DNA of 64,000 nucleotides, taken from NCBI GenBank assembly GCA_029953675.1, contig JAMWBK010000004.1:558001-622000 (forward strand), given 5' to 3'. Position numbers and translations under genes: made by a program. Numbering within the stretch: the first letter of the stretch is position 1; each line of letters begins with the position of its first letter. The notes beneath the pieces were generated by a model. That model was not told the origin of the DNA, ran no database searches, and saw nothing but the letters and a program-made list of their open reading frames with translations. Shown here piece by piece: positions 1 to 64,000 of the stretch. The DNA comes from Rhodosorus marinus CCMP1338 (taxonomy: Eukaryota > Plantae > Rhodophyta).

Positions 1-3000
1 ATAGTACCCAGGGGAAGAGGGCTGATCTTCTGCTCCAGAACCTCTCTCATCGGCAAGCCTGAGCGATTTTGCCGTTTTCCTGGCTTCTTGTCTAGGGGGG
101 GGTGCGTGAATGGTGGGGAGAGGGAGGTTGGGTGGGGTGAATCGGCTGGAAGAATGGGTTGAGAGGGAGTGCGACGGTGAGCGATATTAGGTTTAACTCC
201 AATGCACTCTTGGTGTGGTTGAGGAGAGCCGGCAGACATTTTGCGTTACGCTTCCAGATTGTACTTCACAACTGCGACACAATACCAACCACATTTCCCA
301 ACTTTTTCTCACTGACAGATAGATGATCCGATCTCCTCCTATCCGAAAACAAGGCAGGCCCCTCTACTATCCCAGCAGGGCGCTGGTTTCTCTTCTTTTT
401 TTTTGTTGGTTCTTTACACGGACAACTCCTAACAAAAAGAAGAAAAATAACCTTCGAGAAACACAGAACAAACAAACAACGTCTCCCGGGAGAGAGAATG
501 AAGCCCCTCACCCTAAACACTCCGTCGCGCAGAACTCCCCCACCTACTTCCATGTGAGTTGCAACCATCAAAAATTACTGGTGAAGTGAGGAGATTGTCC
601 ACTTCATCCTTCATCCTCTTCCCCTCCCCCCCCCCCTTCCCCTTTACTGAAAACTGTAGACAGAGTTGGTAAAATCCAGAACAGCACACAAAGCCACTTT
701 CATCCGGTTGTCACGTTGCACGCCCTTACTCCCTCCTTGGTAAAACTACCGGAACAAACCAAAGCGTTGGGACCTTAGGCTGACATTCGGGAATTTAATC
801 CTAAATTCACCCCTTTCATTTTAATGTACATCCATTTACGTCCTTTCTATACCCCCCGTTTACTTCATTTCCAAAAACCCCACCCTCGCCCTCCCATACA
901 AAATCTGTGCCTACTACACCCCCTGAATCCCACCCTTGTTCACAAGCCAACAGGGGCATAAAAACTTGCCCAGGGGGTTAACGTGGTTTTCCTCCCTCTC
1001 AAGCTAGGCTTTTTTTTTTTTTTGTTCTCACTCAAGATAATTGAAATTTCTTCATTTTTCAGGTGGTGTGAGGTGGTGGAGGACATCGATAGATTGTATT
1101 CTGAAAACATTTAATTAACCCACAGGCGAATATTGAAGCCCCTCCCACACATCGATTTTGAAAGGTTTCAAGATAGAGAACATTGGCCAAACAGGTTTTT
1201 TTGGGCCAATGAAAAATTCAAACAACAGTACAGCCCTTTTTTTTATGACCGGATGATTCTTTTGAATGCTATTTTAGATATTATTTCTACAATCCCCCCC
1301 CCCCCTCCCCTCTCTGCATCTTCTCCCTCTCCACGTTGTTTTTCCTAGCTGCTCGTTCTAGAGCATCTAGATTCCTTGATTCAGAGTGCGAAAGGCCGGA
1401 TAAATTATTTTTTTTCCTCACTTCTTGTTTTATTTGGTTTTGATGATTTTCGAGGAGTCGAGAGGTGGATGAGTTTCGTTAAAATTTTGTACACAGAGTA
1501 TTTTATTTCTGTTAAAGATATAAATCGTGAAGCGCACATTTCGTTGGCTTATGAAATATCTTTTTTATTCATTAAAGGATCGATTCATTTTTGGTTTTAG
1601 ACTATTATTTAAGGTATCGGGGAAATATTCTTTCTTAACCCTCGGGACGAGTGGGCGTAGGCCATCTAGAATATATGTTTTGTGTGAATTTGTTTCAGCG
1701 CTCCGGATTTTTAATGTGTAGGAGCTACCCCCCTCCAACCATCCCCCCCATTTTTTTCCTTTCTTTCGTGCGAGGGTATGTGAAAGCGCTTGCTGGCTAT
1801 GGCCAAGTCGCGTCATCTGTTCAGATCGTGCGGCTCCTAGTGGCCTTCTTGATGGGGTGGATGGTATGGAGAGGTACAGCGTCTGATGTTAAACGCTATT
1901 CTTTCCTTTTTTTTGCCTTTTCTTTGAAAAAGAGCAGCACTTCCTTGCGTCGCTCGGGATGAACGGCCCCCACGTTCACTGCTTCACTCCATTTGGCGCT
2001 GGATCATCCCACGTCATTAGATGAGAGCGGACCGCGCTTGAAGGGAAAACAAACTGGGGCTGAGACGCCAGGGCGCCCCCCCCTTAGCACAGTTTCTTTT
2101 TTGATGATGTGAGTGACTTTTCTATCGCAGACGATCGCACTTGCTCCAGTGTCTATACACCTCAATTCGGTAAAAAGCTCCATACCAAACTTCGGCGCCC
2201 AACCATCACTTCACCACCCCCCCCCCCCCCCCCTCTCCTTCTTTTGCCTTTGCTCAGCTGGTCTGCAAAAAAAAACAAACAGACAAAAGAGATCCCTCCA
2301 CTGGTGCAACTATGCCCGAGGATATATTGATGATCGATTAAGCTTCTACCTTCCAAAACATTGCCTTCTTGGCATTATCTTCCCATATTTACTCTCAAAC
2401 TCTGTACCCCACCCTCCCCGAGAGCGTCGGGGAGTGGGGGAGTGAGCATCCTCCGCGCTTACAACGGAAACCGAACGAACGAATGGGGGAAACAAAAGAA
2501 AAAATGAATAGAACTTGTTTTTTATAGGATAACTGAGTTCCAGAGCGAGGAAACGCCGGATTTTGTTTCCAACTGGTTAGTTTGTTTTTAAAACAAGATA
2601 GAGCTTCTCAAGACGGAAAAACCTCTTGGCAGGGTGACTTTTAGGTCGCTCTCTGTATTCATTTGTTTTTCAATCTTCCTCAGAGTTGGAAGGTGATCCC
2701 GCGTTTCCCGTTTGCTGTGGATAAAAAACGCGATGTGCAAAACCGAAGAGAAAAACCATTTGGTTTGAGACAAAAATCAATAAAACAGTCTAGTTGAAAT
2801 TACTTTCACTATTCGATTCGGGTTGAGATATTTATAGAAACAGGAGAAACTGAGCATAGTCTTATCGTAAGTGAACTAGTTTTTCTAAAACAAGGGAGGA
2901 TGAACTGATGACACCTCCCCCCCCTCCCTGAATCTTGATCAGTTTTGCTGATATGCAGTAACGGATGAAATTGTAATGGGTTTTTGGTGGAGCTGCTTGT

Positions 3001-5715
3001 CCTTCCGAGGTGTCTATGAACGTTGAAAGTAACAATTTAAGCACCTCTTGATTTTAATATAGACCTTGAAGTAACCAAATTTGATATGGGAGAGTCACTA
3101 CTGGATTCGAAAAAAAAGTTGTCCCCAGAGGCGGATCTATCGCCAGCTACCTTGATCAGCAAGCAGCCAGCATTCTCACCACCCACGCGAGCGATTGGCA
3201 AGCAGAGCTCGATGACCGCCTTGAGACTCCTCGCAACGAGAGTGTATAGTTGAATTGAACAAGCAGTTTTAAAAGGAACAGACGAAGTTTGGTGCTGTGG
3301 ACTGTAAACGATTGTTGTACCCACAGCCAGGCATTAGGGAAGTCGCAGGTGAGGCCCGGAAGTTAAGTCCCTGCGAGGGGGAGGGAAGGAGGGAGTGTGT
3401 GGGCGCATGAGTTGACCTGTCGGTGACTACGGAATTGGGTCACAGGTCTCCATTGCATACATGAGAAAACGTCTGCATCTTCAGGCCCTCCCCGAATCGC
3501 CCAGGAAGCGCATTCGCACGCACATCCATCGCCTAGAATCGAATGGTTTCGTCAGAAAACCTATTTTATCGTTTAGCACATAATTATTATAAGAAAGCTC
3601 GATACTAACTAGGCATTCGTCATGGAATCTACTTTTCGACACGTGTCACTATGTTTCCTGCGTTCAGTAGATATGTTCAACATGCTCTTATTTGTAATGA
3701 GTATTCTACATATTATTGGCTGTATTTGAAAACTTTATGGTGGAAATCGAAAATATTGTTCTTCGAAGAAAATAGATTACAGATTGAACCTGTTTTGATT
3801 AAAGTTATTCAATATTTGCTCACCCACGATAAAAAATCTAAGTTGAGTGGACGCGGACTACGTTAAGCACCGGCAAGAGGATGATTGGGAAGATATCCAA
3901 AAAAACGGCATTGGGTAACCTTAGTAAACTCCTCTAATCTCTTGATTTTTGGGGGTAAATGATGGGCAGGAAGAAGATGGCGCACGGTGATGTAAAGGGG
4001 GGGCTGCCATGTGGTCTGCCAAAAAGGGAGGAACTCGTCGCCGAAATGGAGAAACTCTTCATAGAAGAAAGCCCAGTTTTCCTGGTGATCGTTTTCGTTT
4101 TCGTTTTCGTTTTGTTTGTTTGTTTTTTGAGGGGAAGGACAGCGATGGGTAGTGTGTTTAGCCTAATTTAGCTTTGTAAACCTGTAACCTGTTGGCTTCT
4201 TAGCACTGATCAGAATGGAGCAGGGAGCAATGCACATATATTACGGAAGCCGCTGGTTTCAGCATGTTTCGTAAGTTGGTATGATTCTGGCTGAAAGAGC
4301 TTGGCAGAGAAAAAAAACCGCTCCCCGTGTCACGCTTCTTTCGTGGTTTCAAGTCGAGCACGTTAGAGGGTCAATGCGTGTCACCCACACCCACACCCAC
4401 ACACACACACACCCCTTCCTCCGCTGGGTTTAGGATTTTATTCGTTTACCGTTGACCATCCGTTAAAAACGCATGCAAGTCGGGAAGTGCGCCATGACTA
4501 GGTTTTTTTGTTCAGTACATAGGGCACCACGAGCCGGGTGACGACGATGATTCATGTCGACGAGAATTGCTCTTCTCGATTCATGGGAGAAACTAAATGA
4601 GCACCAGCCCCAGCACCGATTTTGTTCTATTCTTAAAGGGCTATTGTAAGTTCGTGGCGGCACTACTACCGACGTCTCGGCTTATGAGTTATTGCTCGCT
4701 CGGGAATCTTGCTTGATTGTTTTGGACACTAGGATTCATTTTGTTTCGGGTATCAAGGGGAAACGCATCCAGAGCCAGAGGAATTACCGGACTTTGTTAT
4801 ATCTTTTTCATTTCCCCGAGCAACTAGCACGTCCAGAGGGATGCTCAGATATTTATATACAGGCGCTCGGTCTGGTATCGAGAAGCAACGGTGGAGAGAG
4901 CTTGGTGACTCGTGACGATGGGGCCGCCCTCGTGTAGAGAGCGATTGGGAATATATATGGAGCCTTGGAGTGGGTGCATTGCTCTGTGCGAGACGTCTGC
5001 GATAGGATCTCAAACGCGTGTGAGCCTGAGGGTGGGGGAGAGTGATCAATACTTTCACTCAAAGGAAGAGTTCCAGAGAATTTGTAAGTATTGCCTTCTC
5101 CGCCGGTGTTCGGAGCTTTAGACAGATCCAGATCAGGATTGCACAGACAAGTCGTTGAGCTCAGGAAGGTCGCTCCTCTCTCCTGGTGCTAAAGAGGAAG
5201 AGCCGGATGGTGACGTGGCGCCGATGGGGAGGAATAGGGCAGCTTTATTAATTTAGATAGAACCGTAGTCTGCTTTCTCTCTATACAATCCACTGCTTTG
5301 AAACGCTGTGTATTGCGATGGAAGAGCTTTGCCAATTGATTCCCTGAGATTGGAAGGGACGTAGGAGGGGCAAGCGGACTACCCCAAAGAGGATATGTAC
5401 CGAGCACGGACGAGGTTTGGGTGTGAAGATTCGGCCTCCTCTGAGCAAATAAGAGGGCTCCCCGCCCGACCCCAAACTGCACAGCTATCGACGGCAAACC
5501 CGCGCGATGGAAGCTACTGCAAAAGGATGTCGAATCCCCTTGCGCCCCTATTTGGCGTCAAGGACAGCAACCGCTGACAAGTAGTTGAACCTGATCACCC
5601 CAACAAAGCATCCCAGACCTGAAGCCGCTAACTAGAGGGAAACCCCAGGCGGTTTACTTGCCGGGGTAATAGCTGATCAAAACGACGCTCACGCGTGGTT
5701 AGTCCGATTCATCCT

Positions 5716-6110
5716 CCGTCTGTTCACAGTTTTGACATTTCACACCTGTGGGAAGGGAGGCGTTCGAACTTCTCATCCCATTGATGGGGGCTCGTTAAGC
5801 CAGTAGCCGATCAAGGCGACGCTCACATGGGGTTCATCAGTTCATCCCCCGTCTGTTCACGGTTTAGACATTTCACAGACTTGGGAAAGGAGATGTTCGA
5901 ACGTCTCATCCCGTCAGCTTCCGTCTGTCTACGGTTAGACATTTCACACATGTGGCGAGGGAGGCGTTCGAACTTCACATCCCACTGATCGGGGCTCGTT
6001 ATGGCAATAGACGATCAAAGCCACGCTCATATGCGGTTGCGTCCGGTCTATCCCCGTCTGTGCACAGTGTAAACATTTTACAGACTTCTGAACGGAGATG
6101 TTCGACATCC
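5716..6110. repeat. Diverged higher-order direct repeat (two ~205-bp units, each with 133+72 bp subunits)
   Basis: Core CCGTCTG..CAC.GT.T..ACATTT.ACA recurs at 5716, 5849, 5921 and 6054 (spacings 133/72/133). Confidence 0.75.
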
Positions 6111-6265
6111 CATAGATCGGGCCTCTCTGAAACTCGTCTAGCGTTGCGTCCATAAATCGACTACCAGCAGGGATTTTAGCTTTTAGTACATGTACTAGTA
6201 TAAAATTACTCTTTATTTTTTTTGGAAAATCCACCCCATCTATGTTGCTAAAATCTCATAGACTT

Positions 6266-7330
6266 TCATTTGACGGTGACGAACCTGGAGTCCGAGTCCT
6301 CGAAGAGTCCGGTCTTGGTCTCCAGGACGGCTCTGATCTCGTAGAGATCAGCTCGGTTAAGGTTCTTATAGTTTATGGTGAAGGTCTTATCGAAGACCCC
6401 TGGTGGCGCGAAGGCCTTGATTCTCTTGACCAGCTTCTTGGAGGAGTGGAGTTCGAGGAAAAGGTTCCTCCCCGTTGCGACGACGAGGGAGACATAGTAA
6501 AGTCTGACCTTGAGCGGTCCGTTCCTTGGGATCTCAGTGTAGTCACTTACGATGACCATGTGATCGTGTTGTCTGACGGTAACCTTCAGACGGTCCGTGT
6601 CCCGGACATTTCCGCCTCGCGGACCAATTGTCACCTTGATCTCGTAGGAGCCCTTGGCGTTCTTGAACTTGAGGGGTCCAATATCGGCAAGTCCGTAACC
6701 CCTCGGCACCTTCTTCCTCACCTTGGCAACGATTTTTTTGTTGCTCATTGTCACAATGATAGTGCTCGGTTTGGTTGCTGCCCAGTCGCACTTGACATAG
6801 TGAGGGCCTGTCTCCGAGATTCGATCCGAATGCGGTTTGAGGACAATATCAATGCTGTCCTTTTTGGGGATTATAGGTCTCGGGTCAGCCAAGGCGATGT
6901 AGACGTCATTGGCGATCGGCTTGTTAAAGGCCCCGCCCCGGGGAAGAAGGTCTGTCTTTACCCGGTAGTATTTGCCCTTCGTCAGCGTCCCATACCCTTG
7001 AAGGGTCAGCGAAATTGATCCGCTTCCCCTGTTAACCTTCACCCTCTTGAACTTGAGGAACTTGTTAATCCCGATCTCCTGGATGTAGAAGGCAATATCC
7101 CCCGGGGCGCTCACTTGATAATTCACTTTGAGCTTGATGATCCCGGCCTTCGGCAGAAGCTGCTTCTTCTTGTTGGTGATCAAGATACTTCCAGTCGCCA
7201 TCCGAAGAGAAGAGTCCACCTGGACCCGAGATGAGAACACGTCTTCATGGTTCTCAGAGTCGACCCACCCACCCGCAGCAGCCGCTACGAGCAGCAGCAC
7301 CAGAACACTATAAAAACGAATCGTACCCAT
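6266..7330 (-). CDS. Secreted basic protein with three tandem ~100-aa beta-sandwich (Ig-like) domains, unknown family
   Basis: Intronless ORF; ATG at 7330 gives signal peptide MGTIRFYSVLVLLLVAAAAG; K/R-rich with alternating beta-strand patterns; clear paralog at 9518-10618. Confidence 0.85.
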   Translation of the reverse strand: MGTIRFYSVLVLLLVAAAAGGWVDSENHEDVFSSRVQVDSSLRMATGSILITNKKKQLLPKAGIIKLKVNYQVSAPGDIAFYIQEIGINKFLKFKRVKVNRGSGSISLTLQGYGTLTKGKYYRVKTDLLPRGGAFNKPIANDVYIALADPRPIIPKKDSIDIVLKPHSDRISETGPHYVKCDWAATKPSTIIVTMSNKKIVAKVRKKVPRGYGLADIGPLKFKNAKGSYEIKVTIGPRGGNVRDTDRLKVTVRQHDHMVIVSDYTEIPRNGPLKVRLYYVSLVVATGRNLFLELHSSKKLVKRIKAFAPPGVFDKTFTINYKNLNRADLYEIRAVLETKTGLFEDSDSRFVTVK

Positions 7331-9517
7331 CCTTTCTTCCCTTCTTGAGTTCAAGCCCTTCCCGCCCTTCCCACCCTCCTTCCCAATACCCTTTCGAATG
7401 CAAACGAATCTCTGCTTTTATCCTGCACAGCTCTCAACTCGAGCTTTCGGCAACTAGCTCAACCACAACTTATGCACGACCAAAATTTCATGATCTACGA
7501 GAAAACAGTACTAAATCATTCATCCATTTAATCTTTTTGCGCACGTACGTGCTTAATGGACGTAAATGTTTCTAGATAGGAATTATTTAGAACAGGTGGT
7601 CAGCGTTTATCTGGATGGTTTATTCCGTTTATTTTGGACAAAAAATCCGAAAAAGATCAACAAGCAGATCATATGCGTATATTATGAAAAGTTTGGAGCT
7701 TGCAGGGACAGAAAAGAGGATCTGGAGAGCTCTGAGGCTTGCCTTTGTCCTAATTTTCTTCCGCGCAGTTTGTAAGCAGTTTTTTCTCCTTTTTTTTAAT
7801 GTTTCATCTGAGGCCGATTTTGTAAGGATTTTTTCTATTGCTTATTTATTCATTTTCTGATTCTTAAGTAGATTATAATCTGCAAAATATATTTTCCAAG
7901 CCGATTTTATTCCCAAAATGGAAGAGGGTTACTACCTAGGTTAGAGAACTGCAGAATACTAATTATTATATTTAAAATATATATAATCGAGTTCGTAAAC
8001 TCACAAAATACCCCTGCGATATGTCAAGTTGTAAATATTGATTGAATGTTGAAGCAGACGTGTCTAGGTCCGAGTTGAGCATGGACGAGGGGGTATTGGA
8101 GGGGCAATTTCTTGAGGCTGATGTTTATTCTAATGGGTATGACCGGAACCCAAGAAAAGAAACATAATTGTTAATGTTTATTTAAGAAAGGGTACTACTC
8201 AAAGTGCAGAGTCAGATTAGTAGGGGTATAAAAACTAATCTTTTCGCTTGCCTTTGACCAGACCTGGTGCAGAGGGATGACTGGTATTGGAGCAGGGATC
8301 ATGTTTGGGTATATATTAGGTCAAGAGAACCTTTTTTTGATCATTGAAATTGTTTGGAAAACTTTAGAATATGTTTCTTTAGAATATTAGTTCTTGATAT
8401 AGAACTTGTAAAGCGCTTAATCAGCGCAATCTCCGTTGTCGGGGCACATTGCCCAGTAGGAGAAAGAAGTCGGGCAGTAGTGCCTAGCTCGGACCGCAGT
8501 ATGAGTGGGGGTTTCAATGCTCCTCTGTCTCCGCACTGTCTTACTCCACCCGTTCTTCTTTCTCACACATCCTCATCAATCGGTAAACCTCCAATAAGAA
8601 GTTCCTTCTTAGAATGGTGGAGCAGCAGTAGGAGCGGAGTGTGGTCTTGACGCCGCCTCTTGTCGCGTGCGAAGAGAAATAGGAGCGGCTGCCGCGAAAA
8701 CCCCTTTAGACCTCAGTGCAGAAGACGTTGACGCATACGCTGAGGGCTTTCTCGCGAAAAATGAACCGCTTAGTGCAACTCTAGGAAGAGGCAGAAGTAA
8801 AAGATGGTTCTAGTTTGAACAGCGCCTAGGACAGATCGCTTGCTCCAAATGAAAACTGCTAAGAGTCAGGTTGCGGGGATCACTCAGGAGTTCGCACAGA
8901 GGTTGGCCACCTCTGGGGCTCAAGCTCGCAGACTACAGTCTGGAGCCTGATCAGTTCTTGTTGACTACCTTGGAGTGCGCCTACCAATCCTTCACCATTG
9001 TCGACTATTCACAGCTGCACTCGTCGCAGTTGTACTCGTCGCAGATGCAGTCGGAGTCCTCACACTCCTCCGAGTTTGGACCGTCCAGCGCTTCCATTTG
9101 TTAAGAACCGCAATCTTTGCTGGGTAGCTCAAAGAGAACACGGCCGGTTTGACCTCCTCTTAGTCCTTTTGGCACTCTCTGGATGCTTGAAAATATCGAG
9201 CAGACGCCTAGTGATCAGCTTACGCCTCCCTAGAACACCGCTTCCTTTCCCCAGCCAAATCCAATCCAGACAGAACGATTTCAAGAAGACGAACGGAAGA
9301 CACGTTTTCTTCGCATTTAGGAATGAGAATATTGGTGGTTTTACTACGCTGCGACCGGTATACAAACTACGTGCTAGGGAAATAAAGCTTGCAAGCGGAG
9401 GATGGCGCCAAGCCCTCCTCCCACCCGGCGTTGTATGCGTTGTTGTACTACTCTTCGCACGAATCCCTCCTCATCGATACAAAAAAGGTTTGTCTTCACA
9501 GTTGTAGCTCTAGCTTT

Positions 9518-10618
9518 TCAGTTTTCAATCACAACGCTTCTACTGTCGGTGATCTGTGTTCGCCCGTTCTTGCTGTTGACCGACGCGCGGACGATGTAAT
9601 AAGTATTCGTGTTCAGGCCTCCGTAATTCAGGGTGAATTGAGCCGAACCTGGGCCTGGCCTTACTTCCCGTAGAGACGCCGTGATCCTTCGGTTCGGGTT
9701 TCGCAACTCAAGGAGAATATTGCGCCCTTCCTTAACGTTGGACTTGGCCACCCAGTACACGCGAACCCTGAACGGTCCCCTACTGGGGATCGCTGTGAAC
9801 TCCGTCACGATCAGAACGTTATCGTAAGTCCTCAAGTTGACGGTCTGTTTCCTCGTCTGTACAACACCTCCGCCTACGTGTCTGATTTGCGCGGTGACTT
9901 CGTAAGGACCCTGCCTGCTTGTCAAACCTTTGAACTCCAGCGCACCCACGCCTGTTAGACCGTAGCCTCTTGGCACCCTCGTTGTCGATTTATCGATAAC
10001 ATTGTTGTTCCCTTTCCGACGAAGCGTGAGGATGAGGTCGGCCTGCTTCGTTGTCCCCCAGTTAAGCTTTATGTAGTAGGGTCCATTGCCCGTGATCTTG
10101 CCTCTATTGACGTGCGGTGCGATTACGAGGGAGTTTCTGTTCGGAGGCGTTGGTCTCGAGTCGGCACGAGCGACGTATTGATCACTGTCTATTTTCTGGT
10201 TGAAAGGGGCGTTGGCTTTGAGGAGGTCCGCCTGAACGAGGTAAAATCTCCCATTCCTAAGAGGCTTGTCGAAGTTTTGCAGGAGAAGAGTGATCGACCT
10301 TGCTGGCATAGCCATCGGCACCCGAGTTCGCTTGAACTTGTTGAACCCAGCAGCGCCGACCTCCTTGATATAGTAGGCTATATCCGCACGATGGGAAACC
10401 ATGTACTGAATATTCAACCGAAGGGTCTGTCCTGGCTTCACAATCTCCCTCTTGTTCGATATCATAATCATCCCCCCCATACCTCCACCCCGACTCGCCA
10501 CATCAACCTCCACGACATCACGCCCAGGTTCCTGCTCGGAAGCAGGAAGCACACGCAGTTCATTCTCTCCACAGGCCAAAACAGCCAGTAACGCCCACAA
10601 GAACACCCAGCGATACAT
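9518..10618 (-). CDS. Paralog of 6266-7330: secreted basic triple beta-sandwich protein
   Basis: ATG at 10618 gives signal peptide MYRWVFLWALLAVLACG; shares motifs DIAxYIxExG, KFKR, VPRGYGL, IPxxGP, GRNxxLEL with the upstream paralog. Confidence 0.85.
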   Translation of the reverse strand: MYRWVFLWALLAVLACGENELRVLPASEQEPGRDVVEVDVASRGGGMGGMIMISNKREIVKPGQTLRLNIQYMVSHRADIAYYIKEVGAAGFNKFKRTRVPMAMPARSITLLLQNFDKPLRNGRFYLVQADLLKANAPFNQKIDSDQYVARADSRPTPPNRNSLVIAPHVNRGKITGNGPYYIKLNWGTTKQADLILTLRRKGNNNVIDKSTTRVPRGYGLTGVGALEFKGLTSRQGPYEVTAQIRHVGGGVVQTRKQTVNLRTYDNVLIVTEFTAIPSRGPFRVRVYWVAKSNVKEGRNILLELRNPNRRITASLREVRPGPGSAQFTLNYGGLNTNTYYIVRASVNSKNGRTQITDSRSVVIEN

Positions 10619-11678
10619 ATCGACACTGGATATCTCTAACAGACTCCGTCCGTTACCACTACCCCCCAACCTCCCAAGGACCCAGTCCTTCTGCAACACT
10701 CACCTCCACCACGCCCTCCCCCAATCCGTTCTCCCCTAACAACCTCCGGACGAACATATATATAGAGAAACCAAAACCTCTCTGACAAGCTCTAACCGAA
10801 CAAACGACAGGCCAGATGAGCTCAGAGCTCACACTACATTCTCAACTACTTGACGATAGTCTATATTTAGCAATATACTCATATATATGTCTACTCATAT
10901 ATATATCTATGTAAGAATAGATCTATCTATGAATTTAATATAAACAAGATAGTTTTAGATTTTCAGTCTTTGATTTAGGAGTAAAAAGATCATAATTCAT
11001 TGGGAAGTCTGGCTCAGGAAAGTAGTAGTACCCGGTCCGTGATTTAGACAGTTTTGATCAAAGTCAAGGGAAGAGTTTTGGATGTAATTTTGTATAACGA
11101 AAATAAAATAAACCAAAACGACGTATTTAGTATTAGATTATGAATATCTATCTTGTTCTAGCCCCCCCACTAAACTTGCTGAACTTCTTTTGGCGCTTGG
11201 TAGTTTTCCGTTGTTTTTTTTTTTCCTTTCCTCGCTCTTTTTTTGACAGATTATGATAAGGAAAAAGGGGGGGAGTGAAGAAAAAAGAAAGATTTCATGA
11301 AGTCGGAATATTTATTTTTCGGCGGCCACGGAAATTATATTTTAGAAGTTTTTCAGACGTCTTAAATAAATTCAATGAATTACATGTTTTTATTTGTTAG
11401 TTTTATCAAATATAACGAAGGACTGTGCTGAATTTTGTCTTTCATTTCATTATCTTTGGAGTTTTATTCAATTTTCTTTAGAACAGCGTGGAGTTGGGAT
11501 GTAGAAAAGGGGTAGTGGGGAGAGGGGGGTTGGGGAGGACAAGTAGTTTTAACAATGGTATCCAACCGGTAGAAAAGTAAGAGGGGGTTAATCGGGACAG
11601 GGCGAGGGGACAGGGTCAAGCCTGTGTCCACATCAGATACCTTAGTTGGGGTTCAATTGGTTGTGGGATAGAGCGCGC

Positions 11679-11680
<2 letters not shown>

Positions 11681-11755
<75 letters not shown>

Positions 11756-11782
11756 GAGAGAGAGAGAGAGTGAGAGAGAGAG
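11681..11782. repeat. (AG)n microsatellite
   Basis: About 100 bp of near-perfect AG dinucleotide. Confidence 0.98.
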
Positions 11783-14015
11783 GACAGTGATCAGTGTCCT
11801 TTTGTGATATCGTCTGTTAGCTTGTTTGAACTCAAGGCTATCCTGTCCGAATTTGATGTGCTCCGAGATCGGACTCAACGGCCGGCTGGCGAGGCTTCTA
11901 GGAGGATGCTCTATCCGAGGCTCGCCATCGCCGCTTTGCATGTTTTTTTGTTTCCTCGTACTTAGTTTCGCATTGCGCCCCGATGTAGCGCTAATCGCTA
12001 CGTCAGTGAGCGCCCCTCCCCGCCCCCGCCCACTGGCAGTCCAAGCACTCTCTGCAAAACTAGTCTACGGCCATTTCTACCCAGACGTGCCTTTAGAGGC
12101 CATGCGCACAAGGGGTTACGACCGTCCGTTCATTTGACCAAACTCTTTTTACCCCTCCCTATGAATTTGCTTAGTAAAAACACGTTTCCTTTTTTAAAAA
12201 AAACATATTTAAACAAAGTTCTCAACCAAAACTCGGCCATAACGGTTATTTTTACTTGAGAGAACAGTTATTTTCAATATAACTTCGTAAAATATCTTTT
12301 ATTCATGCATTGCTGGACGATCACAACCAATTAAAATTGGTTCTGTCATTAGACTTCCGCTCTTTTCACAGGAAACGATTGTTTTTATTACGTTATTTGC
12401 ATCAGGAATTAGATTCTTCCCTGCTAAAATGAAAATAATATAACCGAAATGAATTTGCGGCGAGTGATTGACCGACGCGAGGAATTTTTTTGGAAGTTGT
12501 TCAGGAAATTTATTTGCGGACAGCTGTCTGCTTGTTGTAGTTTTTTTTGGCGGGGGGGGGGGGGGTGGGGGAGGGTTTGGGCTTGTTTTGGGGAAGTAGG
12601 CGGCAATGGCTTTGTGATCACCCAGTGCGGAGAGGAGGGATAGTTGAGGAACCGTGTCGAAAAACAAGCTGTACCACGAGTAGTGAATGCGAATGAGTGT
12701 TTGACATTTGGATAATGGATTGTAAGTTGCGGCTTATCAAAACGTGAGAGGCTGTCACTTCAGTGAGGAGGAGCGAGCGGGGCGACGCGATCTGAGAAAC
12801 GCGGGGAGGGGGTGGGGATTCCGCCAAGTTGACCAGAAAGTTTTTGGAAAACATAAATGGAAAATGTCCTACTAAGGGGTGGAGGTATCGGTGTTGATCA
12901 CAGCCCCTTGGCCCCGTTCAGTTTTTATTGGCTTGATGATCGACCATCGCGTGCGACGTTCACAAAGCAGCCCAGGGGCTAAGCACGTGTGTTAACAGCG
13001 AGCGAGTAGGCCTTGAGCGGGGAAAAAGGAACAACTTGCACCACAGTCTAGTCAAGGCAAGATCAGTCCAAGATGATGAGTGAACAGGGAGCGAACAGAG
13101 CTAAAGACAGTAAAACGACGAAAAAAGAGCAAGATCCCTCGTTCTTCAGAATGGCGAGTACAACTCCTACGAAGCCCCCTGGAAACTTTCAGGACAACGA
13201 GAAATGATAAGCTAATATCCTCGTTCCTCGAGCCGCGGGAAGAGAAGACTGGTCGTGGTCTCCGCGTAGTGTCGGAGCCGAAATGCTCTCCGTCCTCCCA
13301 GCCGCTGAACCCCTCGAGGCGATTAATTCATGACGAGCTCTAGAAGTTGTCGTCCCTCTGTAGATTACCTAAAATACCGACATTGGGGATCAAAATCCGC
13401 TATCCTCGTAAATTACGTTTGAATATCAACTAAATTCTGACCCAGAAGCGTGGTTTTACTGACAAAGAGTATGTGTAAGTGTGTCGAGAAAGTAATAGGG
13501 CATAGAGACTGAAACGGTCCGATGTGGACAACAAAACGGCGACTAAGTACATTTTTGATTCCTTCTAACACCTCTATAGCTCACCATGTCCGCGTGTTCA
13601 TGGTTCTCCGCGGCGAAGCGAGTGCAGCATCCTGTGGCGAGTGTAGCATCCTGTGGTGGTGGGTAACGCGTTCGATACCATGAGAAGTGGCCATCGTATC
13701 TCCAAGTACTTGCAGCAGTAGCACTACGCCGCTTTTGCAAGGTGGTTGCTTTGACGCCGGACAAGTGTTTACTGTGTCAGCGTTACTCAAGGGCATGGAT
13801 CGTGGATCGTCTGAAAAGTAATTCTTTATTCAAGCGGGCTCTACTACAATTACCCAGCCCGATTTCGAAAGCATTGCGTCTATGATGAGCGGGATTTCGA
13901 TGAATCAGACGAGAGTCGATTTCTGAGAGGATTCCAAACGGAGCAATCTAATCTCCCGATCCGCATTTGAACAAGAGACACTACGGTTACCCATTCACAT
14001 CCCACCGGATGCAAT

Positions 14016-14921
14016 TTACCGACGGTATTCGTAGCATCCTTGGTAAAGGTTAGGGTCAAGACCGCTCACGCAGAGTGGTGGCTCTCGTGGGTATGTTGTG
14101 TTGACACCCAAGCAGGTCTTACACCAAGGCGTCTTGTTGTGTACGCACTTCTGTGTGCATTTTTCTTGAGAAAAGTGGACTGAGCATGTGTCGGGGTACT
14201 TGGTGCACTTCCCGTTACCCTCGCTGCAGGTATTGTCAATCTCTTCCACCTTTCCTTTCCTCAACCATTCAGTTTGACCATCCAGAGAGCAGGTACTGCA
14301 GTCGGTGTCAATCACTGTCTTCAATTCCTCACACACCGGATAGCCGCTGTGCTGGCAGTTCTTCTGAAGCTTGATGGTCACGTTGGGGAAGCTGCGATCA
14401 GCGATGATGCACTTCTTCCTATGGTCCCTGCACTGGAAGGGAAATCCTAATGGCTCTATGGCTGGAGGCAGAATAGGGTCCGAACTTGAAAGCCCGCAGT
14501 ACAAGTTGACTTTCCTCAACCTACTCTTCAATCTGCATTTCGGCGTCCTCGACACGTAGATCTTCAACTGCTTCTTGAGCACGCGCTCGACACATGAAGG
14601 GATCCCCTCGGACCATTCCACTGGGCAATTGCACATAATACAGTCCACGCCTCCCTTGCGAAGGTTGCAGGTGATGTCCACGTTGAAAAGCTGCGGCGGC
14701 GCCTGCTTGACACACTGCTCCGAGCACCCAGCACAGTTGTTGCATGTTACAAGCTCACAATTCGCATTGCAGCACTGTGTGCAGCTGGAAGAATCGCAGT
14801 AGCCACTCACTGGTCCGTCCGTGAGCCCAGGGACCAGTCCCGGTACGCACTTCTCTGGCTCATAAGCGAAGGCTCCTACCGCGAATAGGGCAACCGCTAG
14901 CAAGCAGTATCCAAACTTCAT
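14016..14921 (-). CDS. Secreted cysteine-rich protein (301 aa, 32 mature Cys), copy 1
   Basis: First ATG at 14921 (the ORF-track start at 14933 is GTG); signal peptide MKFGYCLLAVALFAVGAFA; open frame kept in three copies. Confidence 0.88.
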   Translation of the reverse strand: MKFGYCLLAVALFAVGAFAYEPEKCVPGLVPGLTDGPVSGYCDSSSCTQCCNANCELVTCNNCAGCSEQCVKQAPPQLFNVDITCNLRKGGVDCIMCNCPVEWSEGIPSCVERVLKKQLKIYVSRTPKCRLKSRLRKVNLYCGLSSSDPILPPAIEPLGFPFQCRDHRKKCIIADRSFPNVTIKLQKNCQHSGYPVCEELKTVIDTDCSTCSLDGQTEWLRKGKVEEIDNTCSEGNGKCTKYPDTCSVHFSQEKCTQKCVHNKTPWCKTCLGVNTTYPREPPLCVSGLDPNLYQGCYEYRR

Positions 14922-15028
14922 GACGAATCTCACTTAGTATTTACCTATGTACTAAACTGGTTTGTATCCAAGCCGCTTCTTGATGTTCACTGTCTACTCC
15001 ACTACCCAGCACTCAGCCGAAGCTCGGG

Positions 15029-15035
15029 TTTTATA
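15029..15035 (-). promoter_or_regulatory. TATA box of the Cys-rich gene
   Basis: GGGTATAAAA about 110 bp upstream of the ATG, retained in all four copies. Confidence 0.55.
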
Positions 15036-15419
15036 CCCTTCCAACCACGGCTCCGGCACGGCACTTCCTGTCGTGATCTTGACGTTTATCCGAAATTCTC
15101 ACCGCAAATGTCTTACGCCAAGGCTCACGTCGCCCTTCCTGCTCCCCCGCCAGCCCTCACCCGAGACAATTTTCTGATTGAGGTTAAAACCAGCAAGATA
15201 TCGCACCCATTTCCCCCTTATCTCTTTGCCAGGGGAATTAGTTTGAGTCTGTGGATAAACTACTCAATTCATCCATAATCATCAAACTCCCCTACCCACT
15301 CCTCCCCCCCTCTAGTGTCTAGTAAGAGTGTTCAGCAAAACGAGCGGCTTCCGATTTCGATACACAGACTTTTTGATCCTTTGAAAGCCGCTTAACATTC
15401 ATTGGACAATACACGGAAC

Positions 15420-18400
15420 TTTTGTCTATTTTGTTTTAAAAATGAGCACCGTGCAAAAGAATTCAAACGGAAAACCTGGGATTTGTTGACTGAAGAAGGC
15501 CTTGGGGGCTTCAGAGGAGAATCTGGAGTGGAAACTGATGATGATGTTGTGTACTAGGGTGGTAAGCTCCACCTCCCATATACTATATCTGATAATTTGC
15601 TTTTCCCTAGCTTTTGGACCGTTTTCTTTCAACAGAACGGAGACTGAAAATAGGGCTTGTGTCTCTGACGTGCGATGGGTACTGAGGGAGACTGCTCAGG
15701 GGAGTTAAGCGCAGCATTAGCATGGAGGAGCGAGACCCGCATAATACGATTTGCGTTTAAGGATTTTGGATTATGGAGCAGCCTTCAGAGCAGAAATTGA
15801 GTTTTTGGGATAGCGAGTTGGATAAGTAGGTACGTACTGCATTGTGGTCAGAAAGTTTTTGATACTCGAACGTGCATGAGGAGTTTTTGTTGGCTTTGGG
15901 GCGTGTCTTTAGAGGGCGCCTTTTTTAGGAGGAGGACTTTGCGGAGACGTTGGTGTGTTTGGTTCGGTCTTACCAGTTGTTTGAAACAAGAACAGTCTGG
16001 GTTTTGGTTCCAGCATTCTCTATTGGCTGTGAGTCTAGCAAACGGTGTAATATACATTAGAAACGAAGCAGAGAAATAGCAGTGCGTCCGCATTTTGCCT
16101 GATACACACTCTTGAGGTTTTTCATCCTCAATGCTCGGAAGTCTGAGATACCGGTGAATTTGGAGATCGCGACGGGCGGTTTGCTTCAATAAAGCTATAC
16201 GGATTTATAAAATATTTTCTACAGTGCGCGAGGAAGGGAACATACGAGGTGAAGATCCCTGTCGCCCCCATTCAGGACGCTCCGAGTTTAAGTACCTATG
16301 ACGTAAATTTCAGACACTCGTATGCTTGTGCATAGCCCACCCCCCCCTCCGAGTAATCAGTATCGTAACCGAAACGCTTGCTGGGTAGCTTTTCACTGCA
16401 TCGTATCGGGCAACGCGAGGTTTCTATCCAGGGAAGGCCTGTTTTAGCTGTTAAGCACTGTCGGCAGCTTTTTGGTTGTCACGTTGGTTGGGTGGGTTGG
16501 GCATGCTTTTTTTCCCTCTGAAAGTTCTCCAAATTTTGGTTCCACTGGCCAACATCAATAATAAAAGTGGGAAAACTTTCTCTGATGATTTGAGGGGTAG
16601 GACGAAGTTGCCCCATGAATTTCATGTTCAAAGTCTCTTCCACGCGCCTTCGAATGATAAAATTTGGTGTATCATTTGACTGTGTCGGCTCAGTGACTTT
16701 TGACTTTCTCGGGGGCGCTCCAAGACTCTTGCTCTCCTCTGGCAGAGGGTATTTCTCTCCGTGGGCTGCTTGTATATCTTTTAAGGCTATGTTAGGAAAG
16801 CTTTCGTGACGTGGAGAAGGCGGGTTTGGAGTGGTTGCGGAAATGTTTCACTGAGCATCCTGTTGAATACATGGAACTTTTGCGGGGTTTAAGTGTCTCT
16901 CCGTGGCGATATTCGAGCAGCATGCTTGCCGAGGCGCACCATCGGCGCCTGGGTTTGCACGCTTCCCTACCTAGTTCTGAAGTCCTTTTCACGGTTTGAG
17001 TAGCGCTTTAGGCTATGCTAAGTCGGGTTTAGAGTGGTTGCGGAAATGTTTTGCTGAGCATCCTACTGAATATTTGGCGCTCTTGAGGCGTTTAAGTGTC
17101 TCCCTTTGGCGATATTCCAGCGACATGCTTTCCGAGGCGCGCCATCGGCGCCTGGGGTTGCATACTTCCCTCCCTAGTTGTTAGTTCATCTTCACGCCTT
17201 GCGTAGCGCTTCAAGCTATGCTAGTAAAGTCCAGTCCAATAAAGCCAGTAAAACGACCAACCACAGAAGTGAGGACATTCTTGTCGTCACCCAGCTCAGC
17301 TCAAGCGGGCTGGGGGTTGAAGGTTTAGTCCGTGTCGAGCTGGGCGATCTGAGTAGACTCAAATGTAGCTGCCATTACCCCGATGTGAGTTTTAGATAGA
17401 CCTGGATTGTTGACATGAGCAATTCAACGCCACTCGATACCACAATTTCCAGCCGTCTATCGACGCCTTACCGAGCTCTTTCACCGCTCCACAACCACAA
17501 AGAGTTTAAACCGAGCGCAAAAAAAATAATGCTTTGGGTTATCTCCCTTACCAAAGAAGTGCAGGAATCGGATACGTAAGTATTCGACGAGCACCGATTT
17601 CTTCTGCAACTCCTTCTCAACTCCCCCCAAAACCTTTTCCCGACATGGTCTCCCAATCCTCTCCATGAGGTTTCCACCCTTCTTAGCAGTACACTCCGCT
17701 TCTGAACGCAAAATGGGATATCTCCAGTCGAGACCTAAAACACCGCCATCCGCGGGAGAGGAAAAAAAGAAGAAAAAAGGCTTCGGCTCCATCACCAGCA
17801 TATTAGTCAACTTCGAGACACTGTAAGAAAATCTGAATTCGGATGATTGTTTTTTGCTAGTAAAGTCCAGTCCTTTTTAAAAGTGTTTTTGAGAACTTTG
17901 CACAACGGTCGAAGGGAATCATTGGTCCTCATTAATGAGCATCTTCTACTGGGTTTTGCGGAAACTTTCCGGTTCTTTATGGCGAGTCCAGAGGTGTGTG
18001 GAGCGACTTGCGAGTTCTGTGAGTGTCGATTGGGTAGTTGGGTATCTGCTTTCCACTTCTGACTGGCTACGGAAGCGTATACGTATTCCCTTTTCCCCGG
18101 ATTTTTTATCTTTTTTCTAGAAGAAGGGAGAAGAATTGATTAGGAAGTCTAGTCAGGGATTGCATCAGTTGCTCTGTTGAGCTTCCTATTCATTGGCCAT
18201 TCACTGGTTTTAACTTTGGGCTTCCGTGGTGGAAGCGTGCGTGCTAGCGGCGCGCAATGATTTCACACCTCGGTGAGTTGAGAAATATCATCCTTGAATT
18301 ATCAACAGTTTCTTATTCTCGCCCGCACTTGCACCTCTTTGCTCGAAGCGAATTTTCGAAAACGTGATTAGGAAAAACTTCACCTGCTGGCTGATCGTGT

Positions 18401-19340
18401 TCCTCTAACCCTCTCTTGTAAATGCCCAGAATTGTTTGATTGCCGGTTACGTACTAGGGAGGAAGTTATCCCCTGTTTTTAAATAGGGTTTGAATGGGGA
18501 TCCGTTTCGGCAGCTAATTTCAATACAATACGATTCGGCACAGGTTAGGCCACAGAATTCGCCTTTTTCCTGTTGCAGACCTCTGGCCTCTTTGAACAAA
18601 CGGAAATTGAAAAAATTGTTTTGAATCTTCCTCGGAACTTGAAGGGCGGTAAATCTCTCCCTATCCCTGTCATCGGAGTACCATAGCCAGGTTATCCTGG
18701 ACTGTTCTGAATGAGTGAATGAATTTGTTTAGAGAACGTAAACAGATCGAGGGCATTTTTGATGAGATTTGCCTATTTATTCGACCGCCTATCACGTGCA
18801 AACTGGATTATTTGATCCTAAGATTAGGCTCCAAGCTGCCACAGTCCCCGTCCCTTTCACCGGAGTACAGTCGGGTTGTCGTCGACTGTTGTCCGAAACT
18901 TAGACCTGAGTCAGTGCGTTGTTGATGAGGTTTATCTGTATACACAACCGTCTATCCCGTCTTAACGGCACTTGTTTATTCTAGGATTAGCTTCCAACCT
19001 GCAAATCGCCCTCTTCCGTTTCACCGGAGTACACTCAGGTTATCCTCGACTGTTGTAGGAAACATAAAACAAATCCCGGGGCATAGATAATCGATAAACA
19101 ACCGTTGATGATGATTGTTGCCTCTTTAGTCGACCGTCTATCACGTTTTAACTGCATTTATTTAATCGAGGATTAATTTCCAACCTGGGTACTTTGCTGG
19201 ATGCTCTTCTTCGGTTGTGTTACTCTGAAAGCACGAAAGTGATAGGTTCGTGACAAAGTAAATCCGTGCTTTGGCAGGTATAGGCACGAATATAAGCATT
19301 CTAAGCCGTGCATGAACTCTCTGATTCAGCAATATCCTAC
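15420..19340 (-). pseudogene. Decayed multi-copy ORF 'X', unit 1 (interrupted by LINE fragments)
   Basis: Collinear homology with 23.5-24.5, 29.8-32.9 and 40.9-45.7 kb; recurring peptides (YLRIRFLHFxGKG, TPNFIIRRRVEETLN); 165-bp internal repeats at 18.7-19.1 kb; many stops and frameshifts. Confidence 0.6.
16796..17250 (+). mobile_element. Two head-to-tail 3' fragments of CRE-like LINE family A plus tail
   Basis: EKAGLEWLRKCF...HASLPS* and 3' UTR GCGTAGCGCTTxAGGCTATGCTA twice; tail AGTAAAGTCCAGTCC. Confidence 0.9.
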
Positions 19341-19429
19341 TCAAGCTTCTTCAAGTGGATCCCTTTTCCCTACATTTGCTCCAAAACCCTATGAGCGAGC
19401 GACGGGGCAGGCTTCAACGTGAAAAGGAG

Positions 19430-19830
19430 GTGGATTCCAAGGAATGCATGGAGATCGCTCTGCTTCTGCAGGACGAGAATTCATTCCTCTGATTGTTTTT
19501 TGATGACATCCTGCAGCTGGCACAGAGACTGAAGTTCTCACGACGAAGGATGTCCGACAGGACCAAAAATTCATGAATTGAAAGACTTTAGCCCGGCGCG
19601 TTACGAATGAATCTGTTTACAGGCGATAATACTTGGACATTCGAATCTGCCGTGGCCACCAATCAGAAGCGAATTCGCTTATATCAAGAACATTACGTGG
19701 GGAAGGTACTGTTTTTTATCATTCCAAACCTCAAGCCGGTAGATACCCCGATCGTCAAAGAGGAGAAGTCGGCCTTACAAAGGAAGCTTCTGAATCGGTT
19801 TTAGAGAAAGATGGTAGTAAACCACCACTG
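19430..19830 (+). mobile_element. Degenerate Ty1/Copia RT fragment (part of the amplified unit)
   Basis: Homologous to 45870-46480, which carries the YVDDIL and ELKDLG motifs. Confidence 0.7.
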
Positions 19831-19839
19831 AAAAACATT

Positions 19840-20990
19840 AGACCCGAGTGGGCTGCGCCGTCGAAGTCGAATCGGAACTGCCTCGATCAGCCTCGGCTAC
19901 CACGATCCCCCTTTGCCTTGCAGACCTCCTGGTCTCGGACGCAGCGGCCCGATCCTCAGAATACATAGAACTCGCGTTCACTTCACCCCTTGTCAAATAC
20001 CCCTTTCCCATCTGCCGCCATACGTGGGAGTGCACCAGCTGCTGTTCTTTGACGGCTGAAGGAATGACGACATGCCGAGAGCACAGCTAGCCTCTCCTCC
20101 TCTGAGGATTGGGCGCAATGGTTTCAGCATTCCATTTTAGAAAGTTTTGGTCGTTTTGAAGAGTCAAGCTTGGAGTGGCTGCGGTGGTATGGAAAGTTTC
20201 CATGCCCCAACTTTAACAAGTTCATTCATTCAAAAAAGAAGACACCGTATCGAAGCGCGGTCTTGTTTTCTCCTCGGGGTTTTTTCTTTCTTTCTCCGAT
20301 TAAACAAATTCATTGTCCCCTTGCACTAATCGCCCTCACTTTTTCTAAGGCTGTGAGGATCGTATTGACGGCTGTGGATACCACTTTCTGGGCTCGTGTG
20401 GACTATTGAGAGGTCATCGTACGAAACGTCACACCCGTCTCAAGTACATCCTGAGCGAATATTTGACCAGGGTTGGCCACACGGTTGAGGTTGACTCGGA
20501 CCTTCCCCGATCAGCCTCTTCCACCTCGCCCTCCTGTTTCATCGCAGATCTCCTGGTATCGAACCCCGCCGCCAGGTGGGCAGCATATGTGGTCGTCGCT
20601 GTCACATGCCCTGTGTCACGTACCTATCTTCCCACTGCTGCTCTTGGCCGGGGGGCAGCAGCTTCTGTAATTCGCCGACTGAAGGAACGACGGGATGCTG
20701 AGATCGCGGCCAGTATCCCCTGTGCAGAGGGCCGTTCTCACAGGTTCCAACCTTTTGATTGTGGAAAGCTTTAGGCATCTGGAAAAGTTCAGCTTGGAGT
20801 GGCTGCGGAAATACTTTACTGACCGTCCTGTTGAATATCTTGGACTCCTACGCTTGTTAAGTGTCGCTCTTTGGCGATCTTCAAGCAGCATGCTTACCGA
20901 GCGCGCGCAATCGCCGCCTGTGTTTGCACGCCGTTCTCCCTAGTTCCTAGTTTCCTCTCACGCCCAGCGTAGCGCTTCAGGCTATGCTAG
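19840..20990 (+). mobile_element. Old degraded family A RLE fragments with a family B 3' end at ~20245-20315
   Basis: RHTRLKYILSE...VGHTVEVDSDLP...IADLLV peptide; B 3' UTR CCTCGGGG...CCGATTAAAC. Confidence 0.8.
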
Positions 20991-21009
20991 TAAATCCGTA
21001 CAATTCATT

Positions 21010-21350
21010 CATCGTCGGGCCTCGTCACCAGCATTCTTTTTCGGTTCTCTCGATCTCCTCTTGTTTAGCGTTGTCCAGTACACTAGTTTCCAACAATACA
21101 CGTGGTACAGTGTTTCGTTCAATTTTCCGCTGGCAGTGGAAGGGGCTGTTGCCTCGACCTTAGGGGAAAAACCTCTCGCAGCCGCGAACGAAATGTTATT
21201 GTACCGCTCCAGTGTTTCCTTCTGGAACCTGCTTTCGTGCTCTGGACGGTCGTCCTGCAGTGAGTTTGCAATGGAGGAACGAGTTAAGTTAGTTGGAGAC
21301 TCAGAAAAAAAGACCATGGCGGAGAAAAAGACAACCGAAGTCGTAGAGTG
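21010..21350 (-). pseudogene. Decayed ORF 'Y' fragment, possibly protein-kinase-like
   Basis: Peptide AAARGFSPKV...GKLNETLYHV; duplicated at 26680-26930. Confidence 0.3.
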
Positions 21351-21359
21351 TTCTTAATA

Positions 21360-21700
21360 GCATGAGACGCCGCAAAGAGATCAAATACGCGGGGGCTTTG
21401 TCTTCCCCTGGTGTTCGTGCTTCGGCACTAGCACATCGCTTGGTACCCCTGATCATTGAGTGCTTTGGGTTCATGCGGATTAAACCATTCGTTTCGGGTT
21501 CATGGACTCTGTTGGTTCTCGCTGGCTTCGGGAGTTGTTCCGCGAACGCCCTGACCGTCTTCAATCGTTGTTTACCTGCTTAAGTTTCCTGCTGTGGCGC
21601 ATGAATGCCGCTTTGATGTTGGAGGCGCGAGTTCTTCGCCGCACTTACTCTTTTTTTCCCCTCGGGTTTTTTTTTTCAGCCTCCGATTAAACCATTCGTT
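21360..21700 (+). mobile_element. 5'-truncated family B LINE
   Basis: MRRRKEIKYAGALSSPG...LMLEARVLRR, matching 59763-60020. Confidence 0.9.
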
Positions 21701-22093
21701 CGTAATAGTCTAAGTGAGAGAATATATCTCAGATTTAGGAGTATTGTCTTTTTTTTTATTTTTGGAATAGTTCACAGGGACGGGAAACCAAACAAAAGTC
21801 ACTGAAGGTGACTTGACTGAGAAAAGTTTTGGCGAGCTTTTGGTACTGACCGAGCCCGGACTGCTGAAGTTTTTCTAAGGAGAAGCCTCCTTCTCTGTAG
21901 AGGACAAGGATGCCAGTGGATACAGGTCCAAGACCCACCGCGTTGTTTCGAAAGTATTGCGATGAGCGGGATTCTTGATGAATCAGATGAGAGTCGCTTT
22001 CTCAGAAGGTTCCGAACGGAGCAATCTAATCTCCCGATCCGCATTTGAACAAGAGACACTACGGTTACCCATTCACATCCCACCGGATGCAAT

Positions 22094-22999
22094 TTACCGA
22101 CGGTATTCGTAGCATCCTTGGTAAAGGTTAGGGTCGAGACCGCTCACGCAGAGTGGTGGCTCTCGTGGGTATGTTGTGTTGACACCCAAGCAGGTCTTAC
22201 ACCAAGGCGTCTTGTTGTGTACGCACTTCTGTGTGCATTTTTCTTGAGAAAAGTGGACTGAGCATGTGTCGGGGTACTTGGTGCACTTCCCGTTACCCTC
22301 GCTGCAGGTATTGTCAATCTCTTCCACCTTTCCTTTCCTCAACCATTCAGTTTGACCATCCAGAGAGCAGGTACTGCAGTCGGTGTCAATCACTGTCTTC
22401 AATTCCTCACACACCGGATAGCCGCTGTGTTGGCAGTTCTTCTGAAGCTTGATGGTCACGTTGGGGAAGCTGCGATCAGCGATGATGCACTTCTTCCTAT
22501 GGTCCCTGCACTGGAAGGGAAATCCTAATGGCTCTATGGCTGGAGGCAGAATAGGGTCCGAACTTGAAAGCCCGCAGTACAAGTTGACCTTCCTCAACCT
22601 ACTCTTCAATCTGCATTTCGGCGTCCTCGACACGTAGATCTTCAACTGCTTCTTGAGCACGCGCTCGACACATGAAGGGATCCCCTCGGACCATTCCACT
22701 GGGCAATTGCACATAATACAGTCCACGCCTCCCTTGCGAAGGTTGCAGGTGATGTCCACGTTGAAAATCTGCGGCGGCGCCTGCTTGACACACTGCTCCG
22801 AGCACCCAGCACAGTTGTTGCATGTTACAAGCTCACAATTCGCATTGCAGCACTGTGTGCAGCTGGAAGAATCGCAGTAGCCACTCACTGGTCCGTCCGT
22901 GAGCCCAGGGACCAGTCCCGGTACGCACTTCTCTGGCTCATAAGCGAAGGCTCCTACCGCGAATAGGGCAACCGCTAGCAAGCAGTATCCAAACTTCAT
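22094..22999 (-). CDS. Secreted cysteine-rich protein, copy 2
   Basis: Differs from copy 1 by one visible residue (PPQL versus PPQI). Confidence 0.88.
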   Translation of the reverse strand: MKFGYCLLAVALFAVGAFAYEPEKCVPGLVPGLTDGPVSGYCDSSSCTQCCNANCELVTCNNCAGCSEQCVKQAPPQIFNVDITCNLRKGGVDCIMCNCPVEWSEGIPSCVERVLKKQLKIYVSRTPKCRLKSRLRKVNLYCGLSSSDPILPPAIEPLGFPFQCRDHRKKCIIADRSFPNVTIKLQKNCQHSGYPVCEELKTVIDTDCSTCSLDGQTEWLRKGKVEEIDNTCSEGNGKCTKYPDTCSVHFSQEKCTQKCVHNKTPWCKTCLGVNTTYPREPPLCVSGLDPNLYQGCYEYRR

Positions 23000-23519
23000 G
23001 ACGAATCTCACTTAGTATTTACCTATGTATTAAGCTGGTTTGTCTCCAACCGGCTTCTTGATGTTCACTATCTACTCTACCACCCAGCACTCAGTCGAAG
23101 CTCGGGTTTTATACCCTTCCAACCAAGACTTCGGGACGGCATTTCCTGTCGTGATCCTGACATTTATCCGAAACTCTTACCGCAAATGCCTCAAGCCAAG
23201 GCTTGCATCGCCCTTACCCGCCTCCCCGCCATCCCTCCCCCCAGACATTTTGTGATTAAAGTTAAAACCGGCAAGATATCGCGCCCTTTTCCCCCCCCAT
23301 CTCGTTGCCAGGGGAAATGAATGAATTTGTTTCGGGGAAACAGGTCAGTGGGGTGTGGATAAAGTGCCTAATTCAACCATATTCATCAGAGCCTCCCACC
23401 CACTCCTGCCCCACTCTAGTGTAAGGGCGTTCAGCAAAACTCGCAGCTTCCGGTTTCGATGCACAGACTCTTTGATCCTGTGAAATCCACTTAAGTTTCA
23501 TTGGACAATACACGGAACT

Positions 23520-24485
23520 TTTGTATATTTTGTTTTAAAAATGAGCACCGTGCAAAAAAAATCAAAATGAAAACTTGGGATTGTTGACCGAAGGGCTTGG
23601 ACTGACTTCAGAGGAGAGTCTGGAGTGTATAGTGATGATTGACGATGATTACGAGGGTGGTAAGCTCCACCCGCCATGTGATATGCGTTATGATATGTTT
23701 ATCCCTAGCTTTCGGACTGTTTCTTTCAACAGAACAGAGACTGAAAATGAACGAATGGTTTAATCGGAGGCTGAAAAAAAAACCCGTGGCTATGGGGCGC
23801 GTCTTTAGAGGGCGCCTTTTTTTGGAAAGGGTTTTTGTGGAGACGTTGGTGTGTTTGGTTTGGTCTTATTCTCGTTTACAGGTTTTCAGCTGCAACCCAA
23901 TGATTTTTGTTTGAAGCGAGGACAGTCAGGGTTTTGGTTCTAGCATTCTATAGTGGCTGTGAAGTCTAGTAAAGGGTGTGCTAGTAAAGTCCAGTAAAGG
24001 GTGTAATATACATTAGAAATGAAGCGGAGAAATGACACTGCGTCTGCGTTTTGCCTGCTACACGCTCTTAGGTTTTATTCATCCTTACCTAGCTCTTTCA
24101 CGGCTCCACAAGCGCCAAAAATCCACAGCAAACGCAAAAAAAACTCTTTAGGTAATCTCCCTTGCCAAATTAGTGCAGGAATCGGATACGTAAGCATTCG
24201 CATAGCACCGATTTCTCTTGCAACTCCTTCTCAACTCGCCTCAAAATAGTTTTCCCTACATCGTCTCACAATCCTTTCCACGTTGCTTCTAACCTTCTTC
24301 TTCGCATTACACTCCGTGTCTGAACGGGAACGACTATCACCAGGGAGAGCCAGAACACCGCCCTCTGAATGAAGAAAAGAAAAGGAGGGGGGGACCATCA
24401 CCAGACGAATAGGCAACTTCGAGACACTGTAATAATGATCTGAATTCGAACGATTTTTAAAGGTTTTTTGGGAACTTTGCACAAC
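23520..24485 (-). pseudogene. ORF 'X' remnant, unit 2 (internally deleted)
   Basis: Homology to 15.4-17.8 kb with deletions at LINE junctions. Confidence 0.6.
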
Positions 24486-24489
24486 AGTG

Positions 24490-25775
24490 GTGGTTTTCCT
24501 GGTTTTTACTGGGCTGGGCTTTACTGGGGGGCTTTACTGGACTTTACTGGACTTTACTAGACTTTACTAGCATAGGACTTTACTAGTATAGCCTGAAGCG
24601 CTACGCAAGGCGTGAAGATGAACTAATAACTAGGGAGGGAAGCATGCAACCCCAGGCGCCGATGGCGCGCCTCGGAAAGCATGTCGCTGGAATATCGCCA
24701 AAGGGAGACACTTAAACGCCTCAAGAGCGCCAAATATTCAGTAGGATGCTCAGCAAAACATTTCCGCAACCACTCTAAACCCGACTTATCGACGTGACCA
24801 AAGCTTTCCACAATGAATGGCTGGAACCGGTGAGAGCGACCCTCAGCGCAAGGCAGACTGGCCATGCTCTCAGCATACCGTCGTTCCTTAACTCTTCGAA
24901 GGGCTGAAGCCGCGGCCCCCGGCGGCGGGCGGCTGCGGTGAGGTGGGCGCTGGCCACGGGGCAGGTAATCGCAAGGTCCACATATGTTGAGCGTCTGGCA
25001 GCAGCGTCGGAGACGAGGAGATCGGCTATACAACGGGGCGGTGCAGAGTCCGAGATTGATCTGGGCAGTTCCGACTCAACCTCAACCGTATGCCCTATCC
25101 GAGTCAAAAATTCGCTGAGGATGTACTTGAGGCGAGTGTGACACCTCGTTCGGAGACCTCTCAACAGTCCGCAAGAACCAAGGAAGTGGTAGCCACAAGC
25201 GTCAATCCGGCTCTCACATCCCTGACAGAAAGACGGCCGATTAGAGTGCCACGGAGCCTGTGGCAAACCGAGATAGATCCGTGCGGCAGAACGGAACTGG
25301 AAAGCATCGAGACGATGAATCAATGACGACGGTAGAGTGGTTAACCACAAGTGCGAGAGGTGGCCTCCCATGCCGCGGAGACGAGCGGCAGTGGTAGGCG
25401 ACGTGAGAGGAGAATTGAGCATGACTGTGTGAGCGGCACTGTGTTGGCCCCAGGTGAGGCTATGTTGAATCACATCAGCGCGGGAGCTCCACAAGCGGCT
25501 CAAACCCGGGTAGTCTGCGACAGGTGACCCGGGGCTAGCCTCTCCGTCATCGGCAAGAACTCGGTCGAGGGGAGAATCCTCAATCGCTTCAGCTCGTCCC
25601 CATAACAGCTCCCTCCAGGAACGAAAGCGGGACCGATTTGCGTCCGGCACGACGTTGCACCTCCTGAACGCGTGTTGAAGACCATCATAAATTGTCAAAA
25701 GCGGGGGCGGCAGGGTCACTGGATCCTCGTTGGTCAAAGCTCGTGCCAAGAGGCAGGCACTTCGCATCTGGAAGT
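24490..25775 (-). mobile_element. 5'-truncated family A (subfamily A1) LINE with tandem tail
   Basis: CQGC...HFLGSC...RxH zinc knuckle and ADLLV/VDLAI/FQPFIVESFG RLE motifs; tail (CTGGACTTTA)n at 24490-24585; one frameshift. Confidence 0.93.
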
Positions 25776-26330
25776 ACTAGCATAGCCTGAAGCGCTACGC
25801 AAGGCGTGAAAAGGAACTAAGACCTAGGGATGGAAGCGTGCAAACCCAGGCGCCGATGGCGCGCCTAGGCAAGCATGCTGATAGAATATCGCCACAGCAT
25901 GGCACTCAAACGCCGTAAAAGCGCCAAGTACTCAGTAGGATTCTCAGCGAAACATTTCCGCAACCACTCTAAACCCGAATTATCCACATGACCAAAGCTT
26001 TCCACAATGAAATGCTGGAGCCGGTGGGAGCGACCCTCGGCGTAGGGCAGACTGGCCATGCTCTCAGCATACCGTCGTTCCTTCACTCGTCGAAGAGCCG
26101 AAGCGTCTGCCCCTCGGCGGCGGGCGGCGGCCGTGAGGCGGGCGCTCGCATGTAATCGCGAGGTCAACATTTGCTGAGCGTCGGGCGGCAGGGTCTGATA
26201 CAAGAAGATCTGCGATACAGCGGACCGGCACCGTGTCCGAGACCGATCTGGGTAGTTCCGATTCCACCTCAACCGTATGCCCTACCCGAGTTAAACATTC
26301 GCTTCGGATGTGCTTGAGACGAGTGTGGCC
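25776..26330 (-). mobile_element. 5'-truncated family A (subfamily A3) LINE abutting the previous copy
   Basis: VESELPRSVSDTVPVRCIADLLVSDPAARR; 3' UTR joins directly to the 5' end of the A1 copy. Confidence 0.9.
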
Positions 26331-26679
26331 CCCGGGGGGGGTGGGGGGGGGTGGGGGGGAAGTTCATTGCGAATCTAGGCACCACGCTAGCCTATCTCAC
26401 ACTCTTTCATTCTTGGTCTGTCTCCTCCAACAGCCCTTGGATGATAGTCGCCTTTGGTAGTTTTGTTTTTCCCCTCCGTTTTTTTGTTTTTCAGTCTACG
26501 ACGAAGACGGGCTTCGTAGGCAGCATTCTGTTTCGGCTTTCTAGAGCTCTTTTTGTTCAGCGCTGTCGAGCTCGCCGAGGCGCACCACCGCCGCCTGGGC
26601 GTACATGCGCATCCCCATAGTCCCTAGTTTCCTTCAACTTCTTGCGTAGCGCATCAGGCCATGTTTGTAAAACTGCTAG

Positions 26680-27350
26680 TACACTAGTTGCCAACAATAA
26701 AATCGTGGTACAGCGGTTTCGTTCAATTTTCTATTTGCAGTGGAAGACACTGTTGCCTCAACATTCTCGGGAAAAAGCCTCTCGCAGCCATGACCAAATG
26801 GGAGTGTACCGCTTCAATGTTTCCTTCTGCAGCTTGATTTCGTGTTCTGTTACAGGACAGGCTCAGGTTTTCCAGTGCTTTCGTCGTTTTCCTTGGTTTT
26901 ATTATGACTCAATCTGTTCTTAGTGAGAACAAACACCTTTTTCTTTGGTTTCAATGCTTACAAGTTGGTAACTTGGACATTTCCTTTTTGTGACTTTCTT
27001 CGGACAGCAAAAGGGGCATGGCGCAGAAGTCCTGTTAGCAGATGTGGTACAAATGTTAGTTTACGACAGATCTGCACCTATTGAACGCTCTCTTGAAGCT
27101 CCGCGTAAATGCCTTCTGTGTTCAGAAAAGTCTGGTATAAGGCCAGGTCGGGGACACCCATAGGTCAATCGAAAAGGCTAATAGCAAATCAAGATTCTTA
27201 TATTGACTGAACCTAGATGGAGGTTCTGTGAGTCAGATTTGGTGACGCTCAGGGCTACACTAACACAGAGCCAATGTAGTCGTCAGAAGTGATTCGTAAT
27301 TTTTCAGCTACCTGAGTATTTAGGATCAAGCCTGGGTAGGATTGAAAGAC
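26680..27350 (-). pseudogene. Decayed ORF 'Y' (kinase-like part plus possible PD-(D/E)xK-like peptide)
   Basis: Homologous to 21010-21350; GVPDLALYQ...GIYAELQ at ~27090-27158. Confidence 0.3.
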
Positions 27351-27354
27351 TTGG

Positions 27355-27670
27355 TATAATCGGAGGCTGAAAGAAAAAAACACCGAGGGGAAAAAAATGA
27401 CTAAGCGCGGCCAAGATCGCGCGCCTCCAACATCAAAGCAGCGCTCATACGCCCCAGCAAGAAACTTAAACGGGTAGACAACGAGGACAGACGGTCAGGG
27501 CGTTCACGGAACAATTCCCGAAGCCAGCGAGAACCAACGGAATGCATAAACCCAAAGCACTGAATGACCAGAGGTACCAGGCTATGAGCTAGAGCCGAAG
27601 CCCGAATGCCTGGGGAAGACAAGACCCCCGCATATTTCAACTCTTTGCGACGTCTCATATTGGCAGGATT
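27355..27670 (-). mobile_element. 5'-truncated family B variant
   Basis: MRRRKELKYAGVLSSPG...LMLEARDLGRA* plus B 3' UTR. Confidence 0.9.
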
Positions 27671-28418
27671 AGGGTTTTTGCACAACGCTTGCATCTGCAT
27701 GAACGTTTTCCCTAAGTCCAAGCCAAGGATCTCAGAGCCTGGAATTGCATATACAGTGATCCTAGAAGCCATCAAGTACGGTTGCTTCGGAATTGAAGGT
27801 GCAACAAAAGCAAGAGATCTCCTACATTGGACTGGACTTTACTAGCATCTCAGCATCTCCTACATTCATACACCTGGTTTTGATAACAATCTCGCCCTTG
27901 GGACGGAAATGGAGATATCCATCTTTTAGTACACTTCCTTTTGGAATCTAATTTCGTCTTCTGATGGACTTCCTCAAGTTTTCGCTTTACAGTGAGTTTG
28001 AAATGAAACGAACGGGTTTATTTGGAGACTATGACCAAAAAAAAGACCAGCGCGGAGAAAAAGACTACCGAACGCGCAGAGTGTTCTTAATATTCTAAGT
28101 TAGAGAATATATCTCAGATTTAGGAGTATTGTCTTTCTTATTTATTTTTGGATTAGTTTCCAGGGACGGGTACCAGGTAGAAGTCACTGAGGGTGACGTA
28201 GAGCAAATCTTTGGCGAGACTTTGGTACTGACCGAGCCCCGGCTGTTGAAATTTTTCTCAAGGGAAGCCTCCTTCTATGTAAAGGACGAGGAGGCCAGTG
28301 GATGAATCAGACGAGAGTCGCTTTCTCAGAAGGTTCCGAACGGAACAATCTAATCTCCCGATCCGCTTTTGAGCGAGAGGCACAAACGTTTCCCTATTCA
28401 GTTCCCACCAGATGCAAT

Positions 28419-29324
28419 TTACCGACGGTATTCGTAGCATCCTTGGTAAAAGTTAGGGTCGAGACCGCTCACGCAGAGTGGTGGCTCTCGTGGGTATGTT
28501 GCGTTGATACCCAAGCAGGTCTTACACCAAGGCGTCTTGTTGTGTACGCACTTCTGTGTGCATTTGTCTTGAGAAAAGTGGACTGAGCATGTGTCGGGGT
28601 ACTTGGTGCACTTCCCGTTACCCTCGCTGCAGGTATTGTCAATCTCTTCCACCTTTCCTTTCCTCAACCATTCAGTTTGACCATCCAGAGAGCAGGTACT
28701 GCAGTCGGTGTCAATCACTGTCTTCAATTCCTCACACACCGGATAGCCGCTGTGTTGGCAGTTCTTCTGAAGCTTGATGGTCACGTTGGGGAAGCTGCGA
28801 TCAGCGATGATACACTTCTTCCTATGGTCCTTGCACTGGAAGGGAAATCCTAATGGCTCTATGGCTGGAGGCAGAATAGGGTCCGAACTTGAAAGCCCGC
28901 AGTACAAGTTGACCTTCCTCAACCTACTCTTCAATCTGCATTTCGGCGTCCTCGACACGTAGATCTTCAACTGCTTCTTGAGTACGCGCTCGACACATGA
29001 AGGGATCCCCTCGGACCATTCCACTGGGCAATTGCACATAATACAGTCCACGCCTCCCTGGCGAAGGTTGCAGGTGATGTCTACGTTGAAAATCTGCGGC
29101 GGCGCCTGCTTGACACACTGCTCCGAGCACCCAGCACAGTTGTTGCATGTTACAAGCTCACAATTCGAATTGCAGCACTGTGTGCAGTTGGAAGAATCGC
29201 AGTAACCACTCACTGGTCCGTCCGTGAGCCCAGGGACTAGTCCCGGTACGCACTTCTCTGGCTCATAAGCGAAGGCTCCTACCGCGAATAGGGCAACCGC
29301 TAGCAAGCAGTATCCAAACTTCAT
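28419..29324 (-). CDS. Secreted cysteine-rich protein, copy 3
   Basis: Intact frame; about 8 mostly conservative substitutions versus copy 1; all Cys kept. Confidence 0.88.
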   Translation of the reverse strand: MKFGYCLLAVALFAVGAFAYEPEKCVPGLVPGLTDGPVSGYCDSSNCTQCCNSNCELVTCNNCAGCSEQCVKQAPPQIFNVDITCNLRQGGVDCIMCNCPVEWSEGIPSCVERVLKKQLKIYVSRTPKCRLKSRLRKVNLYCGLSSSDPILPPAIEPLGFPFQCKDHRKKCIIADRSFPNVTIKLQKNCQHSGYPVCEELKTVIDTDCSTCSLDGQTEWLRKGKVEEIDNTCSEGNGKCTKYPDTCSVHFSQDKCTQKCVHNKTPWCKTCLGINATYPREPPLCVSGLDPNFYQGCYEYRR

Positions 29325-29759
29325 GACGAATCTCACTTAGTATTTACCTATGTATTAAACTGGTTTGTCTCCAACCGGCTTGTTGATGTTCACTGACTAC
29401 TCTACCACCCAGCACTCAGTAGAAGCTCGGGTTTTATACCCTTCCAACCACGACCTCTTACTGCGAATGTCTTAAGCCAAGACTTACGTCGACCTTACCC
29501 GTTCCCCGCCATCCCTCCCCCCCAGATATTTTTGGGATTAAAGTTAAAACGGGCAAGATATCGCACTCCTCTCTCCCTTATCTCTTTCCCAGGGGAATTA
29601 GGGTCCGTTGTGGATAAACTGCTCAATTCATCCACAATAATAAAATTCTCCTACGCACTCCTCCCCCTCCCCCCTCCAGCTTCCGATTTCGATACACTGA
29701 CGTTGATTCTTTGACAGCCGCTTAACCTTCATTGGACAATACACGTAATTTTCGTCTAT

Positions 29760-32700
29760 TTTGTTTTAAAAATGAATGACGTGCAAAAGAATTCAAAAGG
29801 AAAACTTGGGATTGTTGAGCGAAGGGTTTGGGGGCTTCAGATTAGAATCTGGAGTGCATACTGTTATGATGTTGTATATTAGAGTGGCAGGCTGCACCCC
29901 TCATGTGATATATCTGATGACAGGCTTATCGCTGGCTTTCGGACCGTCTTCTAAAAACAGAAGAGACTGAAAATGAATGAAGTGTTGTGTGAAAATAGGT
30001 GTCGTGTCTCTGACGCTCGTTGGAGCACTTGGGGAGACTGCACAGGGGAGTTAAGCAGAACGGTGACACGCTGGGACAAGACCCGTGGAATACAATTTGT
30101 TTTTAGTTTTTTTTGGATTGTTGGGCAGCCTTCAGAGCAGAGATTGTGTTTGTTAGTTAGGTGGTTGGATAGGTAGCTACGTACTGCATTGTGGTCAGAA
30201 GTATTTGATACTCGAATGTGAACGAGGAGTTTTCGGTAGCTATAGGGCGTGTCTTTAGAAGCGCTTTTTTGAGGAAAAGGATTTCGCGGAGACGTTCGTG
30301 AGGTGTTTGGTTTGGTCTTATTTTGTTTACTAGTTTGCAGCGGCGCCTGACGAGTTGTTTGAAGCGAAAACACTCTGAGTTTTGGTTTTAGCATTTTCTA
30401 TTGGCTGTGAAGCCTAGCAAAGAGTGTAATATACATTAGAAACGAGGCTGCTAAATGACACTGGCCTCTGCATTTTGCCTGACACACATTCCTAGGCTTT
30501 TTCACCCTCAATACTCGGAAGCCTGGGATACCCGCTGAATTTGGAGGTTGCGTGGGGCGGTTTGCTTCAACGAAGCTATACGGATTTATAAAATACTTTC
30601 CAAAAATCAGGACGAAGGGCACGTAGGAGGTGAAGAAATCTGTCGCCTCCATTCAGGACTCTCCGAGTTTGACTAGCTACGAAATAAAATTTCAGACACT
30701 CGTATTCTTGTGCATAGCCCAGCCCCACTGAAGTAATCAGTGTCGTAACCGAAACGGTTGCTGGGTAGCTTTCTATTGCATCGTATGGCAACACGAAGTT
30801 TCTATGTCTATCCAGGGAAGGAATTCTTGCTCTGCTAAGCACTGTTAGCAGCTTGTTGGTTGTCACATTTGATGGGTGGCTGGGGAGCAGACTACGTTCG
30901 CCTTTGAAAGTTCTCAAAAATTTGGTTCCAATGGTAAACATAAAGAAAACGAGGGGGAAAGTTTTCCCTGATGATTTGAGGGGTAGGACAAAAATTAGCG
31001 CATGAATTTCACGTTCAAGGTCTCCTCCACGCGCCTTCGAATGATAAAATTTGGTGTATCAGTTGACTGTGTTGGCTCGGTGACTTTTGGCGTTATCGGG
31101 TTCGCTCTAAGACCCTTGATCTCCTCTAGCAGAGCGTATTTTGCCCCGTGTTCTGTTTGTATATGTTTTAAGGCTATGTTCGTAAAACAGCCAACCACAG
31201 AAGTGACGACATTCTTGTCGACAACTAGCCAGTTCAAGCGGGATGGGGGTTGAAGGTTTAGTCCGAGGTGGGTGGTCTGAGAACATTCAAATACTGTTGC
31301 CATTACCCAGATGTGAGTTTCAGACAGACATGGATCGTGGAAGTGAGCAATTCAACGCCTCTCAACGCCACAATTTCCTGGCATCGACGCCATACCGAGC
31401 TCTTTCACCGCTCCACAACCGCTAAAAGTCCACAACACACGCAAAAATGAAGGTCTTTAGGTAATCTCCCTTACCAATGAAGTGCAGGAATCGGATACGT
31501 AAGTAATTTCCGAGCATCGATTTCTCTTGCAACTCCTTTTCAACTCCCCTGAAAACAGTTTTCCCCTGTCGTCTCACAATCCTCTCCACGTTGCTTCTAC
31601 CCTTCTTAGCAGTACACTCCGTACCTGAACGCAAAATGGCTATCTCCAGCGGAGGCGTAAAACACCGCCTTTGGGAGAAAAAAAAAAATAGAAGGGCGGC
31701 GGCTCCCTCACTAACGAGTTCGTCAACTTCGAGACACTGTAATAATGATCTGAATTCGTCCGAGATTTAAAGGTTTTTTGAGAGCCTTGCACAACGCCTG
31801 GACGAAGGGAATTATTGGTCCTCATTAATGACCACGTTTTATTGGGTTGTGCGAAAACTTTTAAGGGGCTCTATATCGACTTCAGAGGTGTGTTGAGTCA
31901 CTTGTGAGTCATGTGAATGTGAAAGTCGATTGGGTAGTTGGGTATCTGCGTTGTACTTCTGACTGGCTACGGAACCTTTACGTAGTCCCTTTTGAAGGGC
32001 GTTTTCTCGTTTTTCTCGAAGGAGTGAGAAGAATTGATAGGTAGTCTTCAGGAATTGAATCACGTGCTCTGATGGGTTTCTTATTCTTTGACTATGGACT
32101 GGTTTTAACTTTGGGCTTCCGTGATGGATGCGTACGCGTAAGCAGAAATGATTTCACCCGTTGCGGAGTTGAGGAATATGATCCTTGAATTATCAACGGT
32201 TTCTGATTCTCGCCCGTATGACCTATTTGCTCGAAGTTAATTTTCGAGAACGTGAATAAGAAGAATTACACCTGCTGGCTGGTCGCGTTTCCCGCCCCGC
32301 TCAAGTAAGCCCATGGTTGTTTGATGACCAGTTACGTAATACGCAGAAACTATCCGCTGAAGGTCGAGCGGGGATCCGTTTCGGCTGCTATTTTCGATAC
32401 GTTTCGATTCGGCTTAGGTTAAGTACAGAATTCCCCTTCTTCCTGTTGCAGACCTGTGGCCTGTGCTACCAAACGGAAATTGAAACAAATTTTTTGAATA
32501 TTCCTCAGAACTTGAAGAGCGGTACAACTATCCCTATTCCCGTCGTCGGAGTATAGCCAGGTCATCCTGCATTGTCAAGGAAGAAGAAAAGAGCATGAAA
32601 GCCCAGGCGACGTTGGCGCGCCTCGGCAAGCATCTTGAATGAACGAATCTGTTTAGTGAACGCAGATGCACGGTTTTTTTGGTGAGATTTGCCACTTTAC

Positions 32701-32900
32701 TCGACCGCCTATCACGTGTAAGCTGGAGAATTTAATCCTGAGATTAAATTCCACGCAGAAAATAGGCCCCGTCCCTTTCACTGGAGTCAGTCAAGTTGTC
32801 CTTGGCTGTTGTCGGGAATCCGATCCAGTATTGTATTGTTGATGGGGTTTGTCTTACGCCAACATATATACGACCGTCTAACACGTTTTAACTGTACGTA
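29760..32900 (-). pseudogene. ORF 'X', unit 3
   Basis: Longest nearly uninterrupted remnant; ORF-track pieces 30576-30941, 30995-31303, 31422-31634. Confidence 0.6.
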
Positions 32901-32904
32901 TGAT

Positions 32905-33200
32905 GAAATGAATGAATGGTTTAATCGGAGGCTGAAAAAAAAAAACCCCGAGGGGAAAAAAAGACTAAGCGCGGCGAAGTACTCGCGCCTCCAACATCAA
33001 AGCGGCATTCATGCGCCACAGCAGGAGTGGCGCATGAACGTATGATGAATGAATGGTTTAATCGGAGGCTGAAAAAAAACCCCGAGGGGAAAAAAAGACT
33101 AAGCGCGGCGAAGTACTCGCGCCTCCAACATCAAAGCGGCATTCATGCGCCACAGCAGGAAACTTAAGCGGGTAAACAACGATTGAAGACGGTCAGGACT
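32905..33200 (-). mobile_element. Two tandem family B 3' ends with (CATT)n tails
   Basis: GAATGAATGGTTTAATCGGAGGCTG...GACTAAGCGCGGCG occurs twice. Confidence 0.92.
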
Positions 33201-33315
33201 ATCGTATGATAGGGCTTGTCTTTATATGGCTTTATTAGCCTAGTCTTTATATAAGACCGTCTAACACGTTTTAACTGGACGTATGATGGGGCTTGTCTTT
33301 TCATATGGTTTTATT

Positions 33316-34596
33316 GGACTTTACTGGACTTTACTGGACTTTACTAGCATAGCCTGAAGCGCTACGCAAGGCGTGAAGATGAACTAATAACTAGGGAGGG
33401 AAGCATGCAACCCCAGGCGCCGATGGCGCGCCTCGGAAAGCATGTCGCTGGAATATCGCCAAAGGGAGACACTTAAACGCCTCAAGAGCGCCAAATATTC
33501 AGTAGGATGCTCAGCAAAACATTTCCGCAACCACTCTAAACCCGACTTATCGACGTGACCAAAGCTTTCCACAATGAATGGCTGGAACCGGTGAGAGCGA
33601 CCCTCAGCGCAAGGCAGACCGGCCATGCTCTCAGCATACCGTCGTTCCTTAACTCTTCGAAGGGCTGAAGCCGCGGCCCCCCGGCGGCGGGCGGCTGCGG
33701 TGAGGTGGGCGCTGGCCACGGGGCAGGTAATCGCAAGGTCCACATATGTTGAGCGTCTGGCAGCAGCGTCGGAGACGAGGAGATCGGCTATACAACGGGG
33801 CGGTGCAGAGTCCGAGATGGATCTGGGCAGTTCCGACTCAACCTCAACCGTATGCCCTATCCGAGTCAAAGATTCGCTGAGGATGTACTTGAGGCGAGTG
33901 TGACGCCTCGTACGGAGACCTCGCAACAGTCCGCAGGAACCCAGGAAGTGGTAGCCACAAGCGTCAATCCGGCTCTCACATCCCTGACAGAAAGACGGCC
34001 GATTAGAGTGCCACGGAGCCTGTGGCAAACCGAGATAGATCCGTGCGGCAGAACGGAACTGGAAAGCATCGAGACGATGACTCAATGACGACGGTAGAGT
34101 GGTTAACCACAAGTGCGAGAGGTGGCCTCCCATGCCGCGGAGACGAGCGGCAGTGGTAGGCGGCGTGAGAGGAGAATTGAGCATGACTGTGTGAGCGGCA
34201 CTGTGTTGGCCCCAGGTGAGGCTATGTTGAATCACATCAGTGCGGGAGCTCCACAATCGGCTCAAACCCGGGTAGTCTGCAACAGGGGACCCGGGGCTAG
34301 CCTCTCCGTCATCGGCAAGAACTCGGTCGAGGGGACAATCCTCAATCGCTTCAGCTCGTCCCCATAACAGCTCCCTCCAGGAACGAAAGCGGGACCGATT
34401 TGCGTCCGGCACGGCGTTGCACCTCCTGAACGCGTGTTGAAGACCATCATAAATTGTCAAAAGCGGGGGCGGCAGGGTCACTGGATCCTCGTTGGTCAAA
34501 GCTCGAGCCAAGAGGCAGGCACTTCGCATCCGGAAGGTCACCAACGTTCGCAGCGCGGTAGCCCAGGAGGCAACCGCCGCTGGCGAGCATACCAGC
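33316..34596 (-). mobile_element. 5'-truncated family A1 LINE (left arm of the inversion)
   Basis: Open frame near-identical to 42657-44207; tail (CTGGACTTTA)n. Confidence 0.95.
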
Positions 34597-35683
34597 ACCA
34601 ACAACAGGATGCTTTGGGAGAAGACCCAGGAACTTGTGGGTGTATAAGCCTCTGTGAATTTCCCGTTGCTATCGAGGGTTCATTGTTAATATTCCGTGCA
34701 AATTAAATACACTATCAACTGTTTAACGCTTCGTATCCAACTAGCTATCCAATAAACTCACTTTCTGCTCTTAAGGCTGCCTAATAATGCAAAAAACTTC
34801 TACCCGAATCGTATTCCGCGGGTTTCGCTCCACCATGTCGACGCTGTGCTGGGCTTTACTAGCTGTGCTCACCTTCCCTGAGCAGTCTCCTGCAGTCTTC
34901 CGACGCGCGTCAGAGACACGACCCCTGTTTTCAGCCTCGGTTCTGTTTTTAGAAAACGGCCCAAACGCTAGCTATAAGCCCATCATCAGATACATCACAT
35001 GGAGGGTGCAGCTTGCCACTCTAATATACAACATCATCACAGGATGCACTCCAGATTCTCATCTGCAGCCCCCAAGCCTTTCGGTCAACAATCCCAAGTT
35101 TTGCGTTTGAATTCTTTTGCACGGCACTCATTTTTAAAACGAAATAGAAAAAAATTACGAGTATTGTCCAATGGAACGAATGATATTGTCCAATGAATGA
35201 ATGAATGAATGAAGGTTACGCGATTCTCGCAGAATCAAAGTCTGTGTATCGAAATCGGAAGCTGGTAGTTTGGCTGAACACTCTTTACTACACACTAGAG
35301 GGATGGAGGAGTGGGTAGGGGAGTTTGATGATTATGGATGAATTGAGCAGATTATCCACAGACGGAAACTAATTCCCATGGGAAAGAGATAGGGGAGAGA
35401 AGGGTGCGATATCTTGTTGGTTTTAATCACAAAAATGCCTTGGGGGAGGGATGGCAGGGAAGCGGGTAAGGGCGACGTAAGCCTTGGTTTGAGACATTTG
35501 CGGTAAGAGTTGCGGATAAATGTCAGGATCACGACAGGAAACGCCGTGCCGAAGTCGTGGTTAAAAGGGTATAAAACTCGAGCTTCGACTGAGTGCTGGG
35601 TGGTAGAGTAGTCAGTGAACATCAACAAGCCGGTTGGAGACAAACCAGTTTAATACATAGGTAAATACTAAGTGAGATTCGTC

Positions 35684-36578
35684 ACGAAATTTGGATACTG
35701 CTTGCTAGCGGTTGCGCTGCTTGCAGTAGGAGCCTTCGCCTATGAGCCAGAGAAGTGCGTACCGGGACTAGTCCCTGGGCTCACAGACGGACCAGAGAGT
35801 GGCTACTGCGATTCTTCCAACTGCACACAGTGCTGCAATGCGAATTGTGAGCTTGTAACATGCAACAACTGTGCTGGGTGCTCGGAGCAGTGTGTCAAGC
35901 AGGCGCCGCCGCAGATTATCAACGTAGACATCACCTGCCAGGGAGGCGTGGACTGTATTATGTGCAATTGCCCATTGGAATGGTCCGAGGGGATCCCTTC
36001 ATGTGTCGAGCGCGTGCTCAAGAAGCAGTTGAAGATCTACGTGTCGAGAACGCCGAAATGCAGATTGAAGAGTAGGTTGAGGAAGGTCAACTTGTACTGG
36101 GCTTTCAAGTTCGGACCCTATTCTACCTCCAGCCATAGAGCCATTAGGATTTCCATTCCAGTGCAAGGACCATAGGAAGAAGTGCATCATCGCTGATCGC
36201 AGCTTCCCCAACGTGACAATCAAGCTTCAGAGGAACTGCCAACACAGTGGCTATCCGGTGTGTGGGGAATTAAAGAGAGTGATTGACACCGACTGCAGTA
36301 CCTGCTCTCTGGATGGTCAAACTGAATGGTTGAGGAAAGGAAAGGTGGAGGAGATTGACAATACCTGCAGCGAGGGTAATGGGAAGTGCACCAAGTACCC
36401 AGACACATGCTCAGTCCACTTCTCCGAAGAAAAATGCACAGAGAAGTGCGTACACAACAAGGCGCCTTGGTGTAAGACCTGCTTGGGTATCAACACAATA
36501 TACCCACGAGAGCCACCACTCTGCGTGAGCGGTCTCGATCCTAACCTTTACCAAGGATGCTATGACCGCCGTCGGTAA
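35684..36578 (+). pseudogene. Cysteine-rich gene copy 4, inverted pseudogene
   Basis: Start ATG changed to ACG (35684); 9-bp in-frame deletion (NLR); 2-bp frameshift near 36099. Confidence 0.88.
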
Positions 36579-37075
36579 ATAGCACATCCGGTCTGCTATA
36601 TTTTCTCTATCTTAGGATATCAAGAACAAAAGGAGCATTAGAGAAGATTTTAAGGGCAAATAATTTCTACATTATAGTAAAACACTCAAATAGGAAACGT
36701 CCGTCCCATGTTTTATAAATTTAACCCTTTTTTTTTGGTAAGAAAAATGAGCGTATTGACTTGTTGTTCGAATCATTGTATTGGTAAACCCAGGCTAGCG
36801 AATCATGGTATTGGGATTAGCAGTTTGCATCACAGTCCTCCAATAGACACAAAATTTTATGACACGTGGTATGGCAACATGCGTCCAATTATATCTGATT
36901 GGATCTCCCAATGGGATCTGGGGATTTTCTAGAATGGTTGTTTTACTGGTTTTTACTAAACATAGCCATATGCGCTACGCAAGATGTAAAAGGAAACTAG
37001 GGACCAGGGAGAAGAGCACGTAAGCCCAGGGGGCGGTGATGCGCCTCGGCGAGCGTGTTGCTAGAATACCGCTTT

Positions 37076-37174
37076 GTCCTTCGGGACATACGAAAAAATA
37101 GGAAAAATATAGAGAGGATTAGCATGGCCCCTGCGCAAGGATGACACGCTTAAGACGAGAAGATCCAATTACTT
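37076..37174 (+). ncRNA. U6: U6 snRNA copy (probably a retrocopy)
   Basis: 5' stem GTCCTTCGGGAC and the conserved core GATTAGCATGGCCCCTGCGCAAGGATGACACGC; ACAGAGA box reads ATAGAGA. Confidence 0.95.
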
Positions 37175-37179
37175 AAAAA

Positions 37180-37960
37180 GCTTCAGGCTATGCTAGTTTA
37201 CTAAAGTCCAGTTTACTAAAGTCCAGTCCAGTTTACTTGGGTTTGCCACAAGCTCCGTGGCACTCTAATCGGCCGTCTTTCTGTCAGGGATGTGAGAGTC
37301 GGATCGATGCTTGTGGTTACCATTTCTTAGGTTCATGCGGACTGTTGAGAGGTCTTCGTACGAGGCGTCACACTCGCTTCAAGTACATTCTCAGCGAATG
37401 TCTGACTCGAGTAGGGCATACGGTTGAGGTGGAATCGGAACTACCCAGATCGGTCTCGGATAGGGCACCGCCCCGCTATATCGGAGATCTCCTCGTCTCC
37501 GATGCTGCCGCCAGACGCTCAGCATATGTTGACCTCGCGATTACATGCCCCTGTGGCAAGCGCCCATCTGACGGCTGCCGCCCGCCGCCGGGGAGCAGCT
37601 GCTTCGGCCCTTCGCCGCGTGAAGGAACGACGGTATGCTGAGAGTATGGCCAGCCTGCCTCGCGCTGAGGGTCGCTCCCACCGGTTCCAGCCTTCGTTGT
37701 GGAAAGCTTTCATTGTGGAAAGCTTTGGTCACGTGGAGAAGTCGGGTTTGGAGTGGTTGCGGAAACGTTTCACTGAGCATCCTGTTGAATACTTGGAACT
37801 TTTGCGGCGCTTAAGTGTCTCTCTGTGGCGATATTCGAGCAGCATGCTTGCCGAGGCGCGCCATCGGTGCCTGGGTTTGCACGCTTCCCTGCCTAGTGCT
37901 TAGTTCCTTTTCACGGTTTGCGTAGCGCTGTAGGCTATGCTAATAAAACCAGTAAAGCCC
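37180..37960 (+). mobile_element. Short family A 3' end plus tail, followed by a 5'-truncated A2 LINE plus tail
   Basis: GCTTCAGGCTATGCTAG + TAAAGTCCAG repeats (37180-37235), then RLE-coding fragment 37236-37940 and tail TAATAAAACCAGTAAAGCCC. Confidence 0.92.
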
Positions 37961-38129
37961 AGAATACCGCCAGAGAGCGACACTTAAATGGCAGAGGAGC
38001 GGCAGATATTCTCAGAATGTTGGGAAACAAAATTTACGCAGCCATTCCAAGTTTGGCTTTTCCAGATGCTCAAAGGTCTCCACAATGAAAGACTGGAACC
38101 TGTGAGGCCGGCCCTCTTCACAGGGAACC

Positions 38130-39350
38130 GCCCGTGGTTTATTCCTGGAGCTCTAATCGGCGATATCATCCTGTACCGGCCTTCTTGCCGACCTCCGCAC
38201 CAACACCTGGCTCGCTGGCGAGCCGTTTTTGCGCGTGCTCGAGGCTCAGCGACCTGAACAGCTCCGGTCCTGCGCCTGCCGTGCTTGATCCTTTGGTGGC
38301 TGAGGAAACAGAGGTCATTCGCGATCCTCCTGATGATGGATAGGGCTCTAGGAGTCCCGTCACCGCACGCACGGGCGCGTTGAAAAACACATTTGTTTAC
38401 GACTTGCACCGTGCTCCTTGTGGCCTACTTCTGGCGCAAATTGTCTCTCTTCCCCGCGCCCACCTCCCTTGCGAAGTCTTGAGCTCTACTTCAATGGCTC
38501 ACCACAGTTATAAATTTTTCGCCCCACACGCTCACGGGTTTTGAAGTGCGCACTACTCTGCGCTTCTTTTTTTTCGCTAGATTGGATTGGTCGTATCCAC
38601 ACATTTGAATGCCCAAGTAGCCGTGAACTTCGGCCTATCGCAGGGCAAGCCGGTCTTGAAATTGAACGTGAGAAGCCCCTGCCTGTCTCAGATTACCAAA
38701 ATGATGAACGCCGCGTGGCAGACCTCGTGGTCACCTGTGACGATCGCCGCCGTACGAGGTACGTTCATTTTGCTGTTCCTAATCCTCAGGCAAGTCGTCA
38801 TTAAGGGCAGTGGGAGAGCGGAAGGGATTTGCCGCTGCCAGTATGCGACATTGCAAAGAGTTGAAGTATGCGGGGGCTTTGGCTTCCCCGGGCATTCGTG
38901 ATTCGGCTCTAGCTCATCGCCTGGTACCTTTGGTCATTGAGTGCGTTGGGTTTGCGGAAACCGCTGGTTCTCGATGGCTTCGGGAATTGTCCGGCGAATG
39001 TCCTGACCATCTGTCCTCGTTGCTTACCCGTTCAAGTTTCTTGCCGTGGCGTATGAACGCTGCTGTGATGTTGGAGGCGCGCGATCTTCGCCGCGCTTAG
39101 TCTTTGCTTTTCCCCTCGGGGCTTTTCTTTCAGTCTCTGATTATACACTTTCATTCAGTAGTGGTGGTGGTTTTACTAACGTAGCCTGATGCTGTGAACA
39201 ACGAGTAGTAGTCCTCGTTGTTCACTGGTTTAAGTTTCTTGCTGTGGCGTTTGAACGCTGCTTTGATGTTGGGGGGCGCGACGATCACCACGCAAAGTCT
39301 ATTTTTCCCCTCGGCTTTTTTTCTTTCAGTCTGGATCAAACAAAGTCATT
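38130..39350 (+). mobile_element. Degraded family B fragments
   Basis: ELRPIAGQAGLEIEREKPLPVSDYQNDERRVADLVV; KELKYAGALASPG...EARDLRRA*; a second 3' end at ~39200-39350. Confidence 0.85.
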
Positions 39351-39545
39351 CAACAGTATCCCGCTGGGCCAAGGTCTTTCAATTCATAAAGCTGTCGGAT
39401 ATCCTTCGTCGTGAGAACTTTAGCCCCTACGCCAGCTTGCAGGAGATCATCAGCAAAAAAGATCACCTCCATTTCAGGTTGAAGTCTGCCCCGTCGCTCG
39501 CTGGTATGGTTGTGGAGCAAAAGTAGTGGAAAATGGGGGATCAAT
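39340..39545 (-). mobile_element. Copia RT fragment (inverted part of unit 3), followed by X N-terminal repeats to ~39950
   Basis: VIFFADDLLQAG...YELKDLGPA. Confidence 0.75.
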
Positions 39546-39997
39546 TTGTAGCTTGAGTCAAACAATTCATGCGTGTCTTACAATCCTTCTATTCCTGCCT
39601 ATGCCTTCCAAAGCATGGATTTACTTTGTCACGAACCTATCACTTAGGTGCGTTCAGAGCTAGACAAACCGAAGAGGAGCATGGGGCGAAGCGCGCAGGT
39701 TGGAATTTAATCCGAGATTAGGTAAGTGCAGTTAAAGGTTGACAGACGGTCGAGTAAAGCCATCATTAAGAAGGCAATGATCATCATCAAGGGTGCTTTA
39801 GTGGTTATCAATGGCCCAGATCTGTTTTGCGTTTCCTGCAAACTGTCGATGATAGCCTGAGTAGTAAAGTCCAGTGAAACAGAAGAGCACGATTTGCCTG
39901 CTGCAATCTAATCCTAGGCTAAATACGTACAGTTATAACGTGTTAGACGGTCTTATATAAAGACTATGCTAATAAAACCATACCTTCCCAGATCCTT

Positions 39998-40060
39998 CCT
40001 GCGGAAGGATCATTCACAAAAAGAGTCGAAGAGCCTGGAAGGGTTTTCTTCGACACATCC
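39998..40060 (+). rRNA. Fragment: 18S rRNA 3' terminus plus putative ITS1 start, captured at a LINE 5' junction (not an rRNA gene)
   Basis: Exact CCTGCGGAAGGATCATT (39998-40014) followed by a stem-loop GTCGAAGA...TCTTCGAC. Confidence 0.7.
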
Positions 40061-40936
40061 GGCCAACACAGTGCCGCTCACACAGTCATGCTCAATTCAA
40101 TTCTCACGCCGCCTACCACTGCCGCTCGTCTCCGCGGCATGGGAGGCCACCTCTCGCACTTGTGGTTAACCACTCTACCGTCGTCATTGAGTCATCGTCT
40201 CGATGCTTTCCAGTTCCGTTCTGCCGCACGGATCTATCTCGGTTTGCCACAGGCTCCGTGGCACTCTAATCGGCCGTCTTTCTGTCAGGGATGTGAGAGC
40301 CGGATTGACGCTTGTGGCTACCACTTCCTGGGTTCCTGCGGACTGTTGCGAGGTCTCCGTACGAGGCGTCACACTCGCCTCAAGTACATCCTCAGCGAAT
40401 CTTTGACTCGGATAGGGCATACGGTTGAGGTTGAGTCGGAACTGCCCAGATCCATCTCGGACTCTGCACCGCCCCGTTGTATAGCCGATCTCCTCGTCTC
40501 CGACGCTGCTGCCAGACGCTCAACATATGTGGACCTTGCGATTACCTGCCCCGTGGCCAGCGCCCACCTCACCGCAGCCGCCCGCCGCCGGGGGGCCGCG
40601 GCTTCAGCCCTTCGAAGAGTTAAGGAACGACGGTATGCTGAGAGCATGGCCGGTCTGCCTTGCGCTGAGGGTCGCTCTCACCGGTTCCAGCCATTCATTG
40701 TGGAAAGCTTTGGTCACGTCGATAAGTCGGGTTTAGAGTGGTTGCGGAAATGTTTTGCTGAGCATCCTACTGAATATTTGGCGCTCTTGAGGCGTTTAAG
40801 TGTCTCCCTTTGGCGATATTCCAGCGACATGCTTTCCGAGGCGCGCCATCGGCGCCTGGGGTTGCATGCTTCCCTCCCTAGTTATTAGTTCATCTTCACG
40901 CCTTGCGTAGCGCTTCAGGCTATGCTAGTAAAGTCC
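40061..40936 (+). mobile_element. 5'-truncated family A1 LINE (right arm of the inversion)
   Basis: ORF 40088-40888 essentially identical to the 33.4-34.2 kb copy. Confidence 0.95.
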
Positions 40937-43900
40937 AGTTGGATACGGGAGCTACGTACTGCATTGTTATCAGAGGCATTTGATAGTTGAATGTTTATCC
41001 GGAGGTTTTGCTAGCTATGGGGCGTGTCTTTCGAGAGCGCTTTTTTGTGGAAAAGATGTTGCCGAGACGTTTTGGTGTGTTTGGTTTGGTCTTATTTTTG
41101 TTAACTGGTTTCCAGATGCGCCCAAGTCGTTTGAAACGAGGACAGTCCGGGTTTTGTTCATCCGAACTACTCGGAAGGCTGGGATGACCGATGAATTTGT
41201 AGCTCGCGAGGGACGGCTTGCTTCTACGAAGAGCTATACGCATTTACAAAATATTTCCACAATACACACGAGAAAGGGAACATACGAGGTGAAGACCTCT
41301 GTCGCTCCCATTGAGGAAGCTCCGAGTTTGAGTAACTATGAACTGAAATTTCAGACACTCGTATGTTTGTGTATAGCCCAGTCCGGCTCTGAACTAGTCA
41401 ATGTCGTAACCGAAGTCGTTTGCTGGGCAGCTATCTACTGCATCGTACTAAGACCACCACTGCATCGTATCGCAACACGAGGTTTCTGCGTCTATCCAGG
41501 GAAGGTATGTTGCGTATTAAGCACTGTTGGCAGTTTGTCGGTTGTCACATTGTTTGGTGGTTGGAGAGTTTGCTACTTTTGCCTTTGAAGGTTCTCTAGA
41601 ATTTGGTTCCAATGGCCAGCATAAAATAAAAGAAGGAGGACAAATATTCTCTTATGATATGAGGGGTAGGACGAAATTGCCGCATGAAATTCATGTTCAA
41701 GGTCTCTTCCTCGCGCGTTCGAATGATAAAATTTGGTGTATCAGTTGACCGCGTTGACTCGTTGAATTTTGGCGTTATCGAAGGCGCTCCAAAGCCCTTG
41801 CTCTCCTCTTGTAGAGAGTATATTTCTCCGTGAAATGCTTGTATTTCTTTTAGGGCTTAGCTATTGAATGACCAACGGCATCAGTGACGACATTCTTGTC
41901 CACAACCAGCTCAGTTCAAGCGGCATGGGGTTGGAAGGTTTAGTCCGAGATGGGCGGTCTGAGGAGATTCAAATATTGTTGCCATTACCCAGATGTGAGT
42001 TTCAGACAAACCTGGATCGTGGAAATGAGCAATTCAATGCCGTTCAATGCCACAATTTCCTGGCATCTATCGACGCCATACCGAGCTCTTTCACCTCTCC
42101 ACAATAGCTAAAAGTCTACAACAAACGCAGAAAAAAACTCCTTAGTTAATATCCCTTGCCCTAGAAGTGCAGGAATCGGATACGTTCGTATTCACCGAGC
42201 ATCGATTTCTCTGGTTTTTGATAGCATAGCCTGAAGCGCTACGCAGCGTATGGACTGTAACTAAGAGCTCGGGAGAGAAACATGCAAACCCAAGCGCCGA
42301 TGGCGCCATCAGCAAGCATGCTGCTAGAACATCGCGACAACGCGACACTGAAACGGCGTAAGAGTTCCAAGTATTCCATACGATGCTCAGCAAAACATTT
42401 CCTTCACCTCCTGCACGACTCCCCCGAAAATAGTTTTCCCCACATCGTCCCACAATCCTCTCCCCGAAATTTCTACCTTTCATAGCAGTACACTCCGCAC
42501 CTGAACGCAAAATGGCTATCTCGACGGAGAACCAAAGCACCGCCCTCCGCGAGAAAAAAAAGAAAAACAAGGGCGGCGGCTCCATCACCACCGAGCTAGT
42601 CAACTTCTAGTAGCAACTGCTAGTAAAGTGAAGGGTTCGAACACCACGGCGTCGGATTGGGGACTGACAACTTTGTCCAAGCATCCTGCGAGCGAGTTTT
42701 GGCACGGCACAAGCAACTCACCGACGCCATTGAGCACCTACCAGACAGCATGCTGCAATCGGCCTGCTTGCTTTCCCGCTTTTGTGCCGGTCCCAGACTC
42801 AACTACTGGTTGCGCAGCCTGCCTCCGGCTTGGGGCTCGTGGATCGCGGCTAAAGCCGACGAAATGACCCTGCAACACTGGGGAACGCTCTTGGATGAGC
42901 CCCTCGATCTTGAAGCTGCTCCCGACAGGGACTTTATCCGTGCACAGATCGCTCTACCGTTGCGATTAGGGGGATTCGGCGTCGCAGACCGTGGGCTGGT
43001 ATGCTCGCCAGCGGCGGTTGCCTCCTGGGCTACCGCGCTGCGAACGTTGGTGACCTTCCAGATGCGAAGTGCCTGCCTCTTGGCTCGAGCTTTGACCAAC
43101 GAGGATCCAGTGACCCTGCCGCCCCCGCTTTTGACAATTTATGATGGTCTTCAACACGCGTTCAGGAGGTGCAACGCCGTGCCGGACGCAAATCGGTCCC
43201 GCTTTCGTTCCTGGAGGGAGCTGTTATGGGGACGAGCTGAAGCGATTGAGGATTGTCCCCTCGACCGAGTTCTTGCCGATGACGGAGAGGCTAGCCCCCG
43301 GTCCCCTATTGCAGACTACCCGGGTTTGAGCCGATTGTGGAGCTCCCGCACTGATGTGATTCAACATAGCCTCACCTGGGGCCAACACAGTGCCGCTCAC
43401 ACAGTCATGCTCAATTCTCCTCTCACGCCGCCTACCACTGCCGCTCGTCTCCGCGGCATGGGAGGCCACCTCTCGCACTTGTGGTTAACCACTCTACCGT
43501 CGTCATTGAGTCATCGTCTCGATGCTTTCCAGTTCCGTTCTGCCGCACGGATCTATCTCGGTTTGCCACAGGCTCCGTGGCACTCTAATCGGCCGTCTTT
43601 TTGTCAGGGATGTGAGAGCCGGATTGATGCTTGTGGCTACCACTTCCTGGGTTCCTGCGGACTGTTGCGAGGTCTCCGTACGAGGCGTCACACTCGCCTC
43701 AAGTACATCCTCAGCGAATCTTTGACTCGGATAGGGCATACGGTTGAGGTTGAGTCGGAACTGCCCAGATCAATCTCGGACTCTGCACCGCCCCGTTGTA
43801 TAGCCGATCTCCTCGTCTCCGACGCTGCTGCCAGACGCTCAACATATGTGGACCTTGCGATTACCTGCCCCGTGGCCAGCGCCCACCTCACCGCAGCCGC

Positions 43901-45700
43901 CCGCCGCCGGGGGGCCGCGGCTTCAGCCCTTCGAAGAGTTAAGGAACGACGGTATGCTGAGAGCATGGCCGGTCTGCCTTGCGCTGAGGGTCGCTCTCAC
44001 CGGTTCCAGCCATTCATTGTGGAAAGCTTTGGTCACGTGGATAAGTCGGGTTTAGAGTGGTTGCGGAAATGTTTTGCTGAGCATCCTACTGAATATTTGG
44101 CGCTCTTGAGGCGTTTAAGTGTCTCTCTTTGGCGATATTCCAGCGACATGCTTTCCGAGGCGCGCCATCGGCGCCTGGGGTTGCATACTTCCCTCCCTAG
44201 TTATTAGTTCATCTTCACGCCTTGCGTAGCGCTTCAGGCTATGCTAGTAAAGTCCAGTAAAGTCCAGTAAAGTCCAGTCAACTTCGAGACACTGTAAAAA
44301 TGATCTGAATTCGGACGATTTTTAAAGGGGTTTTTGGGAGCTTTTTGTGTTAACATTATGGAGTTCCAACACTTTGCACAACAGTTGGACGTTTAGCGAA
44401 TCATTGATCCTCATTAATGACCACGTTTCATGTTTGCAGAAACTCTTAAGAATGTTTACAACGACTTTAGAGATGTGTTGAGGGACTAGTGAGTCCTGCG
44501 AAAGTCGATTGGTTAGTTGGGTATCTGCTTTCCACTCTGACTGGCTACGGAACCTTTACGTATTCCCTTTTGCGAGGCATTTTCTTGTTTTTCTCGAAGA
44601 AGTGAGAAGAATTGATAGCTAGTCTTCAGGGAGTGAATCAGGTGCTTCGATGGGTTTCTTATTATTTGCCCATTCACTGAGTTTAACTTTGGGCTTCCGT
44701 GATGGAAGCGTATGTCTAAGCGGTATTGATTTCACGCGCGGAGCTGAGAAATATGACCCTTCAATTATCAACGGTTTCTGATTCTCCCCCGTACTTTTTT
44801 GCCCGTAGCGAATTTTCGAAACCGTGAATAAGAAAAACCTTGTCCACTGTTGGTCGTGATTCTCTACCTCTCTCTGGTCAGAATTGCTTGATGCCCGGTT
44901 ACGTATTAGGAGATTATCCGCTGAGGGCTCGCACGCGGATTTCAAAACAAAATTTCAGTTGTTCGTCTATGTTTGAGCAGCGGCATCCCTCTTATTCCCG
45001 TTGCAGACCTGCGGCCTGTGTTACCACATGGAAAACTTGAAACATTTTTTTAAATCTTGCTCAAAACTTGAAGAGCGGCAAATTCCCACTATATCCCTGG
45101 TCGTCGGAGTCTGGCCAGTTTACCCTCGACTGTTCCGAAATGAATGAATTCGTTTAGGGAACGTAAGACAGATCCAGGGCACTTCTGATGAGATTTGCCA
45201 TTTTATTCGAGCGTCTATCGTGTAAACTGAGATTACTTATTCCTGAGATTAAGATCTAAGCTGCAAGAGCCCCTTTTACCTTCTACTGGAGTACAGTCAG
45301 GTTGTCCCCGACTGTTGTTGGAAACTTAAGCCAGATCCAGTGCATTGTTGATGAGCTTTTTCTCTTTTTACTGCCGTGTACCACGTTTAAACTGAACTTG
45401 TTTAATCTAGGATTAGACTCCAACCCGCAAATCGCCCTCTTCCGTTTCACCGGAGTACACTCAGGTTATCCTCAACTGTTGTAGATCTGTGGGGTTCATA
45501 AGCCCCAAACCACCATTGATGATGATCGCTGCCTCTTTATTAACTGTCTATCACTCTTTCACTGCACTTGTTTGATCTAGGATTAAATTCCAAACTGCAA
45601 ACTTGGATGATTCTACTTCGGTTTGTACACCTCGGAAAGTCCCTAAGTGATAGGCTCGTACAAAGTAAATCCATGCCATTGAACGCATAGCACGAATGTA
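40937..45700 (-). pseudogene. ORF 'X', unit 4 (continues from 34732-35200 across the inversion; interrupted by family A at ~42211-42405 and 42608-44275)
   Basis: Collinear with units 1 and 3; ~165-bp repeats at 45.1-45.6 kb. Confidence 0.6.
42608..44275 (+). mobile_element. Longest family A1 copy (RT C-terminus + zinc knuckle + RLE), 5'-truncated, with 10-bp TSD
   Basis: EGFEHHGVGLGTDNFV, LPLRLGGFGV, CQGC..H..SC..RRH, RLE motifs; TSD AGTCAACTTC at 42598-42607 and 44276-44285; tail (AGTAAAGTCC)3. Confidence 0.96.
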
Positions 45701-45869
45701 AGCATTGTAAGACGTGAATTAACAGGCTGATTCAACAATGTATCCGACTCAAGCTGCTGCAAGTGGATCGTTTCTCACTACTTTTCCTCCACAACCTTAT
45801 CATCGAGCCACCATAGGCTTCAACCTGAAAAACCCTTTCAGTCGCCGATTAAACCAGTTCATTCAACCT

Positions 45870-46480
45870 GAGAAGCATGTAGATTCCAAGACATGGATCG
45901 AGATCACTGTGCTCATGCCGGACGAGGATGAACTCCTCTGGTTTATGTTGATGATATCCTGCTAGCTGGTGAGAGGCTGAAGTTCTCACGACGAAGAAGG
46001 ATATTCGACAGATTTATGAATTGAAAGACCTTGGCCCAGCGCCATACCACTTTGGCATTCAATTGGGCCGTGACGACCATCAAAAACGGATTCGCGTACA
46101 TCAAGAACTATACGTGGAGAAGGTACTGAAGCGTATGATCACTGCAAACTTCAAGCCGGTAGATACCCCGATCATCAAGGAGGAGAAGCGGGTCTTACAA
46201 ACGAAGCTTCTGAAATAGCTTTAGGGAAAGATGTTAGTAAACGACCACCAGAGAAGACTGCGTCAATTGAGGACGCTTTATGGGGAAAAGATGTCCCACA
46301 ACTTTGTTCATGGCAGTTTTTTGCGTCCATTGTTTGACCTTCTTCAAGTGGAGATTCCAACAAGCGGTCAATGCTCCAAGCCTCTAAATTTGTCTCCAAA
46401 ACATGGCACGGCAGAATCATCACCAGTCAGGCGAGAAATCGCAGTCCAAAATGGGATTCTGCTTCCCTTTATCCAAACTG
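45870..46480 (+). mobile_element. Degenerate Ty1/Copia RT and RNase H start
   Basis: LVYVDDILLAG; KDLGPAPYHFGIQ...QELYVEKVLKR...KPVDTP; EKSQSKMGFCF. Confidence 0.85.
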
Positions 46481-47780
46481 CCTTATCTGGGGCTTATCTG
46501 GGGCTTTACTGGGCTCTACTGGGCTTTCCTACATAGCCTGAAGCGCTACGCAAGGCGTGAAAAGGAACTAAGAACTAGGCAGGGAAGCGTGCAAACCCAG
46601 ATGCCGATGGCGCGCCTCGGCAAGCATGCTACTCGAATATCGCCACAGAGAGACACTTAAACGCCGAAAAAGTTCCAAGTGGTTCTACTGGGCTTTACTG
46701 GGCTTTCCTGGGCTTTAATGGGCTTTAATGGGCTGGACTGGACTGGACTGAAGCGCTACGAAAGGCGTGTAAAGGAACTAAGAACTAGGGAGGGAAGTGT
46801 GCAAACCCAGGCGCCGGTGGCGCGCCTCGGCAAGCATGCTGCTAGAATATCGCCGCAGGGCGTTACTCAAACGCCGTAAAAGCGCCAAGTACTCCGTAGG
46901 ATGCTCAGAGAAACATTTCCGCAACCACTCTAAACTCGACTTATCCACATGACCAAAGCTTTCCACAATGAAAGGCTGGAACCGGCGGGAGCGACCCTCG
47001 GCGTAGGGCAGATTGGCCATGCTCTCAGCGTACCGTCGTTCCTTCACTCGTCGAAGAGCCGAAGCGGCTGCCCCTCGGCGGCGGGCGGCAGCCGTGAGGT
47101 GGCCGCTCGCCACAGGGCATGTAATCGCGAGGTCAACATATGCTGAGCGTCGGGCGGCAGGGTCTGATACAAGAAGATCTGCGATACAGCGGACCGGCGC
47201 CGTGTCCGAGACCGATCTGGGTAGTTCCGATTCCACCTCAGCCGTATGCCCTACCCGAGTTAAACATTCGCTTCGGATGTGCTTGAGACGAGTGTGGCCC
47301 CTCGTGCGGAGACCTCGCAACGGTCCGCGTGAACCCAAAAAGTCGTAGCCACAAGCGTCAATCCGGCTCTCACATCCCTGGCAGAAAGACAGCCGATTAG
47401 AGTGCCACGGGGCTTGTGGCAAACCTAAGTAGATCCTTGCGGCGGAGCGGAACTGGAAGGGATCGAGACGGTGACCCGGCGCCGAAGGCAGAGGGGTTAA
47501 CCACAGGTGCGAGAGATGGCCTCCCATGCCGCGAAGGCGAGCGGCGGTGGTAGGCGGTGAAAGTCCAGTGTGAGGAGAGAGTTGAGCAAGATTGCGTGAG
47601 CGGCACTGTGTTAGCCACAGGTGAGGCTATGTTGAATAACATCAGTGCCGGAGCTCCACAATCGGCTCAGATCTGGGTAATCTGCAGCAGGTGACCCGGG
47701 GCTAGCTTCTCCCTCATCGGCAAGAACTCTGTCAATGCGTGAGTCCTCAATCGCGTCAGTTCAAAGGACTGACGCGATTG
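46480..47780 (-). mobile_element. Two head-to-tail family A3 fragments, each with (CTGGGCTTTA)-type tails
   Basis: 3' ends at ~46530 and ~46750; ORF 46778-47527 with RLE motifs. Confidence 0.92.
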
Positions 47781-48039
47781 CACCAACGCAATGTGAATAA
47801 AATCACATTGCGTTGGTCCAATGCGCAGTGAAACTCTCGAAGTTCTTGATATACACGGTTTAGTCATGGGGAGGTTCACGTTGGTGTCAGAAGCGGGACC
47901 TACTTCAGGGCCGCGTCGTTTGGTTTCTAGCCTCCTGTCTGACCGCCTGTCCGGACGCCTGTCTGGACCCGCTGGAGCTGCAGTGGCTGGGCCTCTAATG
48001 ACGGTGGCTATGTGCGTCCCCCGTCATTGACCGGGTGGT

Positions 48040-48232
48040 ATCTGTCGGGGCCGGGATAGGGTGAGATCTACCTACGTCTGTGTACTGTCGTTGCTCGGCT
48101 GCCGGTGATTGGGCCTCTACCGCCCTTGGCCTGGTCGTGCCTGTCGGGGTTGGGATAGGGTGAGATCCACCCATGCCTACGTCTCTCGTTGACTGGGCGT
48201 CTGCTGGCGGTGACTGGGCCTCCACCGTTGGT
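48040..48232. repeat. ~100-bp diverged direct repeat pair
   Basis: GTCGGGG..GGGATAGGGTGAGATC...GGTGA.TGGGCCTC.ACCG occurs twice. Confidence 0.65.
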
Positions 48233-48268
48233 CGAGCCTTGTTTGTCGTCTCCGGATGATGTCAGCTC

Positions 48269-49649
48269 TGTTGGAAATACAAGGCCTATGGGTCTCGTCT
48301 TTATCTCTTGTACATGCATTTAATGGTACTAAACGCACTTTACCGACTTCTTGAAGCACATATATACTCCTACAGCCTCTGCGATGCCGAAGAATATTTA
48401 ACCCTTAACAAGCCCAACTTCGGAACTCCCACATCCGTTTTTACCTGGAACAATACGGTTCCCTCGTGGGTGCATGAGATTTCACGATCCGCCAACACGA
48501 CCTTGGACTCCGTAACCGGACCAAGGTTATCGAAGAACTCACGATTCCCGAATATGTGTTCGGATGCCCCACTGTCAACCAACAGGTCATTCTTGTCACT
48601 GGAGCCTCCAATGGCTAGGAGTGTGTATTTCTCCCTGCTCCCACTTGCATTAAACTTTTTCGGGCCGTTGTGCCCTGACCACTGCCTTCCCCTCTTGCTC
48701 CGCTGCTGTTTAAGTTGATGACAATTTCGCTTGAAATTTCCAACATTCCCACAGCCGAAGCAGGTCTTACAATCCCGAGGTAGATGTCCTCCGCGTCCAC
48801 ATTTGTGGCATGCTCTTTCGCTCTCCCTCACTCTCATGTGGAGCAAGGTTGGCGTCCTTTCCGCGTTAGAATCCGGGTCTATGTCAATCGCCGCTTCTTC
48901 CTTGAGCCTGGGTTGGATAATCTCCCAGGCCGAGTCGTCTTCTGGCATGTTCTTCAGCGCATTGAGGACTAGCTGGTACTGCGACCGATCCCGTATCACA
49001 TTCTGTACATGTATTAACCAGTCGCTCGCGTCGTACGTTGTCCCTGCAATGGAACAGAGCTCGGCGTGCCGTACCTCGAACCATTGGAAAACGTTGTAGA
49101 GCAATTCTCCTGACTTTCCTCTCCTATGATATAGCTGGAAAGCAAGTTGGGTCTTGTTCGTCCGCGTTCGATTAGTGTATATCTTTTCGAACTTTCCCAG
49201 ATAATCCTGGGGTCTGTCTCTTCAGCCACCATTAGCTTTTGAGTGTCACCAAGCGTGAGTTTCATATACGCTCCGACTAATGACAACCGATCCTTGTCGA
49301 CAGTCTCCTCGTCATCCCTAAAAACCAGTATTGTCAACCGACAAGCGTCCAAACGTGACGTGACATGAGTTGCCCATCGTCTGTAGCCTTCGTGTGCGAC
49401 TCTAGCTGGGGGCATTTCATGAGTGCTTGCAGGATCAAATGATCCACAGCATCTCCCTCCGTGATTCCTCCTTACAACCACAAACTTCAACACCTGTCCT
49501 CCTGTTCTCTTCACAGCTCAAACGTGAGTTGTGCTCATAAGCGGTTGGAAATACAAGGCCTATGAGTCTCGTCTTTATCTCTTGCTCATGCCTCTAATGG
49601 TACGAAACGCACTTTGCCGACTTCTTGAAGCAACATGTATACTCCTACA
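48269..49649 (-). mobile_element. Internally deleted Ty1/Copia element: two ~106-bp LTRs flanking gag and protease
   Basis: LTRs 48269-48374 and 49543-49649 (TGTAGGAG...TTCCAACA on minus); PBS-like GCTTATGAGCACA; CHKCGRGGHLPRDC knuckle; LVDSGASEHIFGNREFF protease. Confidence 0.88.
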
Positions 49650-49739
49650 GCCTCCGAAATCTCGGGACTAGGGAAAACGTTCATGCAGATTTTCCGGGGG
49701 TTGCGAACTAATCACCCATACAATCGAGCTCGAGCGAGC

Positions 49740-50225
49740 CAGTAGGCCTGATTGGGGCGTTTGGTAGTTGACTTCCGTAACGCGTTCAACAGGGTCTCGC
49801 GGACCATGCTTTGGAGGTGATTCGCAGGGTATTCCCGGAGGCGTGGCCGTTCCTATCCGGTATTTACTGAGGGGGGAGCCTCCCTTAATTGACAACGCAC
49901 GGCTCTGTTTTTGCAGCACGTACTGGCGTTCAACAGGGTGACCCTTGTGGGCCGGTACTTCCCGCATGTGCCTTGCAGTTCGTGCTCCAGCGACTGGCGG
50001 CTGAGGTGCCGGAGCTTCGCATCTGTGCCTACCATGACGACGTGACGTTGCTGGGCACTCCTGAGCACTTGGCTCGGGGACTGACCCAGATCGAAGCACT
50101 CGCACGTGGAGTAGGTCTAACCGTGGAACCCGAAAAATGCCGTTTTCTCGGCCCGCGTGAAGTTTCGAGGGGCTCCCTGCCACCTAGTCTCCGAGCCCTC
50201 ATCAGTTGCCTTGCCTGTTCCTGTC
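49740..50225 (+). mobile_element. CRE-like RT core fragment (probably family A)
   Basis: VDFRNAFNRVSR; ARTGVQQGDP; CAYHDDVTLLG. Confidence 0.88.
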
Positions 50226-50359
50226 TGTAAAGGGCGTGTACAATGGCCAGCAGAACCTGAGTTAGTACGGGACTCTGCCGCATCTTTCTCTTCCTGCGGT
50301 ACACTGCTAATCGCTTAACAGCGATGAGACCATACTATTGGAACCCATCTCCAATATCT

Positions 50360-51000
50360 GGGTTTATTGGCTGGCTTTATTGGCTGGCTTTATTGGCTGG
50401 CTTTATTGGCTGGCTTTATTAGCATAGCCTACAGCGCTACGCAAACCGTGAAAAGGAACTAAGAACTAGGTAGGGAAGCGTGCAAACCCAGGCGCCGACG
50501 GCGCGCCTCGGCAAGCATGCTGCTCGAATATCGCCACAGAGAGACACTTAAACGCCGCCAAAGTTCCAAGTATTCAACAGGATGCCCAGTGAAACATTTC
50601 CGCAACCACTCCAAACCCGACTTCTCCACGTGACCAAAGCTTTCCACAATGAAAGGCTGGAACCGGTGGGAGCGACCCTCAGCGTGAGGCAGGCTGGCCA
50701 TACTCTCAGTATACCGTCGTTCCTTCACACAGCGAAGGGCCGAAGCAGCTGCTCCCCGGCGGGCGGCAGCCGTCAGATGGGCGCTTGCCACAGGGCATGT
50801 AATAGCGAGGTCCACATATGCTGAGCGTCTGGCGGCAGCATCGGAGACGAAGAGATCTGCGATACAGCGGGGCGGTGACCTATCCGAGACAGATCTGGGT
50901 AGTTCCGATTCCACTTCAACCGTATGCCCTACCCCAGTCAGACATTCGCTCAAAATGTACTTGAAGCGAGTGTGACGCCTCGTACGAAGACCTCTCAAAC
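50360..51000 (-). mobile_element. 5'-truncated family A2 LINE with (TTTATTGGCTGGC)n tail
   Basis: ORF 50459-50998; four 13-mer tail units at ~50362-50418. Confidence 0.93.
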
Positions 51001-51939
51001 CCTAGCATTCACTAGCTCTGAATCTTTCTTTGGGGGGTTCCTTGTGCGTGTGGAAAATAAAGTCCCTCGAATACATGACGCGAAGAACTCTACGACGTTT
51101 GCTATTTAACGAGTCCGCGCAACCCCAGTCTATTCTTAATGTGCATCCTATCATGAGCAACCCTAGTCCTTTTAGAATGTTCCCGACTATGCAGCGCCGT
51201 ACCTGCAGCCGAGATGTTTCGGTGTTAGGACCAATACTTCAAAACCAAGCAAGTTACCGTGGTTTTGGGATGCCGTCCGCACCCTGCCTATGCGTCCGTG
51301 CGAACTGAAACCTAATGGATCTCCTCACCGACTGCAAGTTGTTAACTCCGCAGGGGGATCTTGCCAAGCTCGATGCCCGATCGCGACCAATCACAGACCT
51401 CTCCCATCCCATTGTAAAAAATTCCCGGATCGCATTGGGAAATCTGAAGATATATACTTGGAGCCATACCAATTTGCCACGTGGAATTAAACTTTGTGCC
51501 TATTGGAAAACTGTTGCACAATGCTAATCGCTATACCATGATTGGAACAATAAATCGAATACCTGTTTTTGTTAACACAAAAAGATAAAATAGTCTAATA
51601 TTATTAAACACGAGAGGACGCTCCTATTTAAGTATTTGTCTATAATGTAGAAATTATTTCTCCCTAAAAGCTCCTCCAATGCTCTTTTTCTTCTTGATAT
51701 TCTAAGTTAGAGAAAACATCGCAGATTTAAGAATATTGTCTTTTTCTTTTTTTTTGGATTTGTTTACAGTGACTGGTAACCAGATAAAAGTCACCGTTCG
51801 GTCCTGCGAGCCCCCACCGATGAACTTTTGTAAGGAGTAGCCCGTTTCTATGTCGTGGACAAGTACGCCAGTGGATAGAGGTCAAACACCCACCAAACTG
51901 TTTCATCAGGGACTTTTTTTGCCCTCTACAATTAACTGT

Positions 51940-52890
51940 AGGAAGAATGGGGTTGAATGAGGGACACGTTGAAAGGGCGAATCGAAACTGCGTAGACCCT
52001 TGTTTGGAAAGCGGGGGATGTCTTGGGACGTAACCAGAAAGTACTCACCGAAAATAGTAAGCCTAGGTCGTGCTTACGCTCGCACAACATAACACCGGAA
52101 TTTAGTAGTCGACTTTTAATTAAAGTGCTAGCCAGAATGAATGAATGTTTGAATGTGAAGCGTACTGATGCACGAGGTAGAGGGCGGACATTCTATTTCT
52201 GATCTGGCTCTTGAAAACCCAATGCGTTCAGGCGGTCGAGTAAGAGTCGGGAATTATTCGCGGACCCTTTGATACTGACCAAATGTGGACTGGTGAGATT
52301 TTGTAGGGAGTAGTCTGACGGACAGGGACGCACTGCTTGAGGTCCTCGCCCAACTCTTCCATCACGATAGAATTCTAGCGAGTACCCTCTGTAAGGAAAA
52401 GCGTGATGAATGAGGGGCGTGGCGCATTGAAAGGCGAGTCGAAACCGCGTAGACCCTGGTTGGAAAGCGGGGGATAGCGGTGGAAGTAACGTGAAAGCAT
52501 CACGGAAAAATAGTGAGCCAAGATTGTCCTTGCGCTCAAACAACATAACACCGAAATTTGCTATTCGGGTTTTGGTGAAAGTGCTTGTGTTGAGTACCTG
52601 CGGACCCCTACGCCGTTTAAGTATTGCTCTCTGGCGATATTCTAGCAGCATGCTCGCCGAGGCGCGCCTCCGCCGTCTGGTGCTGGCGCTTTTTCCATAG
52701 TTCATAATTCCCTTTTTGCGCCATGAGTACGCTTCAGGCTGTACTAGTAAAACCACCGCTAGTCGGCTTCGTGTGAAAGTGACGAGAATGAATGCATGGT
52801 TGAATGTGAAGCGTGGTGTTCCAGGACGGATTATTCTATTTCTGATATGGTTCTTGGCAACCTAATGCATGCAAGCGGTCGAGTTCAATA
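51940..52890. repeat. Diverged tandem duplication ending in (CATT)n on minus; possibly a third retroelement 3' end; contains a family A remnant at ~52580-52755
   Basis: 51940-52260 resembles 52400-52890; GAATGAATG..TTGAATGTGAAGCGT occurs twice. Confidence 0.45.
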
Positions 52891-53258
52891 GTCATGGGGA
52901 AACAACTCCGCTCCCGGGCATGGGCTGAATGCGTTGACCAGAGACTTTACAAGCCGGAATCACGCATTTTACTTCTCATGGCTTCTCAACCCTACCTGAA
53001 TATTTGATCCATAACGGTACATTACGTGATCCTATATAGCGGCCGACGAGACAAAAACAAATACAGCCCGGCCAACTATAGCTCCAAAACAGCCTGTTTC
53101 AATAAATAGCGCAAAGGTGAATGTCCCTCAATGGATTCCTATAGCTTGTCCCATTCGGAGAGATCGCTACGAAAAAATTCTTAAAACAAGAAAGCACATT
53201 AGCTCCGGACAAGCACCTCACGGCAGGACGAGGGAGATCTGAACAAGCCCCTGCCAAG

Positions 53259-53389
53259 AAGTCTAAGCGTAACTGTAAACTCGTGGAGAGGAGGGGGAAG
53301 CTAATGCTTTGCTGAGTTCACCCGAAGTCTTAGCGTAACTGTAAACTCGGGGAGGGGAGGGGAAGCACCATTAGCTTAGCTGAGTTCAC
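53259..53389. repeat. Two 66-bp direct repeats (a second pair of 51-bp repeats lies at 53605-53690)
   Basis: AAGTCT.AGCGTAACTGTAAACTCG...GCTGAGTTCAC twice; AGACCAGGCA...GCAAGCAACCATCAGCTCATTT twice. Confidence 0.75.
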
Positions 53390-53839
53390 ACAAGGGGGAG
53401 GGGAGGGAAGGGAGGAGCGGAATGAATCCCTTCCCTCCGGGTAAAGATACTGCTTCACAAAATGATTCACTCATAAAGCGTTAACCCGTACTCCGATGCC
53501 AGTCCAATGCTACTTTTTGGCAATATTCTAGTAGAATGTAAACCGAAAATCGCCGCTACCGCCCTTTTTCTTGAATGATTCTCATACCGTAGCTCGCCCG
53601 CGTAAGACCAGGCAAGTGGCAAGCAACCATCAGCTCATTTAGCCAAGCTGAATCCAGACCAGGCACGGGCAAGCAACCATCAGCTCATTTTCGCCCAGCA
53701 AAATCCACTACCAACTGACAAACTATTTTTAGAACATCCCTCTTAATTGTAATTCAATAAAAATACGAAGCATTTCCTAAAAAAGAAACACTTGTCGAAC
53801 AGAACTAAACCAATTCATTCTAAACAGGAAGAGCGTTTC

Positions 53840-54290
53840 TGAGTTGAAATATGCTGGGGTTTTGTCTTCCCCGGACATTCGTGCTTCGGCTCTAACTCAT
53901 CGCCTGGTACACCTCTGGTCATTGAGCGCTTTGGGTTTCGGGATTCCGTTGGTTCTCGTTGGCCTCGGGAAGTGTTCCGCGACCACCCTGACCGTCTGAC
54001 CTCGTTATTTACCCGTTTTAAATTAGTTGCTGTGGCGTACGCTGCGTTGATGTCGGACAGTTCGCGGAACAACTCCCTGTCGGGAGTTGTTCCGCGAACG
54101 CCCTGACCGTCTTCAATCGTTGTTTACCCGCTTAAGTTTCCTGCTGTGGCGCATGAATGCCGCTTTGATGTTGGAGGCGCGAGTTCTTCGCCGCACTTAG
54201 TCTTTTTTTCCCCTCGGGGTTTTTTCTTTCAGCCTCAAATTAAACCATTCGTCGATGTCGGAGGCGCGCGATCTTCGCCGCGCTTATATT
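53840..54290 (+). mobile_element. Stacked family B 3' fragments (old plus young)
   Basis: Degraded copy 53840-54065 followed by a near-consensus 3' end to ~54255. Confidence 0.85.
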
Positions 54291-55440
54291 TTATAGCCGA
54301 TCTAGAAGCTGTGTACTGAACTGCTGTTGTTTTGGAGACCATCTCTCCTCAGCCACTTCAATTCTTACCAAGGTTCTTACCGGCGTTTTACTGGATAGGT
54401 GGATTCACAAGCCATTAAAAAAAATGGGCGGTACTACGGTGGTGTCTTTGGAGTCTAGTTCGTTTTCTGGTACGACGGTGCTCAAGTTCTTTCCCGCACT
54501 ATTCCTCGTTTCTCTGCTTTCCTGGAACCTCATTCCGTTCTTAGATAAACGCTTTGAGCAAACGGGATCAGAATCTGGTTCCGTGGATACTGACTATTTC
54601 AGGCTCGTTACTTTTCTCGTCGTGGGGAATATTCCGTACGACTAGAATCATCTTGCACTACCGGAAATGATCTCCTTTGGAATCGTACTGAAAAGAGGAG
54701 AAAGCACAGAGCTGAGCTGTCTGGTAGTTCAGCAACCCCCACTGTCAATCCTGACTAGAACTCAGGCTAGCCATTTGGTGTCCGCTCCAAATGGCTTTCA
54801 CCTGCAACTTCTTCCCGAATAATAGTTTTGGAGCCTGGTAATGTTCTACCATGATGTAGGCACTGAGGTAACCCTGGCAAAGGAGATTCTGAGGAATTGT
54901 TCCCGCTAAAGCGCTGAAGCTGGCAAGGTACGAACTTGGCCCTCTCCTGATCCATCAAATCTGGTCAACGAGGAACCAGAATCTGATTCAGTTCCCTCGG
55001 GCTAGGAGCCGAGGGGCAAGTACCTTAGAACTTGCTGCTCAGGTTCGAGCTGTCGCGGGGAAGAAGAGGGAACGAATCTGATTCGCAAGACATCTCAAGC
55101 TTTCTTCATCTAGAACCTCTTTTGGATGTATTGCTCTTGATATTGCTATAGGTGGAGGCTCTGTTTACAGTTCTCAGGTCTTGTTTTCTTGCTCTACTGG
55201 AGACTTTGGGACTATCTCTGTGATCAGAACAATGGGGTGGAGACTTTTTCAGGTCAGTAGCGAAAACGGTCTGCGTGGACCGATCGACAATGGGTATATG
55301 AGCACCTCCGTCGCTAGCGGCATCAGAAGTACTTCAGACATGAGGTGACAAGAATGCAACTAAAGAAACCAAAGAGGCTGAGGTAGTAGAGGCAGATGAA
55401 CGGAAGACTTTGAGTTTTCTTAGCGAACAAACAAGAATCA

Positions 55441-58116
55441 ATGACTTTCAGAAGCGCTTCGTGGTGTATGCTTTCGGTGTTGGCACTGCTTAGCGTCTCG
55501 GATGCAGTACCTAGCAGCCAGCATGAGAGGTCAGTGCTTCCGGAGCATCTCAACGCGGTAAGCAGACAGGCAGAATGTGATGGTGTAGGACCGCTCCCGG
55601 AATTCCTGCAGCTGAATCGGATCCCGGGAATAAAATCCAACTGCGTGAAGCTCGGAGACGTGTTGACGCTCCCTGGCAGTCTGAGTGAGTATGGCGTAGC
55701 TAACTCGGCCAACTCGGATTCCCAAGCGGTGGACATTATGAGAAGCATCATCGATCCCACCCAGGCATCGATCAAGGCTACCCTGCAGATGCTTACTGAC
55801 AGGGCGAACAATAACATCTGCTTCGGAAACTTCGAAGGCGGTGAGCTCAAGGCGAAGATGGACATCGATCAAGACCCTATGTTGTTCAACAAGTGCAAAG
55901 AGCTGCCTGTTTTGAAGGGATCAGAGTGGTCTGTATTCGCGTTCGCGATTACTACACCGTTCCCAGGATGTCTTACGGCCGGGAACGGGACTGCAGCATT
56001 TTGTGCGGCCGTCAGTATCTGCCCCGACACCGGACTTCCCTCTGTCGCAGTCGCCATCAACGCTATCGCTCTCGAGTGCCTTGGACAGAATATGGTGGCC
56101 CTTGACGGAGGAATCACCGCCGGTCTTACCAAGGTCGCATCCTATGGCCTCGATTTTATCACCTTTGGATTCTCCCTGAGCAACTCGCTCGTTACCAAGG
56201 CCTACGTTTACACCGGGCAGGAACCCAGAAAGTACAAGTTCATCACCTACGAGATCCACGGCATCTACCAAGACTCCATCCGTTTGAAGCTGAAGCTAGA
56301 AAAGTTCAAGCTGCCGAAGGTGATCGACCTTTCCGGCGGACAGAAACGAATTATCTCTGTGAAGGGAATTGAAAATGTCAAGTTTGAGAACACAGTCAAG
56401 TCGTTCGTGCCCGGCACCGATTCCGAAGGTTGGGATACCGATATGCTCGACCTGCTTGACTCAATTACAGATGTGACGATCCAGGCCGCTCTGATCATTG
56501 AGCTCAAAATGAAGTTCAAATTCTCTGCCGTCAAGGCGCTGCAGAAGATCCTTCCGAACTCCAACTCGATGACCTTGGGACAGATGAACATGTTCTTCAC
56601 CACCGGAGCAGTGACCCCACCAGGAGACGAATACACGGACATGGTCCTCAAGCCCGGAATTTACGCGTTCATCGGAAGCAATGCCGTTCCTGCCGTGCTC
56701 AAAGGGCTTTTGGAGTATACTCTTCAATTCGTTGGAAGCATCCTCGACCTGTTCGACTGGATTCCCTTCAAAATCGACTCGAAGGACCTCCTCAAAAACT
56801 TTGACGTCGGGGCATCGGACAACTTCGCGTTTGGGTTCACCGCGAACACGGATCATACTGCACTCGTACTCAACGTACCGTTGCTATTCGACTTCCTGGG
56901 TTACGTCACCATTGAGTGCAAGACCGACTATTCGTCGCTGAAGTGCTCGGTTTCAGGCGAGTTCAACACCAAGTTCTTCGAAGCCATCGGCGAGGCGATC
57001 GCGGAGGGAGTCCTATGGATCATCAAGGAGACTGATGAGTTCTTCAACGATATTGGAAACACCATCGGAGCTGCTTTCGAGGATGCTTTTGAGGGTACTG
57101 TCAGCGCCTTCTCCGAGGAGAACCTGAAGGCTACTGCTAAACTGATCGAGAAAGGCGCGCTCAGCATTGGAACCGACATCAAGGACGAGCTCGAAAACTG
57201 GGCCAAGTGGTGCGACACCGCGTTCAATGATTTCGGTGACTCCATCGCTGATCTCGCGACCGACGCTATTCATGAGATCTCCGGTTTTGGAAAGGGTATT
57301 GTCGATGATGCCGAGGACGCTTTCAACAACCTCGGAAAGGAGCTCGAGAAGGCCGCAGACTTTCTCGGAAAACAGTTCTCTTGCCCAGGAGATGGTGTCA
57401 TTCTATCCATCGCCGGATGCAATGATTGCTGTCTACCGATGAACGATGCGGTGAATGCCCTGCGGCGAGCTGGAAACAAAATCGAGAGGGCCTTAAACGA
57501 TATCATCAACGAGCTCAGCAACATCGCCAACGACGTTGCCGAAGTATTCTATAAGGAGAGGAGTAGCTTCAGTTACTCAAAGACGAACGACAAGGACGAG
57601 TACGGCTGCGACATACTGCTGGTCAAGAAGACTGTGAAGAAGTACTTCCTCGGTATTAAGGTCAGTGAGACGACCAGAACCGTAGGAACTACCTCGGACG
57701 AGGAATGCGTCAAGGCCGCGCTCGAGAATGCCAAGGAGGTTATTGGAAAGTACAACGCTACAGAAGTCGCCGAGGAAGCATTCCAGGCTACCTATAGCCA
57801 ACACAAAGACGCCATGTTCGGTGCTTCAATTACCAAGGAGGATCTACTTAGCTCTGCCGACTTTAAGTGCTCTCGTGAACTAGAAAGGGACCAGATGGTT
57901 TCTGGGACCAACTTTATGCCAGTATCCGTCACCTGCAGCGCCAAGTCTATTGGCTCTGACGGAACCTTCTCTGGACCCGTTGTCACGATCTCTCAGACAA
58001 AGACCATCGACATGTCCAACGCTACGAGCAGAGGGCAAGCCATTTCCATACTCTGGAACGATGTTAAATCCGAGCTTGCCGAGAAAATTACCCCGACCAT
58101 CGTTCGACGGAGATAA
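55441..58116 (+). CDS. 891-aa putative secreted protein of unknown family with an acidic amphipathic helical repeat region
   Basis: Long intronless ORF with coding-like codon use; signal-like N-terminus MTFRSASWCMLSVLALLSVSDA; repeats such as FNDIGNTIG, FNDFGDSIA, FNNLGKELE. Confidence 0.9.
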   Translation: MTFRSASWCMLSVLALLSVSDAVPSSQHERSVLPEHLNAVSRQAECDGVGPLPEFLQLNRIPGIKSNCVKLGDVLTLPGSLSEYGVANSANSDSQAVDIMRSIIDPTQASIKATLQMLTDRANNNICFGNFEGGELKAKMDIDQDPMLFNKCKELPVLKGSEWSVFAFAITTPFPGCLTAGNGTAAFCAAVSICPDTGLPSVAVAINAIALECLGQNMVALDGGITAGLTKVASYGLDFITFGFSLSNSLVTKAYVYTGQEPRKYKFITYEIHGIYQDSIRLKLKLEKFKLPKVIDLSGGQKRIISVKGIENVKFENTVKSFVPGTDSEGWDTDMLDLLDSITDVTIQAALIIELKMKFKFSAVKALQKILPNSNSMTLGQMNMFFTTGAVTPPGDEYTDMVLKPGIYAFIGSNAVPAVLKGLLEYTLQFVGSILDLFDWIPFKIDSKDLLKNFDVGASDNFAFGFTANTDHTALVLNVPLLFDFLGYVTIECKTDYSSLKCSVSGEFNTKFFEAIGEAIAEGVLWIIKETDEFFNDIGNTIGAAFEDAFEGTVSAFSEENLKATAKLIEKGALSIGTDIKDELENWAKWCDTAFNDFGDSIADLATDAIHEISGFGKGIVDDAEDAFNNLGKELEKAADFLGKQFSCPGDGVILSIAGCNDCCLPMNDAVNALRRAGNKIERALNDIINELSNIANDVAEVFYKERSSFSYSKTNDKDEYGCDILLVKKTVKKYFLGIKVSETTRTVGTTSDEECVKAALENAKEVIGKYNATEVAEEAFQATYSQHKDAMFGASITKEDLLSSADFKCSRELERDQMVSGTNFMPVSVTCSAKSIGSDGTFSGPVVTISQTKTIDMSNATSRGQAISILWNDVKSELAEKITPTIVRRR

Positions 58117-58479
58117 ATTACTGTGAACCGCAATGTTCCTATTGGTATCAACTTGGTGCGACTACAATTTATGGATTCATAAATAGAAAATTTTCTGGGT
58201 TTTAACTGTTAGATCCTTGCTTGCTTTCTCCATAGCTCCACACCACGGAGCTTGGACAGCCGATATTCTTTCATCCAATTGTCTCTGATATATGCTTTGC
58301 GGTTCAAGCTCCAATCAGTGTCAACATGGGCACTGCAGGGAGCTTTCCGCTGAAACCAGATACTCCTCTGTCCCAGGCTCTCCGAGAGTCCTGCTGCGGG
58401 TAAAACAACAGTTAGAGAAAGGTTTCCCTAGATTCTAGAACGTTTGAAAGGTCGAAGTCTTGTTTTCGGCACGAACGCT

Positions 58480-59710
58480 GTGAAACGCGCCCAAACCCGC
58501 CGACATCCACGGATCTTGAACCTGTTATACCGCCAACTTCGGCCAATAGTGCGGGCAAGGCGGTCTTGGAATGAATGAATTTATTTAATCGGAGGCTGAA
58601 AGAACCAAAAACTGGAGGGAACAAGAAAGGCTAAGAGCGGCGACGCGAAAAATTGCGCATGAGAAGCCCCTGCCGCAGACTACCGAAATACTGAACGCCG
58701 AGTGGCTGACCTCGTGGCCATCTGTGACGATAGTGCCGTACGACGTACGTTGATCTTGCTGCTCCTAATCCTCAGGCTAGCCCCGCTATTTTCCGACTGC
58801 AGGAGAGCGCCGTGGATTTTGTCTCTGCGAGTACAAAGCGCCCCTTACCTTCTTAGGTTCATGCGGACTGCTGAGAGGTCTTCGAACGAGGCGTCACACT
58901 CGCTTCAAGTACATTCTCAGCGAATGTTTGACTCGGGTAGGGCATACGGTTGAGGTGGAATCGGAACTACCCAGATCGGTCTCGGATAGGGCACCGCCCC
59001 GCTGTATCGCAGATCTCCTCGTCTCCGACGCTCAGCATATGTTGACCTCGCGATTGCACGCCCTGTGGCAAGCGCCCATCTCACGGCTGCCGCCCGCCAC
59101 CGGGGAGCAGCGTCTTCGGCCCTTCGCCGCGTGAAGGAACGACGGTATGCTGAGAGTATGGCCAGTCTTCCTCGCGCTGAGGGTCGCTCTTACCGGTTCC
59201 AGCCTTTCATTGTTGAAAGCTTTCGTCACGCGGAGAAGGCGGGTTTGGAGTGGTCGCGGAAATGTTTCACTGAGCATCCTGCTGAATACTTGGAACTTTT
59301 GCGGCGTTTAAGTGTCTCTCTGTGGCGATATTCGAGCAGCATGCTTGCCGAGGCGCGCCATCGGCGCCTGGGTTTGCACGCTTCCCTACCTAGTTCTTGG
59401 TTCCTTTTCACGGTTTGCGTAGCGCTTTAGACTATGCTAATAAAGGGTGATGTGATTCAACATAGCCTCACCTGGGGCCAACACAGTGCCGCTCACACAG
59501 TCATGCTCAATTCTCCTCTCACGCCGCCTACCACTGCCGCTCGTCTCCGCGGCATGGGAGGCCACCTCTCGCGCTTGTGGTTAACCACTCTACCGTCGTC
59601 ATTGAGTTATCGTCTCGATGCTTTCCAGTTCCGTTCTGCCGCACGGATCTATCTCGGTTTGCCACAGGCTCCGTGGCACTCTAATCGGCCGTCTTTCTGT
59701 CAGGGATGTG
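58480..59710 (+). mobile_element. Nested cluster: degraded family B (58480-58800, with a minus-strand B 3' end), A2 (58845-59445) and an A1 internal fragment (59446-59710)
   Basis: Peptide and 3' UTR matches to the families above. Confidence 0.85.
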
Positions 59711-59762
59711 AATGAATGGTTTAATCGGAGGCTGAAAAAAAAACCCCGAGGGGAAAAAAAGA

Positions 59763-62700
59763 CTAAGCGCGGCGAAGTACTCGCGCCTCCAACATCAAAG
59801 CGGCATTCATGCGCCACAGCAGGAAACTTAAGCGGGTAAAAAACGATTGAAGACGGTCAGGGCGTTCGCGGAACAACTCCCGAAGCCAGCGAGAACCAAC
59901 AGAGTCCATGAACCCAAAGCACTCAATGATCAGGGGTACCAAGCGATGTGCTAGTGCCGAAGCACGAACACCAGGGGAAGACAAAGCCCCCGCGTATTTG
60001 ATCTCTTTGCGGCGTCTCATGCTGGCGGCGGCAGATCCACGGCGCTCCCCCGCAGCCGGGAGATAACGACTAGCTTGAGGGTTAGGAACAGCAAGATCAA
60101 CGTATGTGGTACGGCGGCTGTCGTCACAGGTGATCACCAGGTCGGCTACACGACGTTCATCATTTTGAAAGTCCGCGACGGGTAAAGGGCACACGTTCGA
60201 TTTCCAGACCGGCTTGCCCTGACTATAGGCCGAAGTTCCCGGTATAACAGGTTCAAGATCCGTGTATGGCGGCGGGTTCGAGCACCTTTCACCGCCGGGC
60301 AACTAGCGAGCAGGTGGGCGCCAAAATCTGCGTTGTCTTCAGTCTGAGAGCAGAGAGGGCACGATGAACCCATCTCGTACGGCCAAGGGGGCTGATGTAA
60401 GCCGAGGTATAAGCGCAGTGAAGTACGCGCTTCGAAATCCGACAGTGTGAGTGGCGGAAAGGCTGGTACGGTCATGAGCCACTGAGAGCTAATAACCCCT
60501 CCAAGACTACGTAGGCGGGCGCGAGCGCGAGAAGATGAGACCATCTGCGCGAGGAGTCGGCCATATGCAGCACGGTGCAAGTCCCAAGAAAGGATATTTT
60601 GCAGCGCATCCGTGCGTGCTTGAGCTCGGCTCCCAGCGCGCTGGGAATCATCAGGAGGATCAACTGGAACTTCTTCTTCTGCGGCAACCACTGGGTCAAT
60701 CTCCCCTAGAACAGGTTCAGGCGCAGGACGAATCCCCGGGGCGGAGCCTCGAGAGCGGTCAAATACAGCTCGCCAGTCAGGAAGACGGGGTTGAACGGTT
60801 TCGGGGAGACTAGTACAGGAATTCAGGGCGGTTTGGAGCTCCAGAAACAAGTCTTGGGCGCTTTCCGGTACGCTGGGAAGCAAGACACCCCGCGAGAGGC
60901 TCGCCATCAAATTGCGGAACTTCGAGATACCCAAGCTGCTCAAAGTGGGAAGTGCGGTTCCCCAGGCCCCTACTGCGGCTGCAGGTTGGACCACAACACG
61001 GTTGCAGAGGCCCAGTCCCCCCAATCGCAATGGGAGGCCTACCTGGGCGCGCACAACATCACAGGTGGGTCGCGGCAGAGCGCTCAGCTCTTCATCGAGA
61101 AAATACCCCAGGTCACGGAAACTTTCAGCATCCGCACGAGTTGCCAACCACCGGCCCCAATGAGTTGGAAGTGAGCGAAGCCAATAGGTTAACCGCTGAC
61201 TGCAACAATACCGAAAAAGCAACAACGAGCACTGGAGAAAGCCCGGAGGTAGCCGTCGAAGCTCTGCAACCAGCTGTCTGTGCTTACTGAGGAGCTGCAG
61301 CAACTCGCCTTCAACGAAGGACGGCGACCCGTAGGGGATGCCTAAGTGGACAAAACCATCCGGTCTCCAAATATCCTGGAACGACGCAGGTACCTGCTGC
61401 TCTTGTGCAGCTACACCTCCCCAGTAGAACGATTTGTGATGATTAACCTCCAAGTCAACCCGCGAAGCCAAGGAGCGAAGACGATCATAAGCGAGCGCTA
61501 GAGTATCAGGGGGCCCCAGGAGGCACACGTCGTCGTGGTATGCAACCGTACGAACCTGCGGGAATTCGGAGCGAAGACAAAGCAAGACGAGTTGTAGTCC
61601 ACAAGCATGTAGGAAAGGGGACAAGGGATCACCCTGTTGTACCCCTGTGCGCGCCGCAAACGTGTGTGAGGAAGCGCCAAGGGTGTCATAGGTAGCCCCA
61701 CGACCAAGCGGAGAATAAAGTCTACTAACAAAGGGAAATCCTACAGGGAAGACTTCGCGCACCACGTGCATGAGAGCCGGACGAGAGAGGCGGTTGAACG
61801 CATTGGTAAAATCTACAGAGAGGAGCCCGGAATCTGGGGAGTACGCCATTTCCGAACGGAGTAAAACAGACAACAACTCACAGCCACCACGATAGCCCAC
61901 GCCTAACTGCACGTGCCCAAAGAAACGGCGGGATTCGGGAACCAGGATTTTCACTAACCATCGCGCCGCCAATTTGCGGACCACCTCAACCAGGCCAATA
62001 GGGCGAATAGCAGGGCTCGAGGCCGTGTGGCCGGGCTTCGAAAGCAGACACAATTGCGAACGCCCGACCAAGAACCACGCACACTCACACAGGGGATCAC
62101 CATTCACAAGCGCTTCGACCACCCACGCCAACGCCTTCAAACCTTCATCACTTAAGAAACGGAGATATTCCACCTGCAGCCCCGAGGGCCCTGGGGAACG
62201 GCCCTTCGGAGCATCATGAACCAACTCACGCACCGCCTCCAGATTGACCACTAACCGCGCACTGGGATGTGGCGCGGCGCGGTACTCTTCCAACACTGAT
62301 TCAAACGAGGAGTCCCAAGGGGAGCCTTCCGAGGGAAAGAGCAAACGGAGCGGTGAAGAAAGATCATCGGAGTATGGAACCACAGGTTGCCGCTGCTGGA
62401 GGATCCCGGCTGCCCGCCGCAGATCACCGCCTGCCACCGCGTGACGCGCCCGATTCTGTCGAGAAGACCTAAAAGCTGAGGGAGCACTAGGAGAAAAGGA
62501 AGAGAGAGAAGCGAAATAAAGACGTTCGAGGTCCTCAAAGTCGCCGGAAAGGAACATTTGCAGTTTTCGGCGAGGGTGGACCCGGCGAGGATGTGGGTTG
62601 AGGGGGACGGTAGAGGAGGTGAGCACGAGGCGGGAAAAAAAGAACAAGAGTTCCCAGCGAAGAGAGCAGTGAGGGTTCGCGGCGACCTGCTGCCAGAGAA

Positions 62701-62905
62701 AATCCAACACCAATCCTAGGGGCTTATGAAGTCGACGAGGGAGCCGTACGGCCGTGCTCTGACGACAAAGGGGAAGGGAACCGTCCGGGTAGGAGGCGAC
62801 AATGTGCGAAAACCACGAGAGAACACGCTCATGCCAGGCTGAGCGGTCACTGGTAAACAGGGGTAACCGGGACGACACGCACGCGGAGGAGGAAGACTCA
62901 GACAT
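59763..62905 (-). CDS. Family B ORF2: reverse transcriptase + zinc knuckle + restriction-like endonuclease (frameshifted near 60200-60230)
   Basis: IRPIGLVE, QLGVG, VDFTNAFN, GVQQGDPLSP, AYHDDV, GFVHLGIPYG, LPLRLGGLGL, CPLC..HLLASC..RRH; RLE motifs RVADLV/YVDLAV/PLIIECFG lie in another frame. Confidence 0.88.
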
Positions 62906-63998
62906 CGGGCCTCCCCTCAGTCGGGAAGGCAGATCGAATATCCGGAGGAGGTGCCTCGGAGGGAGGCTCAGGAGCGGCACGACGTTTACGTGGGGGGCGC
63001 ACGAAGGAACTAAAAGACCTGAAGAAAGTAGACACAGGGTTTTCAGCAGCGGAGTCTTGACTGAGGGTGTCCAGAGCCAGCGGATTCGGAGAGGCCGATG
63101 GTGCTTCTGCCATGTCGGTGTCACGAGCCTCGGAGACAGGGCGAGGGGAGGAAGGGTGCTCAAGAGTCGGCGGCAGAAGGTCAAACGCAGGGTGGGCTTC
63201 CAGCAGGGTGGCCTCAGTGGAGAGGAAGGCCTCTAGCGCGGTGCAGAGGACCCCGCGAGGAGGAAAACGCGCGAAGAGGCTCGCCTGTATGCGCGAGAGC
63301 CGCGCCGCATGAGTGTGTAGCGCGACAACCGAAGCCTGCGAGGCATCCAGGTTTTTCAAGGCCGACGGAGGAACCCAGCCGGCGTCAAAACGATCGAACT
63401 CGACAAACAAAGAGACATGAGGACGAGTCAGTATCATGTTGGCCAGAGCAGAGCGCTGGGGCGCGGGGGTGGTTACAAGCGATTGAAGGAACTGGTAAAC
63501 CGAGTCAGTAACAAGAAAACAGGCATGAGGGCCCGTGAAGTCCACATATAGGAATTCAGACGGGGCGACCCCAAGGGAGGAAGCCATGGTGTGGCGAAAA
63601 TCGCGGTAGTGGACGGGCGCGCGGCCCCGACCACGAGAGGGGGTCTGGGGACGCACGTTCGTCATCCAAACAAAGTGGAACGGAGATAGTTGGCGAGAAG
63701 AGTCAAAAGGGATGTGTTGTGGCATCATACGCACCATTGCCGTCGTGCGTTGTTCAGAAGAGCCCCTGCGCAGGACCTGCGAATAGGTCGCACGTGGGGC
63801 ACTGGAGGGAGAAGGATTCGGGCCGGACGCGGGCCCAGGAGGCGTCTGTCCTTGAATAGGGGTAGGCCAGTCGGAATCAGGAATGACCGGAGCGGAGCGC
63901 TCGGGTCGGGTGGAGGCAGGCCCCGCTGTACCGTGCGGATCCGCGGGGACGGGCACCGGGGGGTATGGGGCAGGCGCGGAGGCGGAGAAGCGCCTCAA
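62898..63998 (-). CDS. Family B ORF1 (Pro/Ser-rich with a central globular region), possibly incomplete at the 5' end
   Basis: Open frame from the window edge (TTG) to TGA at 62898; overlaps the ORF2 ATG (ATGTCTGA). Confidence 0.7.
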   Translation of the reverse strand: MRRFSASAPAPYPPVPVPADPHGTAGPASTRPERSAPVIPDSDWPTPIQGQTPPGPASGPNPSPSSAPRATYSQVLRRGSSEQRTTAMVRMMPQHIPFDSSRQLSPFHFVWMTNVRPQTPSRGRGRAPVHYRDFRHTMASSLGVAPSEFLYVDFTGPHACFLVTDSVYQFLQSLVTTPAPQRSALANMILTRPHVSLFVEFDRFDAGWVPPSALKNLDASQASVVALHTHAARLSRIQASLFARFPPRGVLCTALEAFLSTEATLLEAHPAFDLLPPTLEHPSSPRPVSEARDTDMAEAPSASPNPLALDTLSQDSAAENPVSTFFRSFSSFVRPPRKRRAAPEPPSEAPPPDIRSAFPTEGRPDV

Positions 63999-64000
63999 AT

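Follow-up and report, generated by a model that had tools for sequence, protein, structure and literature searches.

A U6 snRNA copy joined to parts of two retrotransposon subfamilies within one target-site duplication in the red alga Rhodosorus marinus

The window, that is, the whole 64,000-nt (64-kb) stretch analysed, is nuclear DNA of Rhodosorus marinus. It carries an insert at 37073-37960 in which, in order, TTT, a U6 small nuclear RNA (snRNA) copy, AAAAA, 16 nt of a family-A retrotransposon 3' UTR, a 43-nt tail, a truncated copy of the A2 subfamily and a further tail follow one another between two copies of a 10-bp repeat (Table 1). The 16-nt piece is referred to below as the adaptor, and positions given without a locus name are those of the window.

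Table 1. Features of the U6-containing insert, its target and a comparator insertion in the window
Feature	Position	Strand	Basis or remark
Older diverged target copy, 3' part	36942..37062	-	About 72 % identity to the 3' ends of other copies; tail at about 36920-36943
Left copy of target-site duplication, AGAATACCGC	37063..37072	+	Exact repeat, 10 bp
Extra TTT at the 5' junction	37073..37075	+	Absent from U6 (Rfam model begins at 37076) and from target paralogues
Full-length U6 snRNA retro-copy (pseudogene)	37076..37174	+	Rfam RF00026
A5 run joining U6 to the element 3' end	37175..37179	+	Sequence
Last 16 nt of family-A 3' UTR, GCTTCAGGCTATGCTA (abortive adaptor)	37180..37195	+	Identity to other copies
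Adaptor tail, 43 nt: (GTTTACTAAAGTCCA)x2, GTCCA, GTTTACTT	37196..37238	+	15-nt variant of (GTAAAGTCCA)n
5'-truncated A2-subfamily copy	37239 (about)..37942	+	BLAST; spans CCHC knuckle, RLE domain and 3' UTR
18-nt tail of the A2 copy, ATAAAACCAGTAAAGCCC	37943..37960	+	Tail type common to independent A2-type ends
Right copy of target-site duplication, AGAATACCGC	37961..37970	+	Exact repeat, 10/10 match
Older target element, continuation beyond the insert	37971..38125	-	BLAST and empty-site alignment
Second compound insertion (comparator), exact 10-bp duplication AGTCAACTTC (42598-42607, 44276-44285)	42598..44285	+	Empty site confirmed

The repeat AGAATACCGC is a genuine target-site duplication (TSD). 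It is present exactly twice in the 64-kb window, against an expectation of 0.09 occurrences, and none of 100 shuffled sequences reached two. BLAST identified the flanks, 36942-37072 and 37962-38116, as parts of one older family member on the minus strand, approximately 72 % identical to the other copies. When the empty site was rebuilt from these flanks and a single TSD copy, it was colinear with six paralogues and gapless at the junction (...TCTCTGGCGGTATTCTAGCAACACGCT in the joined flanks versus ...TCTTTGGCGATATTCCAGCGACATGCT in a paralogue). The duplication is accepted as real because the older element reads across the joined flanks with one TSD copy, and the earlier note, which had placed a 10-bp TSD around one insert and named failure of the older element to join across it as refuting, was correct on this point. 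Restoration of the empty site to the base pair within the older element, together with the confinement of the 10-mer to those two positions, argues against a non-retrotranspositional origin, whether by elements striking a resident U6 gene, by rearrangement of the DNA, through misassembly or because a 10-bp repeat arose by chance. Such an origin could draw on the extremely repeat-rich nature of the region and on the fact that the window is structurally unlike GCA_029953675.1 outside 52.3-58.5 kb.

The U6 copy itself matched Rfam RF00026 from 37076 to 37176 on the plus strand with 82.6 bits (gathering score 44, E=1.7e-19), covering model positions 1-105 untruncated, and the full-length U6 that had been proposed from the letters of the sequence is therefore confirmed. 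ATAGAGA stands in place of the ACAGAGA box. In the Rfam alignment, four conserved positions of the consensus 5' of GAUUAGC are mismatched; both the AGC triad and the internal stem-loop are preserved. Just two terminal U residues are kept, the 3' end runs into the A5 and a T-run terminator is absent, whilst the 3-nt gap between TSD and U6 excludes an upstream promoter. U6 at this locus is a dead, promoter-less, full-length retro-copy. The three T residues in the gap are probably the trace of non-templated A added to the cDNA end. An origin independent of the rest of the insert, with a TSD or promoter belonging to U6, had been raised as a counter-explanation, and neither was found: the best candidate for a private TSD around U6, or around U6 plus adaptor, was a misplaced 6-mer equalled by 35 % of shuffles. 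The start of U6 only 3 nt past the TSD without promoter or terminator also weighs against the non-retrotranspositional explanation, as do the internal junctions, all of which run 3'-end-to-5' in one orientation as TPRT predicts, and the equal architecture of the comparator at 42598-44285. That explanation is largely refuted and we give it very little credence.

The element accompanying U6 is a 3.2-kb single-ORF non-LTR retrotransposon with reverse transcriptase (RT), CCHC knuckle and restriction-like endonuclease (RLE), and with (GTAAAGTCCA)n tails. A full-length family copy is present at 15842-19043 of a further locus, L010, where RVT_1 was matched at residues 288-480 of an ORF of around 1025 aa and Exo_endo_phos was not matched, so no APE domain is present. 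The L010 copy carries a stop codon in this ORF. The motifs C-x2-C-x9-H-x4-C, RRHT, E, ADL and VDL align with the CCHC/RLE region of R2, with weak E-values (0.3) and all motif positions coinciding. Judged by these motifs, the element belongs among the RLE-bearing non-LTR retrotransposons (R2/R4/NeSL/CRE/HERO group), and the RVT_1 matches and R2-aligned CCHC/RLE motifs bear out its earlier description as RLE-type. Attempts to place it further by PDB, Pfam and homologue names yielded 'R2-like RLE element' and nothing finer; among named homologues a hypothetical protein from Pyropia ranked best, with 37 % identity.

Most members of the CRE clade (CRE1/CRE2/SLACS/CZAR) insert in a target-specific manner, into spliced-leader genes or another single repeated target. 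CRE-like specificity was not seen in the R. marinus family, where TSDs occur at unrelated sequences (AGAATACCGC, AGTCAACTTC, AGTAAAGGGTGT, AATGTAGGAGAT, AGTCATATGCC, AGAGAAAGCAAAG) with a leading AG or AGT as their sole common feature. The CRE label previously given to the element is unverified and possibly wrong, because in one close homologue (P0003) RNase H is located upstream of RT, an arrangement reported to be unique to oomycete Utopia in the NeSL clade (PMC4640811). The C-terminal ORF of family A returned one homologue, a JGI transcript contig, and TE ORFs are therefore unannotated in the public R. marinus genome; the 159-aa A2 ORF is not on record in other assemblies, and our search found no literature on R. 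marinus transposons. A metagenome scan with an 18-nt 3'-end pattern gave four matches, all by chance in unrelated contexts.

Within the insert, the A5 run most likely reflects oligoadenylation of the U6 RNA used as acceptor template, and an analogous A19 lies between two element 3' ends at L007 7902-7921. The adaptor is identical to the 3' UTR ends at 44231-44246, 40912-40927 and 33360-33345, and measures 16 nt rather than the 17 nt claimed in the earlier note, base 17 being A at the locus and C in family A. The adaptor is A-type (GCTTCAGG) whereas the distal copy is A2-type (GCTGTAGG), and since the two element 3' ends represent different subfamilies they derive from different RNA templates. 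BLAST gave the distal copy 85 % identity to 43560-44267, 92 % to 50998-50399 and 90 % to 58845-59444. It is a 5'-truncated LINE in the same orientation as U6 that retains its own 3' end and tail, and its degeneration shows in a frameshift near 37550 and a tandem duplication of 15 bp at approximately 37696-37725. The A2 tail type also occurs at L008 from about 15353-15357 (ATAAAGCCAGTAAAGTCC...), from window position 50419 on the minus strand and from 39972. The subfamily difference between the 3' ends and the BLAST identities (85-92 %) support the previously read order of A plus tail followed by truncated A2 plus tail. Comparison of the junction with 12 paralogues showed that the A2 homology begins within the last 4-7 nt of the adaptor tail (TACT[T]), which constitute a switch-point microhomology; the chimera junction reads CCAATTACTTAAAAAGCTTCAGGCTATGCTA.

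Abortive and compound insertions characterize the family as a whole. Its insertions often abort after 4-16 nt of 3' UTR, and many ultra-short examples (4-14 nt of 3' UTR plus tail) bear clean TSDs. Family TSDs are 10-13 bp long and start with AG or A (AGTCAACTTC, AGTAAAGGGTGT, AGTCATATGCC, AGAGAAAGCAAAG, AATGTAGGAGAT), and the initial letters of some are AGT, or even the tail-like AGTAAAG. Approximately 12 of some 30 family 3' ends (about 40 %) lie in compound arrays, with a further copy of like orientation behind them. The comparator insertion begins with TAGTAGCAACT, continues with GCTA+GTAAAG, an adaptor of 4 nt and its tail, and ends with an A copy truncated at its 5' end (42629-44246) and (GTAAAGTCCA)3; its empty site is visible in paralogues at approximately 31.7 kb and 17.8 kb. 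The 11-nt TAGTAGCAACT at its 5' end has no other copy in the window that would indicate its origin. Elsewhere, tail-less 3' ends adjoin internal sequence (window 17020 and L010 15841) and pieces without any 3' end are present (L002 2914-3405, L008 around 15257-15288 and window 59448-59711). Neither these junctions nor the A19 of L007 can be explained by homing of new insertions to existing tails. Units of the form '...AAGACTATGCTA+ATAAAACCA' were considered as SINEs sharing the LINE end and rejected, being ultra-short abortive insertions into another repeat. Template jumping is thus supported by family-wide evidence, namely the second compound insert, the abortive insertions and the mosaic arrays.

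Taken with the structure of the locus, we consider it probable that the insert is a tripartite chimeric retro-pseudogene generated by the R. marinus RLE element in one TPRT event with two template jumps. In such an event, the RLE would nick the antisense strand of the older family copy, and cDNA synthesis would start on the repeat tail of an A2-subfamily RNA, possibly helped by AG microhomology between tail and target, with 704 nt copied. The RT would then switch, at the TACT(T) microhomology, to the 3' tail of a second RNA of the A subfamily, slip on its tail repeat and copy merely 16 nt of the A 3' UTR. A second switch would take it onto the 3' end of U6 snRNA, probably bearing a short oligo(A), which would be copied through to its 5' end with the addition of about three non-templated nucleotides. 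Second-strand cleavage 10 bp away and repair would create the TSD.

The number of events can be questioned separately from the template jumping. The earlier note had proposed exactly one TPRT event with two jumps; the jumping stands on the family-wide evidence, but the single event is not established, because a later A2 insertion into an older U6-adaptor tail would leave the same outer TSD. Under this two-event scheme a U6-A5-16nt-tail chimera was inserted first, with the TSD AGAATACCGC, and a truncated A2 copy arrived later in or at the end of its tail, and even then the first chimera requires the RT to have switched once, from element RNA to U6. The AG, AGT or AGTAAAG starts of family TSDs suggest annealing between tail and target and a possible preference for existing tails, in keeping with the proportion of 3' ends followed by a same-orientation copy (about 12 of 30) and with the independent occurrence of adaptor-only ultra-short insertions. 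In addition, ACTAAAGTCC (37215-24) and AGTAAAGCCC (37951-60) match at eight of ten positions and could be a decayed inner TSD. However, no exact inner TSD surrounds the A2 part, with just CCAGT common to both sides, yet the outer TSD, which would presumably be older, still matches at 10/10 positions. Behind the A2 3' UTR stand 18 nt that form a complete, normal A2 tail with no remnant of the adaptor's unique 15-mer, and several compound arrays contain the tail-less or 3'-end-less upstream pieces that tail-homing cannot yield. The absence of an inner TSD favours one event without proving it, as does the normal tail on the distal copy, and we regard two events as unlikely.

A second alternative would reduce the jumps to one by making a pre-existing U6-headed non-autonomous element, SINE-like or a master copy with the structure U6-A5-16nt-tail, the sole acceptor. 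No U6 other than the one described was detected in the 64-kb window, even at E<=1 in the Rfam search, nor any U6, U6 plus tail or other small RNA in an Rfam scan of a further 118 kb from other R. marinus loci, leaving one U6 chimera in the roughly 180 kb of R. marinus DNA examined. The window also lacks tRNAs. The U6-to-adaptor junction pattern had no matches in JGI metagenome contigs, the 15-mer tail unit of the adaptor was found at no other locus, and the short elements sharing the CTATGCTA end are ultra-short abortive insertions with TSDs, not SINEs. The U6 copy's want of an upstream promoter likewise tells against a U6-headed source. Although snRNA-headed SINEs do exist (SINEU; PMC4494074), and a 16-nt element end with tail is the portion needed by a partner RT, we hold this source to be improbable, and less credible than two successive insertions. 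One event with two jumps is the preferred reading.

U6/LINE chimeras are a classic in-genome footprint of RT template switching, and mammalian U6/L1 chimeric retropseudogenes were reportedly described by Buzdin et al. in 2002 and Garcia-Perez et al. in 2007. They are explained by template switching during TPRT (Doucet et al. 2015, PMC4476161), and share with the R. marinus locus a full-length, promoter-less U6 at the 5' end, joined head-to-tail to the 3' portion of a 5'-truncated LINE, with one TSD around all parts. In contrast to L1, an APE-type element with two ORFs and poly(A) tails, the red algal element has a single-ORF enzyme of RLE type and (GTAAAGTCCA)n repeat tails; U6 is joined through A5 here and through the U-tract in U6/L1, and its direct partner is 16 nt of element 3' UTR. 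Closer in composition are the TSD-flanked tripartite chimeras WEIRD/Mg-SINE/MGL of Magnaporthe grisea and B2/U6/L1 of mouse, taken as double template switches (Gogvadze et al. 2007, PMC2104539). These, too, are made of three similarly oriented RNA copies enclosed by one perfect TSD, of 14-16 bp as against 10 bp in R. marinus, with a full-length small or non-coding RNA as the 5'-most part. MGL and L1 are, however, APE-type LINEs, whereas the R. marinus chimera draws two of its three parts from separate subfamilies of one LINE family, the middle one being an abortive copy of 16 nt.

For RLE-type enzymes, end-to-end template jumping is known for the R2 RT (Bibillo & Eickbush 2004, as cited in PMC4494074), and R2 and R2/R1 hybrid SIDEs (PMC3414825) and serial jumping by R2 RT (PMC8594491) have been described. 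As proposed for the present locus, an RLE-type RT passes from the end of one RNA template to the 3' end of the next, with non-templated nucleotides or microhomology at the junction. R2 differs in being specific to 28S rDNA, the R. marinus family inserting at many sites, and the R2 evidence comes mostly from in vitro work or R2-derived partners, not U6 chimeras. The multi-copy SINEU families, headed by U1 or U2 and with a proposed template-switch origin (Kojima 2015, PMC4494074), likewise have an snRNA-derived 5' part on a retrotransposon-type 3' end; unlike them, the R. marinus chimera has a single U6 copy in 64 kb plus 118 kb, and no sign of amplification.

The novelty suggested for this arrangement in the earlier note was overstated, since U6/LINE and tripartite chimeras have been published for two APE LINEs, mammalian L1 and fungal MGL, the elements for which U6/LINE chimeras have so far been documented (PMC4476161, PMC2104539). 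What holds is its narrower form: the literature searched contained no report of a U6 chimera for any RLE element. The locus is a genuine template-switching chimera; its kind is well known, the class of retrotransposon enzyme behind it is less common, and it reveals no new mechanism. A TSD-bracketed U6 chimera made by a red-algal RLE element extends this side-reaction to the older RLE branch and to a third eukaryotic supergroup, with U6 once more as the favoured acceptor among cellular RNAs. Judging from its abortive adaptors and mosaic arrays, the R. marinus family undergoes the reaction frequently, which makes this alga a natural system in which to study serial template jumping. Serial template jumping is now used in R2-based RNA-seq and gene-insertion tools. 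We lean, by a small margin of belief, towards a family RT that is hyper-'jumpy' in vivo, routinely aborting after 4-16 nt and relaying serially onto its own mRNAs, polyadenylated RNAs and U6. If so, the locus would be the first documented RLE-made U6/LINE tripartite chimera and the first outside animals and fungi, and would suggest how snRNA-headed SINEs could plausibly arise in Archaeplastida.

The U6-bearing insert is 888 bp long and lies between two copies of AGAATACCGC, a 10-mer that occurs exactly twice in the 64 kb window (37063-72 and 37961-70), against 0.09 occurrences expected by chance. Its flanks (36942-37072 and 37962-38116) are parts of one older copy, on the minus strand, of the retrotransposon family that also occurs in the insert; this copy shows ~72 % identity to other family members, on which the two flank alignments overlap by 9-10 bp. 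To reconstruct the empty site, we fused the flanks, retaining a single 10-mer between them, and aligned the product to six other family copies. The fused flanks aligned gaplessly across the junction, reading GCGGTATTCT at the locus and GCGATATTCC in the paralogues (n=6). The 10 bp repeat is a genuine target-site duplication (TSD), as the earlier note had proposed, and the objection that it is coincidental was not upheld because the older element joins across it without a gap.

Between the repeats, the anatomy described in the earlier note was upheld apart from small corrections; for example, the family-A 3′ UTR piece beside U6 matched over 16 nt, but the claimed 17th base is a mismatch. U6 itself is full length as claimed, covering Rfam model positions 1-105 untruncated at 82.6 bits (gathering score 44). 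Rfam matched no other small RNA in the window with the threshold relaxed to E<=1, and no tRNAs were present. The separate TSD or promoter that would mark U6 as an independent insertion was not present: the best private repeat was a misplaced 6-mer, equalled by 35 % of shuffles, and the copy has neither upstream room for a promoter nor a T-run terminator. It carries ATAGAGA in place of the ACAGAGA box and differs from the Rfam consensus at three other conserved positions, with the AGC triad and internal stem-loop unaltered. This U6 copy is a pseudogene. Oligoadenylation of U6 is known in other eukaryotes, and the A5 on its 3′ side is most simply read as an oligo(A) tail of the U6 RNA that served as acceptor, because a further R. 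marinus locus, L007, shows A19 between two element ends.

Components of the U6 chimera, ultra-short insertions and mosaic arrays of the family (window unless a locus is named)
Feature	Locus	Position	Strand	Content
TTT	window	37073-75
U6 snRNA copy	window	37076-37174	+	Rfam match 37076-37176
AAAAA	window	37175-79
Adaptor	window	37180-95		GCTTCAGGCTATGCTA, last 16 nt of family-A 3′ UTR
Tail1	window	37196-37238		43 nt, (GTTTACTAAAGTCCA)2-GTCCA-GTTTACTT
A2-subfamily copy	window	~37239-37942		5′-truncated
Tail2 (A2 tail)	window	37943-60		ATAAAACCAGTAAAGCCC
Ultra-short insertion	window	23968-24004
Ultra-short insertion	window	27817-27866	minus
Ultra-short insertion	window	17856-17873
Ultra-short insertion	window	34863	minus
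Ultra-short insertion	L007	~9896-9945
Ultra-short insertion	L009	~17530-17575
Mosaic array	L002	1926-4115	minus
Mosaic array	L008	15116-15356
Mosaic array	L001	1995-3782
Mosaic array	window	16795-17223
Mosaic array	window	24584-26327
Mosaic array	window	46532-47762
Mosaic array	window	58849-59711

The element parts derive from two subfamilies, A and A2, whose 3′ UTRs terminate in ...GCGTAGCGCTTCAGGCTATGCTA, followed by (GTAAAGTCCA)n in A and ATAAAGCCAG... in A2. A near full-length family-A copy (L010 ~15842-19043, 3.2 kb) encodes one ORF of ~1025 aa with a single in-frame stop. Beyond RVT_1 (residues 288-480) come a C-x2-C-x9-H-x4-C knuckle and then a C-terminal domain; no APE domain or obvious N-terminal zinc finger was found in this ORF. 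In alignments to solved R2 proteins, the RRH-, E-, -DL- and -VDL- motifs of this domain fall on the zinc knuckle and the restriction-like endonuclease (RLE). Judged from its sequence, the element in the chimera is an RLE-type non-LTR element, an assignment made to type only and not to a clade. Its insertion is not site-specific. TSDs in the family measure 10-13 bp, with AG or A at the start (e.g. AGTCAACTTC, AGTAAAGGGTGT, AGTCATATGCC, AGAGAAAGCAAAG, AATGTAGGAGAT), as expected if the ...CCAGUAAAG tail anneals to the nicked target.

Within the chimera, the adaptor ends in the A-type sequence (GCTTCAGG) and the distal copy in the A2-type (GCTGTAGG); therefore, two different element RNAs were copied. 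The tail1 unit is a 15 nt variant of the family tail, a variant found at this locus only, and its junction with A2 displays 4-7 nt of microhomology, TACT(T) (tail unit GTTTACT versus TCTACTT in paralogues). The A2 part spans the CCHC knuckle, RLE domain and 3′ UTR, is 85-92 % identical to other copies and contains a frameshift. It also carries an imperfect 15 bp tandem duplication (37696-37725; GTTGTGGAAAGCTTTC / ATTGTGGAAAGCTTTG) that adds five codons relative to paralogues.

A template switch by the element reverse transcriptase (RT) is required for the U6/element junction in all serious models, and a non-retrotranspositional origin or artefact is extremely improbable. We consider it reasonably probable that the insert arose in one target-primed reverse transcription (TPRT) event with switches from A2 RNA to A RNA to U6. 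TPRT would have started on an A2 RNA, with its tail and 704 nt copied; the RT would then have moved to an A RNA, entering at its tail and copying 16 nt, before moving onto U6(+A5), copying to its 5′ end and adding ~3 non-templated nt, with second-strand cleavage 10 bp away as the last step. A single event is favoured because the outer TSD is perfect, because the A2 part lacks a 10-13 bp inner TSD and because the A2 3′ UTR is followed by a full 18 nt A2 tail of normal form, matching in type that at L008 15353 and free of the tail1 unit. The last two features argue against a two-step origin, with A2 inserted later into the tail of a pre-existing U6-adaptor chimera. We regard this origin as unlikely, although the outer TSD would then look identical, and ACTAAAGTCC and AGTAAAGCCC, which agree at 8/10 positions, could represent a decayed inner TSD. 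Less likely still is a U6-headed master copy whose RNA acted as acceptor, no second copy having been found in ~180 kb of R. marinus DNA or in a metagenome junction scan.

Elsewhere in the family, ultra-short insertions are common, comprising 4-14 nt of 3′ UTR and an 8-14 nt tail within clean 11-13 bp TSDs, some with 6-11 extra nt on the 5′ side (GCATGAAGAAA, GCTGAG). They demonstrate that reverse transcription frequently aborts, the RT often stopping within the first few nucleotides, as in the 16 nt piece beside U6. A second compound insert (42598-44285) has a layout identical to that of the U6 chimera: within an exact 10 bp TSD (AGTCAACTTC), whose empty site is seen in two paralogues, 11 nt (TAGTAGCAACT) are followed by GCTA+GTAAAG and then a 5′-truncated A copy with its tail. 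About 12 of ~30 family 3′ ends are followed by a same-orientation copy. Several of the upstream pieces lack a tail (window 17020; L010 15841) and others lack any 3′ end (L002 2914-3405; L008 ~15257-15288; window 59448-59711), arrangements that RNA-to-RNA switching can explain and insertion into existing tails cannot. At L010 15580-19070, the near full-length copy is directly preceded by the tail-less 3′ end of another, 5′-truncated copy, as though the RT had come to the 5′ end of a full-length RNA and then jumped. At L007 7879-7945, an element 3′ end reads ...GCTA-G-A19-GCTA-tail; here a polyadenylated element transcript seems to have been the acceptor after a 4 nt abortive start, raising the question of what serves as template for the non-poly(A) tails. 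Also present were mosaic arrays that combine two to four same-orientation pieces, including internal fragments that lack a 3′ end; one such array is in a transcript contig (L001). At 32840-33300 (minus), 3′ fragments of a second family, C, have inserted repeatedly into copies of another repeat, as has a 16 nt A2 adaptor (TAGGCTAATAAAGCCA, TSD TATAAAGAC); with insertion points at ...CATCATACG and ...TATAAAGAC, this region may be a local insertion hotspot.

Chimeras of U6 and L1 are well documented (Buzdin 2002; PMC4476161), and the same holds for tripartite chimeras flanked by a TSD (WEIRD/Mg-SINE/MGL in Magnaporthe; B2/U6/L1 in mouse; PMC2104539). For APE-type LINEs, both kinds are established as the marks left by single and double template switches. 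The RLE-type R2 RT characteristically jumps between templates in vitro, as it did in the origin of R2-derived SIDEs (PMC3414825, PMC8594491), and snRNA-headed SINEs probably arose likewise, by template switching (PMC4494074). The R. marinus locus follows the same logic with the same acceptor RNA. The kind of chimera is already known, whereas the endonuclease class, tail type and host lineage differ; within the literature searched, we found no U6 chimera reported from algae or for any RLE element. The abortive-and-relay behaviour across the family is a more interesting lead than the single locus.

The more distant, RLE-type family C occupies 60146-64000 (minus) and includes a 1012 aa RT ORF (60146-63184) that extends toward the end of the window. 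Its best named homologue is a Pyropia vietnamensis hypothetical protein (37 % identity). A close homologue of this ORF, P0003, carries RNase H upstream of the RT, thereby resembling oomycete Utopia of the NeSL clade, to which this arrangement was reported as unique (PMC4640811). An intact host ORF of 891 aa (55441-58116, +) is 100 % identical to R. marinus NDN08_001004, which identifies the window as nuclear DNA of this unicellular red alga. The ORF has a signal-peptide-like N-terminus and no Pfam domain, and its family, specific to Rhodosorus, numbers at least five paralogues (54-68 % identity) in transposon-rich regions. Synteny with L002 (GCA_029953675.1, JAMWBK010000005.1) extends over only ~6 kb around this gene (52306-58549) and is interrupted by transposon indels. 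The window segment 54919-55093 (175 bp, with an internal inverted repeat) is missing from L002. Conversely, a 225 bp family-C 3′ fragment at L002 7295-7519 (end ...GATTAAACCATTCATTC, 11 bp TSD TTTCAATAAAT) is absent at window 53097-53107; the insertion is therefore polymorphic, and thus recent.
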